Below the pieces are notes generated by a model. It ran no database searches and was not told where the DNA came from. It saw nothing but the letters and a program-made list of their open reading frames with translations. From positions 186,001 to 250,000 of the IMG/VR virus record IMGVR_UViG_3300030329_006583: a stretch of DNA of 64,000 nucleotides. The stretch is one strand, 5' to 3'. A program made the translations under genes and the position numbers. This document shows, piece after piece, positions 1 through 64,000 of the stretch (positions are counted from its first letter, which is position 1; every line of letters begins with the position of its first letter).

Positions 1-92
1 TCCCTGCTATAGGAGCTGTCAAACTCAGTTCCATCATCAAAGGTGCCACGATAGTGCACCGTAACCTTAGTACCATTTTCAATGTTGCTCAT
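1..92 (-). CDS. FKBP-type peptidyl-prolyl cis-trans isomerase, N-terminal part (runs off the window)
   Basis: Manual translation MSNIENGTKVTVHYRGTFDDGTEFDSSYSR has the FKBP pattern V.VHY.G...DG..FDSS; AAGGA upstream. Confidence 0.85.
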   Translation of the reverse strand, partial: MSNIENGTKVTVHYRGTFDDGTEFDSSYSR

Positions 93-147
93 TATTATCC
101 TTTGTTTTAAACGATAGGGTGCCCACCGTGCCCGCACCCCCTAGGGG

Positions 148-633
148 CTATTGTACCGTAAAAGTCAGAGTACCTCTGCCAACTTTTACTTGGGCTTCCC
201 AGCCACTAAAGGCAGCTGAATATTTGTTTTCGTGTTCTAGAACATCACTGGCCAATGCATCCACTTGCGTGGTAAGCGTGGTAAAGCCGCGCTTGTGATC
301 GTACCTCTCCGTGGATTCATCAATCATTTCCAGATCATAAAAATTATCACGCAATTGTTCTTGCACATATGTTTCGAAATCCCCATCACGCGCGTAATCA
401 TTTAATAGATCGTGATCCCGTAATTGCCCCAGAGGATCCCCGACATACGGCATCTGGAGTGGCAGTTGGCGTGTAATTACGTGTGCCAATCGCTCCACCA
501 CGTCAGTTTCTTCCAAAGCGGTTTCTACATGAGTTTCATTAAAATGAAAAACATCTGTCCCTTGCTCGTACACAAAGGTAATACGTGTAGTTTCATCTAA
601 TTTTGCGTTACTAAGATTCTTCAACAAACTCAT
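148..633 (-). CDS. hypothetical protein
   Basis: 161-aa ORF with GGAG SD; no recognised motif. Confidence 0.7.
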   Translation of the reverse strand: MSLLKNLSNAKLDETTRITFVYEQGTDVFHFNETHVETALEETDVVERLAHVITRQLPLQMPYVGDPLGQLRDHDLLNDYARDGDFETYVQEQLRDNFYDLEMIDESTERYDHKRGFTTLTTQVDALASDVLEHENKYSAAFSGWEAQVKVGRGTLTFTVQ

Positions 634-664
634 TACCGGCTCCTTTGTCCCTGGTTAAAATAAA

Positions 665-704
665 TAAGGCACCTGTTACCCCGTGCCTCCCTGCGGGTAT
701 GTCA
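665..704 (-). repeat. 40-nt repeated 3'-UTR element, copy 1 (hairpin or pseudoknot followed by a U-rich tract)
   Basis: 35/40 identical to 27786-27825; begins 1 nt after the stop of 706-909; AGGCAC/GTGCCT inverted repeat. Confidence 0.75.
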
Positions 705-705
705 A

Positions 706-909
706 TTACTTCTTCTGTACGAAATCATACAACTTATCAGCGACGATTAGAACATCTTCTGTTGCATAGGGATTAATAGGATTTCTCTGTCCCTCAGGCT
801 TCAAATGCTCATTCTCGCACTGACGGCTTTGACGATCTTGTAAGATACCAATTGCCATACCTAACAGTTCACTACGGAGTTCATACCCGCTTTTCTTTGA
901 ATCACTCAT
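706..909 (-). CDS. small hypothetical phage protein
   Basis: 67 aa; AGGAG SD; YELR.ELL.MA...A.KLY.FV pattern like small phage proteins. Confidence 0.75.
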   Translation of the reverse strand: MSDSKKSGYELRSELLGMAIGILQDRQSRQCENEHLKPEGQRNPINPYATEDVLIVADKLYDFVQKK

Positions 910-1001
910 TTTACTCTCCTTGTGTGTGTGTGTTCAACTGTTCCTCGGAACAATTCAAGAATATATCAATTGCGTTACATTGTATAACACAGAAAATAAA
1001 A

Positions 1002-1027
1002 AAGCCCGGTCAAATTTGACCGGGCTT
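1002..1027 (-). terminator. Rho-independent terminator
   Basis: Perfect 12-bp inverted repeat AAGCCCGGTCAA/TTGACCGGGCTT, then a U-rich tract on the minus strand, downstream of 1057-1257. Confidence 0.85.
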
Positions 1028-1056
1028 GATATGAGTATTCAATACCCTTGAAAGAC

Positions 1057-1257
1057 CTAGAGATTCTCGTTAAGGAAGCTCTGCAGCGCTTGCGCTTCAC
1101 GGCAGGTCAGGGTCAGGCTGGACTGACCCACACTGTACTGGCCACCCTGGGGCTGGGTTGCAATGGTAACCACATTGCTACCGGCACGCTTGGCGGTGTC
1201 ATTGCGGTTGATGGTGTAGTTGAAACGCTTGGTTGACTTTGTCTTTGAATAATTCAT
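1057..1257 (-). CDS. hypothetical protein
   Basis: 66 aa, AAGGAG SD, followed by a terminator. Confidence 0.7.
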   Translation of the reverse strand: MNYSKTKSTKRFNYTINRNDTAKRAGSNVVTIATQPQGGQYSVGQSSLTLTCREAQALQSFLNENL

Positions 1258-1364
1258 ATGGAATTGTCTCCTTAAGGTTGTTGCGGGATAGTTAAATGCC
1301 CGTTAAGTTGAAACAATATTACCCTGAGTGACCGGGGTGTATAAAACGTACAAGATTAAATTAT

Positions 1365-3149
1365 TTAATCCTTGGAGATTGTCACGTAACCGCCGTAGAT
1401 TATCTGTGAGGTGGCGGTGTTTCCCACCTTGACCACCAACATGTTGGTGGTGGATGACGACACGTCAGTGATATCAATCTCAGCGCTGCAGTCGCCCGTT
1501 CCTTTTACCTGCTCAGCGGTACCGTCAATGAATGCTTCGTATACACCCACTGCCATGCTGGTGGCACTACTATAAACACGGACATGGGTGGCGGTATAAC
1601 CGGTAGGGATGGGCACATACGCATACACTTCAAGGGTGGCATGCATGACCTGGATCCCCAAGGTTGCATCATCTACGGCGAGGTTGAAATAGCCGTTGTC
1701 GTCATTAGGAACAAAATCACGGGCAATCAGCTTGATCCTCGTCTGTGATCCATGCCACCCGTTGTGGCTAGCCACAGTGACAGCTCCGCCGGCACCGGCA
1801 TCGGTGAGGGTGACGTTGTCTCCGGCGGTCAGCACCCGTTCACCAGAAAGAGTGCCGTCAGTAGCCAAGGTAACATACTGCGCGTCTGTGGGAGCGCCAG
1901 ATCCTCCCCCGGCTGTCAGGTCAGTCTCACTGACGTCATATGAACGCCAGTATATCTTACCATCGGACTTTGCGTACAGGTAACCTTGGCCGTCAGATGG
2001 TTGGGAAGGGGTGGAAGATTCTGCGGTGATGGCGATGCTTCCTGAGACATCCAGTTCAGCAATGGGGGAGGAGGTGCCGATACCGGTTTTTTCATTTCCT
2101 GCATCAACGAAAAACATGTGGGTGTTGCTATCTGACTCCACCCTAAAATCATTCGCCGCGGCACCATCTTCATTTAAAATTACCCCGTCACTATTGATTG
2201 TTATAGCCTCGCCATTTGTGCTATGGATCTTTGTCTTAAACGCTGACTCACCGTGGTTGATGTGAAAAACCTCATTACCGGCATTTAGATAAAGAGCCAA
2301 GGATTCATTGGGAGATCTCACTATAAAATCTACGTCGCCCCGGCCTTCATTGAAGCTAATCTTGTCTTGGGAATCGTCTTCAGTTATGTTGATAAAACTT
2401 ACATTGCCGGCCTTAACGGTTATGTCATCAGTTTGAAACCTAATGAAAGTGTCTGTGTCGCCGTTGTGGTAGATGTATTCATCAACGCCGATATCACCAG
2501 CTACATCTAACGCGTAATCCGGAGACGTAGTTCCAATTCCCACCTTGTTTGTACCGGCATCGGTGTGCAATATCACGTTTCCATCATCGGCCATTATTTG
2601 AACGTCGATATCGGCATTCGAGTTGTTTAACAGGATTTTAGGGCTATCATACTTGATTATTGAGTTGCCACCGGCAACGATGTTGACTGTGTCGTTTGAG
2701 GGAAAATCTAGGTATGTGTTCCCATCCCCCAGGTGTTGTAGTCTTTTGGAGATCGCAATATCCGACGTGTGAGACGAATTGTCGATTCCAACGACGAACG
2801 TTCCGGCACCCATGCTGTCAACGCCATCGGGCCCGAATCCAAAGCGCCCATCAGCTCGTGCCCTAAAGATTATGTCACCATCACCGTCTTCCATTTCTAG
2901 GACCCGGGTACCGGATCCGTTTCCGTCGGTTGTGAGTTTGAGCACGTGTCCAGCGCTAGACTCATCATTATCGATGGTGGCTACGTAGCCGCCTGAGACT
3001 GAACCGGTGACGTTCATCGTTCCGGTCACATATACCAAGCCTTGAAAATTGTGAAGATCATCGGCGGAATTGCCAAACCATGTTGAACCAGTCGATTGCA
3101 GCACGGCGGCCTGGCGTCCGTTGGTTGTATCACCTATATAAATGGGCAC
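1365..3149 (-). CDS. tail-fibre-like or virion structural protein
   Basis: 594 aa, G/D/T/S-rich beta repeats; KVGIGTTSPDYALDV and KTGIGTSSPIAELDV repeats typical of phage fibre proteins; GTG start with AGGAG. Confidence 0.65.
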   Translation of the reverse strand: MPIYIGDTTNGRQAAVLQSTGSTWFGNSADDLHNFQGLVYVTGTMNVTGSVSGGYVATIDNDESSAGHVLKLTTDGNGSGTRVLEMEDGDGDIIFRARADGRFGFGPDGVDSMGAGTFVVGIDNSSHTSDIAISKRLQHLGDGNTYLDFPSNDTVNIVAGGNSIIKYDSPKILLNNSNADIDVQIMADDGNVILHTDAGTNKVGIGTTSPDYALDVAGDIGVDEYIYHNGDTDTFIRFQTDDITVKAGNVSFINITEDDSQDKISFNEGRGDVDFIVRSPNESLALYLNAGNEVFHINHGESAFKTKIHSTNGEAITINSDGVILNEDGAAANDFRVESDSNTHMFFVDAGNEKTGIGTSSPIAELDVSGSIAITAESSTPSQPSDGQGYLYAKSDGKIYWRSYDVSETDLTAGGGSGAPTDAQYVTLATDGTLSGERVLTAGDNVTLTDAGAGGAVTVASHNGWHGSQTRIKLIARDFVPNDDNGYFNLAVDDATLGIQVMHATLEVYAYVPIPTGYTATHVRVYSSATSMAVGVYEAFIDGTAEQVKGTGDCSAEIDITDVSSSTTNMLVVKVGNTATSQIIYGGYVTISKD

Positions 3150-3230
3150 GTAACTCTCCTGTGAATGGCATGGCGGGTCTGACCATGATATAATAGGTAT
3201 GGCGATGGGGCAACAAAACCCCCACCAATC

Positions 3231-3386
3231 TCAGCGCCCTTTAAAGGCAGTGAGGTAAAGCACGCATGCTGCCGTGATCATGACGCAAGTGAGGGCGGCA
3301 TCGTCATGATTTTGGGCCATGAATGCTAACACACCACATGCGCCAATCAAACCGGCAATCAGGAGTTTTGCGATTACTCTAGCCAT
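3231..3386 (-). CDS. small membrane protein
   Basis: MARVIAKLLIAGLIGACGVLAF... with two hydrophobic segments; start re-assigned within ORF 3231-3599. Confidence 0.55.
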   Translation of the reverse strand: MARVIAKLLIAGLIGACGVLAFMAQNHDDAALTCVMITAACVLYLTAFKGR

Positions 3387-3619
3387 TCGGGGGGGATCGG
3401 GCGACACATGCAGACATCGGTTCGATCCGGACAAGTGAGAGTACGGAACTCGGCGGGAACGCAGTGTTCCAGGATGGTTCGGTTGGCCTCTAACAACTCG
3501 GGGGGTGGGGGAGGTTGGTGCCACTGGGACACGGTGCTGCGGGCTACTGTGTAACCCCCTATGGCGCCTAGCCCCAAGGCCAGACCGACGACAATCCAAT
3601 TTCTTAACGTATCATTCAT
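3374..3619 (-). CDS. membrane-anchored Cys/Pro-rich hypothetical protein
   Basis: MNDTLRNWIVVGLALGLGAIGG TM segment, poly-Pro and four Cys; start re-assigned. Confidence 0.55.
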   Translation of the reverse strand: MNDTLRNWIVVGLALGLGAIGGYTVARSTVSQWHQPPPPPELLEANRTILEHCVPAEFRTLTCPDRTDVCMCRPIPPEWLE

Positions 3620-3875
3620 ATCAAAAAAATAACGGGTTGTGTGGGATTCGTATACCGCTTTTTTCTCCGGAGGGTGGATTGGAGGAGGGGACAGCGGGCT
3701 GTCGCCCACGCCATACACCATGGAAGGTAAAGCCAACCCCCAAAATCTCACGTGAAAAAAGCCCCTTCGGGGCTAAAGCAACTTCATCGCCAAAAAAAGA
3801 AGAAGAATCAAGCCAACATTAAAAGCCAAAACCTTAACCATAAAATCAAAAGAATCAATGCGTGCCATTAACCAT

Positions 3876-4430
3876 TTAAGCCATTTCACTAATTACCTCC
3901 TCAATAATCCCAATGAATAGTTGAGGATCCTTCGCCAACGATTCCAACCTGTGATCATCCTGTACCAACCGACACTTTCCATAAGAATCCTGTGCGGCAT
4001 TCAAACTATTTGTCAAAGGAATAACATCATCATAATATCCGTGAACCCACATCAACGGCATGCCGGGTGCAACGGTAACTTTATTAATGCCAAACAGTAG
4101 TTTAGCGGCTGACGCCAAAAATATGCATGGGCCTGACCAATTTCCTTCTACAATCATACGAGCCAATATGGCGCCGCCCATTGAAGAACCAATTATAATA
4201 TCCGGTTTAAATTCTAGAATTGCCTCTCTCGCCTGAGATAGCGGGAGACGAGCAGCTTTCAATATTTCCCCCTTAACCACTGAAGACCAGCTGTCGTTTT
4301 CATTCTTCTTAAGAGCCCTAAGCTCCGTGGTGTCAAGCGCGGGAACATATGCATTATAATGATGCTTAAGAAACGTAGCCTTCGCACCATTAGGGTTACC
4401 TTCCAAACCGTGAAAAAATAGAATTCGCAA
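3876..4430 (-). CDS. alpha/beta hydrolase (YqiA-like esterase)
   Basis: FFHGLEG, nucleophile elbow GSSMGG, Asp (DDVIP) and His (DDHRL). Confidence 0.8.
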   Translation of the reverse strand: MRILFFHGLEGNPNGAKATFLKHHYNAYVPALDTTELRALKKNENDSWSSVVKGEILKAARLPLSQAREAILEFKPDIIIGSSMGGAILARMIVEGNWSGPCIFLASAAKLLFGINKVTVAPGMPLMWVHGYYDDVIPLTNSLNAAQDSYGKCRLVQDDHRLESLAKDPQLFIGIIEEVISEMA

Positions 4431-4464
4431 GTATCTTTACCTCCTGGATGGTATTCTAAAAATA

Positions 4465-4550
4465 TGGTACCGGAGACGGGACTCGAACCCGTAAGCCTTA
4501 AAGGCGACAGATTTTAAGTCTGTTGTGTATGCCAATTCCACCACTCCGGC
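4465..4550 (-). tRNA. tRNA-Leu(TAA)
   Basis: GCCGGAG acceptor, GGTTCGAGTCC T-arm, ACAGA-CTTAAAA-TCTGT anticodon arm, long variable arm, encoded CCA. Confidence 0.95.
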
Positions 4551-4585
4551 ATTTTAACGTTTCCTCTTTCCTCCTTACGTTACTA

Positions 4586-4614
4586 ATAATACCACAAAGA
4601 AAAGATATTTACAC
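4586..4614 (-). promoter_or_regulatory. recurring promoter motif
   Basis: GTGTAAA-N16-TATTAT upstream of tRNA-Leu. Confidence 0.6.
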
Positions 4615-4705
4615 GAGAATTAATTCTAAAAGGGGGAAAAGTTTATATTTATATTTGTGACAACCTCACAACCGTACTTTTAAAACACAGGACTAGTTTA
4701 AAGAT

Positions 4706-5113
4706 GTGATGACAACACTGACCATAATAACCTACATTTTTCTCCTTCATTGGTTGGCGGATTATATTTGTCAACCATATTGGATGAAGGTGCAAAAAGT
4801 TAAAAGCCTTCCTATTTTATGTCTTCACGTTATCATATATTCCGGCACCATGTTTTTAGGATTATTGCCACTAGCCCACATTGGAACTATAGCTACTTAC
4901 ATCGGAATTAATGCTGGGCTTCACTTAAGTGTAGATCTTATCACTAGCCGAATCATATCAAGCAATACAACGGAAATTAAATTTGTCAATAAAGATGAAA
5001 AAAAACCTTTTTATGAACGCATCAACATATATACGCCCATTGCATTCTTGGGGTTTGATCAATTGCTGCACCAAGCATGTCTCTTGTTGACCCTATCATA
5101 CCTAGGTTTTTAA
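4706..5113 (+). CDS. DUF3307-like membrane protein
   Basis: HWLADY..Q, HV.IY, H..VD and DQLLH motifs with several TM segments. Confidence 0.7.
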   Translation: MMTTLTIITYIFLLHWLADYICQPYWMKVQKVKSLPILCLHVIIYSGTMFLGLLPLAHIGTIATYIGINAGLHLSVDLITSRIISSNTTEIKFVNKDEKKPFYERINIYTPIAFLGFDQLLHQACLLLTLSYLGF

Positions 5114-5464
5114 TTATTTCCAAAAGATCTGCACCCACATAATTACCAATGAGAGCGCAATACATATCATGGTCTTGGTGGTAAGCATAGACTCATTTAA
5201 CAACCACCACGTCATAAAAGGAAAGATCAAATAGCTGGTACCAAACCCAATAAACCTTACACCCCACGCACTATCCTGTAACGCTGTATACCCAAAACGG
5301 GCAGCCCAATATCCACACATCGATATTGGCAACGCTAACGCCAATGTTATCATCAAAGAGCGATCTTGCCATGCTTTATTAATAAATTGCAAATTTGTTG
5401 CTAGCCATACAAACACATGCAAGACCACAAATAAACCGACTGAATATATGAGGTTAAGTGACAA
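5114..5464 (-). CDS. small 4-TM membrane protein
   Basis: Hydrophobic 116-aa ORF. Confidence 0.65.
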   Translation of the reverse strand: MSLNLIYSVGLFVVLHVFVWLATNLQFINKAWQDRSLMITLALALPISMCGYWAARFGYTALQDSAWGVRFIGFGTSYLIFPFMTWWLLNESMLTTKTMICIALSLVIMWVQIFWK

Positions 5465-5612
5465 ATTGATACCTAAAATATCATACTAGTAATAACGTAT
5501 AAACCAGAAACCATGGCGGCTGTAGCCATTACCAAGCCTAACACCTGGCCTAAAAAGAAAGCGGCAATGCAATTAAAAATTAATTTCAACAATCCTCCCT
5601 CCTGACTAGTGT

Positions 5613-5641
5613 ATTATACCATATGCAACTGGCTTTTGCAC
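5613..5641 (-). promoter_or_regulatory. recurring promoter motif
   Basis: GTGCAAA-N16-TATAAT with TGG just before the -10. Confidence 0.65.
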
Positions 5642-5642
5642 G

Positions 5643-6068
5643 CTAGCGACTAAAGATACCTCGTAACCCCTTGAGGGCACCCACTTTACCTTCTCCTCCC
5701 TCCCATTCATACCCACCTTGGTACCCCAATACAAGATACTGTTGTTGCTTGTCGGGGTCCATGGTTCTCATTGCAGCCTCTATGGAACGTGACATTAATC
5801 CCACTTTCCCTAAAGTATGTACTAGCGGTTGAATTTCAAGTGCTGTAATGGGCCAAGAATTATCTACCGCAAAATTTTCCAAAGCCTTCATCACATCCAC
5901 TATGGCCGTACGTTTCTCATCATCCATTGTGTCAGTTTCAAAAAGGCGGGGGCGCGGGGCGGGAGAATTCTCCCCTCTAGAGGTTGGGGGAATACGTTGA
6001 TCTCGGCGAGCAATCATTCGATTAGCTTCCTGTTGGGGGTTTTTCTTTTTCATCTTATCTGTTCCCAT
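5643..6068 (-). CDS. hypothetical protein
   Basis: 141-aa ORF in a minus-strand run. Confidence 0.6.
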   Translation of the reverse strand: MGTDKMKKKNPQQEANRMIARRDQRIPPTSRGENSPAPRPRLFETDTMDDEKRTAIVDVMKALENFAVDNSWPITALEIQPLVHTLGKVGLMSRSIEAAMRTMDPDKQQQYLVLGYQGGYEWEGGEGKVGALKGLRGIFSR

Positions 6069-6228
6069 TAAATACCGATCTTAATTATCCTTAATGATCT
6101 TTGGTTTACCTTCTTTCACCACAATATTGTAGCGATAATTCATGCTTCTAGAAATTTCCTCTAGAGTGCGAAAACAGCCCAAGCAATGATCTTCTTCATA
6201 ATCATATACGCAATAACCGGTACAAGGG

Positions 6229-6432
6229 CTATTTTTTTTGTTTTGTTCCTTTGTCATCTAATACATCGTATACGCTAGTACGCCCATACAATTGTTCCAC
6301 TTTTTGTTGGCGCATAAAATCAAGGTAGGCATGCATATCTTCCATAAGCTTTTTTTGCTCCCGAACATGTCTACGATGAATGTGCAAAAAGACAATGGAA
6401 ATAAACCCAGCTGCAAGAAAAACATATATCAT
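6229..6432 (-). CDS. small membrane-anchored protein
   Basis: MIYVFLAAGFISIVFL...; TAATG overlap with the upstream gene. Confidence 0.6.
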   Translation of the reverse strand: MIYVFLAAGFISIVFLHIHRRHVREQKKLMEDMHAYLDFMRQQKVEQLYGRTSVYDVLDDKGTKQKK

Positions 6433-6749
6433 TATATCTTCCATATGTGAATTGCATCCATATGTATTCCCAATACCCACCCATATACAATTGCCACTCC
6501 AAAAGCAGCCCACTGAACCCACCTACGGTGGCGGTTAACCCACAAACCCAAGGAAGCTATGTATACCACAAAAACTTTTATAAACCAAAATAACAAAGGT
6601 GAATATGATATCAAGAAGGCCATTAAGGGATTTGCTTCATAAGCAATGCCGTTAAAAACCCAATGTAGGGTCAGCGATGCATCCAACATATTTGTAACAA
6701 AAATAAAACACAAAACATATTTTAAAAATTGTTCGCCAACTTTCATCAC
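6432..6749 (-). CDS. DUF5658-like membrane protein
   Basis: LDASLT...G.AYEANPLM motif with TM segments. Confidence 0.65.
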   Translation of the reverse strand: MMKVGEQFLKYVLCFIFVTNMLDASLTLHWVFNGIAYEANPLMAFLISYSPLLFWFIKVFVVYIASLGLWVNRHRRWVQWAAFGVAIVYGWVLGIHMDAIHIWKI

Positions 6750-6776
6750 AACCCGATTGCTGAAATACCTTCCTAT

Positions 6777-6995
6777 CTATAGATATTCTGCAACACCGTT
6801 TTCTAACGTATCATAATGAAGCCTCCACCGAATACAGGGATCCATATCTGACGCCATCACATAGGTATCAACATCTGTTTCCACAATAATTCCGCGGATT
6901 GTGCCTTCACGACGGTGGTTATATTTTATTTTTTTCCCAATTAATTCTGGACGACGCTCTTTTCTGGATTTGGCATATACGCTTTTTTTTATCAT
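6777..6995 (-). CDS. hypothetical protein
   Basis: 72-aa ORF in the run. Confidence 0.6.
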   Translation of the reverse strand: MIKKSVYAKSRKERRPELIGKKIKYNHRREGTIRGIIVETDVDTYVMASDMDPCIRWRLHYDTLENGVAEYL

Positions 6996-6998
6996 GAA

Positions 6999-7238
6999 TT
7001 ACTTAAGCACCTGTTTATTATCCTGAACTACAAAATGTTTTTCCAACATTGCCAACCCATCTTCGGCTTCTGCCAACTTTTTATTCCAGGCTTTCATTTC
7101 TTGCAGCACATTCGAATGATCGGCCACACCTACCGGATTTGTGAGATAAAGTTTAAGAACAGCCAAAGCTTCTGCTTTTTCACCCTCATAATGAGCAACC
7201 AAGGCCTCGTAAAAATTAAAACCTACGTTTACTGACAT
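6999..7238 (-). CDS. hypothetical phage protein
   Basis: 79 aa; GGAG SD; NPVGVADH motif. Confidence 0.7.
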   Translation of the reverse strand: MSVNVGFNFYEALVAHYEGEKAEALAVLKLYLTNPVGVADHSNVLQEMKAWNKKLAEAEDGLAMLEKHFVVQDNKQVLK

Positions 7239-7280
7239 TTATACACTCCATATATGTGTTTATATAAAATATTATCTTGT

Positions 7281-7532
7281 TTATAACTGTATAACAATAA
7301 TGCGACTACCGTGTGAAAGCTCTTTATTAACATCAGTGTCCGTCAAGGTAGAGAAGTGCCCATCTTCAAACATTCGATACCTATAATATTGCAAATCATT
7401 ACGACACAGGGATTCACCTTCATAACACTCCTCCACCCCTATGCATAGAGCCAATGTGCCATTATTCCTTTGCAACCCATATCCATCCAACATTAAAGGC
7501 CCCTTATTTCTCATTACATCCTCCAAAAACAT
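7281..7532 (-). CDS. hypothetical protein
   Basis: 83-aa ORF downstream of a promoter motif. Confidence 0.55.
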   Translation of the reverse strand: MFLEDVMRNKGPLMLDGYGLQRNNGTLALCIGVEECYEGESLCRNDLQYYRYRMFEDGHFSTLTDTDVNKELSHGSRIIVIQL

Positions 7533-7543
7533 TGATATATTTT

Positions 7544-7572
7544 ATTATACTAACGCCACTCAAAATTTACAT
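7544..7572 (-). promoter_or_regulatory. recurring promoter motif
   Basis: ATGTAAA-N16-TATAAT. Confidence 0.6.
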
Positions 7573-7621
7573 TTAGTTTATATTTCCAAATACTAATCCC
7601 CTATTTATTGGCGAGGGAACA

Positions 7622-8431
7622 ATGACAAATTTAATACGAAAATATGTACGGCACCTTTTAAATGAAATTACCCAATTACCAAAAGAGTATTTTACCACCA
7701 TTGATAATGCTATAGCGGACTCCAAATTTTGGACGCTGCCTAATCACGAAGAAGATATTGATGAGCATGGTCTCCAAAACCAAACCCCCGCAGCGGCAAA
7801 ACTCCAGGAAGCCTTGAGTGCTGTGCTCACCAATATTGGATTAAATATGGATGTCATGATAGATAGTTACCCTGCACTGGAGGGAGCCTATCTTACCCCA
7901 AATCATCCTGCATATCCGGATAGATGGTTAATAGATGCCCGTTGGTATGTCTCTCAAACAACAGGTAAAAATACGTTAGATTTAATGATCATGACATTAG
8001 GTGAAGATTTTGATATTAATGATTTAAATCCCAAAGCATTGGTTCGCAATATTGCACAAACCATTCGCCATGAATTAGTGCATTATTCTCAAATGAAAAA
8101 ACAGAAAACCAACAAACAATTAAAAACAGATCGAGAAGCGTTTGAAGCAATGTTGGTAGATCCTAAACAAATTCCTGCCACCGATAATATTGTTGATTAT
8201 CTACGTTCCCATATTGAAATCGATGCACATGCTCATGATGCAGCTGAAGAGTTGTTAGCTGTTTATGGTGAAAAAGGGGCAGAGGATTTGTTGAGAGGTA
8301 AAATCAACCTAGGCGATCCCAAATTACCCAATGCCATTGAACATTATTATACGTACTTACCTAAAAATGATCCCACCTTAAAGCTATTTAGGAAAAAAAT
8401 GTATCAATACATCCAATCTTTCACTGCGTAG
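7622..8431 (+). CDS. HExxH metallopeptidase-like protein with a type-B leader
   Basis: N-terminal LIRKYVRHLLNE; IRHELVH plus downstream EIDA. Confidence 0.6.
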   Translation: MTNLIRKYVRHLLNEITQLPKEYFTTIDNAIADSKFWTLPNHEEDIDEHGLQNQTPAAAKLQEALSAVLTNIGLNMDVMIDSYPALEGAYLTPNHPAYPDRWLIDARWYVSQTTGKNTLDLMIMTLGEDFDINDLNPKALVRNIAQTIRHELVHYSQMKKQKTNKQLKTDREAFEAMLVDPKQIPATDNIVDYLRSHIEIDAHAHDAAEELLAVYGEKGAEDLLRGKINLGDPKLPNAIEHYYTYLPKNDPTLKLFRKKMYQYIQSFTA

Positions 8432-8648
8432 GTTGGGCCTCTAGTAACCTCTTTATTGATATAACACAATCCCTATAAAGAACATTAATGCTGTCTTCGC
8501 CCTGAAGCTTGTTTAAATGAGGTTTCCAGGCCATATCAATTTCATTTCCATTCACTACAATTGTTTCAATATCACCTTTTTTACGCAGCGCCAATTTATT
8601 TCCTTTAAATTGCTTGCGCAGTGCCGGCATAAAAGCCTTATATTTCAC
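8421..8648 (-). CDS. hypothetical protein
   Basis: 75-aa ORF overlapping the end of cysK. Confidence 0.55.
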   Translation of the reverse strand: MKYKAFMPALRKQFKGNKLALRKKGDIETIVVNGNEIDMAWKPHLNKLQGEDSINVLYRDCVISIKRLLEAQPTQ

Positions 8649-9549
8649 TGTTCATCTCCTTGGAAAAGATGTCCAGGTATCTTTCACCCCGATCGCAAAG
8701 AATAGTTACCACCACGCCACCCAACCTAGTTTTGTCAACCCACCTCTCCGCCGCCAAAACATTGGCGCCTGAACTAATTCCCACAAATAACCCATTCTCT
8801 TTGGCTAATCTTAAAGCCCGTTGTTTGGCATCTTGGGTAGATATTTTAATCTCTTCGTGCACAGCTGGGCGATATACTAAAAAATCGGCACCATCATTAA
8901 TCCCCTGTATGCCATGTTCCTTTGCATCCTCCTCGGGGGTAACCAACACCACTTTGGTTTCCATATCATTTGCATCTAGGTAATTTGAAATACCCATGAC
9001 AGTACCCCCGGTACCTGAACCTGCGATAAAGGCATCCCAATAATCAGGTATTTGCCTATCAATCTCTTGCGCTAAATAGGTTTGATGACACAAAATATTG
9101 TTTTCATTTTCAAATTGTCTAGGGGACCAATAATCATCATGTGCCAATAGCAAACCTTCCCGAATTAGAATCGCCGCTTCAAAATCACTAGCCCCCACTT
9201 CAATAATTTCCGCGCCGAAAGTACGCATCATCTGCTTGCGCTCGGCCGACATATTTTCTGGCATTATAATTTTTACCTTATAACCCAGTGCGGTGCCAAT
9301 AGCCGCCAAAGCAATACCTGTATTACCGGAACTGGCCTCTATCAATGTGGCATTATCAGGAATCTCATTATTCTCAAGTGCCTTTCTTAGCATAAAACTA
9401 ATAATTCTATCCTTAATAGAACCGGTAAGATTAAACGTCTCCAATTTTGCCCAGACTTTTTCATTAATCTTTACCAGTGGAGTATTACCTATCATTTTAT
9501 CAATTTCATCAAGCAACAATAGTTTTAAACGATTATCTTCTAACAACAT
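8638..9549 (-). CDS. cysK: PLP-dependent cysteine synthase (CysK/CysM family)
   Basis: IGNTPLV, N.TGSIKDR (PLP Lys), EASSGNTG, GSGTGGT, GISSGAN, DRGERY. Confidence 0.9.
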   Translation of the reverse strand: MLLEDNRLKLLLLDEIDKMIGNTPLVKINEKVWAKLETFNLTGSIKDRIISFMLRKALENNEIPDNATLIEASSGNTGIALAAIGTALGYKVKIIMPENMSAERKQMMRTFGAEIIEVGASDFEAAILIREGLLLAHDDYWSPRQFENENNILCHQTYLAQEIDRQIPDYWDAFIAGSGTGGTVMGISNYLDANDMETKVVLVTPEEDAKEHGIQGINDGADFLVYRPAVHEEIKISTQDAKQRALRLAKENGLFVGISSGANVLAAERWVDKTRLGGVVVTILCDRGERYLDIFSKEMNSEI

Positions 9550-9560
9550 ACAAAATTACC

Positions 9561-9809
9561 TTACAGGTAGCATATCCTACCGGTGTTGTCATACACCATT
9601 ACTTTTTCATAATATAGACGCTCACCTAAATGACATATCACTGCGGGTGGAAATAAAAGGTGGGATGAGCTTTCCTCATCATCCGCAAGTTTCATGTAAA
9701 AATTCCCAGTTTGATTATCACCCGACTTTTGAATTTCGGTCATTTCATTCATCACCGGAAATGGGAGGGTAACATCTACCGAGGTTTTGCTAGGTGAATC
9801 TATTATCAA
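9561..9809 (-). CDS. hypothetical protein
   Basis: 82-aa ORF with AAGGA upstream. Confidence 0.55.
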   Translation of the reverse strand: MIIDSPSKTSVDVTLPFPVMNEMTEIQKSGDNQTGNFYMKLADDEESSSHLLFPPAVICHLGERLYYEKVMVYDNTGRICYL

Positions 9810-10116
9810 ATACTTTCCTTAATGTTACTACGGGGAACATGCCGCAGTCCCCCGATTCACTTAAAACTTTAATTAAAGGCCTTTACCCATGTAACGACAT
9901 AAGGCCAAATGTTACCACTCACTTAAATTAATATACCCTTTAATTCCAAAATTTTTAATAAAAATTTTCACATCAATGAAGACACATATTTCATCACTGT
10001 ACTCATACCCGCCATGCACCATGTCACAAACAAAATATTCATTGCAAACACCCCGCATGCAGCAAACACAAGTAACAACAATACTTTAAAAAAAGTGGCA
10101 ATTAATTTTAATAACA

Positions 10117-10398
10117 TCATTCCTCTGTTAAAATGCCGTCCGGTATCAAAAGATCTTTTGGTACATTCGATCCATCACGCATTCTTACCCATAAATCTTC
10201 GTCATCCCATGATACAAAAATAACTTCCTCACGATACAACTGTATAATTTTCTCTACCATCAGGGTTTCTACGTCATCAGAAGGTAATCCCTTGATTTTT
10301 TGCCGTAGTTTATATTCCACCAGATCATATATTTTTGCATTTTCACCTAAGTCATTGTGTACCATATATGTCTCCCGAAGATCTGATATAAATATCAA
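10117..10398 (-). CDS. hypothetical protein
   Basis: 93-aa ORF coupled to the upstream gene. Confidence 0.55.
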   Translation of the reverse strand: MIFISDLRETYMVHNDLGENAKIYDLVEYKLRQKIKGLPSDDVETLMVEKIIQLYREEVIFVSWDDEDLWVRMRDGSNVPKDLLIPDGILTEE

Positions 10399-11000
10399 TC
10401 CCTCGAAGACCTGCGCTGTTTTCTAATCTTACGATGCCATCTTTTCAAAATCTTGTAATGTTTAACAGTTTCATAACACCGACCACCAGGTTTAGGATAA
10501 CGAACACCTGTTACCCATGCGGCTAACCATATTTTTTTACGTGACTTAAATTTGCATTGACGAGTGACTTTTGGAATACGGGTTATTATGTGTTCCATCC
10601 AACCGGCAACGGCAGAGCTAATGTCCAACCTGTTTGTACCATAAGCCTTTTCATATACAGGCCATTGTTGGAGAATCCCAATGGCACGAGGCCTTTTTTT
10701 GCCGCGTCTTAAACGATAATCACCTTTGGCTGAAGGATTATAACCTGACTCCATACAAGCGGCGGCTAATACCATCCCCCTGAGTGATGGAGGAACATCA
10801 TAGCCTTGTTCCAATTTTATAAGGAGATCAATGACTTCGGTGTCTACATATTGAGGCTTTCTAGAACGACAATCATTAATCGCCCAATAACGAATTTCCG
10901 AATATGTAATATCATTGTTAGAAGGTTTGGCGGTTATTGAAAGAGGGAAAAATACACCCAATATAACACAAACAAATAACCCGCGCAAATATAAATTCAA
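10395..11000 (-). CDS. lytic transglycosylase-like (SLT) protein with an N-terminal signal or anchor
   Basis: AACMESGYNPSAKG (catalytic ES) and A.GILQ motifs; hydrophobic N-terminus. Confidence 0.65.
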   Translation of the reverse strand: MNLYLRGLFVCVILGVFFPLSITAKPSNNDITYSEIRYWAINDCRSRKPQYVDTEVIDLLIKLEQGYDVPPSLRGMVLAAACMESGYNPSAKGDYRLRRGKKRPRAIGILQQWPVYEKAYGTNRLDISSAVAGWMEHIITRIPKVTRQCKFKSRKKIWLAAWVTGVRYPKPGGRCYETVKHYKILKRWHRKIRKQRRSSRD

Positions 11001-11126
11001 AACCCAAAGCCCTTGTGTAACTTTTATTTAAATCTAGGATTTTGTAGGCGACTCAACTGCATATGAGTAAAATGTTGGCATAAAACAAAATGTGACCTTT
11101 TACACGCCCAGTCCCAAATCAATCTC

Positions 11127-11324
11127 TTAATCATCAATCTTCATGAGATCACTGGTGGATTTTGATATAACCTCACCATTATCAAACCGAATCTCTGCAA
11201 TCAGGCTTTTGTTGGCAACGCCGCCAACCAACCATGTTGTGTTTGTCGCTTCTCGAATAGTTAAAATCGTACCTTTTAATCCCATATTCAGAATAGGGCA
11301 CACTCTATCACCAGGTCTAAACAT
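11127..11324 (-). CDS. small SH3/KOW-like protein
   Basis: F.PGDRV...G.I...I.F pattern. Confidence 0.5.
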   Translation of the reverse strand: MFRPGDRVCPILNMGLKGTILTIREATNTTWLVGGVANKSLIAEIRFDNGEVISKSTSDLMKIDD

Positions 11325-11335
11325 AAACCACCATT

Positions 11336-11644
11336 TTAACGCATGCTAGGATCTTTGGCTGTTTCCATAAGATCATCCATAAAACTTTTCTTGAGTTTTA
11401 ATAACCGTTCAAATTGTACCTTATTTCGTGATTCTGTATAAAGAGCAGTTGGTTTTTTAATTTCACCATCAATTACCTGTTCCCCAAAATCATAAAATTT
11501 GGAACGTTTTGGTTCAGTACCGTGCGCCAGCGATTCCAACGCACATATAAACATCAAGGTTAAACCCAACACAACACCCCAATAGATGATGCCAGTATTT
11601 ATTCGTAACATAATCCCCCCCCGTGTCGGCATTAAGTATAACAC
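11336..11644 (-). CDS. secreted CglF/GltF-like (gliding motility) protein
   Basis: Signal peptide, then YDFGEQVIDGEIKKP...KVQFERLLKLKKSF..., resembling the myxobacterial CglF pattern as recalled (not searched). Confidence 0.55.
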   Translation of the reverse strand: MLYLMPTRGGIMLRINTGIIYWGVVLGLTLMFICALESLAHGTEPKRSKFYDFGEQVIDGEIKKPTALYTESRNKVQFERLLKLKKSFMDDLMETAKDPSMR

Positions 11645-11703
11645 AATGTGAAATAGTTGTTAACCGACTATTCTAAATATAGTTACATTACGTATTTTTA
11701 TTA

Positions 11704-12360
11704 TTAAAGAGAGGGACTGCCTATTAGAATTTTAGTATGTGCAGACCCATCGCCAAAGCGCTTGGTATACCATCCCTTGGCTTTCTTAAAGATATCGGGT
11801 GCATTAGGATCAGGATGATCACCATGCCAATCAAAATCATCACCAGCCAAAAGGGTACGCACAGCCGATTCACTTTCAATGGCCGGGGCACCTCGTCGAA
11901 GAAGTGCATAAGCCGGCTTACCGGAAACCTCCCCCCACCAATTACCTACCCCACCTATTTCTCCGCCGGCGCGTAATTCGGCACCCTTTTCCTTATATGC
12001 TGCAGATGCAGCCTGTGACCCATCATTTGCAGCACCACCTAATTTATTACCAGCAATGTCTGGTTTACCAAATAAGGCAACATCAATCTCAGGATCCTCA
12101 TCCAGATCCTCCACCATCCAATATCGATAACGATCCAAGCTGTCGGGAGAAGTAATCTTTACATGTCCACCAATGGGTTCATAGGTAGCCTGAACGATGT
12201 CATATAATTCTTGTTTAACAAGCTCTCGTCGTTCATCCCCAGTTTGTAACATTACCCACACACCCTTAGGAAGAACACCTTCAGGTGAAACCTCGGTGCC
12301 CGTAGATGCTTGTTCCACTAGGACCTGGCGAATGAATTGTCTCAAAGTCTCTTGGGTCAC
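11704..12360 (-). CDS. hypothetical protein with a type-B-like leader
   Basis: ETLRQFIRQVLVE at the N-terminus. Confidence 0.7.
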   Translation of the reverse strand: MTQETLRQFIRQVLVEQASTGTEVSPEGVLPKGVWVMLQTGDERRELVKQELYDIVQATYEPIGGHVKITSPDSLDRYRYWMVEDLDEDPEIDVALFGKPDIAGNKLGGAANDGSQAASAAYKEKGAELRAGGEIGGVGNWWGEVSGKPAYALLRRGAPAIESESAVRTLLAGDDFDWHGDHPDPNAPDIFKKAKGWYTKRFGDGSAHTKILIGSPSL

Positions 12361-12361
12361 G

Positions 12362-12955
12362 TTAATCCTCTTCTACGATGCCTGCTTCTTGTGCAATTTT
12401 TAAAACATCAGCCAGTGCCAAAGCAGCGCTGGCAGGACAATGTGTATCGGTCATTTCCATTACTGGACGAATCATCTCATAAGCTTGTGATGGCTCTAGA
12501 ATAAGGGTGTCTCCGGCACGTTTATAAGAATCTGGGCATATGGCCATTTCGGCATTTTCTTCTTTTATCATCGCAAAATCTGAAAGGATTTCTGGGTTCT
12601 CACAATGCCAATTGACATGTGCAGCATAATCGTCTATTGTAACAATTCCATCCTGATCTAGATCAAAATGGTTATAAAGTTCTTCTGGTGAAAGATTGCC
12701 ATCACCATTCGCGTCGGGTGGCCCATGAGAAGCACCATACGTTTCCGTAATCTCCAGGGTTTCTGGTTCCGGGGTTACTTGTGCGGATCCACCCGCCTCC
12801 GAGTGATCAATGGGTTCCACCAGATCATCTCCACCAGCCCAAGCATTTTCAACAGGTTCAACTTCTGCCGGTGAATCAACATCCCAATATTGGTCGGTTA
12901 AATCTTCAAATTCTTCCTTAATGATTCTTCTAAGTTGTCTTTTTGTAATTTTCAT
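12362..12955 (-). CDS. type-A leader protein with an EF-hand pair
   Basis: MKITKRQLRRIIKEE; loops DANGDGNLSPEE and DLDQDGIVTIDD; start re-assigned. Confidence 0.75.
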   Translation of the reverse strand: MKITKRQLRRIIKEEFEDLTDQYWDVDSPAEVEPVENAWAGGDDLVEPIDHSEAGGSAQVTPEPETLEITETYGASHGPPDANGDGNLSPEELYNHFDLDQDGIVTIDDYAAHVNWHCENPEILSDFAMIKEENAEMAICPDSYKRAGDTLILEPSQAYEMIRPVMEMTDTHCPASAALALADVLKIAQEAGIVEED

Positions 12956-12971
12956 TGTATTTTTCTCCGAC

Positions 12972-13280
12972 TCATATCCCAGGTGACATGATATCATCCA
13001 TCCATGTATCGCGCTCCAAGCCCTGGCGTATACCTTCAATGTACACATACAAGGCGAGCGCCTTGTCATCATCGATGCCATCTTTATACGCAGCATACTT
13101 TTCGCGAACTAGTTTGTCTATGACGCCTAGGTTACGCTCGATTTCGCGCCTTTCGCCGCCATCGCTTTTGTCACCGGTAACCGCCCGGGTCTGTGCTTCC
13201 CAATCGGTACCGAGCTGTTCACTGACTCGGGCAACCTCTTCCTTGATGATTCTTCTTAATTGCCTCTTTGTGATTTTCAT
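12972..13280 (-). CDS. type-A leader protein
   Basis: MKITKRQLRRIIKEE. Confidence 0.8.
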   Translation of the reverse strand: MKITKRQLRRIIKEEVARVSEQLGTDWEAQTRAVTGDKSDGGERREIERNLGVIDKLVREKYAAYKDGIDDDKALALYVYIEGIRQGLERDTWMDDIMSPGI

Positions 13281-13289
13281 TGTTTCTTC

Positions 13290-13586
13290 CTATCGCATGG
13301 GGTCATGCATGTGTACTCGCGTAACAGCCTCACCGACACCACCTTCACTCATATCGATCAAACCAGCCGCGATGGCTTTTACTGTCTCACGCACTGTCGA
13401 GGCCTCTACATCTTTACCGCCCTTCTCCAGGAGCTGCGCCAAAAGTTGCAGATCTTTATGGGCATCGTAAAGGCTCTTGAAAGCATCTTCGTGCACTACC
13501 ACGATGCTACGTGCGTACGCTTCCTTGAGAAACCTCTGCTTCTCTTCCTTGATGATTCTTCTTAACTGTCGTTTTGAAATTTTCAT
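13290..13586 (-). CDS. type-A leader protein
   Basis: MKISKRQLRRIIKEE. Confidence 0.8.
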   Translation of the reverse strand: MKISKRQLRRIIKEEKQRFLKEAYARSIVVVHEDAFKSLYDAHKDLQLLAQLLEKGGKDVEASTVRETVKAIAAGLIDMSEGGVGEAVTRVHMHDPMR

Positions 13587-13587
13587 A

Positions 13588-13908
13588 TTATATCACCTTG
13601 GCCCATTGACCATCGTGAAGTTTATTCTCTACTTTGTCAAAACTGCCATGAATTGCCTGCATTATTTCTTCCACTAGCACATCATAGGCTGTGTCTATCT
13701 GTAGTATCCATTCCTCCCTTGTTGACGAGCCAGCAAACATGTCCGGCTGCTGATCAAACAAAGCTTCTTGGTCCTCAGCCCAAAGGCCGGCTATATTCTC
13801 AACTGCCTCTTTAACCTTTTCCTGATAGTATGGATCGAGCTCTTCACGGAGGAGTTTGGCCCTCTCTTCTTTGATAATTCTTTTCAGTTGTCTTTTAGTT
13901 ATTTTCAT
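13588..13908 (-). CDS. type-A leader protein
   Basis: MKITKRQLKRIIKEE. Confidence 0.8.
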   Translation of the reverse strand: MKITKRQLKRIIKEERAKLLREELDPYYQEKVKEAVENIAGLWAEDQEALFDQQPDMFAGSSTREEWILQIDTAYDVLVEEIMQAIHGSFDKVENKLHDGQWAKVI

Positions 13909-13910
13909 TG

Positions 13911-14378
13911 TTACCATTCCTTACACGACCAATACCGTGCTTTTGTTTTTGGTCCTGGGTTATCACAATTGTGCCGAGCATCAAAGCTCTTTTTGGCTTT
14001 TGGATTACTCTTCCTGATCCTGGAATTCGGATCTCCAAACCTGACGACTGTTACATCGTCCTCTTTGGGGCCGTCCTTCACATATACCTTTTTCTGCTTT
14101 TTACCGTATCCGGTTTGTCCTTTACGGATGGCAGTCGGGTTATTAAGCTTTACTTTTCTGCCTTGGTATTCTGCCTCCTTTAAAGGATCACCCTCTACGC
14201 CATCATCTTCTTGTGCAGCCTTCCACGATTTCTCATCGGGATAGTCCTCATCACCTGGCTTCGCCGGCTTTTCTCCGCGCTTTCTCTTGGCATGAATATT
14301 TGCCCAGAGACCCTTCTTTTTTTCTTCTAAAAAGACTTCTCGAATAATTCCCCTGAGTTGTCGCTTGGTGACTTTCAT
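13911..14378 (-). CDS. type-A leader protein with a basic conserved phage domain
   Basis: MKVTKRQLRGIIRE; KKGLWANIHAKRKR and KSFDARHNC...ARYWSCKEW segments. Confidence 0.8.
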   Translation of the reverse strand: MKVTKRQLRGIIREVFLEEKKKGLWANIHAKRKRGEKPAKPGDEDYPDEKSWKAAQEDDGVEGDPLKEAEYQGRKVKLNNPTAIRKGQTGYGKKQKKVYVKDGPKEDDVTVVRFGDPNSRIRKSNPKAKKSFDARHNCDNPGPKTKARYWSCKEW

Positions 14379-14677
14379 AGTTCCATTTCCTGCAAGACCT
14401 GCATGACCAGCTGCTTGAAAGATTTCATTGGACCAACCCTTTTCTCATCCTCGATGCGCCAGACGATGCGCCTAACATCATAAAGAGACGCTTGAATCGC
14501 GTCTTTAATTGCACCTTCAATTGACGCTATAGGGTAGTCCGTATTTCCGCTCTCGATATCCAATGCCAGGTGATCTAAATCATCGAGCACAGTTTCCATA
14601 TCGCTAACAGACTCGCGGACAAGCTTGGCCTTTTCTTCTTTGATGATTCTTCTTAATTGGCGTTTGGTGATTTTCAT
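14375..14677 (-). CDS. type-A leader protein
   Basis: MKITKRQLRRIIKEE; start re-assigned. Confidence 0.8.
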   Translation of the reverse strand: MKITKRQLRRIIKEEKAKLVRESVSDMETVLDDLDHLALDIESGNTDYPIASIEGAIKDAIQASLYDVRRIVWRIEDEKRVGPMKSFKQLVMQVLQEMEL

Positions 14678-15354
14678 GATTTTATCCCTGTGCACAGTAT
14701 TCCATCATTATCCCACTCTCCCACCGGCCATATTTTCCGCCACTGACCTTCGAGCTCTTGTACACGCCAATCACCACCGGTGTTGTCTATAACAATCTCA
14801 TCATCTATGACGTCGACCAGGATATCGGGCCCAAATATTGGAAGTGCCAAATCGTGCACCTCCTGAGCATCCTGTTCTTGCCATGGTTCAACGTGATGGT
14901 GTGCGATGGCTTCTCTAATAATTCTCTTTAGTTGTCGTTTTGTTATTTTCATTTGTTTTCCCTCAGTTCTTCGACGCATGCCTGAGCGTTTCACCAATTC
15001 TTCCCTGTGTTCCGGATCGGGTTGCATGGCCTTAATTTCTTTATCCCTTGCTGCACGTTCCTCTGCGGCTTTTTCGTATTCTTCCTCTGCTTCCATTGCT
15101 TCATGAGCAGCGTCATATTCTTTGTCGATTTCTTTGGCTATCTGATCAGCTGTCATAGTAGCAAACATATGTTGCATGGTGTCGCCGGATGGCCTCACAC
15201 CCCACCTGTATTTGTATGCATCAGAAAACATACCAAGCAAATCATCCTTCTTTTCGGAATCCTCATCGGTAAAGGGTGCAAGAGGAGAATCAACGCCTAA
15301 CGATCGCTGTGCTTCCCTAATGATTCTTTTTAGTTTCTGTTTTGTGATTTTCAT
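14674..15354 (-). CDS. protein with two type-A leaders (N-terminal and internal at 14952)
   Basis: MKITKQKLKRIIRE, then in-frame MKITKRQLKRIIRE preceded by GAGGG. Confidence 0.8.
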   Translation of the reverse strand: MKITKQKLKRIIREAQRSLGVDSPLAPFTDEDSEKKDDLLGMFSDAYKYRWGVRPSGDTMQHMFATMTADQIAKEIDKEYDAAHEAMEAEEEYEKAAEERAARDKEIKAMQPDPEHREELVKRSGMRRRTEGKQMKITKRQLKRIIREAIAHHHVEPWQEQDAQEVHDLALPIFGPDILVDVIDDEIVIDNTGGDWRVQELEGQWRKIWPVGEWDNDGILCTGIKS

Positions 15355-15713
15355 TACATGTCCTCCAGGATTGATTCCGCCGTATCCAATGGGGCTCGTA
15401 CTTTCTCGCCTGCCAAGCCAAGATCATAGGTGAGATCTTTCAATTTGTCTATCGCCATACGAAGAGCATTGGGATTCTGATCGTAGACTACATCTTCAAA
15501 GTCAACATCAGATTCCAGATCTTCAAATGCCTCCCACCCTTTGATCAGGGCATCCACTTGCTCCTGAACCGCAGTACCTAGACTGGCATACGCCTTGGCA
15601 AAAGCGATAAGGGGATCGGAAGGAGAGTCTCCACCAAACCCAAATTGTTCATTGAGGAGCTTGGCTTTCTCTTCCTTGATGATTCTTTTCAATTGTCGTT
15701 TTGTGATTTTCAT
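15354..15713 (-). CDS. type-A leader protein
   Basis: MKITKRQLKRIIKEE. Confidence 0.8.
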   Translation of the reverse strand: MKITKRQLKRIIKEEKAKLLNEQFGFGGDSPSDPLIAFAKAYASLGTAVQEQVDALIKGWEAFEDLESDVDFEDVVYDQNPNALRMAIDKLKDLTYDLGLAGEKVRAPLDTAESILEDM

Positions 15714-15728
15714 TGTTAATTCCTATAA

Positions 15729-16094
15729 TCAGCTCGTAACATATCTCACAGTAGGCGGTGTAGCCGGAACAGCCGTACTATTTTGGGCCGCGGCAGTTAC
15801 ACACCAATGACTGAAACCTGTACTAAACGCAATCCCCTCGGGAAATGCATAACTTCTTTTTACAGATGCAGGACAAAGGAACACCATAGAAGCAGCAGTT
15901 GTCCCGGCCGTAGCGCTAGTAGCGTCAGCTAGTTTAAAATAGACGGCCGTACTATATCCTGTGTTGTCAATCTCCACCATATACAGTGTACCTGCCGCGC
16001 CTGTTGTGTTTTCTACTGCGGTGGCCGCCGCCGCTGTATCCTGAACCAATTTATTAGCTAATGGATTGCTTTGATTAGTAACTGTAACTGCCAT
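15729..16094 (-). CDS. A/T-rich beta protein, probably a virion component (no leader)
   Basis: 121 aa, Ala/Thr-rich; GGAGG SD. Confidence 0.65.
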   Translation of the reverse strand: MAVTVTNQSNPLANKLVQDTAAAATAVENTTGAAGTLYMVEIDNTGYSTAVYFKLADATSATAGTTAASMVFLCPASVKRSYAFPEGIAFSTGFSHWCVTAAAQNSTAVPATPPTVRYVTS

Positions 16095-16147
16095 AACTTA
16101 ATACCCTCCGCCGATTGTAAATAGAAACATGCTTTTTGTAATTTTCA

Positions 16148-16465
16148 CTACCCTATGCTCCCACCCGGATTTCTGCCCACTAATTCGTCCACTGTCACAA
16201 AATAGGCCTCAAGTTGTTTAAAGAAACTATTTAATCTCTCAACTTGCATCCCAAGATCCACAGCCAGTTCATCCCCCGCTTGCACACCCGGCTCACTAGG
16301 ATCTTGAAGACCATATATGCCATTTGCAATTTCCTCAATAGAAGATGCAATACCATCTAGTTCTGCCATCATTGAACCTTCAGTGGAAGCCATAGACTGT
16401 TCTTTTATCAACTTTGTTTTTTCTTCTTTTATGATTCTTCTAAGCTGTCTTTTTGTGATTTTCAT
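16148..16465 (-). CDS. type-A leader protein
   Basis: MKITKRQLRRIIKEE; start re-assigned. Confidence 0.8.
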   Translation of the reverse strand: MKITKRQLRRIIKEEKTKLIKEQSMASTEGSMMAELDGIASSIEEIANGIYGLQDPSEPGVQAGDELAVDLGMQVERLNSFFKQLEAYFVTVDELVGRNPGGSIG

Positions 16466-16466
16466 T

Positions 16467-16679
16467 TTATAGCTCGCCATGTTTAAAGTCTTCCAGAGCC
16501 TCTAAGGCATCGGCACCAGTCATCCAATTTCCCACCAGATAATTAACCAGCTGTTCAGCTGAAACGCCCATCATTTCGAGTTCTTCTAAAATTGCAAAAG
16601 CAGCCTGGCGATTCTCGTTTAAGAGCTTCGACTTCTCTTCCTTAATGATTCTTTTCAATTGTCGTTTTGTAATTTTCAT
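16467..16679 (-). CDS. type-A leader protein
   Basis: MKITKRQLKRIIKEE. Confidence 0.8.
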   Translation of the reverse strand: MKITKRQLKRIIKEEKSKLLNENRQAAFAILEELEMMGVSAEQLVNYLVGNWMTGADALEALEDFKHGEL

Positions 16680-16703
16680 CTTAGTTTCCTTTATTAATAT
16701 TCA

Positions 16704-17048
16704 TTAATCAGCAGTGTGACGATAATAATCCACTTTTACCGACATCCCATCATCCGTCACTGTGTGAGTGTACACCCCTGAAAGTGCGGCATACGGATCC
16801 TTCTTTTGTTGTATTTCAAGATTATTGAAAACATCAACATCACCTTGAGGGATGGGCTGCCCGTCTTTGCGAACATATACCTGTGTACTCCTCACATCAC
16901 CACGATTACGACCATACGGATAACTTACCGAACCACTACCAACAGTCTCATAATGTTGATCCAATAAATCCCGATGTTGAGACCATATATTTTCCTGCAA
17001 AAGTGCTTCCTTAATTATACCTCGCAACTGAGGGATTGTGATTAACAT
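16704..17048 (-). CDS. type-A-like leader protein
   Basis: MLITIPQLRGIIKEALLQE; AGGAG SD. Confidence 0.7.
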   Translation of the reverse strand: MLITIPQLRGIIKEALLQENIWSQHRDLLDQHYETVGSGSVSYPYGRNRGDVRSTQVYVRKDGQPIPQGDVDVFNNLEIQQKKDPYAALSGVYTHTVTDDGMSVKVDYYRHTAD

Positions 17049-17050
17049 TA

Positions 17051-17554
17051 TCAGCTCCTGCGATCCCGAGTGCCCCATCTCCCATAGGAATCATCACGCC
17101 TATCACGATAACTCTGTTTTTTGCCTGACTCAGCACCGGTACGCATACCCAATGATTCATCCTCTTTATCATCATATCCCTGGTGGCCTTCTTCCATATC
17201 GTCCTCTGCCAGGTTTTCTTCAACCAATTGGCGAATTCGTTGGCGTAAAGCGGCCTGCTTATTTAATTTCGCTTTTTCTTCTTTTACTATTTGGCGCAGC
17301 TGCCTCCTACCCAAGGCTCGGCCTCGGCGGCGACGAGACTCATGTTTTTCTCTTTCATGTTCCAGCTCTTCTTCGTGAGCGCGCTCCATCTCTTCCCGAT
17401 CATCCTTAATGTCTTTCTCAAGATTATCAATATGATCCTTGTCATCATCAATGTTTTTACGAAGATTATCCAGCTCATCACTGATGCTATCCTCGGCAAG
17501 GCGCCGAACTTCTTCCTTTACGATTTTTCTCAATTGTCTCTTTGTGATTCTCAT
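17051..17554 (-). CDS. type-A leader protein, highly charged coiled coil
   Basis: MRITKRQLRKIVKEE plus internal RRQLRQIVKEE. Confidence 0.75.
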   Translation of the reverse strand: MRITKRQLRKIVKEEVRRLAEDSISDELDNLRKNIDDDKDHIDNLEKDIKDDREEMERAHEEELEHEREKHESRRRRGRALGRRQLRQIVKEEKAKLNKQAALRQRIRQLVEENLAEDDMEEGHQGYDDKEDESLGMRTGAESGKKQSYRDRRDDSYGRWGTRDRRS

Positions 17555-17844
17555 CCTCTCATTCTCCTTGCCATTCCCAGCTGTTGTCCCACATTTTGCG
17601 CATCAACAGTATCCCCTTGATCCAAATCCTGTTGGCGCTGTTGTGTTAATTTCTTAACTTGATCCGCCGAGGCTTGTTCCTCGTCGACATCATCTCCACT
17701 TAATGAAGTATCCATTCCCATGTCACCCACGGCAAGAAAACCTTCATCATCATCACTTTTCTCCTGGGGGGCTGTATAACCCACAACCTGTTCCCGCAGA
17801 ATCTCCCTTATTACATTTCGCAATCTGTACTCTGTAACTCTCAT
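17551..17844 (-). CDS. type-A-like leader protein
   Basis: MRVTEYRLRNVIREILREQ. Confidence 0.7.
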   Translation of the reverse strand: MRVTEYRLRNVIREILREQVVGYTAPQEKSDDDEGFLAVGDMGMDTSLSGDDVDEEQASADQVKKLTQQRQQDLDQGDTVDAQNVGQQLGMARRMRG

Positions 17845-18152
17845 GCAGTTGTCACCCTACCTATTAACATCATACTGTCACCCTCCGTATCGCCACCTAT
17901 AATTACGGAGCGTATCTTTTGGCACAATCCCTTTACCCATTCTTTCAAACCCAATCGTTTTGTGGGTACCGGAATTTGCATACATTGTTTGGTATAGGCT
18001 TTCATAATAAAACGGGCGGCCAAACGAGAACCATATTTTTTAGCAATTACATGAACAATTTGTTGGGTTTTTGGGTTTAACTCAACAAACATCTCACGTA
18101 ATTCTGACCTGGTTGGCAATTGCCTGTTTTTCATTTTATTCACCGTAATCAC
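17841..18152 (-). CDS. hypothetical basic protein
   Basis: 103-aa ORF inside the array, no clear leader. Confidence 0.5.
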   Translation of the reverse strand: MITVNKMKNRQLPTRSELREMFVELNPKTQQIVHVIAKKYGSRLAARFIMKAYTKQCMQIPVPTKRLGLKEWVKGLCQKIRSVIIGGDTEGDSMMLIGRVTTA

Positions 18153-18387
18153 TTATCAACTCGCTGGCATTTTGTTTGCGGGCCCTATCTGCTGCGGCTT
18201 GTAAAAAATCAGCCATAGTAATACCAGCTAACGCCGGTGCTTGTTCCACCGAGATGTCATCGCGTACTAGTCGAATGGCCTCATCTAAATACATGTGGAA
18301 AATATCGGTAACATGATCCCGAGCTGCCTCAGTGTTAAATTGTTCATGAATTATTTTTTGAAGTTGTTTACGAGTAATTTTCATCAT
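18136..18387 (-). CDS. type-A leader protein
   Basis: MMKITRKQLQKIIHEQ; GAGG SD. Confidence 0.75.
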   Translation of the reverse strand: MMKITRKQLQKIIHEQFNTEAARDHVTDIFHMYLDEAIRLVRDDISVEQAPALAGITMADFLQAAADRARKQNASELISDYGE

Positions 18388-18518
18388 TTTAACCTCAGTT
18401 TTTCACGCTACATGTGACCGGCTAAAACGATATTCAGGTATGCCAGTCTCATTTTATTTTAACGTGGGCGCAGACTCACTATCCCACCGGTTTAATACCA
18501 CCAATTTAAATATAACAA

Positions 18519-18542
18519 AAGGTGACATTAATGCCACCCTTT
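18519..18542 (-). terminator. Rho-independent terminator
   Basis: GGTGGCA-TTAA-TGTCACC followed by TTTTGTT on the minus strand. Confidence 0.6.
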
Positions 18543-18554
18543 ATTCAATAAAAA

Positions 18555-18662
18555 TTATTGCCCTGTAATCTTCTTAAGCTGGGCCATACACCATTTTAGG
18601 CCAACCCATGCAAAAGGGGCCACCACGGAACCCACAAGGGCACCCCACATAAACTCTGTCAT
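18555..18662 (-). CDS. 35-aa membrane peptide (not in the ORF track)
   Basis: MTEFMWGALVGSVVAPFAWVGLKWCMAQLKKITGQ; strong AGGAGG SD; followed by a terminator. Confidence 0.65.
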   Translation of the reverse strand: MTEFMWGALVGSVVAPFAWVGLKWCMAQLKKITGQ

Positions 18663-18728
18663 AATACACCTCCTACCTAATATTACAAATAATATTTAAA
18701 ACATAAATATCAAAATTACAATTCTTTA

Positions 18729-19559
18729 TTACGCCGGCTTACCAAACCCATCTTCACTTGCATTAACAATGTGGTGATTGAGTTCATAGGCATGATTTAA
18801 TATTTCATCCGCATATCTCTCTATGCGGTTCACCAAAGATACGGGAACACCGCGTTCAAATAATCCGGTTTTCCCCAATCTCTCTACCACCGCATCTGTT
18901 ACATCATTGACCCGACGTGAATGTAACATATCGGATTCTAAATTTTCCTTTAATAAACCCTTTATGACACTTCGCAATAAGGATTCATTTTGACTATCTT
19001 CTACAACCTCCAATATAGCCCTCCAGTGACTTGGGCTAATACCGGAAGGTATTCCACCACTTGCAGATTGTAAAGCCATGAGTGCATCCCCGTATTTCTT
19101 TATTTGCCGTGGACTGGGATTGCTGAGAAGGTTGTGCAACATATCTGCCAATTTTACCTTTAGCGATGCCGAATCTCCCAATAAGGACAATACATAATCC
19201 TGATACGGCACATTCTTTTCATGGGTCAATTGACGTACCACACGTAATGCCTCCCGCCCGGATTGCACATCCCCGAATGAAGCGGTGATCATTGAGCTCA
19301 GATCCTCTGAGGATTTTATATTCCCTAATTCAATTGCATCTTCGAGGGTATCATGTAAAAGAGCAATTGCGCATAGTGTTTGATCCTCTGGGTAGTATTT
19401 TTCTATTATCTTAGCAACGGCCATGGGATGCTCAATATAGGGTTCCCCACTGCGCCTAGTTTGTCCTAGGTGTGCTAGCTGTGCCGTTGCCATGGCATCA
19501 TCAACATCGGCGCTAGCCATACCACAAATTTCACTAATATATTGGCGCAATAGTTTCAT
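18729..19559 (-). CDS. HD-domain hydrolase of the RelA/SpoT hydrolase (Mesh1/SAH) type, with a type-B leader
   Basis: AH.GQ.R.SGEPYIEHP, ALLHDTLED, VKLADMLHNL; N-terminal MKLLRQYISE. Confidence 0.8.
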   Translation of the reverse strand: MKLLRQYISEICGMASADVDDAMATAQLAHLGQTRRSGEPYIEHPMAVAKIIEKYYPEDQTLCAIALLHDTLEDAIELGNIKSSEDLSSMITASFGDVQSGREALRVVRQLTHEKNVPYQDYVLSLLGDSASLKVKLADMLHNLLSNPSPRQIKKYGDALMALQSASGGIPSGISPSHWRAILEVVEDSQNESLLRSVIKGLLKENLESDMLHSRRVNDVTDAVVERLGKTGLFERGVPVSLVNRIERYADEILNHAYELNHHIVNASEDGFGKPA

Positions 19560-20581
19560 CCTTCAATCTCCGGTATACCTGTTATCCTGTGACCGGGTCG
19601 GACCCCATTCCTTTTAAACCAACCGCGGTTCATCTCCAATGCGCATCGGGCAGGGCCATTCGAATAAGTATGTTCCTCCGTGAAGGGTTCCATGTCCTCA
19701 ATGTTTAAAATATACCCATCATCATCCGTATACGCAATAGACAAGGGGAGAGGTGTGTTCCTCATCCAGAAAGATCTTTGATTAGAATCTGGAAAAACAA
19801 ACAGCATCCCGCTATCTTCCCCCATCCCGCGACGGAACATTAGGCCCTGTTGACGAGTGGCAGGGGTTGAAGCAATCTCAGTATCGACCTGTATGCCATT
19901 TACCATCACCCCCTCAGACAATGTTGTAGTTGTTTTGGTTGCGTACCTGACCTCACCCTCATAGATGAACTCATCAACCTGATTAAACCCCAACCCCTGC
20001 GCTTCTCCCAATATCTCAACTTCAGCCATGCACTCATTTCGAGCACCACCCACCAAATCAGCGCCATTCCACTTTGGTAATTCATCTTCTAAATCGGGAA
20101 CCCAAAAACCATAGTCTTCAAGCTCGTCAAACAGAAGCTCGCTAACACCAATCGCTTCTACGTCTTCTTCTTCCAGCTCCTGGATATCTCGGATGTCTTT
20201 ATCAATCATGTACTTAACAATCTCTACAATCGATGATCGATCAAAACACACACTTGAATCCATCACGTCTCGAAAGAAACCGTAGCCCTTATCGAAGAAA
20301 GTTGATTTTGATAGCAATTCATCGTATGTCTCTTCATCCCAATCCAACTTTTCAAAGTAAAAGTCTTTCAAGGCAGACTCTGATATCATACCGAGCGTGT
20401 CTTCACCGTTATAAAGAAATAGCACACGGGAATAATTCTCTGCTGCCTCACGAAGCATATCACCGATATCAAAAGGAGTGTTGCTTTCGTACTCAGGCTG
20501 GATATCTACTACGACAAGACTGCCTTTCGATCCCTGCTCTTGCTCTAGCAATACCCTTATGTATTCGCGGAGTAGTTTCAT
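19556..20581 (-). CDS. fusion of type-B leader, cysteine-hydrolase-like domain and DUF192 domain
   Basis: LVVVDIQPEY...VGGARNEC; C-terminal GLMFR...GMLFVF...FWMRNTPLPLSI. Confidence 0.7.
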   Translation of the reverse strand: MKLLREYIRVLLEQEQGSKGSLVVVDIQPEYESNTPFDIGDMLREAAENYSRVLFLYNGEDTLGMISESALKDFYFEKLDWDEETYDELLSKSTFFDKGYGFFRDVMDSSVCFDRSSIVEIVKYMIDKDIRDIQELEEEDVEAIGVSELLFDELEDYGFWVPDLEDELPKWNGADLVGGARNECMAEVEILGEAQGLGFNQVDEFIYEGEVRYATKTTTTLSEGVMVNGIQVDTEIASTPATRQQGLMFRRGMGEDSGMLFVFPDSNQRSFWMRNTPLPLSIAYTDDDGYILNIEDMEPFTEEHTYSNGPARCALEMNRGWFKRNGVRPGHRITGIPEIEG

Positions 20582-21021
20582 TTTTCTGGAACCCCCAATA
20601 GCTTTTCACATTCATCAGCCAAAATACTCAATTTTAGGGCGGTCAACCTGACATGTTCAATGAAACCCCTTTGGTGAAATGTTTTCCATGCCTGGTGATT
20701 ATCTGATTTCATGCGGTCAAAAATCTTATCGATACCAAGGGCATTACACAAAGAAAAGGAAAACTGAAATGCTGCCTCGCTGTAATCTTCATCCCTAAGT
20801 GCCAACAGACCTTTCTCTGCCGATCTTTTTACTTCACCATATAAAAGTGATACACATTCTGGATTATTTTTAATTTCGCAGGTAAGATTAGGCGAACATG
20901 CCCTGTACTCTAGTTCTCCAAAATACTCGATGGTTACCTGCGTATTGCCTTCCAGGTAATTAGTTTTGGGAGTGCAGGAACAAAAAAGTAGCAACAGCGT
21001 TATTAGTAAAGCCCTTATCAT
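20578..21021 (-). CDS. putative lipoprotein
   Basis: MIRALLITLLLLFCSC lipobox-like N-terminus. Confidence 0.55.
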   Translation of the reverse strand: MIRALLITLLLLFCSCTPKTNYLEGNTQVTIEYFGELEYRACSPNLTCEIKNNPECVSLLYGEVKRSAEKGLLALRDEDYSEAAFQFSFSLCNALGIDKIFDRMKSDNHQAWKTFHQRGFIEHVRLTALKLSILADECEKLLGVPEK

Positions 21022-21048
21022 CTATTAATCCTCCCTGCCAGTGGGTTT

Positions 21049-21402
21049 TCACCATGGCCCGTGTTGACCCGTCTTCAAACAGTTAACCACCGTTTCCTCG
21101 GCAGTATATTCCCGTCGGATTTCGGGCTGGAACATGTCATAATAAATATCACGTGGAATTCCTTCTGGCTTGGTATAACTTGACTGCCAGTCAAACACAG
21201 TGTCACCTTTCTCCACCCACGCATGATCCACAGTTTCCCCAGAGAACTTATCAGTGACCTGCCCATGCACCACCTTAAACTTGGAAAGATCGCTGAATTC
21301 TTCATCTGTGGTACCCTGGGCCATCTTTATTGCGTGTGGATAGCATTGGCCGATTGCTTTTTCCACTAGTAAGGCTCTTATGTACTCACGCAATAGATTC
21401 AC
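21049..21402 (-). CDS. type-B leader protein with Cys/His motifs
   Basis: MNLLREYIRALLVE; GQCY, VVHG and HAWVE suggest a papain/transglutaminase-like core. Confidence 0.65.
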   Translation of the reverse strand: MNLLREYIRALLVEKAIGQCYPHAIKMAQGTTDEEFSDLSKFKVVHGQVTDKFSGETVDHAWVEKGDTVFDWQSSYTKPEGIPRDIYYDMFQPEIRREYTAEETVVNCLKTGQHGPW

Positions 21403-22007
21403 TTTATCACCCCGGCCGAAGCAAAATCTACAATGTTAATCCCCAGCCCTTCGGTTTCTTCAGACACAACAGACATCAAGTTATCCGGAACCATTATCTC
21501 CTTAATTGACCAATTGTCAACCAAGGCTTCGTTAGCAGAACCAGGAATAAAATCTTTGGAATCAAGAACAAGAAAACCGGGTGACAACAACTCATCCATG
21601 TCATGATAGGTACCTTTGTTTACCCCAGAAGACTGTGCCCTATGTTCTCCTCCTACCCTAGCCGCCGTGGACCCATATCCCGTATTTAGATCCTCATTTG
21701 ATAATAGGGTTATCCTTCCATCGATAACCAACCCGACCATAGAAAGCTCATAGCTTTCTGGGTTTATCTGCCCTGGCAAATAAGCTCGAACACTCAATTC
21801 ATTTCTGGAACCTACGTTAATTGTTTGCATTAATTTTTGTGGCCTAACCCAATGAACTGTTACTAGCGAGTCAAGAAACTGTTGGTCAGCATTCTTTGCG
21901 TAATACTGCTTTATTTCCCGACCGGTTTTTAGAGCTAACAAATCACGCTCATCTGCTTCGGCAGTTTCGACCAACAATTCCCTTATATATTCACGTAGTA
22001 ATTTCAT
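21399..22007 (-). CDS. type-B leader protein
   Basis: MKLLREYIRELLVE. Confidence 0.75.
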   Translation of the reverse strand: MKLLREYIRELLVETAEADERDLLALKTGREIKQYYAKNADQQFLDSLVTVHWVRPQKLMQTINVGSRNELSVRAYLPGQINPESYELSMVGLVIDGRITLLSNEDLNTGYGSTAARVGGEHRAQSSGVNKGTYHDMDELLSPGFLVLDSKDFIPGSANEALVDNWSIKEIMVPDNLMSVVSEETEGLGINIVDFASAGVIK

Positions 22008-22291
22008 TTCTTGCCCCTGATCTTAACCCATGTGCCCCACATTAACGGAACAGCTAACCAATGCAAGCATAATAACCATGCTGCAGGAGCACCGGCATAA
22101 AAAGATGGATGAACTGTCTTTCCCAAGAATATGAAGAGAGCGGGAAACCCAACGTCTTCAATAATTTCCCACAACAAGAATATGACAACGAATGCCAGAC
22201 CGTTCTCTTTGAGAAAGCCTTTTAATTTCTCAATAGAAAAATGCTCAAATTTATGAACTAGGCGATCTTTTGTCCACTGAAATAACTTCAT
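22004..22291 (-). CDS. 2-TM membrane protein
   Basis: Hydrophobic segments; overlaps both neighbours. Confidence 0.6.
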   Translation of the reverse strand: MKLFQWTKDRLVHKFEHFSIEKLKGFLKENGLAFVVIFLLWEIIEDVGFPALFIFLGKTVHPSFYAGAPAAWLLCLHWLAVPLMWGTWVKIRGKK

Positions 22292-23139
22292 TAATAATAT
22301 TTTGCCCCCATAACATTAACATCAGGATACTGCTTTTCCATCTTTTCTTTCAGATGGCCTATCGCGGGGGTCATCATCTTCCCAAAGTCAATAATGCTAG
22401 CAGGCTTTGCATACATGCTGAAAAACTTGTCAACAAGCCGGGTCGCTACTTTTTGGCCACCTTTATCTCCCCGGGTTTTCATATAATCAATATACCAGTA
22501 ATCCGGCCCTCGTTGGTGATAATCTAAAAACCCGATGATGCAAACGTCGCTCACCCCTGGGATTATCTCATCTAGCACTGGTTTTTTAAGTTTTCTTCTG
22601 CCACCCTTTGTACGTTTTCGCCACCTTTCAATTTCTGCGAAATAGTGATCATGAGGCCTCGGGGGATCTGTGACAGAAGAATCACATAAGGCCAAACGTT
22701 TCACATTGCCAGAACTGTGATATTGGAGCGGAGAATCAACTTCACGGAACTCAATTCCCTCTGTCAAAATTCCCCTGACAACTTGACGTACAGACTCTTT
22801 CGCATGGGGTGTATCGTTAATCGTTTTAAGCTTGGCCATGTCAACACCAGAAATGCCGGTCAGATCAGCAATCAGATCATCTATGGTATAACCATCACCT
22901 CGCTCAAACCGAACCACCAGATCGGCCATCTGCTTTCCTTCAGGTGCAGGACGAAGCGAAGCATCCTGGCGCACCGTTATCACATCCGGCAGTCCCCGAA
23001 TCTTTGTGAGAATGTGTTCCATGGTAGGCTTATCAGGAGAATCAATGCTGACTCGCACTGTTACGGAGAGATCATCTAACACTGGTTCAGCAGCCGTTTG
23101 TTCCAATAAGCCCCTTATGTACTCGCGTAGTAGTTTCAT
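22291..23139 (-). CDS. type-B leader protein with a GNAT-like C-terminus
   Basis: MKLLREYIRGLLEQ; GFLDY...YIDYMKTR...GQKVATRLV. Confidence 0.65.
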   Translation of the reverse strand: MKLLREYIRGLLEQTAAEPVLDDLSVTVRVSIDSPDKPTMEHILTKIRGLPDVITVRQDASLRPAPEGKQMADLVVRFERGDGYTIDDLIADLTGISGVDMAKLKTINDTPHAKESVRQVVRGILTEGIEFREVDSPLQYHSSGNVKRLALCDSSVTDPPRPHDHYFAEIERWRKRTKGGRRKLKKPVLDEIIPGVSDVCIIGFLDYHQRGPDYWYIDYMKTRGDKGGQKVATRLVDKFFSMYAKPASIIDFGKMMTPAIGHLKEKMEKQYPDVNVMGAKYY

Positions 23140-24218
23140 TACCATTCCCCCGCTTGTTTGGCCCTGGTACGCATGTGTTCCGGAGTCAATGTGTTAGGAA
23201 ATGTCTTAACTACATCGACTGCACCCTTCGATAAAAAGATCGCCTGCTGTGGTTCATTTTTGTGAATCAAGCCGGTACTGCGATCATAAAAGGCGTCCAT
23301 ACCGATCCCTCTCAATATGGCGTTCCACTTTCCAATAGGGGCAGCTGCCTTATCACCGGCACCTGGACTCCCACCTGCTATCATCTTTGTCAATAGCCAT
23401 ATGAGATCAATAGGCCTCTTTCGGGCTTTCTTTTGTGCCTCTTCATATATGGCAGAATTTCTCATGATCGCCGTTATGGGATTAATTCCTTGGGCCACAG
23501 CCTCCTCTACCTTCTGCACCTCATCTTCAAATGAGGTACCTGATAAACCAAATCTCTCCACGGTTTCCTGTGTATACAATTGTTTCATCGCATCATATTG
23601 CTCTGAAAGTGTGAACTCAGGTGACGTCACCAAATTTGCTCCTGCGCTGGTTTTTAATATTGAAATGAAAGGTTGTTGTGTAGCAAAAGGCAATCGTTCA
23701 GAACCTTTAGGCGAAGTAAGTTGTTGAACTGTTTTGGGAAAGAGGGGGTAAGCATAAATTCCGGCGGGTGTGTTATAATCAGAGCCGGGGTTGACACCCA
23801 CCTTATTAATGGCTGTGAAAGTAATATAATATTCCGGCTTTTCCGATGAATTCCCATCGGCATATGATTGCAATTCATTTTCAAGGGTAGGAAGTTCCAC
23901 ACCTTCTTTATCGGCACGACGGGCCTCAGCCAATGTCATTTGTATATACTTGCGCAAGAGCTTCTCATTCATCTTTCCTGTCATCCTCTCCAACATGTCC
24001 ATGGCCTCTTCCCTGGTTACAAAGTAATCACCCTCAATGGTGTAGGGTTTCTCTGAGCCATCAGGTAGAATATAACCTGTACCCACATAAAACCCGTTGG
24101 AATTTTGCATCACCTGTAATTCTGTGGGACCAAATCCTGGCCGGTGCGGCTTGGGCGACCCTGCCTTTTGAAGTAAAGAATTTCTAAACCACTTAATTTG
24201 AAAACCCTTTGGCCACAT
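23139..24218 (-). CDS. hypothetical protein with a type-B leader at 23972 (possible true start)
   Basis: Internal MNEKLLRKYIQMTLAE; KVGVNP.S.YNTPAGIYAYP. Confidence 0.6.
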   Translation of the reverse strand: MWPKGFQIKWFRNSLLQKAGSPKPHRPGFGPTELQVMQNSNGFYVGTGYILPDGSEKPYTIEGDYFVTREEAMDMLERMTGKMNEKLLRKYIQMTLAEARRADKEGVELPTLENELQSYADGNSSEKPEYYITFTAINKVGVNPGSDYNTPAGIYAYPLFPKTVQQLTSPKGSERLPFATQQPFISILKTSAGANLVTSPEFTLSEQYDAMKQLYTQETVERFGLSGTSFEDEVQKVEEAVAQGINPITAIMRNSAIYEEAQKKARKRPIDLIWLLTKMIAGGSPGAGDKAAAPIGKWNAILRGIGMDAFYDRSTGLIHKNEPQQAIFLSKGAVDVVKTFPNTLTPEHMRTRAKQAGEW

Positions 24219-24231
24219 AACCTATCCTTCC

Positions 24232-24567
24232 TTACGCAGAAAAAGACGTTCCACACCCACATGTGGAAGTAGCATTGGGGTTACTAAATTCAAACCCGCT
24301 TCCGTTCAGCCCACCTGACCAATCCAGAACGGTGCCAATCAAAAATAAGTAGCTCTTTTTGTCTACATATAACTTAATTCCGCTCTCAGACGTGTATACC
24401 TTATCACCTTCTTGAATCTCAGTTTCCAATTCCAAGTTATAAGACAAACCTGCACAACCCCCACCTTGTACACCCACCCTTATTCCGTTAGCAGTAGAAT
24501 TTTCACGTTCCATGATCTTACGAATCTGTGTTTCTGCATCCGGTGTTATCTCAATGGTTGGTTTCAT
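24232..24567 (-). CDS. iscA: Fe-S cluster A-type carrier (IscA/HesB)
   Basis: GVQGGGCAGLSY and CGCGTSF motifs. Confidence 0.92.
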   Translation of the reverse strand: MKPTIEITPDAETQIRKIMERENSTANGIRVGVQGGGCAGLSYNLELETEIQEGDKVYTSESGIKLYVDKKSYLFLIGTVLDWSGGLNGSGFEFSNPNATSTCGCGTSFSA

Positions 24568-24940
24568 TCTTTTCTCTCCAATCTTTGATTGCAGCCTTGA
24601 TGGCATCCTCCGCCAACACGGAACAATGAATCTTGATGGGTGGCAAATTCAATTCCTCGACAATCTCCACGTTTCTTATCTTTTCGGCATTGTCAACTGT
24701 CATTCCCTTTACCCACTCGGTCGCCAGTGAACTAGCGGCAATCGCACTCCCACAACCAAAAGTCTTGAATTTGGCATCTTCAACAATGCCTTCATCATTT
24801 ACCTTGATTTGCAATTTCATAACATCACCACATTCAGGAGCACCGACCAAACCGGTGCCCACTGTAGTGTCTGTTTTATCCATTGATCCAACGTTCCTGG
24901 GATTTTTGTAATGTTCAAGCACTTTATCTGAGTATGCCAT
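24551..24940 (-). CDS. iscU: Fe-S cluster scaffold IscU
   Basis: YSDKVLEHYKNPRNVG, GAPECGDVM, KTFGCGSAIA, LPPIKIHCSVL. Confidence 0.95.
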   Translation of the reverse strand: MAYSDKVLEHYKNPRNVGSMDKTDTTVGTGLVGAPECGDVMKLQIKVNDEGIVEDAKFKTFGCGSAIAASSLATEWVKGMTVDNAEKIRNVEIVEELNLPPIKIHCSVLAEDAIKAAIKDWREKNETNH

Positions 24941-24942
24941 TT

Positions 24943-25302
24943 TTAGCTCTTGAGTTTTCTACCTGGTCTTGTTGCATGCTCATGTGTTTTTGATGCTGCC
25001 GCTTCAACCATTCTGGCGGGCACGTTCTTGAGCGTTTTCTTGCCGAACACAATATCATAATGGCCAATGGCACCGTTCCTGTCAAGACTATGCCACACAA
25101 TTTTACCCACCCTTTTAGCCGGGATCCCATATGCCTCCTGCAAAGCTGAAGACTTCAGCTTACCATGTGTCAGTCACGTGTGCCCGATCAATTCTTCCTC
25201 TTCGGGATCCAACTCCGCTTGTTCCATACCTGACCCGAATGGTGCAGCTTTCTTCAATTCTTCTTTAATAATTTGCCTAAGTTGTCTCTTCGTAATTTTC
25301 AT
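24943..25302 (-). CDS. candidate selenoprotein: type-A leader, in-frame TGA at codon 43 (25174-25176)
   Basis: Manual translation MKITKRQLRQIIKEE...LIGHT(TGA)LTHGKLKSSALQEAYG...KTHEH...; the frame stays open for 76 sense codons after the TGA; hairpin 3' of the TGA. Confidence 0.7.
25143..25161 (-). promoter_or_regulatory. candidate bacterial SECIS hairpin
   Basis: AAGCUGAA-GUC-UUCAGCUU: 8-bp stem, loop starts with GU, 20 nt after the UGA. Confidence 0.6.
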
Positions 25303-25643
25303 AACTTATATTTTCTCCATGCATATGCAGGGCGATATTTTAAATAATGTTCATCATATTGGTTGGTGTATGCCTCTCGTTCAAATCTTATGGATTTATA
25401 TGCATCAATAAAATTTTTATATTTCCATAGTGATATTATAAAATCAAAAAGATATATCAAATAAAAACCAACGATGGCAGTCTCAAATTGTTGACGAATA
25501 TGGATCATTTCATGTCGTAATATTGTTTTATTACCTTCCCCTCTCACAAAGATAAATGGAAAAAGTGCAATTGCTTCGACATTAAATGCCCAACTAAATA
25601 GGCGCGGAATGCGACTGTGTTTAAAAATAAATGGTATCACCAT
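25299..25643 (-). CDS. HExxH-containing hypothetical phage protein
   Basis: LRHEMIHIRQQ...FEREAY. Confidence 0.65.
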   Translation of the reverse strand: MVIPFIFKHSRIPRLFSWAFNVEAIALFPFIFVRGEGNKTILRHEMIHIRQQFETAIVGFYLIYLFDFIISLWKYKNFIDAYKSIRFEREAYTNQYDEHYLKYRPAYAWRKYKL

Positions 25644-25704
25644 TTTTCTCCCATACCAAATCTATAGATTTAATTATGGTTGTAATGGTAATCTATATCA
25701 GAAA

Positions 25705-26742
25705 TCACTTAGAATAATTAATGTGAGTAGAACTTTCAATTGCACCATTAGGTGTCTGGCGAATGAATTGGGCCCGGGCATGAAGATGTGAAATGGAATT
25801 AGCACCGGTATAAGAAAGACCTGAACGAATACCCACGGAAATTGTTTGTACAATATCGGCCAAAGGACCTTTCATTGGGATTATTGTGGCTACCCCTTCA
25901 ATAGAATTAGCGCGTCCCCGCCAATCATATTGTGCCTCGACAGACGCCATACCCCGATAGGCTTTATATGCAGTGCGCACCGAATGACCATCCACTACCT
26001 CAGATTTCTCAATAACAGCGCCCGGAGATTCAGGGGTACCGGCCAACATAGAGCCTAACATCACACAATCAGCTCCGGCAGCCAAGGCCTTCACAATATC
26101 GCCACTATTCCTAATACCTCCGTCAGCAATAAGCAGGACATTAGCATCAGCGCTAGCACAATCCATAACTGATTGCAAAGTTGGCATGCCGTGACCGGTT
26201 TGAATACGAGTGCTACATATCGATCCTCCGCCAATGCCAATCCTGACGCTATCTGCACCCCAATCGGCCAAATCCTCTACCGCTGTGCGGCTAGCCACAT
26301 TTCCTGCCATGATGTGCACCTTAGATCCTAAAACCTCCCTCAATTTAAGGAGGGCACGTTTCATGCGCACATGATGACCGTGAGCAACATCAACACAAAT
26401 CACCTTAGCACCATAGCTAACGAGAGCCCCAGCACGAGAAACATAATCTCCTGTTACCCCTACCGCAGCCCCACATATTGCCCCACTAGCCACAATTTTT
26501 TTCACCATATCAAATTGTGTTTGTGGGCTATTATATCGATGTACAATACCGAGTCCCCCCAACCTACTGATTTCGACTGCCGTATCCACACCTGTTACAG
26601 TGTCCATGGGGCTTGAAATAATAGGTAATTTCAAAACGCCAACCTTGGGAATTTCTACACTAAGATCCACCTCTGTCCGGCTCTCAATAGCTGAATACTG
26701 GGGGGCTAAAAGAACATCGTCAAAACAAACTGTTTCCCTCAT
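25705..26742 (-). CDS. IMP dehydrogenase / GMP reductase family protein (no CBS domains)
   Basis: [33 protein letters not shown] (catalytic Cys), ADGGI, YRGMAS. Confidence 0.9.
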
Positions 26743-26758
26743 TATATAACCTCATGTT

Positions 26759-26836
26759 TGGTGGGCCCTCTGGGATTCGAACCCAGAACTGACGGTTTAT
26801 GAGACCGGCGCTCTAACCTGATTGAGCTAAGGGCCC
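26759..26836 (-). tRNA. tRNA-Ile2(CAT), lysidine-type
   Basis: GGGCCCT acceptor, CTCATAA loop, A73 and CCA; resembles bacterial Ile2 rather than Met; adjacent to tilS. Confidence 0.88.
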
Positions 26837-26847
26837 GCATTACAAAT

Positions 26848-27477
26848 CTAAACAGCAACTGCCTCTTTTATAAAAAAAACAGAATTTTCTTCCATTATTT
26901 TTTTTGCCAATACCTTCCGCATACCCGGATTAACATGTAATGCGTGGGGCATCATATTGTGTCGAATAAAATTTCTCATGTATCGCGTATCATCATTGGA
27001 CACATCTTCCACATAAGGAACCCCTTTACGATCACACCAAGCATGCAACACACTCTTCGGGGTGGTCAAAAAAGGGCGAATAACATTTTGATTAGAATAA
27101 GGGGTGAGTGCCGGTTTGCCATGAAGGGATGAAAACAACCACCATTCACACACATCATCCAGGTGATGGGCTGTTACCACAGGGGTTTTCAACCCATGCA
27201 AAAATGCATATCTTTCATCCCGCCAATATTCTTCCCAGCTTTGCGATCCCACCTTCTTCATGGAAGTAGATCCTGTAATCAGCTTGAGGTTATGCGATTC
27301 ACAATAATCTTGTACAAAACTTTGGGCGTAGCCAGAATGGGGGGTATTATGATTAAAATAGGCCACTTCAATTTCACGGCCGCCGCGGCGGAGAAAATCC
27401 AGTGCCGCCATCGAATCCACCCCGCCTGAACAGGCCATTACGATCTTTTTAGGTACCTGGTTTAACAGCCTAATCAT
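26848..27477 (-). CDS. tilS: tRNA(Ile)-lysidine synthetase, catalytic domain only
   Basis: ACSGGVDSM PP-loop, AHHLDD..E, IRPFL, D.SN...Y.RNFIR; 209 aa. Confidence 0.88.
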   Translation of the reverse strand: MIRLLNQVPKKIVMACSGGVDSMAALDFLRRGGREIEVAYFNHNTPHSGYAQSFVQDYCESHNLKLITGSTSMKKVGSQSWEEYWRDERYAFLHGLKTPVVTAHHLDDVCEWWLFSSLHGKPALTPYSNQNVIRPFLTTPKSVLHAWCDRKGVPYVEDVSNDDTRYMRNFIRHNMMPHALHVNPGMRKVLAKKIMEENSVFFIKEAVAV

Positions 27478-27501
27478 GACAAATCAATTATATTCACATT
27501 T

Positions 27502-27780
27502 TTGATTGAGTACAACGATTTAATAAAAATACTTATATGCATGGACCCAACGTTAATTATACTCACCTTCGGAAGCATTGTGGGATGTTTTTCCCTAGGG
27601 TTTAGTTTGGGAACCTACCTCGAAAGAAAACGCATAATTTCTCAGTATGAATGGGATTTAAATATTATGGAACGCCTAAGCAGAATTGAGGATACAGTAT
27701 CCGAATTTGAAGAATACGAAGAAAACGAATTAGATGGAATCAAATTAATTCGCATTCAATTTAATCGAACCGAAGATTAA
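27502..27780 (+). CDS. membrane-anchored hypothetical protein
   Basis: TM segment followed by a charged tail. Confidence 0.5.
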   Translation: MIEYNDLIKILICMDPTLIILTFGSIVGCFSLGFSLGTYLERKRIISQYEWDLNIMERLSRIEDTVSEFEEYEENELDGIKLIRIQFNRTED

Positions 27781-27785
27781 AAAAT

Positions 27786-27825
27786 TAAGGCACCTCTAAC
27801 CCCGTGCCTTCCTGCGGTTATATCA
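27786..27825 (-). repeat. 40-nt repeated 3'-UTR element, copy 2
   Basis: 35/40 identical to 665-704; begins 1 nt after the stop of 27827-28189. Confidence 0.75.
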
Positions 27826-27826
27826 C

Positions 27827-28189
27827 CTATTCAGAATCAACAGCGGGTGTAGTCTCACTGTTCTTGTTCTCAATAGCCTTAATAGTACTGTCATCACCAG
27901 TAACGTCACTAGTACCAGGTGTGCCTTCTTTGATGGTATTAACCTGAGGCGTGGTGGTGCCCGTTGTAGGTGTAGTCTCACCAGTAACCTGGGGTGTTGT
28001 AGTGGTGGGGGGTGTCGTTGGTGTAGTCGTTGTTGTCTCCGTTACCGTATCCGTGGTGGTTGTAGCCGCCGCAGAAGGTTCAGGGGCTTTGTTCACCAAA
28101 CCGTCAAAAGCACCAAAAAAATACAAAGCAACCAAAGACGCCCCAATTAAAATAAGCGTCAATTTATTTTCTTTAATAAAGTTTTTCAT
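27827..28189 (-). CDS. membrane-anchored Thr/Pro-rich protein
   Basis: N-terminal TM, then TTTTPT repeats. Confidence 0.7.
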   Translation of the reverse strand: MKNFIKENKLTLILIGASLVALYFFGAFDGLVNKAPEPSAAATTTTDTVTETTTTTPTTPPTTTTPQVTGETTPTTGTTTPQVNTIKEGTPGTSDVTGDDSTIKAIENKNSETTPAVDSE

Positions 28190-28549
28190 TTATTCTTCCT
28201 CCTCTTCTTCATCAGATTCATCTCCATCCTCAGAAGCTTCATTTTCGTCAATATCGCCGGATTCCTGATCGTCACCTGCTGCATCAACTGCCTCTTCTTC
28301 CTCGGTTGATTCCTCGGAATCAACTTCCTCTTCAGCAGATTCCTCCGCAACGTCTCCTTCCGTTTCCATCACATCTCCGGAATCATCCGCCACGTCACCG
28401 GTGGCATCTTCATCCTCAACTTGTGGGGTGATAGATTCCTCAACAGAAACAGTCTCCTCATCACACTCACAACCAATAGTCGTGAATACAAGACCAAGCG
28501 CAAATACGCTAATTAACATGCACATTAGTGCGAATAAACGATTCATCAA
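28190..28549 (-). CDS. acidic putative lipoprotein
   Basis: Signal peptide ending TTIGC, then an Asp/Glu-rich tail; GGAGG SD. Confidence 0.7.
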   Translation of the reverse strand: MMNRLFALMCMLISVFALGLVFTTIGCECDEETVSVEESITPQVEDEDATGDVADDSGDVMETEGDVAEESAEEEVDSEESTEEEEAVDAAGDDQESGDIDENEASEDGDESDEEEEEE

Positions 28550-28606
28550 AAACCTCCTTACAGATTCTATTGTATTTTTGAATCTAGAGATTATATATCA
28601 CATCCC

Positions 28607-29221
28607 TTATTTGTTTAAATCCAATTCCATACCTTCGGAAGCCAATTGGTGTGAATGAAACGTAAGGATTGTTTCTTCCCGGGTTTTAAATTCCTCTATG
28701 CGATTAATCGCCTCTTTTGCGCGGGTTTTTTCAGCTTTTATCTTATTACGTAATTCTTCTACAAATTGTGAATTATAAGAGTGCAACAAGATTATATCAC
28801 CATATGCACAAAATTTAACTTGAAGGGATGATTTATGATAAGAGGCATTGAGTGATGGGAAAAGAAAGAGTTCACCTAACTGTTTGGCTTCTGGTGTGCT
28901 GTTAGCATATACATAACCCAACCTTAAATACCCCCAACTAACCGTTATTTCATATATCCCCTCCCCTCCGTTCCGTACCAAATTGGTAACCGGTTCCTCC
29001 AACCGCCCCCACAAGCGCGTTAAGCGCCGGGTCAGTGTGGCTTTACGTCGGCCAAGAGAATACCGGGATTTCCCATCAAAAAAACGATGCAAAAGATAAG
29101 ATTGAACCTGAATCTCTGAATGGAGATTTAAACCAAAGAGGGTTTTGGCATCATACTCATGACGCGGCGCCTTCCGAAGAAGATCATCAACTATTCGATC
29201 TCGCTCTTTATCCCTCAGCAT
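28607..29221 (-). CDS. hypothetical protein
   Basis: 204-aa ORF. Confidence 0.6.
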   Translation of the reverse strand: MLRDKERDRIVDDLLRKAPRHEYDAKTLFGLNLHSEIQVQSYLLHRFFDGKSRYSLGRRKATLTRRLTRLWGRLEEPVTNLVRNGGEGIYEITVSWGYLRLGYVYANSTPEAKQLGELFLFPSLNASYHKSSLQVKFCAYGDIILLHSYNSQFVEELRNKIKAEKTRAKEAINRIEEFKTREETILTFHSHQLASEGMELDLNK

Positions 29222-29232
29222 TCATTTGCACG

Positions 29233-30072
29233 CTACCTTCTCTTGCGAATGTCCTTAACATTCACCTCTTCCACATCTCCATTTACCAACAGATCTTGCA
29301 CCACTGCGCCGTTCTTTTCATTCACACGTGGTTCCGAAACCACAATGGCAGCTGGACGATTACCTGCCCAAATATTCCTGTAACGCATAGAACCGACTGG
29401 ATGTTTTCCGTCTGTAAGTTCTCGCAAAGGCCCCTTGGCACCCTCCAAGACCTTGTTGCAAGACCATTCATCAATTCGCGGCTCATCAGGCAACGGATAA
29501 TCAGATGGGTTTGGTGCACCCGCTTCAGCCATCACCAATTGATGTGCCTCATTACGAACACTCCATTCCAGCCATGTCGATACAGTTCGTAGAGCCTTTG
29601 CCGTTCCCCCACGGTGAGCAAAATAATAGGCCCCCTTGTGAGAAAGAATAGAAGCTGCGGCTTGAAGAAGCGGGATATCCGACGGGCGGAACTTACCATT
29701 CTGCCTGATATGTTCCGCCTCCTTCAGCATCGCATCGAGAAAGTCCTTTTGTTTCCCTGAAAGTTCATTGCCACGAACAACATTCCCTGCAAAATCTTGG
29801 AGAACTGAAACTCGATGTTGCATACCATCCAGGGCAGCTGCATCTTGAATTTCCTTAAGGAGTTTAGGATCACCTTGCGGTTGAGGGGCCCCGTCTTCGA
29901 TGAGGTTATCCAGCCAGTTGCGCTGTTTCTTGCTAAGGCCTTTGCCTCTTTCAAGGCGAGAAATCATATCACGGACAAAGCGCATACGATAATCATTAGC
30001 CAATCCAACACTAGAACATGCCTCTAAAAGCTGAACTGATTGTGAAAGCCTAAGTTCTCTAGATTTCCTCAT
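29233..30072 (-). CDS. hypothetical protein
   Basis: 279 aa; AGGAGG SD; repeated LS.KQ..(W/F)LD motif. Confidence 0.7.
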   Translation of the reverse strand: MRKSRELRLSQSVQLLEACSSVGLANDYRMRFVRDMISRLERGKGLSKKQRNWLDNLIEDGAPQPQGDPKLLKEIQDAAALDGMQHRVSVLQDFAGNVVRGNELSGKQKDFLDAMLKEAEHIRQNGKFRPSDIPLLQAAASILSHKGAYYFAHRGGTAKALRTVSTWLEWSVRNEAHQLVMAEAGAPNPSDYPLPDEPRIDEWSCNKVLEGAKGPLRELTDGKHPVGSMRYRNIWAGNRPAAIVVSEPRVNEKNGAVVQDLLVNGDVEEVNVKDIRKRR

Positions 30073-30104
30073 AGAATCGCCTCCTTTTCCTTCCTGACAA
30101 TTCT

Positions 30105-30133
30105 ATTATAACTATATCTCGAACTTTTTGCAC
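30105..30133 (-). promoter_or_regulatory. recurring promoter motif
   Basis: GTGCAAA-N16-TATAAT. Confidence 0.65.
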
Positions 30134-30145
30134 GCCATCAAGCGT

Positions 30146-30373
30146 TTATTTTGTTTTTTGTTTGAGCTTTTTTTTATTCTTTTTTGATGGTTTTGGGTTA
30201 GTCGGGGGTTTGCGAACCTTGATATTGAAATCACCGTCGGCGGTTTTTTTCACCTTCACTTCCCACGTTGGGTTTTGCTCTATTAATGAATTACGAGCAG
30301 CATCAGCCTTGGCATAATTTGTGAATGTTTTTACAACGTCCCATGGTTTTCCATGAATCATATTTTCACTCAT
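30146..30373 (-). CDS. small basic protein
   Basis: 75 aa, Lys-rich tail; GGAGG SD. Confidence 0.65.
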   Translation of the reverse strand: MSENMIHGKPWDVVKTFTNYAKADAARNSLIEQNPTWEVKVKKTADGDFNIKVRKPPTNPKPSKKNKKKLKQKTK

Positions 30374-30375
30374 TA

Positions 30376-30546
30376 CTATCTCCTCCCTTGACCACGTCGT
30401 TTTTTACGATAAGTCCCCGAAGGACGTGATCCACCAGGGCCACCACCCTTGTGACCATGTTTACTAAATTTTCCGTTACCAATACGGGTTTTTTTAGGAC
30501 CATTACTATTAAGCTTGTTTTTATTGGATGATACTTTTCTTGCCAC
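30376..30546 (-). CDS. 56-aa very basic Gly/Lys/Arg-rich protein (not in the ORF track)
   Basis: GTG start after GAGGA; MARKVSSNKNKLNSNGPKKTRIGNGKFSKHGHKGGGPGGSRPSGTYRKKRRGQGRR. Confidence 0.65.
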   Translation of the reverse strand: MARKVSSNKNKLNSNGPKKTRIGNGKFSKHGHKGGGPGGSRPSGTYRKKRRGQGRR

Positions 30547-30547
30547 C

Positions 30548-30790
30548 TTATTCCTCCATGGTGGGTGTTAGTAAGGGTGATTCACTTACCAGGTTTCTCA
30601 AAAATTTGTTCTCATTCATCAATTCTTCATTACGTTGATAAAGACTCTTTATTCGTATTTTGTATTCTATTTCATCTCGCACAATTTCTGTCAATTCACG
30701 TGTACGTTCATCCATCAACGTTTTTAATCTTTCATTTTCACGAATTAATGCCTCAAGTTTTTCTTCCATCTTTTCAAAGGGCGCTGACAT
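30548..30790 (-). CDS. coiled-coil protein
   Basis: Heptad pattern; GGAGG SD. Confidence 0.6.
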   Translation of the reverse strand: MSAPFEKMEEKLEALIRENERLKTLMDERTRELTEIVRDEIEYKIRIKSLYQRNEELMNENKFLRNLVSESPLLTPTMEE

Positions 30791-30804
30791 ATAAACCTCC
30801 TACA

Positions 30805-31839
30805 TTATACACTTTGTTGATACAACCGTAAAGCCTCAATTTGACGTTCATTTAAATTTTGAGGAATAACAATTTCCACCTTTGTTAAGTGATCGCCTCG
30901 CCTTCCTTTGTGATCCTCTATCCCTTTACCTTTCATTCTCAAAATGGAATTAGGTTGAGTGCCGGCCGGAACATTAATATCCGTCAGGCCATGTACTGTC
31001 TTCACCTTAGTCATTCCCCCTAGGGTTGCAGTAACCATATCTACATGTAATACATTAAGCACATTAAGACCATCCCTACCATAATACGGTGATTGTTGAA
31101 TTCTGACGTATACGTTCAAATCACCAGGTGGCATTACGGATTGGGTGCTTTCGCCTTTTCCTTTAATTTGAACCACATCACCATCATCAATCCCCTTCGG
31201 AATTTGAATCTCAATGCCTTCCTTATTTACAACCTTCCCTTTACCGGTACAACTTTGGCACTTTTCTTTTATTGTTTTCCCATGCCCGCCACAAGATGGA
31301 CATGTGGTAGTAACACTAAAAAACCCTTGCTGCCCAATCACCTGCCCTCGGCCTCCGCATGTAATGCATGTTTGCGGCAATGTACCAGGTTTACAGCCGG
31401 AACCAGAACAAGTAACACAATTAACATAACGTTCAAGTTCTAGAGTGCGTACACAACCTTTAACCGCCTCATCAAAAGACAACGGAATTTCTACGTCAAT
31501 ATTGCGATTGCGCTGGACGCGATGAGTTTGTCTTCCAAAGAAATCACCGAAAATACTACCAAATTGATCAAAGATATCCCCAAATCCCGCAGAGGTGGCC
31601 CCAAATCCATCAAAATTAAACGCATCATGTCCACCAGCGTCATATTGTGCACGTTTCTCCGGATCACTTAATACCGCATATGCTTCACTAATTTCCTTAA
31701 ACTTTTCTTCTGCCTTAATATTATCTGGGTTTTTATCTGGATGATATGTAACGGCAAGTTTACGATAAGCTTTTTTGATTTCTGCCCCGGTGGCATTTTC
31801 ACTTACCCCTAACAAGGTGTAATAATCTTTTTTTGACAT
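30805..31839 (-). CDS. dnaJ: chaperone DnaJ
   Basis: J domain with HPD, G/F region, four CxxCxGxG repeats, C-terminal domain. Confidence 0.95.
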
Positions 31840-31842
31840 GGA

Positions 31843-33312
31843 TTATTCCGATCTTCTCTTAAACTCTTTCATTAATTTTTCCGCCTGCTCCTCATATTCT
31901 GCGAGATTTGCCCAAGATTTATCAGGGGAAAGCATACTTTCATCAATTCCATTAAATTTTACCGGAATTTTCAAACCTGTATAAGGATGAAGTTGATAAT
32001 CTGCTTTTTTTAATGTTCCATCATGAATACCGGCTATTATCTTTCGAGTTACATCGATGGGCATACGATGGCCTATCCCATACCCGCCACCGGTCCACCC
32101 TGTATTAACAAGCCAACAATCTACTTTATGCTTCTCAATTTTTCCCTTTAATAAGTGTGCATATTCCTGAGGAAACCGGGGCATAAATGGTGCGCCGTAA
32201 CAATAGGAAAAAGTTGCCTCCGGTTCTTTCACCCCTGCCTCGGTGCCAGCCACCTTGGCCGTATACCCCAGAAGAAAGTGTTGTACAGCTTCCTCGGGAG
32301 TAAGCTTGGAAACCGGGGGTAGAATCCCAAAGGCATCACATGTTAACATTACAACATTGGCTGGATGTCCAGCGGCACCAGTTTTACTGGAATTACTAAT
32401 ATATTCAATTGGGTAAGATGCACGTGTGTTCTCTGTGAGTGTTGCATCATTAAAATCTGGGGTTCTATCATCATGAAGGATAACGTTCTCTAGAATGGCA
32501 CCGTGCCTTTGGCAGGCATTCCAGATTTGTGGTTCAGCTTTCGCGTCAAGCCGAATCACCTTGGCATAACAACCGCCTTCAAAATTATAAAGACCTGTGT
32601 CCGACCAAGAGTGTTCATCATCCCCAATCAATACCCGATCTTCCTCCGACGAAAGTGTTGTCTTACCTGTCCCAGACAGTCCAAAAAATATTGCCGGAGC
32701 CCCTCCATCCTCTGCGGTGTTCACAGAACAATGCATGGGCAGAATTCCTTTTGCCGGCAGAAGAAAATTCAGAACAGTGAATACGCTTTTCTTAATTTCC
32801 CCGGCATAATAAGTACCGCTAATCAATATTTCTTGTTCTTGAAATGAAATGAGAACCATAGGATCTGAGGTAAAGGTCGGTGCGGCATAAATCGTCCATT
32901 CATCTTCTTGCCCTGTTAACATGTGTTCAATCAATTCGGGCCTAACAAACATATTCCTTGCAAATATACTGTGCCACAATAATGTTGTATTGACTTTAAG
33001 CCTCAAAGTGTTTGCAGGATCACGATTGGCGTAAAGCGTTTGTGTATATATTCCGGTTTCCCCCGCTTTTGCAAGGTGCTCTTTCATCCTATCACGGGTA
33101 TACAGAAATTCGTGATGGGTAATACTTTGATTGGCATCCCAATTAATTTTTCCTTGCGTAATGGAATCACACACAATAGATTTTGCCTTAGGTGAACGAC
33201 CCGTGCAATCGCCGGTAGCGGTGACCAAGGCACCACCCCCAGATTCATTAGCTTCCCCCAATTGGAGGGACATCCGTGTTAATTCTTTTAATGAAAATTC
33301 ATCTAATAACAT
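31843..33312 (-). CDS. pckA: phosphoenolpyruvate carboxykinase (ATP)
   Basis: TGRSPK, YAGEIKK, PMHCS, FFGLSGTGKTTLS, IGDDEH, NFEGGCYAK, ENTRASYP. Confidence 0.95.
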   Translation of the reverse strand: MLLDEFSLKELTRMSLQLGEANESGGGALVTATGDCTGRSPKAKSIVCDSITQGKINWDANQSITHHEFLYTRDRMKEHLAKAGETGIYTQTLYANRDPANTLRLKVNTTLLWHSIFARNMFVRPELIEHMLTGQEDEWTIYAAPTFTSDPMVLISFQEQEILISGTYYAGEIKKSVFTVLNFLLPAKGILPMHCSVNTAEDGGAPAIFFGLSGTGKTTLSSEEDRVLIGDDEHSWSDTGLYNFEGGCYAKVIRLDAKAEPQIWNACQRHGAILENVILHDDRTPDFNDATLTENTRASYPIEYISNSSKTGAAGHPANVVMLTCDAFGILPPVSKLTPEEAVQHFLLGYTAKVAGTEAGVKEPEATFSYCYGAPFMPRFPQEYAHLLKGKIEKHKVDCWLVNTGWTGGGYGIGHRMPIDVTRKIIAGIHDGTLKKADYQLHPYTGLKIPVKFNGIDESMLSPDKSWANLAEYEEQAEKLMKEFKRRSE

Positions 33313-33323
33313 TTATACTTCCT

Positions 33324-34247
33324 TTAAGCGGCGGCAATTAAGTGTTTAAAATCTTCAAGGTATTTAAACAACGCCTGTTCTTTGGCTTTACATTCTAACA
33401 CCACATCCAAATCTAACCCCAAATCTTGAAAAGGTTCATAATAATATGTAGAATGTGTACATGCAGGAACTTTGGGATCCTCGTATTTTTTCTTGGAATT
33501 AGAATGATGACATGTAGGTGTCACATCCCCCCAAGTTGAAGCCGCCATATGAAGAGCCTCAGAATAAGACTGATCTTGTGGACCTAATTGAAAGTGGTGT
33601 GAATCAAATACAATAGGAATGCCGACTCGGCGGTATACGCCATCATATAATTGTTTAGTAGAAAACATGTTTCGTTTGTCATCATTCTCAACGGTTAACC
33701 TCCTTTGAGTTGTGGGTTGTAGCAATTCAAAATTTTTGCAAAAGCGAGCCAAAGCAGAGGCACGATCTCCATAGGCACCACCAACATGAATGTTAATCTT
33801 GGAATTATGATCAGCAGGCATGCCTAACATGTCCATAATAATAGCATGATTGTCTAATTCCCTAAGGGCATTATCTACCACGTGTTTTTTAGGGCTGGCG
33901 AGGACACAAAATTGACCGGGGTGAAAAGACAATCGCTGACCACTATGATGAGCCATGCGGCCGGTGGATGCCAACACTTTACGGATCTCCGATATATCCG
34001 GTAAATCATCGAAGCGATATTCTGACATCCACGGAAAGAGGCACGAACTAATGCGAAATACGCCTACGTTGTGTTCATTATTCCATTCCACAATTCGCTG
34101 AAGTGATTTTACATTGCTTAATGCAATTTCACTAGCGTAAGGCAAACCCTTGGCCAACCATGTCCTTTTAATCATTCCGCGGTTGGCGCTAATCTTTTCT
34201 TTTTTTTGTAGGGTCATATTAATACAGGCATATCCGAATCGGGTCAT
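33324..34247 (-). CDS. uvsE: UV DNA damage endonuclease
   Basis: FGYACIN, FRISS, RLSFHPGQF, INIHVGG, LTVENDD, FDSHH, VLECKAKE. Confidence 0.92.
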   Translation of the reverse strand: MTRFGYACINMTLQKKEKISANRGMIKRTWLAKGLPYASEIALSNVKSLQRIVEWNNEHNVGVFRISSCLFPWMSEYRFDDLPDISEIRKVLASTGRMAHHSGQRLSFHPGQFCVLASPKKHVVDNALRELDNHAIIMDMLGMPADHNSKINIHVGGAYGDRASALARFCKNFELLQPTTQRRLTVENDDKRNMFSTKQLYDGVYRRVGIPIVFDSHHFQLGPQDQSYSEALHMAASTWGDVTPTCHHSNSKKKYEDPKVPACTHSTYYYEPFQDLGLDLDVVLECKAKEQALFKYLEDFKHLIAAA

Positions 34248-34271
34248 ACATCACTCCTAAAGTTTTGTATA

Positions 34272-34301
34272 ATTCTATAATAGAAATGCCAAAATTTACA
34301 C
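34272..34301 (-). promoter_or_regulatory. recurring promoter motif
   Basis: GTGTAAA-N17-TAGAAT upstream of uvsE. Confidence 0.55.
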
Positions 34302-34320
34302 GCAAATTATGAAATTAATT

Positions 34321-34797
34321 TTAACCCAGGCCCTGGAATCCATTGGAACCTGTGAGCATCTGCCGTATGGGATTTGACGGAACGGTTGTTAAACCCGCTA
34401 TAACGTGAATCGTCGCCGCACCACCATAACCTCCGTCACGGAAAAAAACCCCGCTGGCCTTTACCTCATACGGGCCGGCATAGGTACCTCCCTCAAACAC
34501 CTTTATGTAATTACGATTAGAACCGGTGAGATTGTAGCCTGGGTTGGGGGTTGTGACCCCGGCGGTGGCACTTGAACCATGTGTACCATTTGCGGTAAAA
34601 CCCATCAAAATAGGCGCAGTTCCACCAACTCCATGCTGTGCCACGTAGATCCATCGCGATACAAAAGGGAAGTGAAAATGGATGAAAGGATTAGAACCAT
34701 CGAGCTCACCAGTAAGCGAGGAACTCACGTATGGAATCCCGGATAACTGGTACTCTTGCACGTTGTTGTGATCATTTGCAGGCCAATTTAAACTCAT
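34321..34797 (-). CDS. putative virion protein, paralog 2
   Basis: MSLNW...YQ.SGIP.V.SS; clear similarity to 34802-35242. Confidence 0.65.
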   Translation of the reverse strand: MSLNWPANDHNNVQEYQLSGIPYVSSSLTGELDGSNPFIHFHFPFVSRWIYVAQHGVGGTAPILMGFTANGTHGSSATAGVTTPNPGYNLTGSNRNYIKVFEGGTYAGPYEVKASGVFFRDGGYGGAATIHVIAGLTTVPSNPIRQMLTGSNGFQGLG

Positions 34798-34801
34798 TTA
34801 A

Positions 34802-35242
34802 TCACCCAATTCCCTGGAAACCGTTTGAGCCCGTAAGCAATCGCCTCAAAGGATCGGCTGGAACATTTGTTAAGCCCGCTATTACCTGAACGGTGCTGGC
34901 GCCGCCTTCACCTTGGAAATAAAGATCTGTGCAACGTACCTCTATGGGTCCCAAGGATTTCCCGGCATCGACCACCGCGTAATTCATGTTTGAACCCGTG
35001 GGACTGTAAGCGCCTAGGTTTGCAGCCAGAATACCGTTTGCGGTAAACGACATTTTAAACCCATTACCTTGTTCAGTACATACCACTTGAATCCAGCGTG
35101 TAACAAATGGGAATCTTATATGAACCAAATCACCGGCACCGGCAGTCACCTCATTATCTAGCGATGAGGTAACAAACGGAATTCCTGACTGTTGATATGC
35201 TGGCACATAATTATGATTGTTTCCAGCCCAATTTAAACTCAT
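34802..35242 (-). CDS. putative virion protein, paralog 1
   Basis: Shares N-terminus and C-terminal LTGSNGFQG with 34321-34797. Confidence 0.65.
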   Translation of the reverse strand: MSLNWAGNNHNYVPAYQQSGIPFVTSSLDNEVTAGAGDLVHIRFPFVTRWIQVVCTEQGNGFKMSFTANGILAANLGAYSPTGSNMNYAVVDAGKSLGPIEVRCTDLYFQGEGGASTVQVIAGLTNVPADPLRRLLTGSNGFQGIG

Positions 35243-35292
35243 CTTTATCTCTCCATGGAAGCATTATCAGGTTATAATTAGTACCCTACTTA

Positions 35293-35457
35293 TTATTTTA
35301 TCATTCCTAACTTTCGTAAATAGTCTCTTATTTTATTACGATACTTTTCTTCCATTCCGGGTTGGTCTAACATGAGATTATTTTCATCAGCCTGTTCATA
35401 AGGGGAACTTAATTCATGACGTACCGATTCCCTGACAAAACGGCGTAAATGTTTCAT
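35293..35457 (-). CDS. small protein with a type-B-like leader
   Basis: MKHLRRFVRES; start re-assigned. Confidence 0.55.
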   Translation of the reverse strand: MKHLRRFVRESVRHELSSPYEQADENNLMLDQPGMEEKYRNKIRDYLRKLGMIK

Positions 35458-35473
35458 TTTTAATCGTATTTTT

Positions 35474-37615
35474 TTATTCGGCACAGGCATTCTCATCCAA
35501 AATTTCTAGAAGATTTTCATACATGGTGGCCGCAGATTGTGTTAATTCATACCACTTACCACCAAACTGTGTTAAAGGTTCCCACCCTGTCAATTCACCA
35601 TTCCACTTTTGGGCATTTTTTAATGTTTCCGGAGTGAAGGTATAAATTTTAAGATCAACTGTACCCTGAATGGTTTGCAGTATCTCTGATTGAGTTAACC
35701 CATATCCCATGTTAACACCGCCCAAATCCTTGTACAAATAACTTTGTCCCTCTTCGTCTGTAAAAACAATAACTACCCTTTTTGCATCATCTCGCCAATT
35801 AATGATAAATTGATCAAGCGGAGGCTGAGAATCCACGGTTTGCATGGTGCTGTTCCATGTCAAAGACGATAAAGGCCACGGTAATGAAGCAGCGGAACAC
35901 AAATTATGAATTGCTAAGTAAACAGCATCATACAACATTTCCACACCACCGTTCAAAGAATTGGGATCAAGCACCGACAATTGTGCCATAAATTGTGAAA
36001 ATTCTGTAAGTGGACTGATCAACTGAAGATATTCAATTGGGCTCCACGCGCCTTGTTGCGGTGGCACCGTTGGCCCAACCACTAACCCCCATTTAATTAC
36101 TTCTTCATCGCTATAATTTGTAGCAAACATGTTTAGTGCGGTCATGACAGCTTCAATCTCAATATTCATTGAACCAGACCAATCGATAATAAAAAGAATA
36201 TCGGTATCCTCCATTTCCTTTCCATCATCTATAATGCCGTCACAATTATCATCAGTGCCATTACATGCATCCTGATCTGCCGGCACAACCTCATCTAAAC
36301 AGAGGTTTGGTACAAAAAGTTCCTCCCCCGCCTCAGTCGTATAATTATTGCCCCACTCACCTTGATGACATATGAGATGACCCGGTTCACATATTCCCAC
36401 AAACAATGTCTCAGGAGGACCGGTATAACAGGCTTCTATAAGATCTTCATCAACCAATTGATTGCAATTATCGTCGTGATTATTGCACATTTCATCTTCA
36501 ACAAACCCCTTAAACGGATCACAATTTGGGGCCGGGGGTTTTTCCCAATAACATTGGGCGTAACACTGGGTCTGTATTATTTCCACACAATCTTCATCTA
36601 CACATTCACATGTTTTATACCCACCCCCGCATTCTAAGGGTGATTCAAAACACGGAAAAAGAACGCCAACAAGATCAATCGTACATAAACAATCCAAGCC
36701 TTCATCAATCAATCCATCACAATTATCATCAAACCCATTGCAAATTTCTTCAAAAGGTTGTTTGGCGGAACACCCAATCCAGTTACCATTGACACAAAAT
36801 TCCAGACCATCCCCACATACAGTGGAACAAGGTTGTATGAGATCTTCATCAATCAGCCCATCGCAGTCATCATCAAATCCATTACAAACATCTTCTGGCA
36901 CCGGACCACATTGACCACATACGTTAAGTTGATCTTCATCCACTAAACCGTCGCAGTCGTTGTCTTTGTAATCACAAATTTCCTCTTCCGGATCAGGCCC
37001 TATGCAGATTTCCATGCCATCAACACAAATCAAGTCACCTAACCCACACGGAGTTTCACAAGGAACAATTAAAATATCTTCATCAATTTCCCCATCACAA
37101 TCATTGTCTAGGTTGTCACATATTTCATCAAAACATGGATTACAATCTGAATATTTCCAAACCCCTTTTTCACACCACTTCTGCTGGCTCCCTTGTTGAT
37201 CATCCACCAAACACTCAATAATTTCCACAGTATCATTTGAAGGATCACATTCTAATTTTTCCTCGCAAGGACCTAACTCAATAATTTGAGGAGGATCCTT
37301 ACAAATATCTGTAACCAATTTAAATTGCCATACTGCGTCTAAAGGTGGGCAGAAATACCATTCCTCCTGATAACAATCTTGCATATATTGAAACTCTAAA
37401 TTAGGTATAGTTGCAGAATTAGCCAAGGGGGGTAAATCCTTTATCTTTTCAGCAATTTCTTCAAATGTATATACAGGAGTTTCATCACCAGTATCATTCA
37501 CAAATTCACCATAACCGGGGGATTTATCTGAGCAGGCGACAAAAAATAAAAGAATCAGCAATAAGCATAATGTGCTAACAAGAAAGGTTATAATTGAATT
37601 GAAGATATGTTCCAT
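35474..37615 (-). CDS. lipoprotein with Cys-rich E.C(D/N)..D(N/D)(D/N)CDG.(I/V)DE repeats and a C-terminal vWA domain
   Basis: LFFVAC lipobox; about 6 repeats; DILFIIDWSGSM MIDAS motif. Confidence 0.8.
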   Translation of the reverse strand: MEHIFNSIITFLVSTLCLLLILLFFVACSDKSPGYGEFVNDTGDETPVYTFEEIAEKIKDLPPLANSATIPNLEFQYMQDCYQEEWYFCPPLDAVWQFKLVTDICKDPPQIIELGPCEEKLECDPSNDTVEIIECLVDDQQGSQQKWCEKGVWKYSDCNPCFDEICDNLDNDCDGEIDEDILIVPCETPCGLGDLICVDGMEICIGPDPEEEICDYKDNDCDGLVDEDQLNVCGQCGPVPEDVCNGFDDDCDGLIDEDLIQPCSTVCGDGLEFCVNGNWIGCSAKQPFEEICNGFDDNCDGLIDEGLDCLCTIDLVGVLFPCFESPLECGGGYKTCECVDEDCVEIIQTQCYAQCYWEKPPAPNCDPFKGFVEDEMCNNHDDNCNQLVDEDLIEACYTGPPETLFVGICEPGHLICHQGEWGNNYTTEAGEELFVPNLCLDEVVPADQDACNGTDDNCDGIIDDGKEMEDTDILFIIDWSGSMNIEIEAVMTALNMFATNYSDEEVIKWGLVVGPTVPPQQGAWSPIEYLQLISPLTEFSQFMAQLSVLDPNSLNGGVEMLYDAVYLAIHNLCSAASLPWPLSSLTWNSTMQTVDSQPPLDQFIINWRDDAKRVVIVFTDEEGQSYLYKDLGGVNMGYGLTQSEILQTIQGTVDLKIYTFTPETLKNAQKWNGELTGWEPLTQFGGKWYELTQSAATMYENLLEILDENACAE

Positions 37616-37699
37616 TTCCCCACATTAGATTGCTATGTTCATAAACATAACTATAGCAGTTGCTGGGGTACTTTTCAAATTTAATTTAGAACATTAAGA

Positions 37700-37945
37700 T
37701 TAATCGGTAATTATTTCTAGCTTGGAGCACTTGGCGGGACCAAAAAAACAACACTTTCCACAATTCACACAATAATTGCCTATCTCTTCCATGGTGTTAA
37801 TTTGTAATTGTTCCTCCATGGTGCGAAGGCGTTCTTTTTTAGTGTCAATAAAAATACAATCTACAAAAAGTTGATTGGCGCCATTCCACGGATATTGGCG
37901 GCATGTCTCCGGTCTTTCTTTGTAAATAGAACAAATAAATTTCAT
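37700..37945 (-). CDS. CxxCxxCC (YkgJ-like) metal-binding protein, circularly permuted
   Basis: CSIYKERPETCRQYP precedes CVNCGKCC...C..L. Confidence 0.65.
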   Translation of the reverse strand: MKFICSIYKERPETCRQYPWNGANQLFVDCIFIDTKKERLRTMEEQLQINTMEEIGNYCVNCGKCCFFGPAKCSKLEIITD

Positions 37946-38322
37946 TAGCAAAGTTTGGCTAGCTCTTCACGAATCAATTTCCTCAATTCTTTAGTGTTGA
38001 GCTTTTTATTCTCCATCAAACCAGGTGAACCTGGGCGAACTCCCATGGGATCCCACTCACCTTCTCGTTGATAAAGGTACTGATCCGTAATTCTATTTCT
38101 CTCGTTTTTCATCCAATACGCGATCTTATTGGCTTGATCATAATCCAAATCATGCTCAATTACCAGATCCCCAAATGTCATTGTGTTTAAAATCTCGTAT
38201 TCTTCCTTAGTTAAAGGTGCAGATGATAGTGACTTTTGGATTGCTGCAGCCAGCAATTCTTCGTCTGTCGCCTCTGTTAATATACGCTTGCTCATATTAC
38301 GCTCCTGATAGTGACGTACCAA
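37945..38322 (-). CDS. hypothetical protein with a C-terminal leader-like helix
   Basis: KELRKLIREE at the C-terminus. Confidence 0.55.
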   Translation of the reverse strand: MVRHYQERNMSKRILTEATDEELLAAAIQKSLSSAPLTKEEYEILNTMTFGDLVIEHDLDYDQANKIAYWMKNERNRITDQYLYQREGEWDPMGVRPGSPGLMENKKLNTKELRKLIREELAKLC

Positions 38323-38386
38323 TAAATATACATATGCCCCGCAATATTATATACCACGGGGCAACTCAACGTTAATTAAGCATTTA

Positions 38387-38689
38387 TTAATTGGTCAAAT
38401 CCAACATATCATAAACCAATTTAGCCCGATGTAGGTAATGAGAGTACCTCAGATCATCTTTTGATAAACCAACCCCGCACTGGCGACTCAGGTTTTCGAA
38501 AACCTCCGGGGAACTTGAGTGATAGCGCAATGCCTTTCTCCATAATTTTCGAAATTTACGACGAACTCGATTCAGGTCTTCCGGAGGTAAACTCTCAAAT
38601 CCGGCGTCCAGAACATCACGGGGCCAGCCGTAAGGAACGATTCCTTTCTCAATCATTTTTATCAAAATTAGAGTTTCATTGGTTCGCAA
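38387..38689 (-). CDS. hypothetical protein
   Basis: 100-aa ORF; GGAGGG SD. Confidence 0.6.
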   Translation of the reverse strand: MRTNETLILIKMIEKGIVPYGWPRDVLDAGFESLPPEDLNRVRRKFRKLWRKALRYHSSSPEVFENLSRQCGVGLSKDDLRYSHYLHRAKLVYDMLDLTN

Positions 38690-38710
38690 TTTTCCCTCCC
38701 TGGAGTGTAT

Positions 38711-38740
38711 ATTATATTATTCCTGTGATGGCTTTTGCAC
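38711..38740 (-). promoter_or_regulatory. recurring promoter motif
   Basis: GTGCAAA-N17-TATAAT. Confidence 0.6.
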
Positions 38741-38765
38741 GTATGATTATTGATAAAGCAAACAT

Positions 38766-38843
<78 letters not shown>

Positions 38844-38848
38844 GGACA

Positions 38849-39151
38849 TTATTGGGAAAATTTTAAAACACGATAACAAGTATCTAATTGATTTTTTAAC
38901 TGGCGAGAATGATCCACAACATGTTCACGATTAACTGCGCGGACATCATAGAAAATCCCTTTAGTAGGGGTAATATAATTCGGCAACAAATCCTCTACCG
39001 CCTCCTTGCTCTCTGCCAACAAATACCGAATATGACTATGGTAACGACGGTTGTGAGGGTAAACAGCTGAATCTAATTTATAGATCTCATAAATGCCAAC
39101 ACCCTCATTTGTATCCGGATTCATGAACGAAAAAGATAACTGTTGAGCCAT
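38849..39151 (-). CDS. hypothetical protein
   Basis: 100 aa; AGGAGG SD. Confidence 0.6.
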   Translation of the reverse strand: MAQQLSFSFMNPDTNEGVGIYEIYKLDSAVYPHNRRYHSHIRYLLAESKEAVEDLLPNYITPTKGIFYDVRAVNREHVVDHSRQLKNQLDTCYRVLKFSQ

Positions 39152-39202
39152 GACGCCCTCCTTTACTTTAATTTATCCACCAAAATCATTAATTGTATAA
39201 CC

Positions 39203-39961
39203 TCATTCTTCATCACCTAAATATTCCGCTAGAGTTTGATCAACTATATCCTGCGTAACACCTGCAATTTTTAAGGACAAAGCATGGGTCTTCAGTGCAC
39301 TAGCCATTAATTCACGATCACCTTTGGCGCGCCCCCATATCCATAACGTTGTGTGTTGTGCATTCATAATCTCCAACCGCAACTCCTCGGTGTTTTGTCT
39401 AATATAATCTATTACGCCTTGCGTCTCTGAAGCTTCAAACCTATTTAATTCAATGTCTAAATCTACCGCCATATCCAAAAGGGCGGCTGTATTTTTTTCT
39501 TTATAAAAAGATTTAGCGTCCACAAACCTTTGGGTTACCTCCTCTTCACTCAATGGGTGTTGCATTGAGCCGCTGGTGTATAACAGTTTATCCGGATGGG
39601 TTTTTACAGCGATATCGCGATAGAGTTGTTTCATCCATTTAGGGAATTCTTCCATAGAATCTGCAAGTTCTTTCTCTTCACTTTCGCTGGATTCTGTTTC
39701 TGCTTCATGGGTAGTGGGAGGACAATGTGGTTTTTCTTGTGATTCAGGTATACCTTCGTGCTCTTCGGGCGGAGATGATGATGTCGCCTCTTTACAACGG
39801 CGCAAAAGAATCTCTAGGGCACCTCGGATGTCATCATTATACATCTTTAAAAGATTGTATGAATCCTCCTTTTCATCCCTATAATATCTCCACGCCCTCA
39901 AAGAGCGGCGTAAATCTATCTGTAATTCCAACTCTTCATTACGTGACATGCATGGCTCCAC
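39203..39961 (-). CDS. J-domain-containing protein
   Basis: LYRDIAVKTHPDK...F..AK..Y; directly downstream of dnaK. Confidence 0.7.
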   Translation of the reverse strand: MEPCMSRNEELELQIDLRRSLRAWRYYRDEKEDSYNLLKMYNDDIRGALEILLRRCKEATSSSPPEEHEGIPESQEKPHCPPTTHEAETESSESEEKELADSMEEFPKWMKQLYRDIAVKTHPDKLLYTSGSMQHPLSEEEVTQRFVDAKSFYKEKNTAALLDMAVDLDIELNRFEASETQGVIDYIRQNTEELRLEIMNAQHTTLWIWGRAKGDRELMASALKTHALSLKIAGVTQDIVDQTLAEYLGDEE

Positions 39962-40029
39962 CTTATGGTATATCTAAATAGGTGGTAAAGCCGAGAGTAG
40001 ATCGGCCGGCCCGAAGGCCGGCCGAATAA

Positions 40030-41910
40030 TTAAACATCAGTAATTTCTGGCTCAGGGGAACCCGGGTTTGGATCCGTGGGATTAACGTCTTCCGGACTGA
40101 CGGGGGCTGATGCCGCCATTTTTTCATAAGCAATTTTTGCCACATTCTGAACACATGCATTTAACGCATTATAAGCATCATCAACCTCTTGGCGTGTTTC
40201 AGATGTTAAAGCGCTTTTGGCACTTTCAGCGGCAGTTACCAACGCCTCAATATCAGCTTCATCCAAACTTTCCGCCATGTTTTCCTTCATTTTAAAAGCC
40301 TGGTGAACTAGGGAATCTAATTTATTTCTAGATTCAATCATCTCACGTTTTTTCTGATCTTCAGCTTCGTATTTGGTGGCCTCCTTGATTTTTTCTTCAA
40401 TCTCCTCGGGGTTTAGGCCCGTAGAATCTGTAATAACAATACTTTGATCCTTACCGGTGGCCTTGTCGCTGGCAGACACTGTCAAAATACCATTAGCATC
40501 AATATCAAAGGTTACTTCAATTTGTGGTACACCTCTCGGTGCAGGTGGAATTCCATCCAATGTAAATTTGCCCAGTGTACGATTATCACCCGCCATCTGC
40601 CTTTCACCCTGAAGTACATGTACCTCGACTGTTGATTGACCATCTGCTGCGGTAGAAAATATTTCCTGCTTTTTAGCCGGAATTGTAGTATTACGCTCAA
40701 TGAGCCGAGTACACACACCGCCCATCGTTTCAATCCCCAAAGATAAAGGGGTAACATCCAACAACAGGATGTCTTTTACATCCCCACTCAGCACGCCTCC
40801 CTGAACCGCGGCGCCCAAAGCAACTACCTCATCCGGATTAACACCTTGTGACGGAGACTTTCCAAAAAATTCCTCCACCTTTTTAACCACCAAGGGAATC
40901 CGTGTAGAACCACCAACCAACAAAATCTGATCAATATCTGTTGATTTCTTACCGGCGTCCTTAAGTGCCTGCTTACAAGATTTAAAAGTCTTATCAATCA
41001 CGCCCTCAATCAATTGTTCGAATTTAGAACGCGTCAAATTCATCACCAAGTGTTTGGGCCCATTAGCGTCAGCAGTCAAAAATGGCAAATTAATATCAGC
41101 TGTCATAGCCGAGCTTAATTCCACCTTTGCCTTTTCGGCAGTTTCACGAATACGTTGCAAAGCCATTTTATCCTCTGCAACATCTACCCCTGTTTCCTTC
41201 TTAAATTCCGCAATCATATAATCAATGAGAGCCTCATCAACGTTATCACCGCCTAGGTATGTATCCCCTGAAGTTGACAGTACTTCCACGACATCTCCGG
41301 AAACATCCAAAACTGACACATCAAAAGTACCACCACCAAAATCATAAACCACTACCACTTGTTCTGTATTGGTGCCGAGACCATAAGCCAAAGCAGCGGC
41401 AGTGGGTTCATTAATAATTCTCTTGACATCTAGGCCCGCAATCGTACCTGCATCCTTGGTCGCCTGTCGTTGGGAATCATTAAAATAGGCAGGAACTGTA
41501 ATTACGGCTTCTGTAATTTTCTCCCCCAGGTAATTCTCAGCAGATCGCTTTAATTTTTGTAGCACTTTGGCTGAAATTTCTGGTGGTGTGAACGCCTTGT
41601 CTCCCACGGTGATGTTAACGCCACCCTTCTTACCTGCACTAACATTATACGCAACCTTGCCGGCAACGTCTGATACTTCATTGAATTTAGATCCAATGAA
41701 TCTTTTCGCAGAATAAATCGTCTGTTCCGGTTTGACAACAGCTTGTCGGCGTGCGGTGACACCAACCAAAATATCGTCATCATTAAAAGATACCACAGAA
41801 GGTGTTGTGCGAGAACCTTCCTCGTTCACCATCACAACAGGTTGTTCTCCTTCCATAACCGCCACGCAGCTGTTAGTAGTCCCCAAATCAATACCAATAA
41901 TTTTACCCAT
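40030..41910 (-). CDS. dnaK: Hsp70 chaperone DnaK
   Basis: [48 protein letters not shown]. Confidence 0.97.
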
Positions 41911-42006
41911 GATCTCTTCCTCCATTCATTTCCACGGTAAAGTTTTTTCTTACAATGTCAATATAGTCATCGATGTGTCGTTGAACACCCTTGCAATGCA
42001 TTTTTT

Positions 42007-42639
42007 TCATTTTTTTCTTTTTTTTCTTTTTTTCTTACGTTTACCCGGGCCATGTGTTAGGCGGGTATCCATTGGTTCTCGTTCAATTTTTGGCCTTGCG
42101 ATCTTACGCAATGGCGGCCTTAATGTCCTATAAATTTTTTTCTTTAATTCTTGTCTGGCACGTTTTCCCAACCTATCAATGAACACATAACCATCTAGAT
42201 GATCACACTCATGTTGTAAGGCACCGCTAAAAGGCCAACCCACCAACATTTCGTGTGAAGTGCCTCCCATGTCGCAATACCTTAATTTTACATGACTCTT
42301 ACGACGGACTGTGCCACTATACCTTGGTACTGATAGGCAGCTTTCTCGCCACATCATATCATCACCGTTCAGTTCCAATTCCGGATTAATCAACACAAAA
42401 ATATTTTCATCTCTTTCATAAGGTGATGGGTTGGCAAAAGAAAACGAAGAACAATTAAGAATTATTACGCGTTCTAGAACACCAATCTGTGGTGCTGCTA
42501 ACCCAGCACCATTAACTACGTTAAGGGTATCATACATGTCACCCACTAATTTCACCAAGGTTTCATCAAAACAAACCACCGGTTTGCTTTTCTCCTTAAG
42601 CCCGGGATGAGGCCATTGTAGTATTTTACGATATGCCAT
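42007..42639 (-). CDS. def: peptide deformylase
   Basis: GAGLAAPQIG, ESCLSV, QHECDHLDG; basic C-terminal tail. Confidence 0.92.
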   Translation of the reverse strand: MAYRKILQWPHPGLKEKSKPVVCFDETLVKLVGDMYDTLNVVNGAGLAAPQIGVLERVIILNCSSFSFANPSPYERDENIFVLINPELELNGDDMMWRESCLSVPRYSGTVRRKSHVKLRYCDMGGTSHEMLVGWPFSGALQHECDHLDGYVFIDRLGKRARQELKKKIYRTLRPPLRKIARPKIEREPMDTRLTHGPGKRKKKRKKRKK

Positions 42640-42648
42640 GAATGATTA

Positions 42649-42879
42649 TTAAGAAATTGTGATTTTAGCAGAAACTGCTTCAAACATTTGATCCAACTGG
42701 TATTCTGAATCACCTAATTTGGATCTGATTTTAGCAATTTGAACAGCGGCCTTAAATGCCTTAATATCCAACCTCTCCTTATATTCATCAAATAAATTCT
42801 TCTTATCATCTTGAAGGGTTTTCATTTCATTCTCAAGAACAACGAGCCTCTCTATTAATTCTTTTACATTGTTATCCAT
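42649..42879 (-). CDS. DUF2312/GapR-like DNA-binding protein
   Basis: IERL..LE.E.K.L..DKK..F.EYK...DIKA.K pattern. Confidence 0.6.
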   Translation of the reverse strand: MDNNVKELIERLVVLENEMKTLQDDKKNLFDEYKERLDIKAFKAAVQIAKIRSKLGDSEYQLDQMFEAVSAKITIS

Positions 42880-43117
42880 CGTTTGTATTCCCTGTTTTTG
42901 CAAATTGATCCTGCCATGCGAGTAAAAGATTGTCCTTTACCAAGACCGACCAACACTCCAATTCACGCACCTGGTCCACCCCTTGCCGTTCCACCAACAC
43001 CCCACGTAATTCATCACCAACATTTACATATGGTGAATCATTAATAGAACTGGTTTTGACTTTCAGATATTTACCTGGAATTAGCTTTACTAAATTCCCT
43101 GCCACTGCATCATGATT
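42872..43117 (-). CDS. hypothetical protein
   Basis: MKNQNHDAV... start re-assigned within 42872-43270. Confidence 0.5.
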   Translation of the reverse strand, partial: NHDAVAGNLVKLIPGKYLKVKTSSINDSPYVNVGDELRGVLVERQGVDQVRELECWSVLVKDNLLLAWQDQFAKTGNTNDG

Positions 43118-43427
43118 TTGATTTTTCATTTTTCTTTGCAGCACTCTTTTTACGAGAAGATTTCTTTTTAGTTGCAACAGATTTCTTGGGCTTGGAACTG
43201 TCGCCCTTTGATTCCTGAACCCCTGTGGAATTTGGAGCAACATTTTTTTTATCATCCGGAGACATGCCAAGCTTATTCAAGGCATCATTAAACTCATCTT
43301 CTGAAGGTGGGTTAACACCCTTTATTTTCAAAAATTTTACAAAATTTTCAAATTCAAACATAGAATTTTTTAAAATAACCCGAGATAATGGCATTCCTAT
43401 TCTACGCAACCATGATTGTAGATCCAT
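43110..43427 (-). CDS. hypothetical protein with a Lys/Ser-rich tail
   Basis: MDLQSWLRR... with GGAGGA SD. Confidence 0.55.
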   Translation of the reverse strand: MDLQSWLRRIGMPLSRVILKNSMFEFENFVKFLKIKGVNPPSEDEFNDALNKLGMSPDDKKNVAPNSTGVQESKGDSSKPKKSVATKKKSSRKKSAAKKNEKSKS

Positions 43428-43728
43428 CACTATCCTCCTTATGTGGTCCCGCATTCATATCATTAAACATTTCAATCATACTTTCTTGAAACCTGGGATC
43501 ACGTGCTGTTTTGTCTATTTGATTAATATCGGTGACGCCATATAATTCACATAATGGACTTGCCAGTTTTTTCATAGCTCGCAGAAAAACATTTCTTGCA
43601 GTTGCATGATTCATTTTATGACCGCGCTCTGTCATGATTTCTGCGATTGTACGGTAATCATTACCATCATACTCAGAAGAAACTGTGGCATAACCACCTT
43701 CACTCTTAAATCCTTTAGGCATGCTCAT
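43402..43728 (-). CDS. sigma region-4-like HTH protein
   Basis: YRTIAEIMTERGHKMNHATARNVFLRAMKKL; ATGA overlap with the sigma stop. Confidence 0.55.
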   Translation of the reverse strand: MSMPKGFKSEGGYATVSSEYDGNDYRTIAEIMTERGHKMNHATARNVFLRAMKKLASPLCELYGVTDINQIDKTARDPRFQESMIEMFNDMNAGPHKEDSDGSTIMVA

Positions 43729-44507
43729 TGAATCATCTCCTTGGTTTGTTGATTTAATTTTAGAAAATCCTTTTCATTCACCACAAAATCCGAACGAGAC
43801 TCAGGGGTTGAAATACCAAACCTTAAACGAATCACCTGTTCTTCCCTGTGACTCAAGCTTTTTAAGGCCTCCTTGAGCAATCGTGATACCTTTTCTCCGT
43901 CCAGCAAAGACTCAACGTTAGGCGTATCCAAATCTGGAATCACCTCCCGCAAAGTCCTGCTACCGGAATCACCGCTGTTTTTATAATTGATCGGTCGATC
44001 AAGGGAAACGGGGGATGTTGCACATGTAGAAATATTTTTAAGCATTTTCAATGTAACGCCAACCAAATCGGCAACTTCTTCTTGGGATGGTTGTACACCG
44101 AATTCCTTATAATATTCTTCCTGCGCTTGCTTTATTTTCCACAACAGATTACGCGTATATGAAGGTAGTTTTACAGAAGTCGATTGTGAAGTGACATGAC
44201 GCCGAACAGCCTGCTTTATCCACCAACAGGCATATGTTGAAAACTTAAAACCCCTTCGCCAATCGTAACGATCAACCGCTTTCATCAATCCAATGTTAGA
44301 CTCCTGAATTAAATCTTCTAAATCACAACCTTTGTCTTGATATTTTTTAGCAATACTGATGGCCAATCGAATATTAGCCCTCACCATATGATCACGCGCC
44401 CGAGTATCCCCTTTTTCAATGCGCTGAGATAATTCAATTTCTTGTTCACGGGTCAATAGGGATGTTTTTGACACATCTTTGAAAAAACTTTCCAAACTAT
44501 TTTGCAT
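43725..44507 (-). CDS. sigma70-family (RpoD/RpoS-like) sigma factor lacking region 4.2
   Basis: LLTREQEIEL (1.2), NIRLAISIAKKY, DLIQE.NIGL, FSTYACWWIKQA (2.3/2.4), PVSLD (3); ends soon after VIRLRFGI. Confidence 0.88.
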   Translation of the reverse strand: MQNSLESFFKDVSKTSLLTREQEIELSQRIEKGDTRARDHMVRANIRLAISIAKKYQDKGCDLEDLIQESNIGLMKAVDRYDWRRGFKFSTYACWWIKQAVRRHVTSQSTSVKLPSYTRNLLWKIKQAQEEYYKEFGVQPSQEEVADLVGVTLKMLKNISTCATSPVSLDRPINYKNSGDSGSRTLREVIPDLDTPNVESLLDGEKVSRLLKEALKSLSHREEQVIRLRFGISTPESRSDFVVNEKDFLKLNQQTKEMIQ

Positions 44508-44546
44508 TTACTATCCTTTGATTAGTTGATTGATGTACCAAAAACG

Positions 44547-44744
44547 TTATCTTGCTCGCGACTGCCTCAATTGCCATTCACGTTGAAGATAACAATAATC
44601 CATCTCCAGAGCCTTATTTTCATTATTTTTCCGCCCACCTTCAACAATCTGAGTTTTATAACTCATCATAAGCTGTTTTACCTCTGAATCGCTCAAGGCA
44701 TTAATTACATCACGAGAAAGACAACGATTATATGACTTAGACAT
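44547..44744 (-). CDS. hypothetical protein
   Basis: 65 aa; AGGAG SD. Confidence 0.6.
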   Translation of the reverse strand: MSKSYNRCLSRDVINALSDSEVKQLMMSYKTQIVEGGRKNNENKALEMDYCYLQREWQLRQSRAR

Positions 44745-44813
44745 TTAAACTCTCCTATTAAAGTATGATAATTGCCTTACAAAAATTATACACCCACTCA
44801 AAAAAGTACAAAA

Positions 44814-46424
44814 TTATGTTAAAATTTCTTCATCATCCACAATGGCACAACCCACAGAAAGTAACATCCTCGCAACTGATGATGCATTTTCCAAGGCTGT
44901 TCTCACAACCTTTACGGGATCAATGATTCCTGTTTCAAACATATTTACCCACTCCCCGGTGGCCGCATTATATCCACTATTATAACTTGTTTTTATTGCC
45001 TTTTGCACGACAATTTCTGAACTTCCTCCAGAATTATCTACAATTTGTTTAAGCGGGGCGCAACATGCTTTGGAAACAATGTCAATGCCTACTTTAAAAT
45101 CCTCTGATTCCTTAACAGATTTGCGATTTTTTTTCAAACTGGATGATGCACGAACTAACGCCATACCACCCCCTGATACCACGCCTTCTTCGGAGGCAGC
45201 CTGGGTGGCGTGTAACGCATCTTCTACGCGATCTTTTCTCTCCAGCAATTCTACCTCGGTAGGTGCACCCACACGAAGAACAGCAACCCCACCTGCCAAG
45301 CGTTGAATTCTTCTCGCCAAAGCCTCTCTTTCACCCGGGTCAAGGGTCATATCCTCTAAAATAGATTTTACCTCACACAATGCCTGTTTCCGAGATTCTT
45401 CACTGCCCCCTACGCCCACAAACACAGTGCGATGTTTATAACACAAAACCTTCTTACATTTTCCTAAATCATTTAATTCGATTTTCTGTAATGACTCAGG
45501 ATCAGCTGTCACCACTGGCTCACAATCCAACATTACCCCCATATCACGTATAGCAGCAACTCGAGATTCACCAAATTCCGGAGCTCGAATAGCACATACA
45601 TTCAAAGTACCTTTCATTCGATTTAAAACCAGGCCTTGCAATGCCTCCCCATCCACATCATCTGCCACAATGAGTAGAGAACGCTGTTGGCGACTTACTT
45701 TTTCTAATATAGGCAGAATCTCCTGTAAGGATGTAAGTTTCTTATTGATAAGCAAAACGGCGGGATTTTCCAAAACTGCTGCCATTTTATCCTGATCAGT
45801 CACAAAATAAGGGGAAAGAAAACCGCGATCTAATTCTAAACCCTCCACCACATCCAAGCTAGTTTGAAACCCCTTGGCTTCCTCCACAGTAATAATACCA
45901 TCTTTCCCAACCTGTTTCATGGCCGAAGCGATTAATTCACCAATGGAATCCTCTCCATTTGCTGAGATTGTACCTACCTGCGCAATTTCTTCCATGCTGG
46001 TAATGGGATTTGCCATTTCATGCAATTCACTAATAACATACTTTACCCCATATTCCATTCCCTTTTGAAGCTCTGCCGAAGAATAACCTGCAGCTAGCAT
46101 CTTTAAACCTTCGGAAAACATAGTCTGGGCAAGGACGGTAGCAGTTGTGGTACCATCCCCGGCAACATCCGCAGTGCGAGAAGAAGCTTCCTTCACCATC
46201 TGCACCCCTAAATTCCTAAACTTATCACGCAAATTAATGGATTTAGCAACTGTTACCCCATCCTTGGTCAAATGCGGCATCATTCCGGGGCGTTCAATAA
46301 TAACATTCTGCCCTTTTGGCCCCATGGTAACCTTAACAGCATTGGCCAAAATATTGACCCCGTCAACCAATTCTGACCGGGCTGTTTCATCAAATTTTAA
46401 AGTTTTAAATTCTGTATCGTGCAT
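44814..46424 (-). CDS. groL: chaperonin GroEL
   Basis: VKVTMGPKGQNV, TKDGVTVA, AGDGTTTA, KLAGG-like RLAGGVAV, GIIDP.KV; no GGM tail. Confidence 0.95.
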   Translation of the reverse strand: MHDTEFKTLKFDETARSELVDGVNILANAVKVTMGPKGQNVIIERPGMMPHLTKDGVTVAKSINLRDKFRNLGVQMVKEASSRTADVAGDGTTTATVLAQTMFSEGLKMLAAGYSSAELQKGMEYGVKYVISELHEMANPITSMEEIAQVGTISANGEDSIGELIASAMKQVGKDGIITVEEAKGFQTSLDVVEGLELDRGFLSPYFVTDQDKMAAVLENPAVLLINKKLTSLQEILPILEKVSRQQRSLLIVADDVDGEALQGLVLNRMKGTLNVCAIRAPEFGESRVAAIRDMGVMLDCEPVVTADPESLQKIELNDLGKCKKVLCYKHRTVFVGVGGSEESRKQALCEVKSILEDMTLDPGEREALARRIQRLAGGVAVLRVGAPTEVELLERKDRVEDALHATQAASEEGVVSGGGMALVRASSSLKKNRKSVKESEDFKVGIDIVSKACCAPLKQIVDNSGGSSEIVVQKAIKTSYNSGYNAATGEWVNMFETGIIDPVKVVRTALENASSVARMLLSVGCAIVDDEEILT

Positions 46425-46609
46425 TATCCCTTCAACACCCTTTTATTTCCTTCGCTTAATAACCCACGAGTATCTAAAACCCTGCGTTCTTTTGTCACAA
46501 CATTTTCAGCTACCACAAGATCACCCGATCTCAAAGCCACTTCATCCTGTTGCAACACACCCGCATTTCTCAATTTTATTAACTCATCACTAGTTAAAAC
46601 ATTTTCCAT
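46424..46609 (-). CDS. small hypothetical protein
   Basis: 61 aa; GGAG SD; coupled to groL. Confidence 0.6.
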   Translation of the reverse strand: MENVLTSDELIKLRNAGVLQQDEVALRSGDLVVAENVVTKERRVLDTRGLLSEGNKRVLKG

Positions 46610-46610
46610 A

Positions 46611-47423
46611 TTAAACTCCCGCAGACTGTTCTAATCTTAGAAATGTCTGGTAAAATTTTACCCAAGATTTATCATTTGTAATTGAATCAAATCCAAAATC
46701 CTCAAATTTGCCCTTAAGAGATTCCCACTGCACCATAGGGGTTGAAACCTCAAATCCCCCCAACTCCTCACGCAAATCTGCAAAACCAATCAACGCCTGA
46801 TTTCTCTCAAATATAAGGCGATTTTCGCCTTTTGCAAGTAGTTCCTGTAACTTTTCAGGCTCTTTCATCAATGCTTGGGCACGTTTATCACCAATCCCCT
46901 TAATCCCCTTGATGTTATCGGCCCCGTCACCACGCAATGATTTCCATGTTACATAATCATACCCAGGATGATCTAATACCTTTTTTCGCACAGGATTGTA
47001 AATCTTGACATTGGCGTGAGTATTATATAGTTGTAGAAAATCTGTATCGCTAGAAACGACTATACAATTATCATTAGCATGTGTATATCTCACCAAATGA
47101 CCCAAAACATCATCACATTCATAATCGGGATGGCGTATTGTGGTAATTGGAAAATATTCTTCCATAAGGTTGATAATTGTTTTTTTCTGGCGTTGAAATG
47201 AATCGTCGTAAGTCCTGTCACGAGTGCCTTTATAATCGGGTGCCATTTCATATCTGTGTTTGGGATATCCTTCCAACACAAAATATGCTTTATCGGGATT
47301 AAATTTTTCAATCAAAGGCCGAAGGGAACGAAAAAAACCAAAGACAGTAGCATTATCCCCTTTCATAAACCCATAACGAGCACGATGAATGAGATTATAC
47401 CCATCCAAAAACAAGACTTGCAT
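46611..47423 (-). CDS. 5'-3' exonuclease / flap endonuclease (Pol I N-terminal or T4 RNase H type)
   Basis: DGYNLIHRA, ECDDVLG, SSDTDFLQL, GDGADNIKGIKGIG. Confidence 0.9.
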   Translation of the reverse strand: MQVLFLDGYNLIHRARYGFMKGDNATVFGFFRSLRPLIEKFNPDKAYFVLEGYPKHRYEMAPDYKGTRDRTYDDSFQRQKKTIINLMEEYFPITTIRHPDYECDDVLGHLVRYTHANDNCIVVSSDTDFLQLYNTHANVKIYNPVRKKVLDHPGYDYVTWKSLRGDGADNIKGIKGIGDKRAQALMKEPEKLQELLAKGENRLIFERNQALIGFADLREELGGFEVSTPMVQWESLKGKFEDFGFDSITNDKSWVKFYQTFLRLEQSAGV

Positions 47424-47431
47424 TGACTCTC

Positions 47432-47890
47432 CTAATTCGTCACTTTTTTTTTATTTATAAAAACATTTTCACCAACTGAAACACCGTCCCCAATTTTAAC
47501 ATTTGCAACAGTGCCATCATCCAATACAACTTTCACGGCTGTATCGTCACCTGATATTAACGGAGTTAGCTCTTCTGGGGTAGGGATGGGGTGTTCTGTT
47601 GGAAAATGTGTATGAGCCAACTCCACCGCTTGTTGGGTCATTTCGGTAATGGCGATATCGGCATTTTGGCGCAATTGTGCCTGAACTTCGTCAATAGTGG
47701 AATATATTTCGGAACCCAATCTACCCAAATCTATAGATTCATCCCTTCCTGGAACATTTACCAGATATTGAATAGACTCACCATCAACAGATCTGCGAAC
47801 AATTTGCTCTACTATTTTAACCGGTATGACGCGTTGTTTTTTAGTAAAAATAACGTAAACGACTTGCCCAACTTGATACATAAATCTCAC
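47432..47890 (-). CDS. hypothetical protein
   Basis: 152-aa ORF. Confidence 0.6.
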   Translation of the reverse strand: MRFMYQVGQVVYVIFTKKQRVIPVKIVEQIVRRSVDGESIQYLVNVPGRDESIDLGRLGSEIYSTIDEVQAQLRQNADIAITEMTQQAVELAHTHFPTEHPIPTPEELTPLISGDDTAVKVVLDDGTVANVKIGDGVSVGENVFINKKKVTN

Positions 47891-47937
47891 CTTCCTGGAT
47901 AATATTATCTAGAAAGACGAACATTTATAAAATAATA

Positions 47938-48270
47938 TTACATAAACCCGGGACCGGCAAAGCCTAATGTAGGTTGCCATTTTTTAGATGGGGTTTGGGT
48001 TGCCTGTGGCTGAGAGGGCCTCTGGAATCCAGGACCGGCAAAACCCATCGTGGTCGACAGATTGCCGTTAGCGAAACCGGTGTTAATTTGCTGCGCCTTT
48101 TGTTCGCGCAAATAAGCCGCTATTTCCTCCCGGATGATGCGCCGGATCTTCTCCTCAGCCAACAGGTCTTGAGTGGACTCAGTTACAACTTGCGGGGTGG
48201 ATTCCACCATGACGTCATTCTGAGATTTAATTCCTGACAAGACTTGCATACGTTCAACATTATATTTCAT
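47938..48270 (-). CDS. hypothetical protein with an internal leader-like helix and a duplicated LGFAGPGF motif
   Basis: ERMQVLSGI; KIRRIIREE; (M/L)GFAGPGF twice. Confidence 0.65.
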   Translation of the reverse strand: MKYNVERMQVLSGIKSQNDVMVESTPQVVTESTQDLLAEEKIRRIIREEIAAYLREQKAQQINTGFANGNLSTTMGFAGPGFQRPSQPQATQTPSKKWQPTLGFAGPGFM

Positions 48271-48306
48271 GTCGTTTCTCCTTACAAACCATATATATCA
48301 CGTTCT

Positions 48307-48960
48307 TTAAGAAATTGATTCCAATTCAAAACTATATTTTGTTGGAGAATGCACCCAATATTGGATACGTTCCCTGAGCTTTTGTTTTTGTTTCTCTGTT
48401 TTGGCATGTTGCAACTTAATCCTTAGCTTATTCAGGTTAATATCATTGATATTAATTGCCTCCCCCACCAAAACACTGCATTTCTGCATACCCCTGTGCT
48501 TAGCCATGGCTACTTTCCCCCGGGAACCATTGGATACCTCCCGAAAATCCTCGGTTGTGAGATCCTTAAAATGAAGCACGGCAAACTTCATGAAATCTAT
48601 GTCAGCAATAATATAAAGATAATCCAGCGAACCTTTTTGATGAAGGGTTTGATAATCAGATTGAAAACTAATTGCCCCACCTTTATGACGACTAGTTAAC
48701 TTACATTCCAATTCTTTATCAATAGAAGGGATTACAATATCAGGTTGTCCGGTTCTCCCATCCTCATGTGCATCCGGATAGTGTTCCTTAAGAGCCTGGG
48801 CAAAGAATGCCTCCTGAGCCTGTGACATTACAATATTACGCCTGCCAAGATTATCCAAAAGATCCATGTTGTGACGTTCATATAACGACACCGCCTCTTG
48901 GTGAAAATTTTTCATTTTAGTCAAAGCTGATAGTGCCATTTCCCGTGTAACATAACCCAT
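48307..48960 (-). CDS. PD-(D/E)xK restriction-endonuclease-like protein
   Basis: GQPDIV...ELECKLT. Confidence 0.6.
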   Translation of the reverse strand: MGYVTREMALSALTKMKNFHQEAVSLYERHNMDLLDNLGRRNIVMSQAQEAFFAQALKEHYPDAHEDGRTGQPDIVIPSIDKELECKLTSRHKGGAISFQSDYQTLHQKGSLDYLYIIADIDFMKFAVLHFKDLTTEDFREVSNGSRGKVAMAKHRGMQKCSVLVGEAININDINLNKLRIKLQHAKTEKQKQKLRERIQYWVHSPTKYSFELESIS

Positions 48961-48985
48961 CTAGACCTCCGTTGTAGACCTAAAA

Positions 48986-49013
48986 ATTATACCACATATG
49001 GGGCATAATTACA
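48986..49013 (-). promoter_or_regulatory. recurring promoter motif
   Basis: GTGTAAT-N15-TATAAT with TGG before the -10. Confidence 0.55.
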
Positions 49014-49026
49014 CGGGAATAACGAA

Positions 49027-49383
49027 TTATTTTTGAGGATTATAACCTAGCTTTTCTCGAACAGATTGGGTAATTTCTTTACCTTTTGCAGCTGCTTCAG
49101 CAAAGGGACCTAGGCCTAGAACCCACCGAACATTATCGTATTCTATCGGTGTCAGCCCCTTTTTTAAGGCATCCATATCACAATATTGATGCAAGGTAAT
49201 TTCGGTGACAGGAAGATCTTCGCCTTGGGGGCCGGGTTCAATCTCACCTGTTTCCCTAGATTCAAAAACATATAAAACCTTTGGCATTTTCTCAGTATCA
49301 GGTACATTAATAAAAGGGATCTTTGAAGTCAATCCCTCTTCCGACTCTTCATATAATATTTCCGGAACCCATTGTTCACTCAT
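49027..49383 (-). CDS. hypothetical protein
   Basis: 118 aa; GGAGGA SD. Confidence 0.65.
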   Translation of the reverse strand: MSEQWVPEILYEESEEGLTSKIPFINVPDTEKMPKVLYVFESRETGEIEPGPQGEDLPVTEITLHQYCDMDALKKGLTPIEYDNVRWVLGLGPFAEAAAKGKEITQSVREKLGYNPQK

Positions 49384-49444
49384 AGATTAAATCCTCCTTA
49401 CAACCTATTATTTTAAAATTATCTTTTAATGTAAAAATTTTAAT

Positions 49445-49636
49445 TTAGTCGTGAAAATCTTCCGTATAAATGAAGGCAACCTTATTAATGACATAATGAA
49501 TATCTCCCCGTGGGCCCCACTTAAAAAATGGTATCATTCCACGTAACATCACACATATTCCGCTACCCATTAAAAACAGTCCCACCTTACAATGCAGTTT
49601 TAACTTTTTATAATATTCATTCATGGGGATGCTCAT
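49445..49636 (-). CDS. small hypothetical protein
   Basis: 63 aa; overlaps the upstream stop. Confidence 0.45.
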   Translation of the reverse strand: MSIPMNEYYKKLKLHCKVGLFLMGSGICVMLRGMIPFFKWGPRGDIHYVINKVAFIYTEDFHD

Positions 49637-50856
49637 TTTTTCTTGAGATCATATGAATTTCTGAAATCATTTAAAACATCTAACAATGTTTTGCCTTGTG
49701 CTGTTTTGGCCAATGATCCCTCGTCAATCCCAAATTCTGCCTGTAAAGCCGCTAATTCTTCCTGTAACGATGATTGTAAATTCATCAGGGAATCCTGAAG
49801 TTGTTGACGCGTAGTATCTGTCGATTGTTGAAAGATTTTTTCAGCAGCGGATTTAAGTAATTCATCCTCATTAACATCGGGTAATGCCTCGTCGGGATTA
49901 AGTTTTTTACCTTCTTCTTGTGCTAGCGCCCTAATTAATTCATCTCGTTGTTCCGGATTACTTAAAAATTCCTTAGCGGATTTTTCCAGTGAAGAACGTA
50001 ATGTATTTGGGTTTGCGCCCCCCAGATCCATGCCTGCCTTGGAAGCCTTTTGGAGCCCTTCTATATATTCATCCAGAGTTTTGCTATTCATCATTTCACC
50101 TATAAGTTGCCTTGAAGGCATATAAATTTCATCTAAATTTTCCAATGCATCCCTAAAACCCTCAAGGAGCTGATCAGAAGCATCCTTGAATTCGTCCAGG
50201 ATACCCATTTCTTCCATCACATCGATGATGTCAGATTGCGATATTGCACCCCCTTGTTCCAGCAAGAGATCGTTGGTTGGATAATAAGATTCTGCCACCC
50301 CAAAAAAGAACACTTTTTTTAGTGCATTAAATGCAGTTCCTATTAAACCGGTTGGATCCTTTATTTTATCTCCGCTCTCCGCGGATTCTTTTTCAGAAGG
50401 TTTACCAAATCCAGCCTCACCAAAAAAATCTCTCACAGCATCTTTGGAATCCCAGCCTTGTTGAAGTGCCGACGCCGCCAAATACCCACCTGGATTCAAT
50501 AAAAACGCTGCTAATTTAAGATCCTCTGTATCAGCGCCTAATTTTTGGCGCAAATCAGCATGTTCCTGTTTAAGGGTTTTCACCCTTTCCTTGTAATTGG
50601 TTCTTAATTCCTTTAATTTTTTAGGATCAATAGTAACCAAAACATCAAATAAAAATTTAGTGGAAGTTAGTACATCCTTAAACCCCAGCTTAGCTGCCTT
50701 GAATACATCGCTAAAAGGTTCAACAAAAATTTTACTAAATTCGCTGGTTGACATTGCAGCAAATTCATCTTCCCTCAACAGAACCTTGGCATCTGTTTCG
50801 TGTAAGATATTGCGAATATATTTTCTTACCAACTTTTCCTGGGTAATTGCTTTCAT
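49633..50856 (-). CDS. helical protein with a type-B leader
   Basis: KLVRKYIRNILHE; 407 aa. Confidence 0.7.
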   Translation of the reverse strand: MKAITQEKLVRKYIRNILHETDAKVLLREDEFAAMSTSEFSKIFVEPFSDVFKAAKLGFKDVLTSTKFLFDVLVTIDPKKLKELRTNYKERVKTLKQEHADLRQKLGADTEDLKLAAFLLNPGGYLAASALQQGWDSKDAVRDFFGEAGFGKPSEKESAESGDKIKDPTGLIGTAFNALKKVFFFGVAESYYPTNDLLLEQGGAISQSDIIDVMEEMGILDEFKDASDQLLEGFRDALENLDEIYMPSRQLIGEMMNSKTLDEYIEGLQKASKAGMDLGGANPNTLRSSLEKSAKEFLSNPEQRDELIRALAQEEGKKLNPDEALPDVNEDELLKSAAEKIFQQSTDTTRQQLQDSLMNLQSSLQEELAALQAEFGIDEGSLAKTAQGKTLLDVLNDFRNSYDLKKK

Positions 50857-51089
50857 TCAGGTAACCTCAATTTTTTCTTGGCTTCATTTTCATAATATTG
50901 TATCACCTCTCTTTCAAACGCATTCAACACCTGCTTTTTTGTATAGGGATCGCGCGTTGAAAACAAGGTCCTCAATTTAGGTGACAATGATTTTAATAAA
51001 TATTTCTTTACCATCATCCAATCATCAAAAAATAGTCGATGGGATATCATTATATCCAATTCTTTGATAACTTGTGATGGAATATCCAT
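50853..51089 (-). CDS. hypothetical protein
   Basis: 78 aa; AAGGA SD. Confidence 0.6.
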   Translation of the reverse strand: MDIPSQVIKELDIMISHRLFFDDWMMVKKYLLKSLSPKLRTLFSTRDPYTKKQVLNAFEREVIQYYENEAKKKLRLPE

Positions 51090-51191
51090 AATAAATCCTT
51101 TCTCTAATAATATCTATGTTATAAGAAATTGAAAAACGTTTTTCAACGTTCATTTAAATAAGACGTAAATACACTTCTTAAAGGGGGAAAC

Positions 51192-51617
51192 ATGAGTGTA
51201 GGAGCAGTAGGAGCAGTATCCAGTGGAGGCGGTGCAGCCGCAGCAGGGGCAGGACGCGTGTCTCATGGTGGTGGGGTTAGTAAAGCCGGGGCCAGTGCCG
51301 GGGTAACACCAGCAGGAAATTCTGGTGGCAATAAATCCATATCAATGGGTGATGGAAACATGGTTGGGAATTCCCAAACACAAAACATTACCACACATAA
51401 TCATTTCAACATGGGTTCTCAAGACTTTTGTGCCCTGCACAATATGTCCAATGGCAGTCAGGCCGGCGGTGTACAGGCCATGCAAGGTGGAGAGCAAATG
51501 TCAATGGAAGACATGATGAAGCTTATGATGATGATGATCATGATGAAGCTTATGGAAAAAATGATGGAAGCATTGGGCGGTGGCCAAGGCGGTGGAGCTG
51601 CAATGGCGGGTGGTTAG
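51192..51617 (+). CDS. Gly/Met-rich low-complexity protein
   Basis: GGGGGA SD; MMKLMMMMIMMKLMEKMM; isolated plus-strand gene. Confidence 0.65.
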   Translation: MSVGAVGAVSSGGGAAAAGAGRVSHGGGVSKAGASAGVTPAGNSGGNKSISMGDGNMVGNSQTQNITTHNHFNMGSQDFCALHNMSNGSQAGGVQAMQGGEQMSMEDMMKLMMMMIMMKLMEKMMEALGGGQGGGAAMAGG

Positions 51618-51619
51618 AA

Positions 51620-52225
51620 TTAACCCATTATGATTTGCCGTACATAAGTTCTTAACATATTTTCTTGCATTCCGGGGCAAAGGATGTCACGCACATTCTT
51701 CACATCAACTCCGGCCGGCATTCCTTTCTGAAACGTATCTAGATCACAGATCTCTAAGGCATGGCGCATGGCAGTCCCCGAAATATCTGGGGTTCCCACC
51801 CCACGGGTGACGCTATCCGGATCGTCTTCTGCGACAAATATCACCTTGCCACTCTCATATAAATCTGGAAAATACCTTAGGCGATTAGAGGTAGGGTAGT
51901 TCAAGGCAGTGTCTTCCGGATCCGAATAGACCCTATAGACATCATCACCCAGGGCCTCGTTTGCCCTCTCTAGGGCACTGTAGACCTTTCGAACAGGGGA
52001 ACCACCATACTCTATGGAAACATTACTCGGCATGATTGGCTCTAGCTCTTCTTTCCACACCTGTTCCATAGCGGAGCCTAGGATAGGAAGCTGGCCTTTG
52101 CGCTTACGATCTGAAATGGAAACGTATAGGATCACCTGATCATTTTCTTCTGCGGCCTTAACAACCAGCGCATGGTGACCGGCGTGATAGGGTTTCGCAG
52201 ATACAGGAACCAATCCAATTTTCAT
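51620..52225 (-). CDS. HxGH nucleotidyltransferase (cytidyltransferase/NMNAT-like)
   Basis: KPYHAGHH and ISGTAMR motifs; C-terminal MLRTYVRQII. Confidence 0.75.
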   Translation of the reverse strand: MKIGLVPVSAKPYHAGHHALVVKAAEENDQVILYVSISDRKRKGQLPILGSAMEQVWKEELEPIMPSNVSIEYGGSPVRKVYSALERANEALGDDVYRVYSDPEDTALNYPTSNRLRYFPDLYESGKVIFVAEDDPDSVTRGVGTPDISGTAMRHALEICDLDTFQKGMPAGVDVKNVRDILCPGMQENMLRTYVRQIIMG

Positions 52226-52242
52226 TTAATTTTTCCTTTCAA

Positions 52243-52596
52243 TTAAAATGTATTCAATACCACATGCGCAAACAGGGTCTCAGTTTGAGGATCCCAATAA
52301 AATTGCTTAGGCCCACCGGGCATGCCGGGAGTCAATGATGAAAAGAAATGATCGGCTTGCTCTTGCGGCGGGAGACCTTTCTTAGACGACCACACCTCAT
52401 GCTGATCCGGCTTATAACTTGCCCGCGGGATATTCTGGGTCATTGCCCTAACCTCTTCCACTGTCCCAATCTTAACATCCATCTCTCTTCCGGATGGAGT
52501 TACAATCACAGTGGGGGCGCCCATGAGTTCTGCACTCTGCTCTCGCAAGAGTACTTCACCAATAATTTTCCTGAGTCGATTCTTTGTAATTTTCAC
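52243..52596 (-). CDS. type-A leader protein
   Basis: MKITKNRLRKIIGEVLLRE. Confidence 0.7.
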   Translation of the reverse strand: MKITKNRLRKIIGEVLLREQSAELMGAPTVIVTPSGREMDVKIGTVEEVRAMTQNIPRASYKPDQHEVWSSKKGLPPQEQADHFFSSLTPGMPGGPKQFYWDPQTETLFAHVVLNTF

Positions 52597-52599
52597 TTA

Positions 52600-53754
52600 T
52601 TACACCTTGATTCTATCAATAATTTGGGGGGAGCTCATAGCGAGATCCTTGTATAATTTTTTCATGACAGCCTTGGAGATGTCTCCAATCTCTTGTTTGG
52701 TCGCCTTGTCCTTTAAGATCTTCTTCACTTCATCCTGGATTGTCTTCACAAAGTTGGTACCCACCACCTTGTCAATCTCTTTTTTTGCTTGCTTACGGGC
52801 GATTTTCTCGATCTCTTTCTTATCGGTTTTGGTGAGCTCTTCAAATAATAAGGATTCACGTACTAATGCACCTATAATATCCTTAATCTCACTTATTTCA
52901 GGTGACGAAGTTGAAGATAAAAATTGATACAAGCAAGCAAATGGATTGATCTTCCCAGCGCCCTCCATGGATTCCCCGGCCAAGGCTGAAAAAGAAGAAT
53001 TAGGGGGATTAAAAGTTGTTATTTTTAATTCAGGTTGAATTTCATAAAACTGACTACGAGTCGAGACCCTGATCTTAAAATTTCCCGAACCAGCCACCAT
53101 GGGAATGCTGGAATTTAAACCACAGAATTCCAAGGCACCTTTAAGGCCCAAAGGATCTTGATCGCCAATTGTATAAAAATCATCCCCGGCCTGAAGATAG
53201 TGGGCAGCGGCCGCCTTACCGATAAGATAATGCTGGGTTATAAGATTACCTACATCCACATTTTCTTCGTTAACAAAATAACGGCTCCCTCTTTCGTTAA
53301 CGAAATTTCTCATCACCTCTAGAGGAACCGCCGCCGGATCCTTTAAGCCACCTTTGGTTGTGGGAATCTTGATAATGGTGTCCGGAGATACACCCATATA
53401 TACCTTGAGGTCATCAATAAATTGTGATGCAGTAGATGAATTATTCGCTAAATCCACAGCGGCATCTGCCACGGGTGATGTAGCATTAGAAGCCCAGGTC
53501 GAACCGTCATAATAAATTCGAGGATTGGCTAAGTTGTCTTTGTGGCCCATTTTAACTTCTACGTAAGTGGATCCCACTCCAGGAACCTCTACCAAAACAT
53601 CCGGATATCTTACATCTCCGCCAGCTGCAGAAGCCTTAAATATTTCACGACCTGCATTATTAATTGCGCCGGCGACCTCGGCCTCAAAAGCATCAGAGGC
53701 TTTAGATTCCATTAATAGCACTTGAACCCATTTACGCAATAAACGATCATTCAT
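52600..53754 (-). CDS. PD-(D/E)xK nuclease-like protein with a type-B leader
   Basis: RLLRKWVQVLLME; FEAEVA...YPDV...YVEVK. Confidence 0.55.
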   Translation of the reverse strand: MNDRLLRKWVQVLLMESKASDAFEAEVAGAINNAGREIFKASAAGGDVRYPDVLVEVPGVGSTYVEVKMGHKDNLANPRIYYDGSTWASNATSPVADAAVDLANNSSTASQFIDDLKVYMGVSPDTIIKIPTTKGGLKDPAAVPLEVMRNFVNERGSRYFVNEENVDVGNLITQHYLIGKAAAAHYLQAGDDFYTIGDQDPLGLKGALEFCGLNSSIPMVAGSGNFKIRVSTRSQFYEIQPELKITTFNPPNSSFSALAGESMEGAGKINPFACLYQFLSSTSSPEISEIKDIIGALVRESLLFEELTKTDKKEIEKIARKQAKKEIDKVVGTNFVKTIQDEVKKILKDKATKQEIGDISKAVMKKLYKDLAMSSPQIIDRIKV

Positions 53755-55040
53755 CCCATTCCACCCACAAATTCCCTTACATAATTACGGAGGAGCGACT
53801 CATTTTGACTCTTGGGAATGCGCATTGCAGCACCGATGATCTGGTTGAGGGGTGCAAAGGCCCCTGTGAGCTTGTAAAGTGCCTTGCTTCCAGGAGGATG
53901 TTCGAACACGATCCCCTCCATGCTGGAAGTGATGTTCTCGGATGATCCCAATTTGCCCAACTGTTTCTCCAACATCTTGCGTCTATCATCAGCCTTGGCA
54001 TCCCGCGCAGATGCAATCGCTTTCTTGGCGGATTCCAGCTCATCCTTAAGCCGATTCAATTCCTCGTCATGGCCACCGGTTAACGCCGAAGCCAATCCTG
54101 CCAACACCTCAACAGACATATCATGAATAATTATCTCCACCGGAGACAAAATGGTACCCAAGGCTTTCATCGCATTGGCCTGAGTACCGAGGGCACTAAT
54201 GCTTTTCTGCACGTCCTTCGGAAGATCTTTCTTGATATCAGCGATGGGAGGTAGGTCTTTGGATTCCATCCCTTGCCCAATCCCCATGATTCTCTTGATC
54301 AGCGTCTCTTGTTTGTGAACCGGAATTGGCAGGTCTCCGACCAAACCCGTTCGTAGTTTTTCCTCAGCATAATCGCCCAGCGTCATGTTATCTGTAACGC
54401 CTAACCCATCAAGTCGACTCGCAAGAGTATCATATAGCTCGGTACCGCTTAGGTCCTGCAGTTCTATCACCTGCGGACCAATCATCTTCCAGGTCTCATC
54501 ATCCAGATCTACCTGGGAATCATCAATGGCCTGCACAAGCTTACCGAACTCACCACCGTTCAATTGGACGTCAGCCAGTTTACCAGCTTCATCAAACTCC
54601 TGAAGGTTGTGCATGACGATGTAGTCACCACCGTAATTGATGACATTGGGCTTACCCGTATAGATAATCTCAGCGTTGATGAAACGTTGACCGCCGGACT
54701 CAAAGATCTCTTCCAGCTCCATGGGACTCAGTCGACCCAATCCCCGTTCAATAGCTGCAAACCCATTCATAAAAGCGCCTTTTGCGGGATGACCTTCCCA
54801 TTTGGCAGTGAACTCAGCGGGGTTCATCCCACCCTTGAGTAGATCACCCTTATTCCGAGCTGTTCGAATATTGCCTGTTTTGGGATCAATCTTAAACGCA
54901 AAGAAGATGTTTTGGCCATCAACCTTTTCAACCACCGGCATATCACCCCTAATCACCTTTTGGAGCACACCTTTCAATTCCCCAAAGGTAATATCCAGGT
55001 TTTCTTGTAAATGATTTAGATGACCTGCTAGCGCTCCCAT
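53751..55040 (-). CDS. ATP-dependent ligase / covalent nucleotidyltransferase-like protein
   Basis: VEKVDGQN (motif I), NAEII (III), EGIVF (IV), LYKLTG (V). Confidence 0.55.
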   Translation of the reverse strand: MGALAGHLNHLQENLDITFGELKGVLQKVIRGDMPVVEKVDGQNIFFAFKIDPKTGNIRTARNKGDLLKGGMNPAEFTAKWEGHPAKGAFMNGFAAIERGLGRLSPMELEEIFESGGQRFINAEIIYTGKPNVINYGGDYIVMHNLQEFDEAGKLADVQLNGGEFGKLVQAIDDSQVDLDDETWKMIGPQVIELQDLSGTELYDTLASRLDGLGVTDNMTLGDYAEEKLRTGLVGDLPIPVHKQETLIKRIMGIGQGMESKDLPPIADIKKDLPKDVQKSISALGTQANAMKALGTILSPVEIIIHDMSVEVLAGLASALTGGHDEELNRLKDELESAKKAIASARDAKADDRRKMLEKQLGKLGSSENITSSMEGIVFEHPPGSKALYKLTGAFAPLNQIIGAAMRIPKSQNESLLRNYVREFVGGMG

Positions 55041-55063
55041 GTAACCTCCTATATTACATAGAT

Positions 55064-55092
55064 ATTATACCATATCTCATGTAATTTTGCAT
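55064..55092 (-). promoter_or_regulatory. recurring promoter motif
   Basis: ATGCAAA-N16-TATAAT with TGG before the -10. Confidence 0.6.
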
Positions 55093-55373
55093 TAAGGTTG
55101 TTCTATTTTTCTAGAAGCACGTAATTGGCGCCGAAGGATTTTTAAAAGGCCATTATAATGTTCACGGGCGTCGGTCCTACCGGGGCAACAATCACGGTGG
55201 TGTTTGGCGTCTTCAATCCGGTGTTCCAAATCCAAGGTACATGCCTTAGTGCCAAAAGACACCATTTTGCCCGACATTGTAAGGTGTTTATCGGGGACCG
55301 CTAGTTTGGTAGGGGATTCCTGAAGAATTTGACGAATCATATGTCGCAATCTGATATTATCCATTATTTCCAT
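55092..55373 (-). CDS. type-B-like leader protein
   Basis: IRLRHMIRQILQE. Confidence 0.6.
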   Translation of the reverse strand: MEIMDNIRLRHMIRQILQESPTKLAVPDKHLTMSGKMVSFGTKACTLDLEHRIEDAKHHRDCCPGRTDAREHYNGLLKILRRQLRASRKIEQP

Positions 55374-56008
55374 AACTCCCGAATTTTCATACGAACCCCG
55401 GATTTATCTGCTGCTTCGCCCACCACGATGGGCATATCTTCGTCCCCTTCTTCTTCCTTTGTTTTTACAGTGGTTACCTTAATTTCCTCTGTCTCTTCTT
55501 CCCTTGAAGGTTTCTCGGTTGGTTTCATTTCAATGCCGGCCTTCCCGGGATCAAGGGCTAGTGTCCCAGGTTCACCATCTACCATCATATCTGCCAACCC
55601 GGCCAGGAAAACATATAGCGATTGTTTCTCGGCTGTCGTCAATTGCTCGATGTAGGTAGTAAGAGCCTTTTTCACCTTGGCATCCTTAACTGATTTACCT
55701 GAGCGCATTAGATTTAACATTTTAAAAATATCGCCGGTTTGAGGATCTGCAATTTTTTCCTGGCCCGGTTTTGCGACGTCTGTAGTGGTGATTGTCTCCT
55801 CAGAGGTTTCTTCCTCCGTTTCTTCTTCAGCTTCATCGACATTTTTTTTCTGCGAATTATCATCTTGCTCGGCTGTTTGCTGTGCCAATTGTTTTTGACG
55901 AAGGCGTTCCAATGTGCCGGTATCTTCCATTGCTGCGTCCACAGCCTCACGTACAATATTACCCAAAAAATGTTCTAGATCTTTCACATTATTAAATACC
56001 CTAGACAT
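55364..56008 (-). CDS. acidic hypothetical protein
   Basis: MSRVFNNVKDLEHFLGNIVRE...; start re-assigned. Confidence 0.65.
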   Translation of the reverse strand: MSRVFNNVKDLEHFLGNIVREAVDAAMEDTGTLERLRQKQLAQQTAEQDDNSQKKNVDEAEEETEEETSEETITTTDVAKPGQEKIADPQTGDIFKMLNLMRSGKSVKDAKVKKALTTYIEQLTTAEKQSLYVFLAGLADMMVDGEPGTLALDPGKAGIEMKPTEKPSREEETEEIKVTTVKTKEEEGDEDMPIVVGEAADKSGVRMKIRELWK

Positions 56009-56205
56009 TATTTGCCCCCTCGCAACCACTTAATCCTATTCTGCCACCGCTCTGCATAAAGGCGGCGGTACTTTCTTTGCGGGGATTCTGTTGGTTCATT
56101 GGGTTGACGTGTATTTTTATGACGTGATTCATTCTCTTTTTGAAGAATAGAATCCATAAATTTATCAAACTGAGATTTTTTACTCACTTGCTTCTCCTAT
56201 TAATA

Positions 56206-56652
56206 TTACTTATCAATTTCGTGAGGAATTATCACCGAAACTTCAGCACAATGATTTTCATCATCAAACGATATTGTATAACCTATATCTGTATCCACCT
56301 GGCGAGAATCAACAACATCATCATAAATGGTTTTGCAAACATACCCAGTTAACTTACCCGCTGATATCATTTTAATTGCCTGATCATCAGAGGCAACAAT
56401 TGTAATAATTTGTTCTTTTGAATCCTTAATTAAGCCTTTAAGTGCACCAGCAATGACAACATCCCCAAACGTAAAATGACAGGTAAAATTAGAAACACCC
56501 CATACGTCGGGATCTTCCGCTAAATCAAAATCCACCATTCCTTCAAGGGAATCGCTGATTATTAAATTATCAGGATTTGATAATACCCTATCAAATTCTT
56601 GATCAATATTCTGTGTAGTGTCCTTCGAATTCAAAATTTTGCTCCGTAACAA
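56206..56652 (-). CDS. hypothetical protein
   Basis: 148-aa ORF. Confidence 0.55.
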   Translation of the reverse strand: MLRSKILNSKDTTQNIDQEFDRVLSNPDNLIISDSLEGMVDFDLAEDPDVWGVSNFTCHFTFGDVVIAGALKGLIKDSKEQIITIVASDDQAIKMISAGKLTGYVCKTIYDDVVDSRQVDTDIGYTISFDDENHCAEVSVIIPHEIDK

Positions 56653-57028
56653 TATTTTTCTTTATAGCATCAGCAGTTTGTGCATATTCCTTATCCAGCT
56701 CAGTAATGTCATCCACCTCGTGTGTATAAACTTCAATAATTACATCGGGATAATTAATGGTTATTTTTGCATGATGATTAAACTCTTCCTGGAAATCTAG
56801 GATATCACCAACAAATAAAGCCAATTCGCGCTGTGAATCGAAAACATATGTTTTCATTAAACGCCTGGGTGATTCTACTACACGCCAAGTAGCCTTATGT
56901 GGAATAACAGGCGATTTGTGATCCATATTTTTTAACTGGGGTAAAAGATCCACTAAACATGAATCATCGGAACCTTTTTCTTCCACGTCAAAATATTCAC
57001 ACATTAATTTTCGCAAATTGGATTCCAT
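56603..57028 (-). CDS. pterin-4-alpha-carbinolamine dehydratase-like protein
   Basis: W......L.KTY.F...FV..I......NHH..I.I....V....YTH......LD...A. Confidence 0.75.
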   Translation of the reverse strand: MESNLRKLMCEYFDVEEKGSDDSCLVDLLPQLKNMDHKSPVIPHKATWRVVESPRRLMKTYVFDSQRELALFVGDILDFQEEFNHHAKITINYPDVIIEVYTHEVDDITELDKEYAQTADAIKKNIVTEQNFEFEGHYTEY

Positions 57029-58264
57029 TTATTCTTTCCCAAATTCATCCTGATGGGTTGCGGTTGCCTGTAATGCTTGTGCCAACACCTTCTTTCTTTT
57101 ACTAGCCCCTGCTTTATTCCAGGCATCGTAAGCAGTTGAAATTAAATCACCTTCAACCTTTGCTAAATTTGAAAGTTTAGAAAAAGCCTGCAAAGCATTT
57201 TTTACAGCTTTTTCAGTTTGATTAACATCCATTTTTTCTGAAGCTGCATCTTTCATAATCTTATTTTTTAATTTTTCCGGATTTTTTGGTGTATCCCCAA
57301 AAACCTGGTGGAGTAGGGTTTGTTTGCTTCTTTTGGGCAGGCCCAATTTTTCAATTTCACTCTCCACACGTTTGCGTGTCGTTCTCAAAATATTTTGATA
57401 TGCGGGTAATAAAAATCCTCCCACCAAAAAAAACCTAAATGAATCCAAAGCCTCAACCTCACCAGGCGCAGCCAAGAGGTCTGCCATATCATTTTTATCA
57501 ATATACCCCTCGCCTTCTAGCATTTCAACAAACTCACTAATCGCAGTCTGCTTAATTGCATCCAACTCTGACTCATCAACATTTTCCATGGTAAAATTCA
57601 ATCGACCAAGGATTCTCTCCAGGCTTTGTCTAACTCCACTAGCGGCGCTATAACCAAATTTGGTAGCAAGATCCTCTAGGCCCATCCCCTCTATTTGTTC
57701 CACCTGATCCAGTGTTAAGGATTCTTCTTCCTCCTCTTCCGGATCGAAGGTTTGATACCCTTTGCGAAATTCTTCGTATTCATTTTCATCAAAATCAATA
57801 TCCATTTGTTCCAGAAGAATTTTAAGGCTTTTTCTTAATTTCTCAATCTTGTGACTTTCATTGGTTTCCAATTCAACTACCTCTGCGTCGGTGACATCAT
57901 CTGCAATTTCGGGATTTTCATGTTTTTCCACCGCGGAATCCAGTAAATCCTGCAAACGATTATAAAAATATTCAACCTGATCATTAGGAACACGCTGCCC
58001 GAGAGCGTCTGCAGCCAAACCTAATTCAACCGGATTTGCCGGTATATATGTATCATCATCTACAGGTGGGAGATTAGCCGATAATTGTACCGCCATTTGT
58101 TCAGAAGGCAACACCGGGGTTTCGGGCGGTGAAGGTATATCAGCGGGCTCAAATTGTGTACCGGCACGTGAATTATCCACGTCGGTATAAGTGTTATACA
58201 CGTCTTCAAATAAAACCCTTTTGAGATAATTCTCCAAAACGGCCTTCGTAATCTTAATACTCAT
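57029..58264 (-). CDS. acidic protein with a type-A-like leader
   Basis: MSIKITKAVLENYLKRVLFE; GGAG SD. Confidence 0.7.
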   Translation of the reverse strand: MSIKITKAVLENYLKRVLFEDVYNTYTDVDNSRAGTQFEPADIPSPPETPVLPSEQMAVQLSANLPPVDDDTYIPANPVELGLAADALGQRVPNDQVEYFYNRLQDLLDSAVEKHENPEIADDVTDAEVVELETNESHKIEKLRKSLKILLEQMDIDFDENEYEEFRKGYQTFDPEEEEEESLTLDQVEQIEGMGLEDLATKFGYSAASGVRQSLERILGRLNFTMENVDESELDAIKQTAISEFVEMLEGEGYIDKNDMADLLAAPGEVEALDSFRFFLVGGFLLPAYQNILRTTRKRVESEIEKLGLPKRSKQTLLHQVFGDTPKNPEKLKNKIMKDAASEKMDVNQTEKAVKNALQAFSKLSNLAKVEGDLISTAYDAWNKAGASKRKKVLAQALQATATHQDEFGKE

Positions 58265-58272
58265 CTCAACTC

Positions 58273-58755
58273 CTAATCTGCAACCTGCCCCAAGGCATAA
58301 CCCGTGGCTATGGTCACTACTATCCCACCAATCAACCCAACAGAAAACCAAAATTCACCAGATTCATACCATGGTGTAGGTTGAAATTTACTCTCCAAAA
58401 AACCAATTTGATCTTCCTTGATTTCCAGGATTTGATCATGTTTAAACTTTAGGGCATCCAGCTCCGCAATTTTTAGATCTAATTGCAATTTATGCTGAAT
58501 AGATAATACCTCTAAAGCCTTATCCTTTTCAATCTTGCACTGTTTGTCTTTGTTTTCTAATTCAACCGCAAGATTGGCGGCTGCCTCAGTACTGAAAAGT
58601 GTACCTGCAAATGGGGCTTTTGCACCCTTTTGAATTGTAATTATTTTTTCACCCGGGGAATCTGCAAAAGCGGAAATGGGATAAATACATACAAAACCAA
58701 TGAAAAAAAGGTTAGTGAAAAATGCTATCCATTTTATCATGATTATCTTTAACAT
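58273..58755 (-). CDS. secreted coiled-coil protein with a C-terminal TM (spanin-like?)
   Basis: Signal peptide, APFAGTL, coiled coil, C-terminal TM. Confidence 0.5.
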   Translation of the reverse strand: MLKIIMIKWIAFFTNLFFIGFVCIYPISAFADSPGEKIITIQKGAKAPFAGTLFSTEAAANLAVELENKDKQCKIEKDKALEVLSIQHKLQLDLKIAELDALKFKHDQILEIKEDQIGFLESKFQPTPWYESGEFWFSVGLIGGIVVTIATGYALGQVAD

Positions 58756-59843
58756 TAGTCATTTAACCCTGCCAGCCTGTGCCACCTTTCCAAAACAAGA
58801 TCGTCGCGATTTTCCCGACTTTCCTTTTGGGGATTGCCCAAAGCGTTTCCAATAGACGTCAGCATCGGGATTAACTCGTCGGCATTGCCGTCCACAATAT
58901 GAACATTGTCATGTGTTAATCCACCGCCGGTCCCAATATAGGCGCCTGACCATCGATGGTGACCGTCTAAAATTTCCCCAGCAGAGGTCACGAATGCACC
59001 ACCCATATCACTCAAATCAGTATTACCCGTCCCCTGCAGAAATGCAAATAGCAATGACTTGCCAGCAAGAATATTACTTTGGGTAGGAATCATGGCAGAA
59101 TTTGCAAGGGAACCTCCCACTTTAACATCAATATTATCGTCCCCTTGATCACCGTCATATTTTCCTTTTGTCAAAAACGCAAGAGCCTTCCCTACCGGAT
59201 CTGCACCGCCGCCGGGCATTGCATTCATTCCATGCCGAGGATATTTATCTTCTCTTACTAATCCCTCTTCTTTCGGCTCGGGTTGTTTTCCTGCTTCAAA
59301 TTCCTTCTTTTTTTCATCAGAAAGGGTATCCAACCAAGCATCCAAACCTTCTTTGTCGGCGGCATAACTTGCCTCAATATCCACGTTGAATTTACCCCCG
59401 GGCGTCAATGCATCCTTCACCGCAGCGGCATCCTCACCCTCCAGGGCTGGCATATCTTTTTTTGCAGGCGCAGTGTTGGGCAGGGCAGCACCAACTTTTT
59501 CTATCCTATTTGTCAATGATTCCTTGCCTACTGACTCTGCCCATTTCTTAATGGCATCAGCGCCGCCGGCTTTTGCAATCGCGCCATTAGCCCAACCTGT
59601 TGCATTCATCATCGCTTGAATCAACGGGGCATTCTCGTCTCCCGACACCAATTGTTCATATGCATCTGCACCACCAAGATCGGCAATATTTGTCTTCGTG
59701 GTAACATCAATAAATGCGGCGTCGTCGGTGGTATCCCCTTGTTCAAACAACAAGGTCGCCAGGTTTGGTGAATTGGTAGTTTTTAAATCTTTGGTTTCTT
59801 GCAAAATTAAATATCGTAATTGAGCCGGTGTTAACTTTTTCAT
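58755..59843 (-). CDS. ParB/Srx-like domain protein with a leader
   Basis: MKKLTPAQLRYLILQE; IPTQSNI...ILDGHHRW; C-terminal ERWHRLAGL. Confidence 0.65.
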   Translation of the reverse strand: MKKLTPAQLRYLILQETKDLKTTNSPNLATLLFEQGDTTDDAAFIDVTTKTNIADLGGADAYEQLVSGDENAPLIQAMMNATGWANGAIAKAGGADAIKKWAESVGKESLTNRIEKVGAALPNTAPAKKDMPALEGEDAAAVKDALTPGGKFNVDIEASYAADKEGLDAWLDTLSDEKKKEFEAGKQPEPKEEGLVREDKYPRHGMNAMPGGGADPVGKALAFLTKGKYDGDQGDDNIDVKVGGSLANSAMIPTQSNILAGKSLLFAFLQGTGNTDLSDMGGAFVTSAGEILDGHHRWSGAYIGTGGGLTHDNVHIVDGNADELIPMLTSIGNALGNPQKESRENRDDLVLERWHRLAGLND

Positions 59844-59872
59844 TCTTTTCTTCTGCTCCACTTTGGGGAAAT

Positions 59873-60283
59873 TTATCCCTCTCCTGTATATATATCAAAT
59901 CCGGTCAGTTCCGACAATTTGTTTGTTATCTCATCTGGGTTGTCTAAATTTTTTTCTATTATTTTTTTGACTTCCTGCTTTTTCTTTTCGGACAATTGTT
60001 TTTCCAAATCATCGTATTTCTTTTCTATCGCTGCGATCGCTTCCTGGTATTTTCTCTCTGCTTCTTCTTTCTTTTGTATCTCCATACGGTGGGCTTCCTC
60101 TATTATCCCTATCTCTTTTTCATAATCTTTTTTAATTCTATCTGTGATTTCGGAATAGTTAAAGTCGCGTCGAGCCACCAACCAAATCATTACAGGTATG
60201 GCTATCCCTAGAAATAATTTCCAGTTTCTTTTACACCACGCCCAACATTTTTTACCTAATGAACTCAACGCTACCCAGGTCAT
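59873..60283 (-). CDS. TM-anchored coiled-coil protein (i-spanin-like?)
   Basis: N-terminal TM, then a long coiled coil; AAGG SD. Confidence 0.55.
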   Translation of the reverse strand: MTWVALSSLGKKCWAWCKRNWKLFLGIAIPVMIWLVARRDFNYSEITDRIKKDYEKEIGIIEEAHRMEIQKKEEAERKYQEAIAAIEKKYDDLEKQLSEKKKQEVKKIIEKNLDNPDEITNKLSELTGFDIYTGEG

Positions 60284-60285
60284 CC

Positions 60286-60471
60286 TTATGCTCCATGTTT
60301 CCAGGCCATCACAGCATCGATGACACTTTGGCCACCAATATATACCACTGCAATCATACCCCATGTCTCAGAATCTAGATTGGAATAAGCCATCAAACCG
60401 GTGGCTGTCAGGAAGACCAAAAGCTTCCTGGAGATTAATTTTGCTAGCACCTTATCTAAAGCTGCCCTCAT
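60286..60471 (-). CDS. holin-like small membrane protein
   Basis: KLISRKLLV...two TM...YIGGQS.ID pattern. Confidence 0.55.
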   Translation of the reverse strand: MRAALDKVLAKLISRKLLVFLTATGLMAYSNLDSETWGMIAVVYIGGQSVIDAVMAWKHGA

Positions 60472-60496
60472 ATCATTACTCCTTTAGTGAAAGCGA

Positions 60497-60742
60497 TTAC
60501 GCCTTACCGGCTAACCCTCGGCTAAAAATGCCGTGAAGAACACCCAAAGCAACCAGGCCGACAAGGCCCTCGCTACCGAGCGACTTTGTCAGCGCCACGA
60601 TGCCACCGACCACGTCTACTGGGAAAAATGGAACCGCAGCCCCAAAAAGAATTTGCAAAACCACCGCGAGGGCCAAAAGGCACACGCTAAGTTCCGTAAA
60701 TGCTTTAACGCCATTTGTTACTTTTTCTAATGCACTCATCAC
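60497..60742 (-). CDS. small 2-TM membrane protein
   Basis: Hydrophobic; AGGAG SD. Confidence 0.65.
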   Translation of the reverse strand: MMSALEKVTNGVKAFTELSVCLLALAVVLQILFGAAVPFFPVDVVGGIVALTKSLGSEGLVGLVALGVLHGIFSRGLAGKA

Positions 60743-60819
60743 TTTTCTCCTATGTTAACCTCCCATAATGGGAAGCGCAACTTACGTTGCAAGCGATGTT
60801 TATAATTATTAGGCACAGA

Positions 60820-61074
60820 TTAGTTTGGCAAGTTCTCATCCGGATCATCGTCACCCCTTATAAAATAGTCGTAAGGATCCGGTTCGGTAAGGCTTTTTAA
60901 CACCTTATAAATTTCTGACATGTCTGTGGTAAGCTCTGCGTTAGTAATTGCAAGATATCCCAAAACTGTATTTACTTCCTCTAATTTCTTTTCCAACAGC
61001 TCTACGCGCCTACCTATTTTGGTATAATCATGACTAACTGATTGCGATAAATGTGTAATTGCCTTTTCCTTCAT
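60820..61074 (-). CDS. hypothetical coiled-coil protein
   Basis: 84-aa ORF. Confidence 0.55.
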   Translation of the reverse strand: MKEKAITHLSQSVSHDYTKIGRRVELLEKKLEEVNTVLGYLAITNAELTTDMSEIYKVLKSLTEPDPYDYFIRGDDDPDENLPN

Positions 61075-61116
61075 ATTTCAAATATAACCAATAAAATATT
61101 ATTTTTTAAGTTTTAA

Positions 61117-61398
61117 TTATTCACCTGTTATCGGATTGGAATCCTCAATTACGCGAAATATAGATTCAGCGTCCGTCTGGGAAAATTTACGACCTGCTTT
61201 GGTTCTCTTGCGAAGCTGCATTTCTTCCAATGTTTTTTGCATGTGAGAATCACCCTCCACTATTTGTCGTGCCAATTCCTCAAATATCTCTTGCATCGAT
61301 AGACCATGCCGAAAAGCAGTTATCTTGATTTCTGTATGTGTTTCTTTGGTTAGATTTATGTGAAGTGATTTTTTGGTCTCGAAATCACGATATGACAT
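61117..61398 (-). CDS. ribbon-helix-helix-like DNA-binding protein
   Basis: KSLHINLTKETHTEIKITAFRHGLSMQEIFEEL. Confidence 0.55.
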   Translation of the reverse strand: MSYRDFETKKSLHINLTKETHTEIKITAFRHGLSMQEIFEELARQIVEGDSHMQKTLEEMQLRKRTKAGRKFSQTDAESIFRVIEDSNPITGE

Positions 61399-61406
61399 TT
61401 AGTGTC

Positions 61407-62015
61407 CTATATCCCGCCTTCAGCTGCGATTGGGCTAGCCCCTACACCCATCGGATCCACTAAATCCTGAGGGATGTCTAGACTAATATCGTACCTGAGA
61501 TCTAAAATATCCAACATCGCGGCTGCCTGCTCGGGCCCGTATTTGTCGGTGATATAATCTTCTGCTTTTTTTACAATTAACGCCTTCATATCCAGAAGTG
61601 AATCATAATTCTTGGCTAACCTTGCTACGTCACCTGCAAATGTTTCCATATCAATTACCGGAATTTCCTCCTGTTCGTAAAGCACACGAACTATTGAGTA
61701 TTTGTTGGCCTCATTTTGTGCCTGACCTTTGGCGGCATTGATAGCATCTGTCTCAAAATCCACAAAAAGGGCATTAAGTTCATCATCAACTGATTTACCC
61801 AAAGGTTCCACTTCATCCACCCCTGGTTCTATTTGGGCCTCTTCCGCCTCAGCTTCAACTTCCGCTTCTGGGCCTTCTTCATCACCAGGTGTTTCTTCCG
61901 CATCTTCCTCAGTGGCTTCTTCAGTATCAGCCATATCGGCTTCTTCTTCTTGTTCCACAAGGAGCCTGAACTCTTCGTTTATTAGCTTTTTTAAATACTT
62001 TTTTGTCAATTTCAT
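61407..62015 (-). CDS. acidic protein with a type-A leader
   Basis: MKLTKKYLKKLINEE. Confidence 0.7.
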   Translation of the reverse strand: MKLTKKYLKKLINEEFRLLVEQEEEADMADTEEATEEDAEETPGDEEGPEAEVEAEAEEAQIEPGVDEVEPLGKSVDDELNALFVDFETDAINAAKGQAQNEANKYSIVRVLYEQEEIPVIDMETFAGDVARLAKNYDSLLDMKALIVKKAEDYITDKYGPEQAAAMLDILDLRYDISLDIPQDLVDPMGVGASPIAAEGGI

Positions 62016-62710
62016 TTGATTGCCTTCCCGATTTTTTCAGCCTTTTTAACCCTTTTCTCAATTACATCCCAATCTAATTCTTTCATCATAGCAAAAACAT
62101 ACGTCTTTCTGTCATTCAAATAATCACGATAATAAGAATTTTCCGAACAATCTAAAACAACAATTGGAAACGATGCAAAAGGAACATTAATATTATGCAG
62201 ATCTACACACACATTAATATAACGTTGAAGAAAGGTATTATAGACAGTGACTGCCCACCCATTTCTAGATGACATAGCGCATGCAATAAAATCCTTTTGC
62301 CACGCATCAAAAGAACCAAAATCCCTCTCCAACCTTATAAAAGTAAGAGAATCCATTACTAATTGACTTTTGAGATCACTAATATTTTCAAAAAACAAAG
62401 CATTCAAAAATGAAGCATTAAGATTGTAGGTTTCATCAATCTTCAAAGAACGAAATTCTGAATTATTGGCATTTGCATCTTCACGATTAACAACATCCAA
62501 TTCAATACTAATACGATTAAGGGTATCTATGTATCCTTCAAGCAATTCAAAATGAGCACGTTTATTTTTTTCACTTAAAAATTCTGTAGCTAAATTATAT
62601 CGTTTGGCTTGGGTAACATATGCCTCCTTAATGGTGGCGTGTCCTTCTTTTTCTTCCAACCCCAACGTTTCCCTGATCGTTCTTTTTATTTCATCATCAG
62701 ATATGCTCAT
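62012..62710 (-). CDS. Fe/Mn superoxide dismutase-fold protein with degenerate metal ligands
   Basis: HFELLEGY, LNALFFENI, DFGSFDAWQKDF, GWAV, VLDCSENSYY. Confidence 0.75.
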   Translation of the reverse strand: MSISDDEIKRTIRETLGLEEKEGHATIKEAYVTQAKRYNLATEFLSEKNKRAHFELLEGYIDTLNRISIELDVVNREDANANNSEFRSLKIDETYNLNASFLNALFFENISDLKSQLVMDSLTFIRLERDFGSFDAWQKDFIACAMSSRNGWAVTVYNTFLQRYINVCVDLHNINVPFASFPIVVLDCSENSYYRDYLNDRKTYVFAMMKELDWDVIEKRVKKAEKIGKAIK

Positions 62711-62711
62711 T

Positions 62712-63137
62712 TTATTTAACCTCATATTCTTTTTCAAATTCTTCTTGATCCACCACAAACACCTCTTCATCAGGATCATCGGGTATTAATTCTGTTTGTA
62801 TTTTATCTAAATTAATTAATTCATCTTCACCTAATATTGCCGCAATTTTTTTATCACTGATCAAAGTATCCTCTTGATCGGGTGGGGGATCAAAACGGGG
62901 TTCATCAGGCAATCTTAAAACAATGTCAATTTTACCGGTCTCCGGATCTTCCAAAACATCATCCACAGTGTATTCATATTGAGAATCTTTATGCCTCACC
63001 TTTAAATCACGCGTTATAAGAATATTACCGTCGTCATCTATCACGTCAGATTCCCAAAGGGCTTCGTTTAAACGATCCTCGTAATAATTACGCAATAAAT
63101 CAATTATAACATTTTCTGATAAAATTTTATTTTTCAT
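62712..63137 (-). CDS. acidic hypothetical protein
   Basis: 141-aa ORF in the run. Confidence 0.6.
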   Translation of the reverse strand: MKNKILSENVIIDLLRNYYEDRLNEALWESDVIDDDGNILITRDLKVRHKDSQYEYTVDDVLEDPETGKIDIVLRLPDEPRFDPPPDQEDTLISDKKIAAILGEDELINLDKIQTELIPDDPDEEVFVVDQEEFEKEYEVK

Positions 63138-63939
63138 CCTTTAGTCCCGCCATTTTTAACCAACGACTATGCATGGTGTTATTATTGGAAATTAATGATT
63201 CTCTTAACACCCCTTTAATCTCTGTGTAAGTATAAAATACCCCTTCAGAAAATACTGGTTTTCCAATAATCTGATTTAGTGCCCCGCCTAGGGCGCGCGT
63301 TTGGCTCTTCTTTTTAGATTTAGCCTGATCCATTGCACCTTTGATATCTTTAAGGTTTTGACGAGTTAATGATATGCCGTCTCCCCCTGGGGGCGCTTCG
63401 GTAGCACCAGGTGAAGTTTCTGTGGCAATGTCTTTCATTTCATTGTCCAAACCGGCATCAGTAACAATGGCATCAATTGCTTGTACTGGATCGTCGTCGC
63501 CAGGCTGCGCGGCGTCATCTAAATCTGTGGCTGCACTTTTCAAAAATGAATCTAATTCATCAGGTGTTAAAGTAAGCATTTCCTCCACAAACTGTTGCTG
63601 TTGTAATCCAAAACCAATATCACGGGTGGAGCCCAATCCCAGGCTACCTAACATGTTGGAAAAACCTTGTCCCAACCCACCGAAGACCCCTTTCGGTGCT
63701 TTCAGTTGTGCAATAATAGCCTTTTCAAAATCAGTCCTACTAGGGATTCCTGCAATATCTGCCGAGTATAGATCCAATAAGCCACCCAATGTTTTGTCAC
63801 GATCTTCTTCATTGGTTGCAATTTTGGCACCAAGATCCCCTAATGCGCCTTGCACAGTTTGAAAGGCATTCGCAATCGAACCCTGTAAAATCTGCACATT
63901 TGCAAATAACTTCGAAAGTTGCTTCATGGGATCACCCAA
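63127..63939 (-). CDS. hypothetical protein with a C-terminal RW..(L/M)AG motif
   Basis: 270 aa; ends HSRWLKMAGLKDEK; upstream boundary uncertain at the window edge. Confidence 0.6.
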   Translation of the reverse strand: MGDPMKQLSKLFANVQILQGSIANAFQTVQGALGDLGAKIATNEEDRDKTLGGLLDLYSADIAGIPSRTDFEKAIIAQLKAPKGVFGGLGQGFSNMLGSLGLGSTRDIGFGLQQQQFVEEMLTLTPDELDSFLKSAATDLDDAAQPGDDDPVQAIDAIVTDAGLDNEMKDIATETSPGATEAPPGGDGISLTRQNLKDIKGAMDQAKSKKKSQTRALGGALNQIIGKPVFSEGVFYTYTEIKGVLRESLISNNNTMHSRWLKMAGLKDEK

Positions 63940-64000
63940 CAGGTTGGAAAGACTTATCCCCGTCTTTAATCGGTTTGCCGCAACTTCTTTTTTGGCGTTA

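What the first reader, a model, noticed from the sequence alone, without database searches (positions are those of the whole stretch)
665..704. Repeated 40-nt post-stop element with H-type pseudoknot potential (also at 27786-27825)
Two copies 27 kb apart are 35/40 identical, follow unrelated genes, and each starts exactly 1 nt after the stop codon. On the coding strand helix 1 is UACCC/GGGUA in copy 1 and UAACC/GGUUA in copy 2, so pairing is kept despite substitutions (register shifted by one). Helix 2, AGGCAC/GUGCCU, is invariant and interleaved with helix 1, followed by a U-rich tract. The unpaired CGCAGG is also conserved, more than a plain terminator needs. Inference: a structured RNA motif for termination, 3' protection or protein binding.
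Basis: partly seen in the sequence, partly recalled or inferred. Interest (0 to 1): 0.6.

Follow-up and report, generated by a model that had tools for sequence, protein, structure and literature searches.

The report
Pseudoknotted terminator-like RNA of marine phages
The two 40-nt repeats are members of a large RNA family in uncultured marine phages that matches no Rfam family: a small pseudoknot built on a terminator-like hairpin that sits between genes, often where related phages carry an ordinary transcription terminator.

Summary
Both copies lie on the minus strand, are 35/40 identical, and are the only two copies in the 267-kb viral contig.

They belong to a large family. I collected 264 distinct instances in 200 IMG/VR viral loci, and the scans were capped. 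No genuine copy turned up in 596 Gb of prokaryotic genomes apart from two phage-like MAG contigs.

Consensus layout:
- N-C-C, then GCAGG
- a 7-bp stem with a loop of GGGN...ANAG
- A, then a short U-run
- an A-rich spacer, the ribosome-binding site and the next start codon

Both helices of the proposed H-type pseudoknot are supported by covariation.
- Hairpin: 99% paired, four of seven pairs show double compensatory changes, and G·U occurs on the gene strand only.
- Pseudoknot pair 12-30 occurs as C-G, A-U, U-A and G-C. Of 96 instances without G at position 30, 94 still pair.

There is no Rfam match.

In an element-independent sample of 77 gp32 genes, 43 are followed by this element and at least 13 by a canonical terminator in the same slot.

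My best reading is a portable intercistronic attenuator and RNA-end structure. A ligand- or protein-responsive switch remains possible. Function is inferred, because no RNA data were available.

The parts
706..909 (-). Upstream gene of copy 1: a 67-aa protein of unknown function, stop TAA at 706-708. It belongs to a small phage protein family (cluster c21) that is flanked by this element in many other phages.
695..697 (-). Copy 1, helix 1 5' strand (CCC, alignment columns 12-14). In this copy the pairing can extend to 699 (UACCC).
690..694 (-). Copy 1, loop 1 (GCAGG). Invariant in the family. G at 694 co-varies with the first loop G at 682.
683..689 (-). Copy 1, helix 2 5' strand (GAGGCAC).
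673..682 (-). Copy 1, 10-nt hairpin loop. Positions 679-681 are the helix 1 3' strand (GGG). Positions 673-678 are loop 3, ending in the conserved A-N-A-G.
666..672 (-). Copy 1, helix 2 3' strand (GUGCCUU; the closing pair is G.U).
657..665 (-). Copy 1, A followed by a U-rich tract directly after the hairpin.
148..645 (-). Downstream cistron of copy 1: Shine-Dalgarno AAGGAG at 640-645, ATG at 631-633, 161-aa protein of unknown function (cluster c9). In the multi-copy loci mapped, this family is consistently preceded by the element. An FKBP-type isomerase gene follows at the window edge.
27827..28189 (-). Upstream gene of copy 2: a 120-aa Thr/Pro-rich protein with an N-terminal hydrophobic segment, stop TAG at 27827-27829.
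27816..27818 (-). Copy 2, helix 1 5' strand (ACC). It pairs in the register shifted by one base with GGU at 27799-27801, and can extend to 27820 (UAACC).
27811..27815 (-). Copy 2, loop 1 (GCAGG).
27787..27810 (-). Copy 2, helix 2: AAGGCAC at 27804-27810 pairs with GUGCCUU at 27787-27793, around the 10-nt loop at 27794-27803.
27777..27786 (-). Copy 2, A-A then U6 tract. No same-strand gene follows. The tract overlaps the stop codon of the convergent plus-strand ORF 27502..27780, so this copy sits at the end of a minus-strand gene run.

Best explanation
The two repeats are copies of a cis-acting RNA element transcribed with the flanking genes (minus strand here).

Structure. It folds into a compact H-type pseudoknot. 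A 7-bp hairpin forms helix 2. The first bases of its loop (G-G-N) pair with the three bases N-C-C that lie five bases upstream of the hairpin, forming helix 1. The invariant GCAGG (loop 1) and the loop end A-N-A-G (loop 3) probably make tertiary contacts. The hairpin is followed by A, a short U-run, an A-rich spacer and the ribosome-binding site of the next gene.

Most likely function. It acts as a portable intercistronic expression module: a leaky intrinsic terminator (attenuator) whose pseudoknot also gives a nuclease-resistant RNA end. This would set the ratio between the upstream gene (most often the abundant single-strand DNA-binding protein gp32) and the downstream cargo genes. It would also end transcription where genes converge, as at copy 2.

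Spread. The element travels with small cargo genes that are shuffled between marine phages, which is how the cassette at the start of this window acquired copy 1.

Shown: the family, the pseudoknot, its position between genes, the U-run, and the interchange with canonical terminators. Inferred: termination or attenuation, end protection, and the tertiary contacts.
For: - Family and phage specificity.
- Helix 2: 99% paired, double compensatory changes at 4 of 7 pairs, and 45-95 G.U pairs that would be A.C on the other strand.
- Helix 1: pair 12-30 is paired in 244 of 264 instances against 136 on shuffling (p<=2e-5). Of the 96 instances where position 30 is not G, 94 pair. On a random sample the full pseudoknot gives 98.5% paired cells against 88.3% shuffled (0 of 500 shuffles reach it), and slid controls give 60% or less.
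- Further structural support: pair 13-29 flips to G-C in three stem backgrounds; G15/G27 change together to A15/A27; loop 3 tolerates hairpin insertions.
- U-run: T makes up 50-72% at +3..+7 against a 31% background, G is 2% or less there, and 39% of instances have at least 4 of 5 T against 5% of background windows.
- Same slot as terminators: of 77 gp32 genes sampled without regard to the element, 43 are followed by the element and 13 by a strict hairpin-plus-T-tract terminator, with several more strong hairpins. Each is followed directly by the next ribosome-binding site.
- In the window's own genome the gp32-RecA spacer holds a canonical terminator.
- Copy 2 and three other copies with no nearby downstream gene carry 6-7 T among the first 9 bases after the hairpin.
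- The downstream genes are functionally unrelated (RecA/UvsX-like, FKBP, Hc1-like, unknowns), which fits a general-purpose element.
Against: - No transcript data exist for this phage: no RNA run holds it, so no 3' end has been seen.
- The loop of 9-11 nt is longer than in typical terminators. The U-run is short and weak in about 60% of copies. A simple terminator scan does not call either window copy.
- The nested-fold energy is unremarkable (z -0.35 to -1.7).
- A plain terminator or stabiliser does not obviously need invariant loop bases.
- The tight spacing to the next start codon (median 25 nt), the tandem copies and an anti-SD hairpin subgroup look like a regulatory leader.
- This genome uses strong canonical terminators elsewhere, so the element may do something they cannot.
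Confidence: 0.45

Rival explanations
1. A factor-responsive switch. The pseudoknot would be an aptamer for a small molecule (a new, very small riboswitch class) or the operator of an RNA-binding protein (phage gp32, another phage protein, or a host protein). Binding would modulate termination at the U-run or access to the ribosome-binding site 16-34 nt downstream.
For: - The pattern of invariant unpaired bases next to freely covarying stems is typical of riboswitches and protein operators.
- The element sits at a narrow distance upstream of start codons (median 25 nt, 88% within 14-36).
- The downstream contexts vary: a U-run, or in 13 of 138 copies a CUCC-N-GGAG hairpin that sequesters the Shine-Dalgarno sequence and competes with an extension of helix 2.
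- Tandem copies 13 nt apart occur in L037 and L139.
- Loop 3 carries variable insertions.
Against: - The regulated genes share no common function.
- There is no match to any Rfam riboswitch, even at E<=10.
- The element can be replaced by constitutive terminators in relatives.
- It works in phages as different as 20-kb contigs and this 267-kb genome, which argues against a dedicated phage protein.
- gp32 genes carry a different conserved hairpin in their own 5' leader, a better candidate for gp32 autoregulation.
Confidence: 0.28
2. Primarily a DNA-level cassette boundary: a conserved recombination substrate (like the PeSL cassettes of T4-type phages, or integron attC sites) that lets small genes be inserted, deleted and exchanged. 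Any RNA fold would be secondary.
For: - Copies bracket variable cargo genes between conserved gp32 and RecA, with 0 to 4 cargo genes per phage.
- The same cargo genes with the element occur in the unrelated context of this window.
- Adjacent tandem copies look like the scar of a deleted cassette.
- PeSL precedent: PMC2839356, PMC4122927.
Against: - Compensatory changes, strand-specific G.U pairs and pseudoknot covariation show selection on a folded single strand of the sense polarity.
- Copies within one genome are diversified, not homogenised: for example L045 has four copies with three different 12-30 pair types (C-G, A-U and G-C).
- No integrase is linked to the element. At about 35 nt it is far below attC size.
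- There is no promoter part as in PeSLs.
Confidence: 0.1
3. A small self-cleaving ribozyme or a dedicated RNase processing site that cuts the polycistronic mRNA into separate units.
For: The element is intercistronic, present in several copies per operon, self-contained and portable. It has a pseudoknot with invariant unpaired purines, as in several small ribozymes that are common in phage intergenic regions (general knowledge; PMC4604425 for pistol).
Against: There is no match to any ribozyme family in Rfam. At about 32-35 nt it is smaller than any known natural self-cleaving motif. No cleavage data exist.
Confidence: 0.05
4. A recoding signal: a pseudoknot that stimulates read-through of the preceding stop codon or a frameshift.
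For: A pseudoknot starts 5-12 nt after a stop codon, and UAG is frequent as that stop (102 of 236).
Against: The spacing varies from 6 to 20 nt and more. The read-through frame runs a median of only 21 codons, through the element itself, and has no conserved product. The upstream genes are unrelated.
Confidence: 0.02
5. An ordinary terminator hairpin duplicated by chance within this genome, with no wider meaning.
For: A hairpin plus U-rich tail, and only two copies in this genome.
Against: Hundreds of homologues with invariant loop bases and covarying helices occur in phages whose flanking proteins are only 40-70% identical.
Confidence: 0.01

Closest known systems
Intrinsic (Rho-independent) transcription terminators and attenuators
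   Same: A G+C-containing hairpin followed directly by a U-run. It sits between co-directional genes or at convergent gene ends. It occupies the same slot after gp32 where relatives have canonical terminators.
   Different: The loop is 9-11 nt (up to 21 nt in the pattern-collected set, and longer where loop 3 carries a hairpin insertion) and has an invariant sequence. An upstream strand pairs into the loop, making a pseudoknot. There is an invariant 5-nt loop 1. The U-run is short and often weak. The sequence is conserved across distant phages, which ordinary terminators are not.
PeSL (promoter-early stem-loop) cassettes of T4-type phages (PMC2839356, PMC4122927)
   Same: Small conserved intergenic regulatory sequences that flank variable ORFs in plastic genome regions. 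They are thought to move genes by recombination, and they contain a terminator-like stem-loop.
   Different: PeSLs carry an early sigma-70 promoter. Here only 16-34 nt separate the hairpin from the start codon, and no promoter fits. PeSLs are near-identical within a genome and lineage-specific, whereas this element is diversified within genomes yet conserved between distant phages. It also has a pseudoknot.
Phage T4/T2 gene 32 mRNA pseudoknot (translational autoregulation by gp32; reviewed in PMC3014915)
   Same: An H-type pseudoknot with a 7-bp second helix next to gene 32, followed by an A/U-rich unstructured stretch that reaches a ribosome-binding site.
   Different: The T4 pseudoknot lies 5' of gene 32 and controls gene 32 itself. 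This element lies 3' of gp32 and upstream of other genes. There is no sequence similarity. The gp32 genes here have a different conserved hairpin in their own leader.
Small H-type pseudoknot riboswitches (preQ1-I, SAM-II/SAM-V, guanidine-III)
   Same: Size of 32-45 nt, two interleaved helices, conserved loop nucleotides, and a location just upstream of a ribosome-binding site or within a terminator.
   Different: No covariance-model match to any of them. The downstream genes have no common metabolic theme. Ligand binding is untested.

Membership tests
H-type RNA pseudoknot | Two helices whose strands interleave (5' strand of helix 1, 5' strand of helix 2, 3' strand of helix 1, 3' strand of helix 2), each supported as real pairing. 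| tested here: met
   Helix 2 is 99% paired with 4 covarying pairs. Helix 1 pair 12-30 shows four Watson-Crick types plus G.U, and pair 13-29 flips in three backgrounds. Shuffle and slide controls fail to reach the observed values.
Intrinsic terminator | Stable G+C-rich stem with a short loop (about 3-8 nt). | tested here: not met
   The stem is 7 bp with 4-5 G-C pairs (about -10 kcal/mol). The loop is 9-11 nt or longer, and the simple scan does not call it.
Intrinsic terminator | U-tract immediately 3' of the stem. | tested here: inconclusive
   There is positional T enrichment of 50-72% at +3..+7 against a 31% background. Only 39% of copies have at least 4 of 5 T. Copy 2 has U6. Copy 1 has UUUAUUUU.
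Intrinsic terminator | RNA 3' ends map to the U-tract. | not testable with these tools
   No RNA run holds this sequence.
Rfam families (riboswitches, ribozymes, leaders; 4227 models) | Covariance-model score at or near the family's threshold. | tested here: not met
   Only tRNAs appear in the window and in 12 multi-copy loci at the gathering threshold. Nothing relevant appears at E<=10 on window 600-760 or at E<=1 on three small loci.
Riboswitch (any class) | Direct, selective ligand binding that changes the fold. | not testable with these tools
   This needs in-line probing, ITC or reporter assays.
Riboswitch (any class) | Association with genes of one pathway or transport function. | tested here: not met
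   The downstream genes are RecA/UvsX-like, FKBP isomerase, Hc1-like and several unknown small proteins.
PeSL cassette | Composite of a stem-loop and an early sigma-70-type promoter. | tested here: not met
   The hairpin end lies 16-34 nt from the start codon. No -35/-10 pair is called at either window copy.
PeSL cassette | Flanks variable ORFs in a plastic region between conserved core genes. | tested here: met
   The gp32 - [element - cargo gene] x 0-4 - RecA maps, and the same cargo genes in the window.
T4-type gene 32 operator pseudoknot | Located in the 5' leader of gene 32, upstream of its own ribosome-binding site. | tested here: not met
   The element lies after the gp32 stop codon. 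The gp32 leaders carry another hairpin motif.
Integron attC site | An imperfect inverted repeat of 57-141 bp with R/L boxes, linked to an integron integrase. | tested here: not met
   The core is about 35 nt, no integrase is in the neighbourhoods, and the loop sequence rather than the box sequence is conserved.
Recoding (read-through or frameshift) pseudoknot | Fixed short spacer from the recoding site and a conserved extended product. | tested here: not met
   The spacer is 6-20 nt or more, and the extension has a median of 21 codons with no conservation.

The most novel reading that the evidence does not exclude
The element is a new class of regulated attenuator: an aptamer of about 32 nt, among the smallest known, fused into a terminator hairpin. 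It would sense a small molecule or a conserved host or phage protein, and it would be carried as a plug-in control unit with each cargo gene that marine phages exchange.
Probability: 0.22. Interest if true: 0.85.

Novelty: new variant of a known kind. Interest (0 to 1): 0.62.

Why it matters
If the reading is right, abundant uncultured marine phages use a sequence-conserved, pseudoknotted form of the intrinsic terminator as a portable boundary between genes. Three consequences follow.
- It gives a compact, context-independent RNA part of about 45 nt whose two helices and loops are defined by natural covariation. This is useful for studying how tertiary structure affects termination and RNA decay, and as a candidate insulator or attenuator part.
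- It marks the hot spot (gp32 to RecA) where these phages insert and swap small cargo genes, so it can be used to find such genes in metagenomes.
- If the loops turn out to bind a ligand or protein, it would be a new regulatory RNA class in phages whose hosts and biology are largely unknown.

The family is not in Rfam, so a model can be contributed.

Tried and rejected
- blastn of two element variants against 50,697 phage records found nothing meaningful. The window flanks also have no nucleotide relatives there apart from tRNA.
- The nearest cultured phage with gp32 next to RecA, Microcystis phage Mel-JY01, has only 8 nt between the two genes and no element.
- A scan of prokaryotic genomes gave 70 hits. 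I estimate about 69 by chance for a 17-base pattern in about 1.2e12 searched bases. Only two small MAG contigs carry a real element.
- Extending helix 1 to five pairs family-wide was rejected. Pairs 11-31 and 10-32 are no better than shuffled.
- A local CC-GCA-GG mini-hairpin with a third pair between columns 12 and 20 was rejected on reading the instances listed, which show no covariation.
- A sigma-70 promoter inside the element (TTGAC after some stop codons) was rejected because the spacing is wrong and only one subgroup has it.
- Complementarity of CCGCAGG to the 3' strand of 16S rRNA helix 45 (E. coli sequence recalled from memory), and the Shine-Dalgarno-like GGAGG in helix 2, were noted as leads. 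Neither was tested.
- No RNA sequencing run was found.
- ESM Atlas look-ups of the two flanking small proteins gave no function.
- The Fremin et al. 2023 catalogue of 10,006 viral candidate RNAs (PMC10690425) could not be checked because its supplement is not held. The motif may be listed there without description.

Full report
**1. The observation**

The window is bases 186,001-250,000 of a single 267,118-bp IMG/VR viral contig (40% G+C, CheckV about 78% complete).

Both repeats read in the sense of their neighbouring genes on the minus strand.
- Copy 1 (704->665) follows the TAA of a 67-aa ORF (706..909) and precedes, by 32 nt, the ATG of a 161-aa ORF (148..633).
- Copy 2 (27825->27786) follows the TAG of a 120-aa ORF (27827..28189) and faces a convergent plus-strand ORF.

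The copies are 35/40 identical. They are the only copies in the window and in the whole contig, by pattern search, by fuzzy search and by covariance model. Chance expectation for the pattern is 0 in 100 shuffles.

**2. A large family**

A pattern that fixed the stem found 53 IMG/VR loci.

With a covariance model (R1), further divergent copies appeared next to the first ones, up to 4-5 per locus. In all I collected 264 distinct instances in 200 loci, from contigs of 4 to 293 kb.

In 596 Gb of prokaryotic genomes the stem-free pattern gave 70 hits, about what I estimate for chance. Only two small MAG contigs with phage-like content carry a real element. No hit was found in 50,697 deposited phage genomes.

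The sequencing runs that hold the window are marine metagenomes.

**3. Anatomy**

Columns refer to the gapless 49-column alignments A1 and A4.

| Columns | Feature |
|---|---|
| 12-14 | N-C-C (helix 1, 5' strand) |
| 15-19 | GCAGG (loop 1) |
| 20-26 and 37-43 | 7-bp stem (helix 2) |
| 27-36 | loop, G-G-G-N ... A-N-A-G |
| +1 | A in 77% of instances |
| +3..+7 | T in 50-72%, almost no G |
| further 3' | A-rich spacer, Shine-Dalgarno sequence, start codon |

Two searches did not fix the conserved parts, so they test them without bias.
- With stem and loop fixed, all 45 distinct contexts have CCGCAGG.
- With the 5' part and one stem fixed, every loop starts with GGG and ends with A-N-A-G apart from a single AAGG... 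loop (L265), which pairs in the register shifted by one base. Loop length in this scan runs from 9 to 20 nt.

Some loops carry an inserted mini-hairpin in loop 3.

**4. Structure**

Helix 2:
- 99% of cells are paired.
- Double compensatory changes occur at four of seven pairs: G-C/A-U, A-U/G-C, A-U/C-G and C-G/U-A.
- Pair 23-40 has 45-95 G.U pairs. These would be A.C on the other strand, so the fold belongs to the sense RNA.

Helix 1:
- Pair 12-30 occurs as C-G, U.G, A-U, U-A, G-C and G.U.
- It is paired in 244 of 264 instances against 136 expected on shuffling (p<=2e-5).
- Of the 96 instances where position 30 is not G, 94 pair.
- Pairs 13-29 and 14-28 are almost always C-G. Pair 13-29 is G-C in three loci with different stems (L362, L395/396, L398).

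On a random sample of 146 instances the complete pseudoknot gives 98.5% paired cells against 88.3% in shuffles (0 of 500 reach it), and 60% or less when the partners are slid.

Pairs 11-31 and 10-32 are not supported family-wide, although both window copies can form them.

Instances with a purine at position 12 and G at position 30 (A in 15, G in 3), such as copy 2, can use a register shifted by one base: position 12 pairs with position 31 in 16 of 18.

Positions 15 and 27 face each other at the helix junction. They change together from G/G to A/A in a subgroup that also has an 11-nt loop.

Nested-fold energies are unremarkable, as expected for so short an RNA with a pseudoknot.

**5. Context**

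- The stop codon of the upstream gene lies a median of 10 nt before CCGCAGG (IQR 8-13, never less than 6).
- The next start codon lies a median of 25 nt after the stem (IQR 22-30).
- The upstream gene is a gp32-type single-strand DNA-binding protein in 91 of 132 cases (PF08804).
- Downstream genes are a RecA/UvsX-like recombinase (50), an FKBP-type isomerase (20), a 170-aa unknown (16), an Hc1-like small basic protein (10), a 67-72-aa unknown and others.

Gene maps show a conserved replication module: DNA polymerase A fragment, unknown gene, gp32, [variable cargo], RecA-like, 5'-3' exonuclease, DnaB-like helicase. The cargo region holds 0-4 small genes, most of them preceded by an element.

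The window's own genome has this core module at 4-11 kb without the element. There, gp32 is followed by a canonical G+C-rich terminator with U8 and a TTGAAC-17-TAGAAT promoter-like site before RecA.

The window's copy 1 lies inside a cassette: 66-aa gene, 67-aa gene, element, 161-aa gene, FKBP. Its four genes are the cargo genes seen between gp32 and RecA in other phages. This points to horizontal movement of the cassette together with the element.

**6. Test of positional equivalence**

I fetched 80 gp32 relatives by protein similarity alone, from at least 596 candidates. Of the 77 that could be assessed:

| Downstream of the gp32 stop | Count |
|---|---|
| Element (including variants) within 75 nt | 43 |
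| Strict hairpin-plus-T-tract terminator | 13 |
| Neither within 110 nt of the stop, element further downstream | 9 |
| Neither element nor strict terminator | 12 |

About seven of the last 12 have long G+C-rich hairpins. In both the element class and the terminator class, the next ribosome-binding site follows within about 10-25 nt. The element and ordinary terminators are therefore alternatives for the same slot.

**7. Mechanism**

I commit to a leaky terminator (attenuator) and RNA-end structure as the most likely function (0.45).

Reasons for:
- the positional U-run
- the interchange with terminators
- the end-of-operon position of copy 2 and of three other copies that have strong U-runs
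- the unrelated functions of the downstream genes
- portability across very different phages, which favours a self-contained function

The pseudoknot may pre-organise the long loop so that a short stem folds quickly, shield the stem from upstream sequence, or block exonucleases. These points are inference.

The main rival (0.28) is a switch that responds to a ligand or a protein. What supports it:
- invariant loop bases
- leader-like spacing to the start codon
- tandem copies
- a subgroup where a CUCC-N-GGAG hairpin hides the Shine-Dalgarno sequence and competes with an extension of helix 2

A DNA-level role in cassette shuffling (0.10) probably contributes to the element's spread, but it does not explain the RNA covariation. 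Ribozyme or processing site (0.05), recoding (0.02) and chance (0.01) are unlikely.

**8. Comparison with known systems**

No Rfam family matches.

The closest concepts are:
- intrinsic terminators
- the PeSL cassettes of T4-type phages (PMC2839356, PMC4122927), which unlike this element include a promoter
- the T4 gene 32 pseudoknot (PMC3014915), which lies on the other side of the gene
- small pseudoknot riboswitches

A 2023 catalogue of 10,006 viral candidate RNAs from IMG/VR (PMC10690425) may contain the motif. Its text does not describe it, and its tables are not held. Two further full-text searches found no description.

**9. Limits**

- All functional statements are inferred from sequence.
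- Instances were collected with patterns, so conservation figures for the fixed parts are biased, except in the two unbiased scans and the gp32-based sample.
- Related sequences share ancestry, so shuffle statistics overstate independence. However, the alternative 12-30 pairs occur with 14 or more different stem types.

Noticed in passing
L054:3829-3900, L111:6574-6650, L076:2158-2230 and about 15 further loci (5' leaders of gp32 genes): A second conserved RNA-like motif sits upstream of gp32. It is an 8-9-bp hairpin whose stem covaries, with a conserved purine/A/U-rich loop of about 9 nt, followed by ACU-N-UA and the Shine-Dalgarno sequence. Some copies sit behind a TGTGGTACAAT extended -10 box. 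It is a candidate gp32 autoregulatory operator, distinct from the element studied here, and nothing in Rfam matches it in the loci scanned.
   Followed up: partly
G000:C1:7613-7770 (outside the window): In the window's own genome the gp32-RecA spacer holds a canonical terminator (10-bp G+C-rich stem, U8) and a TTGAAC-17-TAGAAT promoter-like site. Other phages have the pseudoknot element in this position.
   Followed up: yes
window 1-1257 (minus strand): A cassette of four small genes: 66 aa, 67 aa, 161 aa and an FKBP-type isomerase cut by the window edge. Homologues of these genes are the variable cargo between gp32 and RecA in other marine phages. A canonical terminator (11-bp stem, 1027->1002) separates the first gene from the rest.
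   Followed up: partly
L037:1913-2005 and L139:12745-12793 with its neighbour: Two copies of the element lie in tandem only 13 nt apart, with different stems. This could be a tandem regulator or the scar of a deleted cassette.
   Followed up: no
family-wide: UAG is the stop codon before the element in 102 of 236 cases. This seems high for A+T-rich phages, but many of these genes are homologous gp32 genes, so the count is not independent.
   Followed up: no
window 25705-27477 (minus strand): An IMP dehydrogenase/GMP reductase-family gene (PF00478, 2e-96), a tRNA gene (26762-26836) and a PP-loop ATPase gene (PF01171, 1.7e-33) lie just downstream of copy 2. These are nucleotide or tRNA-modification auxiliary genes in a jumbo-size phage.
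   Followed up: partly
window 27827-28549 (minus strand): Two adjacent low-complexity proteins: a Thr/Pro-rich 120-aa protein with an N-terminal hydrophobic segment, and a 119-aa protein with a hydrophobic start and a strongly acidic Glu/Asp-rich tail. Neither has a family match.
   Followed up: no
window 4468-4550, 26762-26836, 38769-38843: Three tRNA genes, all on the minus strand (Rfam RF00005, 57-70 bits).
   Followed up: no
element columns 13-19 and 19-23: CCGCAGG is the exact complement of CCUGCGG in the 3' strand of 16S rRNA helix 45 (E. coli sequence recalled from memory). Helix 2 usually contains GGAGG paired to CCUC, which resembles a Shine-Dalgarno/anti-Shine-Dalgarno duplex. This could be chance and was not tested.
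   Followed up: no

What the first reader, a model, noticed from the sequence alone, without database searches (positions are those of the whole stretch)
12362..18387. Array of small genes sharing a MKITKRQLRRIIKEE leader: putative capsid-targeting tag
Seen: 14 ORFs start with this leader or a close variant (12955, 13280, 13586, 13908, 14378, 14677, 15354, 15713, 16465, 16679, 17048, 17554, 17844, 18387). More copies occur at 25302, 52596, 58264, 59843 and 62015. After the leader the proteins are unrelated and mostly acidic. The leader is a basic amphipathic helix ending I-I-(K/R)-E. Established: T4 internal proteins carry a roughly 10-aa capsid-targeting sequence (MKTYQEFIAE) that prohead protease gp21 removes after Glu at (I/L)-x-E. 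Inference: a modular address tag that loads dozens of cargo proteins into the head for ejection, or binds a common partner.
Basis: partly seen in the sequence, partly recalled or inferred. Interest (0 to 1): 0.9.

Follow-up and report, generated by a model that had tools for sequence, protein, structure and literature searches.

The report
Shared head-targeting tag on phage genes
An uncultured 267-kb marine relative of phage T4 puts the same 15-residue N-terminal tag on at least 18 unrelated small proteins; the tag most likely loads them into the virus head and is then cut off, as in T4's internal proteins, but on a much larger scale.

Summary
All 14 listed starts lie on the minus strand and open with M-K-I-T-K-R-Q-L-[RK]-[RK]-I-I-K-E-E or a variant. 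Copies at 25302, 52596 and 62015 are significant; 58264 and 59843 are not. Two in-frame internal copies (14952, 17308) were missed. Synonymous codons vary freely, so selection acts on the peptide. The bodies share no detectable similarity and are mostly acidic.

The genome is a circular ~267-kb marine phage. About 62 kb upstream of the window it carries a T4-type head module: terminase, gp20 portal, a gp21-family (S77) prohead protease, a scaffold-like protein and a gp23 capsid protein. The leader ends in I-[KR]-E, which fits the gp21 rule. The capsid protein's conserved predicted maturation site is L-[RK]-E. The two small genes just after the protease carry leader-like N-termini. In sister phages canonical leader genes sit inside the head module.

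A leader profile finds 10,294 protein clusters in public data, none named. I found no description in the families or papers searched.

Best reading: a T4-like capsid-targeting propeptide, a new variant of a known kind (confidence about 0.6). Cleavage and packaging are inferred, not shown.

The parts
12362..12955 (-). Leader gene, 197 aa. Canonical leader with a very acidic body (pI 4.05) and weak, sub-threshold EF-hand matches.
   Evidence: E = 5.6e-13; called as 197 aa
12972..13280 (-). Leader gene, 102 aa, canonical leader.
   Evidence: E = 3.4e-13
13290..13586 (-). Leader gene, 98 aa (MKISKRQLRRIIKEE).
   Evidence: E = 2.6e-11
13588..13908 (-). Leader gene, 106 aa.
   Evidence: E = 4.8e-12
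13911..14378 (-). Leader gene, 155 aa (MKVTKRQLRGIIRE). This is the only clearly basic body (pI 9.6). The body matches several PHROG families of unknown function.
   Evidence: E = 4.2e-10
14375..14677 (-). Leader gene, 100 aa.
   Evidence: E = 1.4e-12
14674..15354 (-). ORF of 226 aa made of two leader-plus-body units in one frame. The first leader starts at 15354 (MKITKQKLKRIIRE) and the second, which keeps its Met, at 14952.
   Evidence: E = 3.2e-8 and 1.5e-12
15354..15713 (-). Leader gene, 119 aa. It has 244 homologues in metagenomes. The model shows a leader helix, a disordered linker and a helical bundle.
15729..16094 (-). Gene of 121 aa inside the array WITHOUT the leader. It is Ala/Thr-rich and has no family match.
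16148..16465 (-). Leader gene, 105 aa.
   Evidence: E = 3.3e-11
16467..16679 (-). Leader gene, 70 aa.
   Evidence: E = 6.2e-12
16704..17048 (-). Leader gene, 114 aa, with a degenerate leader (MLITIPQLRGIIKEA).
   Evidence: E = 2.5e-7
17051..17554 (-). Leader gene, 167 aa (MRITKRQLRKIVKEE), with a degenerate second copy in frame at 17308 (RRQLRQIVKEEKAKL).
   Evidence: (E = 1.2e-5 for the inner copy)
17551..17844 (-). Gene of 97 aa with a divergent leader (MRVTEYRLRNVIREIL). It matches the relaxed pattern only.
   Evidence: (E = 0.2)
17841..18152 (-). Gene of about 100 aa inside the array without the leader.
18136..18387 (-). Leader gene, 82-83 aa (M-MKITRKQLQKIIHEQ). It is the first gene of the array in the direction of transcription.
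   Evidence: E = 4e-8
25174..25302 (-). Isolated leader gene, 42 aa (MKITKRQLRQIIKEEL).
   Evidence: E = 1.6e-11
52243..52596 (-). Isolated gene of 117 aa with a GTG start and a divergent leader (KITKNRLRKIIGE).
   Evidence: E = 5.3e-6
61407..62015 (-). Isolated gene of 202 aa with a divergent leader (MKLTKKYLKKLINEE) and a very acidic body.
   Evidence: E = 1.8e-5

Best explanation
The leader is a capsid-(prohead-core-)targeting propeptide of a T4-related jumbo phage. The N-terminal basic amphipathic helix (M1, I3, T4, Q7, L8, I11, I12) docks each tagged protein onto the scaffolding core while the prohead assembles. The phage's gp21-family protease then cuts after the invariant Glu14 (I-I-[K/R]-E | E/A/S). 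The freed, mostly acidic cargo stays in the head and enters the host with the DNA. The tag is portable, so new genes gain packaging by acquiring it. This gives fast-evolving arrays and in-frame fusions of several units.

Shown: the tag, its N-terminal position, selection at the peptide level, the unrelated cargo, the T4-type head genes and protease in the same genome, and the placement of tag genes inside head modules of relatives.

Inferred: docking, cleavage, retention in the head and ejection.
For: 1) The same genome encodes Terminase_6N, Portal_T4, Peptidase_S77, a 562-aa acidic scaffold-like protein and a Gp23 capsid protein, in T4 order. The protease aligns with T4 gp21 (PDB 5JBL, E = 9.7e-16).

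2) Among 394 non-redundant leaders, conservation is 85-98% at positions 2-5, 7, 8, 11, 12 and 14. It collapses after Glu14/Glu15, where position 16 has no residue above 26%. That is the pattern expected for a tag that ends at a cleavage site. I-[KR]-E fits the gp21 rule in which residues 8 and 10 (I-x-E) of the T4 targeting sequence govern processing (PMC9026906).

3) In 66 related capsid proteins the N-terminal region ends in a conserved Q-x-L-[RK]-E followed by a variable linker. This site lies about where mature T4-type gp23 begins in the alignment. So the likely capsid cut site has the same hydrophobic-basic-Glu form as the leader.

4) A relaxed leader pattern hits only 19 places in 135.7 kb, and none in the reversed control. 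Two of the four hits outside the array are the two small genes immediately after the protease. Four of the five related loci checked keep the leader-like start M-(A)-K-[LV]-[KS]-R-x-x-L-K-x-[LI]-[IV]-K-E-C on the first of these genes.

5) In sister phages, canonical leader genes lie between portal and protease (L062), directly after the protease (L039), directly after the capsid gene (L035) and just before the terminase (L051, L053).

6) 96% of 504 leader hits in 67 viral loci begin at a start codon. The 398 cargo bodies fall into 206 unrelated clusters.

7) The model shows the leader helix joined to the folded body by a disordered linker.

8) ORFs with two to four leader-cargo units in one frame are common, 6% of the leader-bearing reading frames in the 67 loci and all of the top global hits. 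A tag that is cut off tolerates such fusions.

Against: There are no proteomic or N-terminal data, so cleavage and packaging are untested. T4 internal proteins are basic, while about 77% of these cargo bodies have pI below 5.5. Acidic proteins packed beside DNA would be unusual and would fit expendable core proteins as well. In this genome the array lies more than 100 kb from the head module, among auxiliary genes. The profile does not find the head-module proteins p137 and p92 significant (E about 6); only the relaxed pattern and the eye do, and that comparison was made after the fact. Only 4 of 80 capsid-gene loci of the wider clade have leader genes nearby, so the tag belongs to sub-lineages. 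The leader shares no more with the T4 targeting sequence than the M-K start and the I-x-E end.
Confidence: 0.6

Rival explanations
1. The tag does send the proteins to the prohead core, but they are expendable core or scaffold accessories, like T4 gp67, gp68 and gp22. They would be degraded and expelled before DNA packaging, not retained and ejected as effectors.
For: The bodies are acidic, as is the 562-aa scaffold-like protein of this phage. The leader-like proteins p137 and p92 occupy the gp67/gp68-like position next to the protease. In L039 a large leader protein follows the protease, where T4 has its scaffold gene.
Against: More than 200 unrelated bodies in 67 loci and more than 10,000 clusters worldwide is the turnover expected of host-interaction effectors, not of assembly parts. 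One cargo is a YkuD-type peptidoglycan enzyme. Another has a confident compact fold.
Confidence: 0.12
2. The helix docks the proteins onto a common partner unrelated to the capsid. Candidates are the phage's own DnaK/DnaJ/GroEL set, a ClpXP-type N-terminal degron (the phage encodes ClpP), or a host target.
For: The window encodes DnaK, DnaJ and a chaperonin, and the genome encodes ClpP. A hydrophobic core flanked by basic residues resembles known DnaK-binding and ClpX N-terminal motifs; this rests on my own knowledge and was not tested.
Against: This does not explain the sharp end of conservation at Glu14, the match to the capsid protein's predicted cut site, or the placement of tag genes inside head modules of relatives.
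Confidence: 0.13
3. These are fast-diverging paralogues, and only the functional N-terminal motif, for example a basic nucleic-acid-binding helix, has stayed recognisable.
For: The helix carries about six basic residues. The array looks like tandem duplication. Most bodies are small and predicted helical.
Against: The bodies range from 42 to 551 aa and include a YkuD enzyme fold and an EF-hand-like segment. Orthologues of one body are well conserved (about 41-51% identity, one close relative at 85%) yet unrelated to their neighbours. Leaders occur repeatedly inside single ORFs.
Confidence: 0.08
4. The conserved stretch works at the DNA or RNA level, as a translation-initiation enhancer, a recombination site or a product of gene conversion. 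The peptide would be incidental.
For: The A-rich codons after ATG would be expected to favour translation initiation (my own knowledge, not tested). Tandem and duplicated leaders suggest recombination between copies.
Against: Synonymous sites vary freely while the residues are fixed. Conservation extends 15 codons with an amphipathic periodicity. There is no conserved upstream sequence. Promoter-like sites are not enriched: 20 found against 16.8 expected.
Confidence: 0.03

Closest known systems
Capsid targeting sequence (CTS) of the phage T4 internal proteins IPI, IPII, IPIII and Alt, removed by prohead protease gp21
   Same: It is a short N-terminal propeptide shared by otherwise unrelated, non-essential, fast-evolving small proteins. 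It ends in a hydrophobic-x-Glu motif. A gp21-family protease and a T4-type portal, scaffold and capsid gene set lie in the same genome. The genes cluster in variable loci away from the head genes (PMC3012670, PMC9026906).
   Different: The sequence differs: M-K-I-T-K-R-Q-L-R-R-I-I-K-E here against the 10-residue T4 tag. It is longer and strongly basic. The cargo is mostly acidic, not basic. The numbers are far larger: at least 18 per genome here, up to 29 in 20 kb of a relative, and 10,294 clusters in public data, against a handful in T4. Units are often fused in frame. The host phage is a distant T4 relative with a PolIII-alpha replicase. Function is untested.
N-terminal propeptides of head and ejection proteins in giant phages phiKZ, 201phi2-1 and SPN3US, cleaved at (S/A/G)-x-E
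   Same: Many internal head proteins of a jumbo phage are processed by a T4-gp21-like protease after Glu (PMC5694885, PMC7411985).
   Different: I am not aware of a shared, conserved tag on those propeptides (own knowledge, not checked here). The cleavage motif has a small residue at P3, not Ile or Leu.
T4 prohead core proteins gp67 and gp68
   Same: They are small proteins encoded beside the protease gene, built into the core and cut by gp21. In this phage p137 and p92 hold that position and carry the leader-like N-terminus.
   Different: No sequence similarity to gp67 or gp68 was detected (no PHROG or Pfam hit). Here the genes follow the protease gene rather than precede it.

Membership tests
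T4-type capsid-targeting sequence / internal-protein system | The tag is at the extreme N-terminus of otherwise unrelated proteins. | tested here: met
   96% of 504 hits begin at a start codon. 206 unrelated body clusters were found. No similarity exists between bodies in the window.
T4-type capsid-targeting sequence / internal-protein system | The tag ends in the gp21 processing motif (Ile/Leu-x-Glu). | tested here: met
   I11 94%, I12 96%, K/R13 88%, E14 97%, and conservation collapses after position 15. The rule is taken from PMC9026906.
T4-type capsid-targeting sequence / internal-protein system | A gp21-family prohead protease is encoded by the same genome, within a T4-type head module. 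| tested here: met
   The ENA contig that carries the array has PF03420 Peptidase_S77 between Portal_T4 and Gp23. The protease matches 5JBL at E = 9.7e-16.
T4-type capsid-targeting sequence / internal-protein system | The tag is homologous in sequence to the T4 tag. | tested here: not met
No phage in GenBank gives a tblastn match to a leader protein.
T4-type capsid-targeting sequence / internal-protein system | The cargo are small basic proteins that lie with the DNA. | tested here: not met
   Median body pI is 4.6, and 77% are below 5.5.
T4-type capsid-targeting sequence / internal-protein system | The tag is necessary and sufficient for encapsidation and is removed in the head. | not testable with these tools
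   This needs virion proteomics or a reporter fusion in a cultured relative.
Sec or Tat signal peptides | A hydrophobic h-region of 10 or more uncharged residues follows the basic n-region. For Tat, there is also a near-invariant RR in S/T-R-R-x-F-L-K. | tested here: not met
   The leader is followed by charged residues (E-E-K-x-K). Positions 9 and 10 are often K or Q, 31% and 21%.
RiPP leader peptides (for example prochlorosin / NHLP precursors) | A short variable core peptide follows a long conserved leader, with a modifying enzyme encoded nearby. | tested here: not met
   The cargo is 42-551 aa and folded. No lanthipeptide or other RiPP enzyme appeared among the Pfam hits of the window or the loci.

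The most novel reading that the evidence does not exclude
The leader may not be a cleaved capsid tag. It could be the address label of an undescribed phage-encoded sorting system, serving more than 10,000 protein families in marine jumbo phages. Examples would be delivery to the phage's own chaperone or ClpP machinery, or to an intracellular compartment. A second possibility is that the multi-leader ORFs are true polyproteins that the head protease cuts into many effectors, which would be a way of expressing genes not known in tailed phages.
Probability: 0.15. Interest if true: 0.9.

Novelty: new variant of a known kind. Interest (0 to 1): 0.72.

Why it matters
If the tag works as inferred, one short motif marks which proteins a large and abundant group of uncultured marine phages carry in their heads and inject into hosts. 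That would be at least 10,294 protein clusters, almost all without any annotation. Injected proteins are the first phage products to meet host defences, as T4 IPI does with the GmrSD nuclease. The tag would therefore give a sequence-only catalogue of candidate anti-defence and take-over effectors. It would also offer a ready packaging signal for engineering, and an example of how one portable propeptide lets a phage recruit new cargo by simple gene fusion.

Tried and rejected
- Megablast and tblastn of the array and of a leader protein against GenBank phages found nothing.
- Pfam and PHROGs on leader proteins gave no family for the leader. Bodies gave only sub-threshold hits, apart from PHROGs of unknown function for the basic protein.
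- PHROGs on the head-module small proteins gave nothing.
- A literature search for the leader string found no papers.
- T4 late-promoter motif TATAAATA: 4 on each strand against about 8 expected, so it gives no information.
- Sigma-70 promoter and terminator scans of the array were near chance.
- Fold search of the modelled cargo against the PDB gave nothing below E = 1.5.
- An ESM Atlas look-up of p137 returned only unnamed viral clusters.
- Host inference from GTDB genomes gave only a few MAG contigs of inconsistent taxonomy, most likely misbinned phage.
- Metatranscriptome contigs mostly match only the leader segments, from relatives. Two 150-nt pieces match this phage with 0 and 1 differences, but DNA carry-over cannot be excluded.
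- One look-up failed because I guessed the wrong start for the SOD-like gene.
- I considered and rejected a giant eukaryotic virus, suggested by one GVMAG-labelled contig. The sigma-70 factor, peptide deformylase, DnaK of bacterial type and T4-type virion genes argue against it.

Full report
OBSERVATION

The region 12362-18387 is a run of 16 tightly packed minus-strand genes. Fourteen begin with M-K-I-T-K-R-Q-L-[RK]-[RK]-I-I-K-E-E or a recognisable variant.

- Two genes in the run lack the leader: 15729-16094 and 17841-18152.
- Two ORFs hold a second leader in frame. One is at 14952 and still begins with Met. The other, at 17308, is degenerate.
- Outside the array, 25302 is a perfect copy on a 42-aa protein. 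52596 and 62015 are significant divergent copies.
- 58264 and 59843 do not pass a profile test.
- One more copy lies outside the window, next to the PolIII-alpha gene (L149:1445, E = 1.5e-4).
- A relaxed pattern finds 19 matches in six frames of 135.7 kb of this genome. All are on the coding strand, and the reversed sequence gives none.

WHAT IS CONSERVED

Synonymous positions vary freely. Leu8 uses six codons and Arg uses four, and third-base identity between identical residues is 57%. Upstream DNA is not conserved. Selection therefore acts on the peptide.

Across 394 non-redundant leaders from related viral contigs, M1, K2, I3, T4, K5, Q7, L8, I11, I12 and E14 are 85-100% conserved. Conservation collapses after E14/E15.

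Past residue 22 the bodies show no pairwise similarity, and 15 of 18 are acidic. In orthologues of the 15713 protein, the first 16 residues are almost invariant while the proteins as a whole share about 41-51% identity, with one close relative at 85%. AlphaFold2 (mean pLDDT 84.7) gives a leader helix (5-23), a disordered linker (25-31) and a confident helical bundle with no PDB counterpart.

WHAT GENOME THIS IS

The window corresponds to bases 186001-250000 of IMG/VR contig IMGVR_UViG_3300030329_006583, which is 267,118 bp. The same genome was assembled from Tara Oceans run ERR594341 as a 267,145-bp contig with a different start point, which indicates a circular or circularly permuted genome.

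The window encodes a sigma-70 factor, peptide deformylase, DnaK, DnaJ, a chaperonin, PEPCK, GMP reductase, UvdE, a TilS-like PP-loop protein and a 5'-3' exonuclease. Nearly all are on one strand. This is a bacteriophage.

I walked upstream from the window end in seven look-ups. That gave:
- PolIII alpha, ThyA, TK, dCMP deaminase, an intein-bearing RNR and ClpP;
- malate synthase, isocitrate lyase, ThyX, DnaB, RecA and PolA;
- large tail proteins, a T4 baseplate protein, a gp19 tube protein, two sheath-like proteins and gp13;
- a gp23-type capsid protein (650 aa), a 562-aa acidic scaffold-like protein and ribosomal protein S21;
- four small proteins, Peptidase_S77 (202 aa), a 287-aa protein, Portal_T4 and Terminase_6N.

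The protease aligns with T4 gp21 (PDB 5JBL, E = 9.7e-16). It has His and Ser where the crystallised T4 chain reads Ala. My inference is that these are the catalytic pair and that 5JBL is an inactivated mutant. The nearest cultured capsid proteins are those of Flavobacterium phage immuto (44.7%) and Microcystis phage Mel-JY01. The phage is thus a deep T4 relative.

LINKS BETWEEN LEADER AND HEAD ASSEMBLY

(a) The leader ends in I-[KR]-E. In T4, processing of the targeting sequence depends on residues 8 and 10, that is I-x-E (PMC9026906).

(b) In 66 related capsid proteins the conserved N-terminal region ends in Q-x-L-[RK]-E, followed by a variable Gly/Ser-rich linker. This site lies about where mature T4-type gp23 starts in the alignment. 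The probable capsid cut site and the leader end therefore share a hydrophobic-basic-Glu form.

(c) Of the four relaxed-pattern hits outside the array, two are the two small genes directly after the protease, p137 and p92. Relatives of p137 in four of five related loci checked keep the leader-like start M-(A)-K-[LV]-[KS]-R-x-x-L-K-x-[LI]-[IV]-K-E-C. The profile itself does not rate these as significant, so this point is suggestive only.

(d) In sister phages whose portal and protease are about 47-52% identical to ours, canonical leader genes lie between portal and protease (L062) and directly after the protease (L039). They also lie upstream of the terminase (L051, L053). In L035, a closer relative (protease 71% identical), they lie directly after the capsid gene. 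These are the places where T4 keeps its prohead-core genes.

SCALE

The 67 loci fetched hold 504 leader hits, all on the gene strand, with up to 29 in 20 kb. Of these, 96% sit at a start codon. The 398 cargo bodies fall into 206 unrelated clusters, and Pfam recognises almost none. One is a YkuD-type peptidoglycan enzyme.

A leader profile run against 1.84 billion representative proteins finds 10,294 clusters at E <= 0.001. The top hits carry two to four leader-cargo units in one frame.

Among GTDB species genomes the leader occurs only on a few MAG contigs of inconsistent taxonomy, most likely misbinned phage. Of 80 capsid-gene loci from the wider clade, only four have leader genes nearby. The tag therefore belongs to sub-lineages.

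INTERPRETATION

The best-supported mechanism is a T4-like capsid-targeting propeptide. The helix docks the protein on the scaffolding core, the gp21-family protease cuts after Glu14, and the cargo stays in the head. T4 reviews describe exactly this logic: diverse internal proteins share only a targeting sequence (PMC3012670). They also suggest it may be a general way for T4-like phages to load proteins (PMC9026906).

The differences here are the tag sequence, its basic character, the acidic cargo, the very large numbers and the frequent in-frame fusions. Cleavage, packaging and ejection are all inferred.

The rivals are:
- expendable core proteins rather than ejected effectors;
- a docking helix for chaperones, ClpXP or a host target;
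- diverged paralogues with a functional basic helix;
- a DNA- or RNA-level signal, which the codon analysis largely excludes.

VERDICT

The feature is a new variant of a known kind. I found no description of it: no Pfam or PHROG family covers the leader, and the literature search for the leader string found no paper. It is widespread enough to matter.

Noticed in passing
L156:12129-12359 (same genome, about 59 kb beyond the window's right end): A ribosomal protein S21 gene sits inside the head-morphogenesis module, between small head-module genes and the scaffold-like gene.
   Followed up: no
window 30805-31839, 40030-41925, 44814-46424: The phage encodes a full chaperone set: DnaJ, a DnaK of bacterial type (about 54% identity to bacterial DnaK) and a Cpn60/GroEL-like chaperonin.
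   Followed up: partly
window 31843-33312; L150:2887-5647: The phage carries gluconeogenesis and glyoxylate-shunt genes: PEPCK in the window, and malate synthase plus isocitrate lyase upstream. A 179-kb Tara viral genome with aceBA and T4-like structural genes was reported earlier, host unknown (PMC5332604).
   Followed up: partly
L149:1930-5532; L151:6603-9986: The replicase is a bacterial-type PolIII alpha (1200 aa), which differs from the family-B polymerase (gp43) that T4 uses (own knowledge). The RNR large subunit carries an intein with an HNH domain.
   Followed up: no
window 34321-35242: Two adjacent paralogues (146 and 158 aa) are homologous to a gene that lies directly after the prohead protease in related phages (for example L120:5752). 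A small ORF with a weak leader-like start (35457) lies just upstream of them.
   Followed up: partly
window 62012-62779: A protein with only the C-terminal domain of Fe/Mn superoxide dismutase. The gene caller starts it at M-S-I-S-D-D-E-I-K-R-T-I-R-E-T, which faintly resembles the leader but is not significant.
   Followed up: partly
window 13911-14378: The one basic cargo carries a G-L-W-A-N-I-H-A-K-R-K-R-G segment that matches eight PHROG families of unknown function. This body module is shared with many other phages that lack the leader.
   Followed up: no
P0121, P0137, P0214, P0215, P0263 (public metagenome proteins): Single ORFs contain three or four leader-cargo units in frame. In P0214 some internal leaders have lost the Met (T-K-I-T-K-S-Q-L, N-K-I-T-K-S-K-L) yet keep the motif, as would be expected if the leader works inside a polyprotein.
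   Followed up: partly
L155:6257-7794 (same genome, just after the capsid gene): Three tandem paralogues of about 160 aa share the start M-P-K-x-K-Y-x-x-S-K-G-L-Y. They may be decoration or vertex proteins. No family match was found for the one tested with PHROGs (the 161-aa gene).
   Followed up: no
L006 (GVMAG-S-1030632-100), L158/L164 (Methylococcaceae TMED69, 305,838-bp contig), L160 (Halobacteriovorax MAG): Contigs with leader arrays are filed in public bins as giant-virus or bacterial MAGs. They look like misbinned jumbo-phage genomes.
   Followed up: partly
window 12900-16700: Marine metatranscriptome contigs align almost only to the ~50-nt leader-coding segments, at 85-90% identity, and then run on into unrelated sequence. 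This shows that many different leader genes are present in RNA libraries.
   Followed up: partly
L156:14136-14190 (capsid protein N-terminus): The capsid protein starts with F-[ST]-L-x-Q-L-T-E-G-I-R. This shares the T-x-x-Q-L-x-x-x-I spacing of the leader. The leader might mimic the capsid propeptide's scaffold-binding helix, which is speculative.
   Followed up: no

What the first reader, a model, noticed from the sequence alone, without database searches (positions are those of the whole stretch)
18729..19559. Leader-tagged alarmone hydrolase-like HD protein
Motifs AH.GQ.R.SGEPY.EHP, HD..ED and KLAD..HN match the RelA/SpoT hydrolase (Mesh1/SAH) family, and no synthetase domain is present. 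Inference: if packaged, it could degrade (p)ppGpp or (p)ppApp at infection and so counter the stringent response or toxSAS-type defence. In myxobacteria ppGpp also triggers development.
Basis: partly seen in the sequence, partly recalled or inferred. Interest (0 to 1): 0.6.

Follow-up and report, generated by a model that had tools for sequence, protein, structure and literature searches.

The report
Leader-tagged phage alarmone hydrolase
An uncultured marine T4-like giant phage encodes a ppGpp-hydrolase-type enzyme behind a short leader shared with about 30 unrelated neighbouring genes; the leader resembles phage T4's capsid-targeting signal, so the enzyme is probably packed into the virion and injected with the DNA.

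Summary
Window 18729-19559 (minus strand) is a 276-aa ORF with an intact RelA/SpoT-type hydrolase domain: Pfam HD_4 is above its cut-off, all catalytic motifs are present, and the AlphaFold model matches Rel, RelH, MESH1 and Aph1. The held 267-kb contig has no synthetase domain. The contig is a marine T4-like phage with a gp23 capsid protein and a gp21-type prohead protease.

The first ten residues, MKLLRQYISE, belong to a leader that heads four neighbouring genes of unrelated sequence. A related leader heads about 15 more. The leader has the register of the T4 capsid-targeting sequence MKTYQEFIAE and ends in I-x-E. The same motif recurs inside ORFs at module junctions, including residues 194-205 of this protein. 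In two other phages the orthologous enzyme carries the other leader type and also sits inside a tagged-gene cluster.

Best reading, at about 0.5 confidence: a small alarmone hydrolase that is loaded into proheads, trimmed by the prohead protease and injected. Packaging and enzyme activity are inferred, not shown. Phage alarmone hydrolases and T4 targeting leaders are each known; their combination is a new variant. The myxobacterial host idea has no support.

The parts
18729..19559 (-). Whole ORF of 276 aa plus stop: leader, alarmone-hydrolase domain, internal junction and a small C-terminal module.
19530..19559 (-). N-terminal leader, residues 1-10 (MKLLRQYISE). It ends in I-S-E and is followed by the I-C-G conserved in the family. 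It is the putative capsid-targeting propeptide and prohead-protease site.
   Evidence: Shared with ORFs starting at 20581, 21402, 22007 and 23139. Same register as T4 ipII/ipIII MKTYQEFIAE. Leaderless orthologues exist.
18981..19514 (-). RSH-type HD hydrolase domain, residues 16-193. Family-invariant residues include H30, R35, H44, H69-D70, E73-D74, D139 and N143.
   Evidence: HD_4 and TIGR00691 matches. Invariant columns in a 45-sequence alignment. AF2 block pLDDT 93-98 across this region. Foldseek hits to Rel, RelH, MESH1 and Aph1. Alignment to T. thermophilus Rel.
18945..18980 (-). Internal leader-like junction, residues 194-205 (LLRSVIKGLLKE), a putative second processing site.
   Evidence: Hit by the strict pattern and by the type-B leader profile at E 8.7e-7. 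Equivalent junctions follow the HD module in L040, L021, P0107 and P0024.
18732..18944 (-). C-terminal 71-aa helical module of unknown function, residues 206-276. It was seen only here and in the 85%-identical relative P0001.
   Evidence: AF2 block pLDDT 57-76. Other homologues cover only 62-80% of the query. The word search found no stand-alone relative.
19556..20581 (-). Upstream type-B-tagged gene of 341 aa: leader, unknown domain, then DUF192. Its stop overlaps the HD start. The pair is conserved in relatives.
21049..24218 (-). Rest of the type-B leader cluster. Tagged ORFs are 21049-21402, 21399-22007 and 22291-23139. ORF 23139-24218 has an internal junction near 23960.
12362..18387 (-). 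Type-A leader cluster: about 14 small ORFs that start MKITKRQL(R/K)RIIKEE. One more lies at 25174-25302.

Best explanation
The gene encodes a small alarmone hydrolase, that is, a stand-alone RelA/SpoT-type, Mn-dependent 3'-pyrophosphohydrolase. It belongs to a clade seen so far only in uncultured marine T4-like phages. Its first ten residues are a capsid-targeting and processing leader of the phage T4 internal-protein kind. The proposed course is as follows. The precursor is made with the head proteins. The amphipathic leader takes it into the prohead core. The gp21-type prohead protease cuts after I-S-E10, and probably again at the internal junction at residues 194-205. The mature enzyme of about 21 kDa stays in the head and enters the cell with the DNA. 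There it removes the 3'-pyrophosphate from (p)ppGpp, (p)ppApp or pyrophosphorylated tRNA ends before any phage gene is expressed. That would lift stringent-response shutdown in starved marine hosts or disarm toxSAS-type abortive infection. Shown here: the fold, the catalytic motifs, the shared leader, the T4-type protease and capsid, and the modular exchange of leaders. Inferred: packaging, cleavage, injection, substrate and benefit.
For: Enzyme evidence:
- HD_4 is above its cut-off and spoT_relA matches at E 2e-16.
- The best solved relatives by sequence are Rel/SpoT hydrolase domains, with T. thermophilus Rel at 2.9e-12.
- The AF2 model has pLDDT 88, and the top Foldseek hits are Rel, RelH, MESH1, Aph1 and PaSAH at probability 1.00.
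- The catalytic residues are invariant in 45 homologues.
- No synthetase domain was found.

Leader evidence:
- The contig has Peptidase_S77 (E 1.8e-27) and Gp23 (E 1.1e-64).
- The leader is shared by proteins with no other detectable similarity, with varied codons at conserved residues, which points to selection on the peptide.
- It has the same length, the same M-K start, an aromatic at position 7 and I-x-E at positions 8-10, as in T4 ipII/ipIII.
- T4 leaders of this kind load diverse internal proteins and are removed by gp21 (PMC7411985, PMC3012670).
- The two small proteins encoded just after the protease gene have N-termini that resemble the type-A leader. The capsid protein has V-L-R-E|Q where T4 gp23 is cut.
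- The motif also occurs inside ORFs exactly at module boundaries. Modules that are separate genes here are fused in relatives (L004 912-aa ORF, P0088, P0024, P0086, L040, L021).
- In contigs G001 and G002 the orthologous enzyme carries a type-A-like leader and sits inside runs of 5-20 tagged genes.
- Leader presence changes at least 11 times on a tree of 144 domains, including a regain inside a leaderless clade.
- All 10 tested contigs that carry the family have the prohead protease.

Precedent for the role: phage SAHs of PVP-SE1 and SSU5 neutralise all tested toxSAS toxins (PMC7229694).
Against: - There is no virion proteome, no cultured relative and no RNA data.
- The HD leader departs from the type-B consensus after position 8 and lacks the E at position 14.
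- AF2 models residues 2-12 as a confident helix. Long RSH enzymes have an N-terminal 'helix 0' (PMC10083569), so part of the leader could be an integral structural element.
- Many family members carry only a short L-K-K-Y-I-x-E-I-C-G extension in loci with few other tagged genes.
- SAHs of cultured T4-like Aeromonas phages and of PVP-SE1 have no leader, so packaging is not needed for a phage SAH to be useful.
- The tagged cluster is not next to the head genes, and no late-promoter signal was found.
- Identity to the T4 leader is only 4 of 10 residues, plus two conservative matches.
Confidence: 0.5

Rival explanations
1. The protein is an ordinary cytoplasmic phage alarmone hydrolase, expressed after infection like the SAHs of PVP-SE1, SSU5 or Aeromonas T4-like phages. 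Its N-terminal helix would be part of the fold, or a tag with a role other than encapsidation, such as oligomerisation, binding to a shared partner, or turnover.
For: Leaderless orthologues and leaderless SAHs in cultured phages evidently work. AF2 gives the first helix pLDDT 87. Long RSH enzymes have an N-terminal helix 0. There is no direct evidence of packaging.
Against: The first nine residues match four neighbouring genes of otherwise unrelated sequence at 7 or 8 of 9 positions. The domain folds without the leader in 26-33 of 144 relatives. Orthologues carry either leader type. The only known system with this logic in T4-type phages is the capsid-targeting sequence.
Confidence: 0.25
2. 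The motif is a polyprotein processing and linker signal, cut in the cytoplasm by a phage or fused zincin peptidase. It would release co-expressed effector modules, as proposed for 'polyvalent proteins', with no link to the capsid.
For: Internal junctions lie between modules. Some HD homologues are fused to HExxH modules, namely P0023/P0024 (Peptidase_M48) and P0086. The polyvalent-protein precedent with processing metallopeptidases is in PMC5512222.
Against: Most tagged genes are single small ORFs that start with the motif, where no release is needed. Pfam scans of about 25 window ORFs returned no peptidase family. The motif ends in the [L/I]-x-E preferred by gp21-type proteases, which every tested contig encodes. 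Polyvalent proteins are themselves thought to be packaged.
Confidence: 0.15
3. The HD domain does not act on alarmones. It would hydrolyse another phosphorylated nucleotide, for example NADPH as MESH1 does, or a defence second messenger.
For: MESH1 has the same fold and is an NADPH phosphatase (one search lists its NADPH and PAPS complexes). Specificity cannot be read from sequence (PMC12846349). Frequent linkage or fusion to NUDIX suggests wider nucleotide chemistry.
Against: Sequence is closest to Rel/SpoT hydrolase domains, with the full R-x-S-G-E-P-Y-x-x-H-P, H-D-x-x-E-D and K-x-A-D-x-L-H-N motifs. All characterised bacterial and phage members hydrolyse 3'-pyrophosphorylated nucleotides.
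Confidence: 0.1

Closest known systems
Phage T4 internal proteins IPI-III and Alt with their capsid-targeting sequence (CTS)
   Same: [quoted passage not shown] Both end in [L/I]-x-E at about residue 10. Cargo genes are clustered and highly variable between relatives.
   Different: T4 tags about four proteins, whereas this phage tags about 30. There are two leader types of about 14 residues. The motif also occurs internally, joining modules into polyprotein-like ORFs. The cargo includes enzymes such as the alarmone hydrolase and, in relatives, NUDIX, a CCA-adding enzyme and a zincin peptidase. Packaging is not shown.
Phage-encoded small alarmone hydrolases (Salmonella phage PVP-SE1 PbcSpo, SSU5 PaSpo) and the SAH antitoxin ATfaRel
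   Same: All are single-domain RSH hydrolases encoded by a phage, with the same fold and catalytic motifs. The proposed role, degrading alarmones and neutralising toxSAS, is the same (PMC7229694).
   Different: Identity to the PVP-SE1 enzyme is only about 30%. The sequence is closer to long Rel/SpoT hydrolase domains. The PVP-SE1 and Aeromonas T4-like phage enzymes, whose sequences were read here, have no leader. The close clade was found only in marine viral contigs and metagenomes.
MuF-fused (p)ppApp synthetase toxins and RelA/SpoT-containing polyvalent proteins of phages
   Same: These are alarmone-metabolising RSH enzymes thought to travel in the phage head and to act at the moment of DNA entry (PMC10083569, PMC5512222).
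   Different: They carry the synthetase domain and make alarmones, whereas this protein carries the hydrolase domain and would remove them. They are targeted by a MuF or portal-associated domain, not by a short cleavable leader.
MESH1, RelH, PaSAH and Aph1 (cellular small alarmone hydrolases)
   Same: The fold matches, with TM-scores normalised to the target of 0.68-0.75.
   Different: These are cellular enzymes with 17-24% identity. Aph1 has 8 helices, whereas this model has a long-RSH-like 10-11 helices.

Membership tests
RSH superfamily hydrolase domain (Pfam HD_4; Rel/SpoT/MESH1/SAH) | Profile match above the curated threshold | tested here: met
   HD_4 scores 32.9 bits against a cut-off of 27.2. 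TIGR00691 matches at E 2.2e-16 over the hydrolase part only.
RSH superfamily hydrolase domain (Pfam HD_4; Rel/SpoT/MESH1/SAH) | Metal-binding and catalytic motifs are present: H...HD...D plus the ED dyad, R of RxSGEPY and N of LHN | tested here: met
   H30, R35, H44, H69-D70, E73-D74, D139 and N143 are present and invariant in 45 homologues. The motif blocks ah.gq.rrsgepyi.hp, llhdtled and vklad.lhnl are identical in T. thermophilus Rel.
RSH superfamily hydrolase domain (Pfam HD_4; Rel/SpoT/MESH1/SAH) | All-helical HD fold superposable on solved members | tested here: met
   The AF2 model has pLDDT 88. Foldseek gives probability 1.00 to Rel, RelH, MESH1, Aph1 and PaSAH.
RSH superfamily hydrolase domain (Pfam HD_4; Rel/SpoT/MESH1/SAH) | Hydrolysis of the 3'-pyrophosphate of (p)ppGpp or (p)ppApp | not testable with these tools
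   This needs an enzyme assay.
Small alarmone hydrolase (stand-alone RSH hydrolase) | No synthetase or regulatory C-terminal domains in the polypeptide | tested here: met
   Only HD_4 and HD were found. PF04607 is absent from the ORF and from the held contig.
Small alarmone hydrolase (stand-alone RSH hydrolase) | Assignment to a named SAH subfamily (PbcSpo, PaSpo, Mesh1 and others) | tested here: inconclusive
   Identity to PVP-SE1 (PbcSpo) is 30%. The best sequence matches are long-RSH hydrolase domains. No subfamily HMMs were available.
T4-type capsid-targeting-sequence (CTS) cargo proteins | The phage encodes a gp21-type prohead protease and a gp23-type capsid | tested here: met
   Peptidase_S77 matches at E 1.8e-27 and Gp23 at E 1.1e-64.
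T4-type capsid-targeting-sequence (CTS) cargo proteins | A short N-terminal peptide shared by otherwise unrelated proteins | tested here: met
T4-type capsid-targeting-sequence (CTS) cargo proteins | The propeptide ends in [L/I]-x-E within 10-20 residues | tested here: met
   The HD protein has I-S-E at residues 8-10. Type-A leaders have I-K-E at 12-14 and type-B leaders have L-x-E at 12-14. That gp21 prefers this motif is my own knowledge.
T4-type capsid-targeting-sequence (CTS) cargo proteins | Sequence homology to the T4 CTS itself | tested here: inconclusive
   MKLLRQYISE against MKTYQEFIAE gives 4 identical and 2 conservative positions of 10. This is too short for statistics.
T4-type capsid-targeting-sequence (CTS) cargo proteins | The protein is found processed in the virion and ejected | not testable with these tools
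   There is no cultured relative and no proteome. A protease-leader complex prediction gave no verdict.
Polyvalent (multi-effector, packaged) phage proteins | Several unrelated effector domains in one polypeptide, with a processing peptidase | tested here: inconclusive
   Here there is only the HD domain plus a 71-aa module. Homologues are fused to HExxH, NUDIX, PAP2 and unknown modules, with junction motifs between them.

The most novel reading that the evidence does not exclude
A clade of uncultured marine T4-like giant phages has expanded the T4 capsid-targeting principle into a general cargo system. Two interchangeable 14-residue leaders would also serve as cleavable junctions in polyproteins. 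They would load about 30 different proteins per genome into the head. The cargo would include a ready-made kit of an alarmone hydrolase and, in relatives, a NUDIX hydrolase and a CCA-adding enzyme. Once injected, the kit would erase alarmone signalling and repair pyrophosphorylated or damaged tRNA ends at time zero of infection. This would be the first injected anti-stringent or anti-toxSAS enzyme.
Probability: 0.35. Interest if true: 0.8.

Novelty: new variant of a known kind. Interest (0 to 1): 0.62.

Why it matters
Phage alarmone hydrolases are thought to counter ppGpp- or toxSAS-based shutdown, but a gene-encoded enzyme acts only after transcription and translation. Those are the very processes such defences block. 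An enzyme delivered pre-made with the DNA would solve that timing problem. It would be especially useful in nutrient-starved marine hosts, where ppGpp levels are expected to be high (a general assumption, not tested here). The leader also offers a sequence tag for predicting, from genomes alone, which proteins of uncultured T4-like giant phages are virion cargo. That would open about 30 unknown proteins per genome to targeted study. The recurring link between the hydrolase, NUDIX and CCA-adding enzyme suggests a testable tRNA-end and alarmone repair module.

Tried and rejected
- **DNA searches of the phage collection.** Megablast with 8 kb of the window and blastn with the capsid region found nothing. 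Only protein-level relatives exist.
- **CCA-adding enzyme (PF01743).** It is absent from the held contig, although it is linked to the hydrolase in relatives.
- **Promoter, terminator and T4 late-promoter (TATAAATA) scans.** They gave nothing above shuffled expectation.
- **Rfam scan of the 340-nt gap after the gene.** Only chance-level hits were found.
- **Word search with the C-terminal module, residues 199-276.** No candidates were found. This says nothing about longer or fused relatives.
- **Literature search for the leader strings.** No papers were found.
- **Sequencing-run search.** Only marine DNA runs hold the stretch and none is on record as RNA.
- **Complex prediction of the prohead protease with residues 1-40.** It gave no verdict, with score 0.00. 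This is not evidence either way.
- **Pfam and PHROGs on other tagged ORFs.** Only sub-threshold hits (EF-hand, Mu-like_Pro) and unannotated PHROGs were found.
- **Myxobacterial host.** Rejected for lack of any support.
- **'Integral helix 0' as the sole explanation of the N-terminus.** Rejected because leaderless orthologues exist and unrelated neighbours share the peptide.
- **Large representative-protein search.** Not run, because the family was already clear.

Full report
**What is there**

Window 18729-19559 (minus strand) is a 276-aa ORF. Its ATG overlaps the stop codon of the upstream gene as ATGA.
- AHLGQTRRSGEPYIEHP at residues 29-45
- HDTLED at residues 69-74
- KLADMLHN at residues 136-143

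Profile searches agree on the family:

| Library | Model | Result |
|---|---|---|
| Pfam | HD_4 | 32.9 bits, cut-off 27.2 |
| NCBIfam | TIGR00691 spoT_relA | E 2.2e-16, N-terminal hydrolase part only |
| PHROGs | phrog_990, metal-dependent phosphohydrolase | E 2.4e-28 |

Against solved structures, the best sequence matches are the hydrolase halves of long Rel/SpoT enzymes, with T. thermophilus Rel at E 2.9e-12. Stand-alone hydrolases RelH, MESH1 and Aph1 match more weakly.

An AlphaFold model built on 45 homologues has mean pLDDT 88, with block means of 93-98 over residues 11-190. Foldseek returns only RSH hydrolases at probability 1.00: Rel, RelH, MESH1, SpoT, Aph1 and PaSAH. In the 45-sequence alignment the metal-binding and catalytic residues H30, R35, H44, H69-D70, E73-D74, D139 and N143 are invariant. 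The held contig has no RelA_SpoT synthetase domain and only this one HD_4 copy. By every test available here, the protein is a stand-alone, apparently catalytically competent alarmone-hydrolase-type enzyme.

**Where it lives**

The window is part of a 267,118-bp linear IMG/VR viral contig that CheckV estimates at 78% complete. It encodes a T4 gp21-type prohead protease (Peptidase_S77, E 1.8e-27) and a gp23-type major capsid protein (E 1.1e-64).

By capsid protein, the nearest records are:
- an uncultured 484-kb phage, LR756508, at 49.7% identity
- Flavobacterium phage vB_FspM_immuto at 44.7%
- Microcystis phage Mel-JY01 at 44.9%

The DNA is held only by marine and seawater metagenome runs. Nothing points to a myxobacterial host.

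**The leader**

Five genes between 18729 and 23139 start M-(K/N)-L-L-R-(E/Q)-Y-I, which I call type B. About 15 small genes at 12362-18387, and one at 25174-25302, start M-K-I-T-K-R-Q-L-(R/K)-R-I-I-K-E-E, which I call type A.

- Downstream of the leader, these proteins show no detectable similarity to one another.
- Conserved residues are encoded by varied codons; for example, leucine 8 uses six different codons. The peptide, not the DNA, is therefore under selection.
- A strict type-B pattern gives 8 hits in the genome and none in 20 codon shuffles.
- Leader profiles give 26 type-A and 9 type-B hits, with E-values down to 6e-12.
- Both types share one architecture: M-K, hydrophobic residues at positions 3, 8, 11 and 12, an arginine or lysine at position 9, and a glutamate at position 14.

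The hydrolase's own leader, MKLLRQYISE, follows type B for eight residues and then ends I-S-E at positions 8-10. That is the same register as the T4 capsid-targeting sequence MKTYQEFIAE of ipII and ipIII, which I read directly from the T4 genome.

In T4, such 10-20-residue propeptides take the internal proteins and Alt into the prohead core and are then removed by gp21. The cargo is diverse and only the leader is conserved (PMC7411985, PMC3012670, PMC5694885). That gp21 cuts after [L/I]-x-E is my own knowledge. The T4 gp24 (MAKINELLRE), gp22 (MLKEQLIAE) and gp23 (...FLTE|AEIGG) sequences read are consistent with it.

**The phage's own head proteins fit**

- Its capsid protein has V-L-R-E|Q-S-S about 27 residues before the conserved V-R-R motif, near where T4 gp23 is cut.
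- The two small proteins encoded just after the protease gene occupy the position of prohead core proteins. They begin M-A-K-L-S-R-K-M-L-K-S-L-V-K-E and M-A-K-K-T-K-L-T-P-A-L-L-K-K-L-V-L-E-E-K-K-K, which resemble the type-A leader.

**The motif is also a junction**

Residues 194-205 of the hydrolase protein (LLRSVIKGLLKE) match the type-B profile at E 8.7e-7. They separate the enzyme from a 71-aa C-terminal module found only here and in the 85%-identical relative P0001.

ORF 23139-24218 has a similar internal site. In the close relative L004, window genes that are separate here are fused into one 912-aa ORF with a leader-like motif at each seam. L004 also has a single tagged ORF that holds a CCA-adding enzyme and a NUDIX domain joined by such a motif.

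Homologues of the hydrolase show the same plan:
- leader, HD, junction, unknown module: L040, L021 and P0107
- leader, HExxH peptidase, junction, HD, junction, tail: P0024
- leader, HELEH module, junction, HD: P0086
- the N-terminal module of window ORF 23139-24218 joined directly to the HD: P0088

A motif that heads single genes and also sits at every seam of fused genes is best explained as a proteolytic processing site.

**Comparative support**

The close family, at 40-85% identity, has hundreds of members in marine metagenomes and IMG/VR contigs. In one genome per prokaryotic species, the best matches are at most 39% identical and are ordinary Rel/SpoT genes. In 50,697 phage records the best match is at most about 37% identical.

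All ten tested viral contigs that carry the family encode the gp21-type protease. In contig G002 the orthologue carries a type-A-like leader (MKIAKYQLRKFIRES) and lies between type-A-tagged genes and a run of about ten type-B-tagged genes. In G001 it starts MKVSRKLIREILLEK and is embedded among at least 17 type-A genes.

On a FastTree of 144 domains, leader presence changes at least 11 times. A well-supported leader-bearing subclade is nested inside a mostly leaderless clade. The leader is therefore a transferable add-on that the fold does not need.

By contrast, the SAHs of cultured T4-like Aeromonas phages and of PVP-SE1 have no leader. The PVP-SE1 enzyme has been shown to neutralise toxSAS toxins.

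**Function**

Phage SAHs of PVP-SE1 and SSU5, like the antitoxin ATfaRel, neutralise every toxSAS tested. Incoming phages have been proposed to use such enzymes against alarmone-mediated abortive infection (PMC7229694). Phages are also thought to package alarmone synthetases, as MuF fusions and polyvalent proteins (PMC5512222, PMC10083569). No paper found here describes a packaged hydrolase.

In several other marine T4-like contigs the hydrolase, a NUDIX hydrolase and a CCA-adding enzyme are adjacent, and each begins with a leader-like N-terminus. HD-NUDIX fusions also exist. This suggests, by inference only, a common task on pyrophosphorylated nucleotides and tRNA 3' ends. Substrate preference cannot be read from the sequence (PMC12846349).

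**Weighing**

The enzyme assignment is firm at about 0.9. The reading of the leader as a T4-like capsid-targeting and cleavage signal is well supported by context, but it is indirect, and I put it at about 0.6.

The reservations are these:
- There is no proteome and no cultured relative.
- The hydrolase's leader diverges from the consensus after position 8.
- AF2 models the leader as a confident helix, which could be the helix 0 of long RSH enzymes.
- The cluster is not next to the head genes, and no late promoter could be recognised.
- A protease-leader complex prediction gave no verdict.

Overall confidence in the combined statement is about 0.5. Each half, phage SAHs and T4 capsid-targeting leaders, is already known. 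The combination, and the scale and polyprotein use of the leader system, make this a new variant of a known kind.

**Procedural notes**

No alternative genetic code was used. 

Noticed in passing
window 12362-18387 and 25174-25302 (minus strand); also genome C1:179.8-182.3 kb, just before the window: There is a tandem array of about 15-20 small genes of 42-226 aa, mostly acidic. All start MKITKRQL(R/K)RIIKEE and show no other detectable similarity. This looks like a greatly expanded internal-protein locus. ORF 14674-15354 carries the leader twice.
   Followed up: partly
window 19556-20581 (minus strand): A type-B-tagged 341-aa protein has an unknown 230-aa N-terminal part and a C-terminal DUF192 domain (E 1.7e-31). 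It is translationally coupled to the hydrolase, and the pair is conserved in three related contigs.
   Followed up: partly
L004:1082-3820 and L004:5252-6982; window 23139-24218: Genes that are separate in the window are fused in a close relative into a 912-aa ORF, with a leader-like motif at each seam. A tagged CCA-adding-enzyme-NUDIX fusion is present there but absent from the window. An 85-aa 'MWPKG...' module always sits first and has no leader of its own. In P0088 it is joined directly to the hydrolase.
   Followed up: partly
L006, L008, L011, L014, L015 (other marine T4-like contigs): The gene trio of HD hydrolase, NUDIX and CCA-adding enzyme is conserved, and each member has a leader-like N-terminus. 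It lies next to DUF444-SpoVR-PrkA, HSP20 and a ResIII helicase.
   Followed up: partly
window 18555-18662 (minus strand): A conserved 35-aa hydrophobic ORF (MTEFMWGALVGS...) lies in the 340-nt gap after the hydrolase and is also present in L004. In the window only, it is followed by a stem-loop plus T-run that looks like a terminator.
   Followed up: partly
window 20578-21021 and 22004-22291 (minus strand): Two untagged genes sit inside the type-B cluster. One is a 147-aa protein with a lipoprotein-like signal (…LLLLFCSC…). The other is a 95-aa protein whose sequence shows long hydrophobic stretches (not tested with a membrane-topology tool).
   Followed up: no
window 7622-8431 (plus strand), 49633-50856 (minus strand); genome C1:~136.5-136.8 kb (minus strand): Further type-B-like tagged ORFs of 269, 407 and about 103 aa lie outside the main cluster. 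One is on the opposite strand. No family was assigned.
   Followed up: no
window 8638-9549, 24232-24940, 25705-26742, 26848-27477, 30805-31839: The window holds auxiliary metabolic-type genes: a PLP-dependent (cysteine-synthase-like) enzyme, a gene next to the tagged cluster whose homologues in L004 match NifU_N (IscU) and Fe-S_biosyn (IscA), an IMPDH/GMP-reductase family enzyme, a PP-loop ATPase and a full DnaJ.
   Followed up: no
LR756508.1 (published 484-kb uncultured phage), about 143-220 kb: There are 16 weaker type-A leader matches clustered around its capsid gene at 171.9 kb. The leader system therefore extends to a deposited huge-phage genome. That phage's own HD protein, at 84.6 kb, is a distant leaderless type.
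   Followed up: partly
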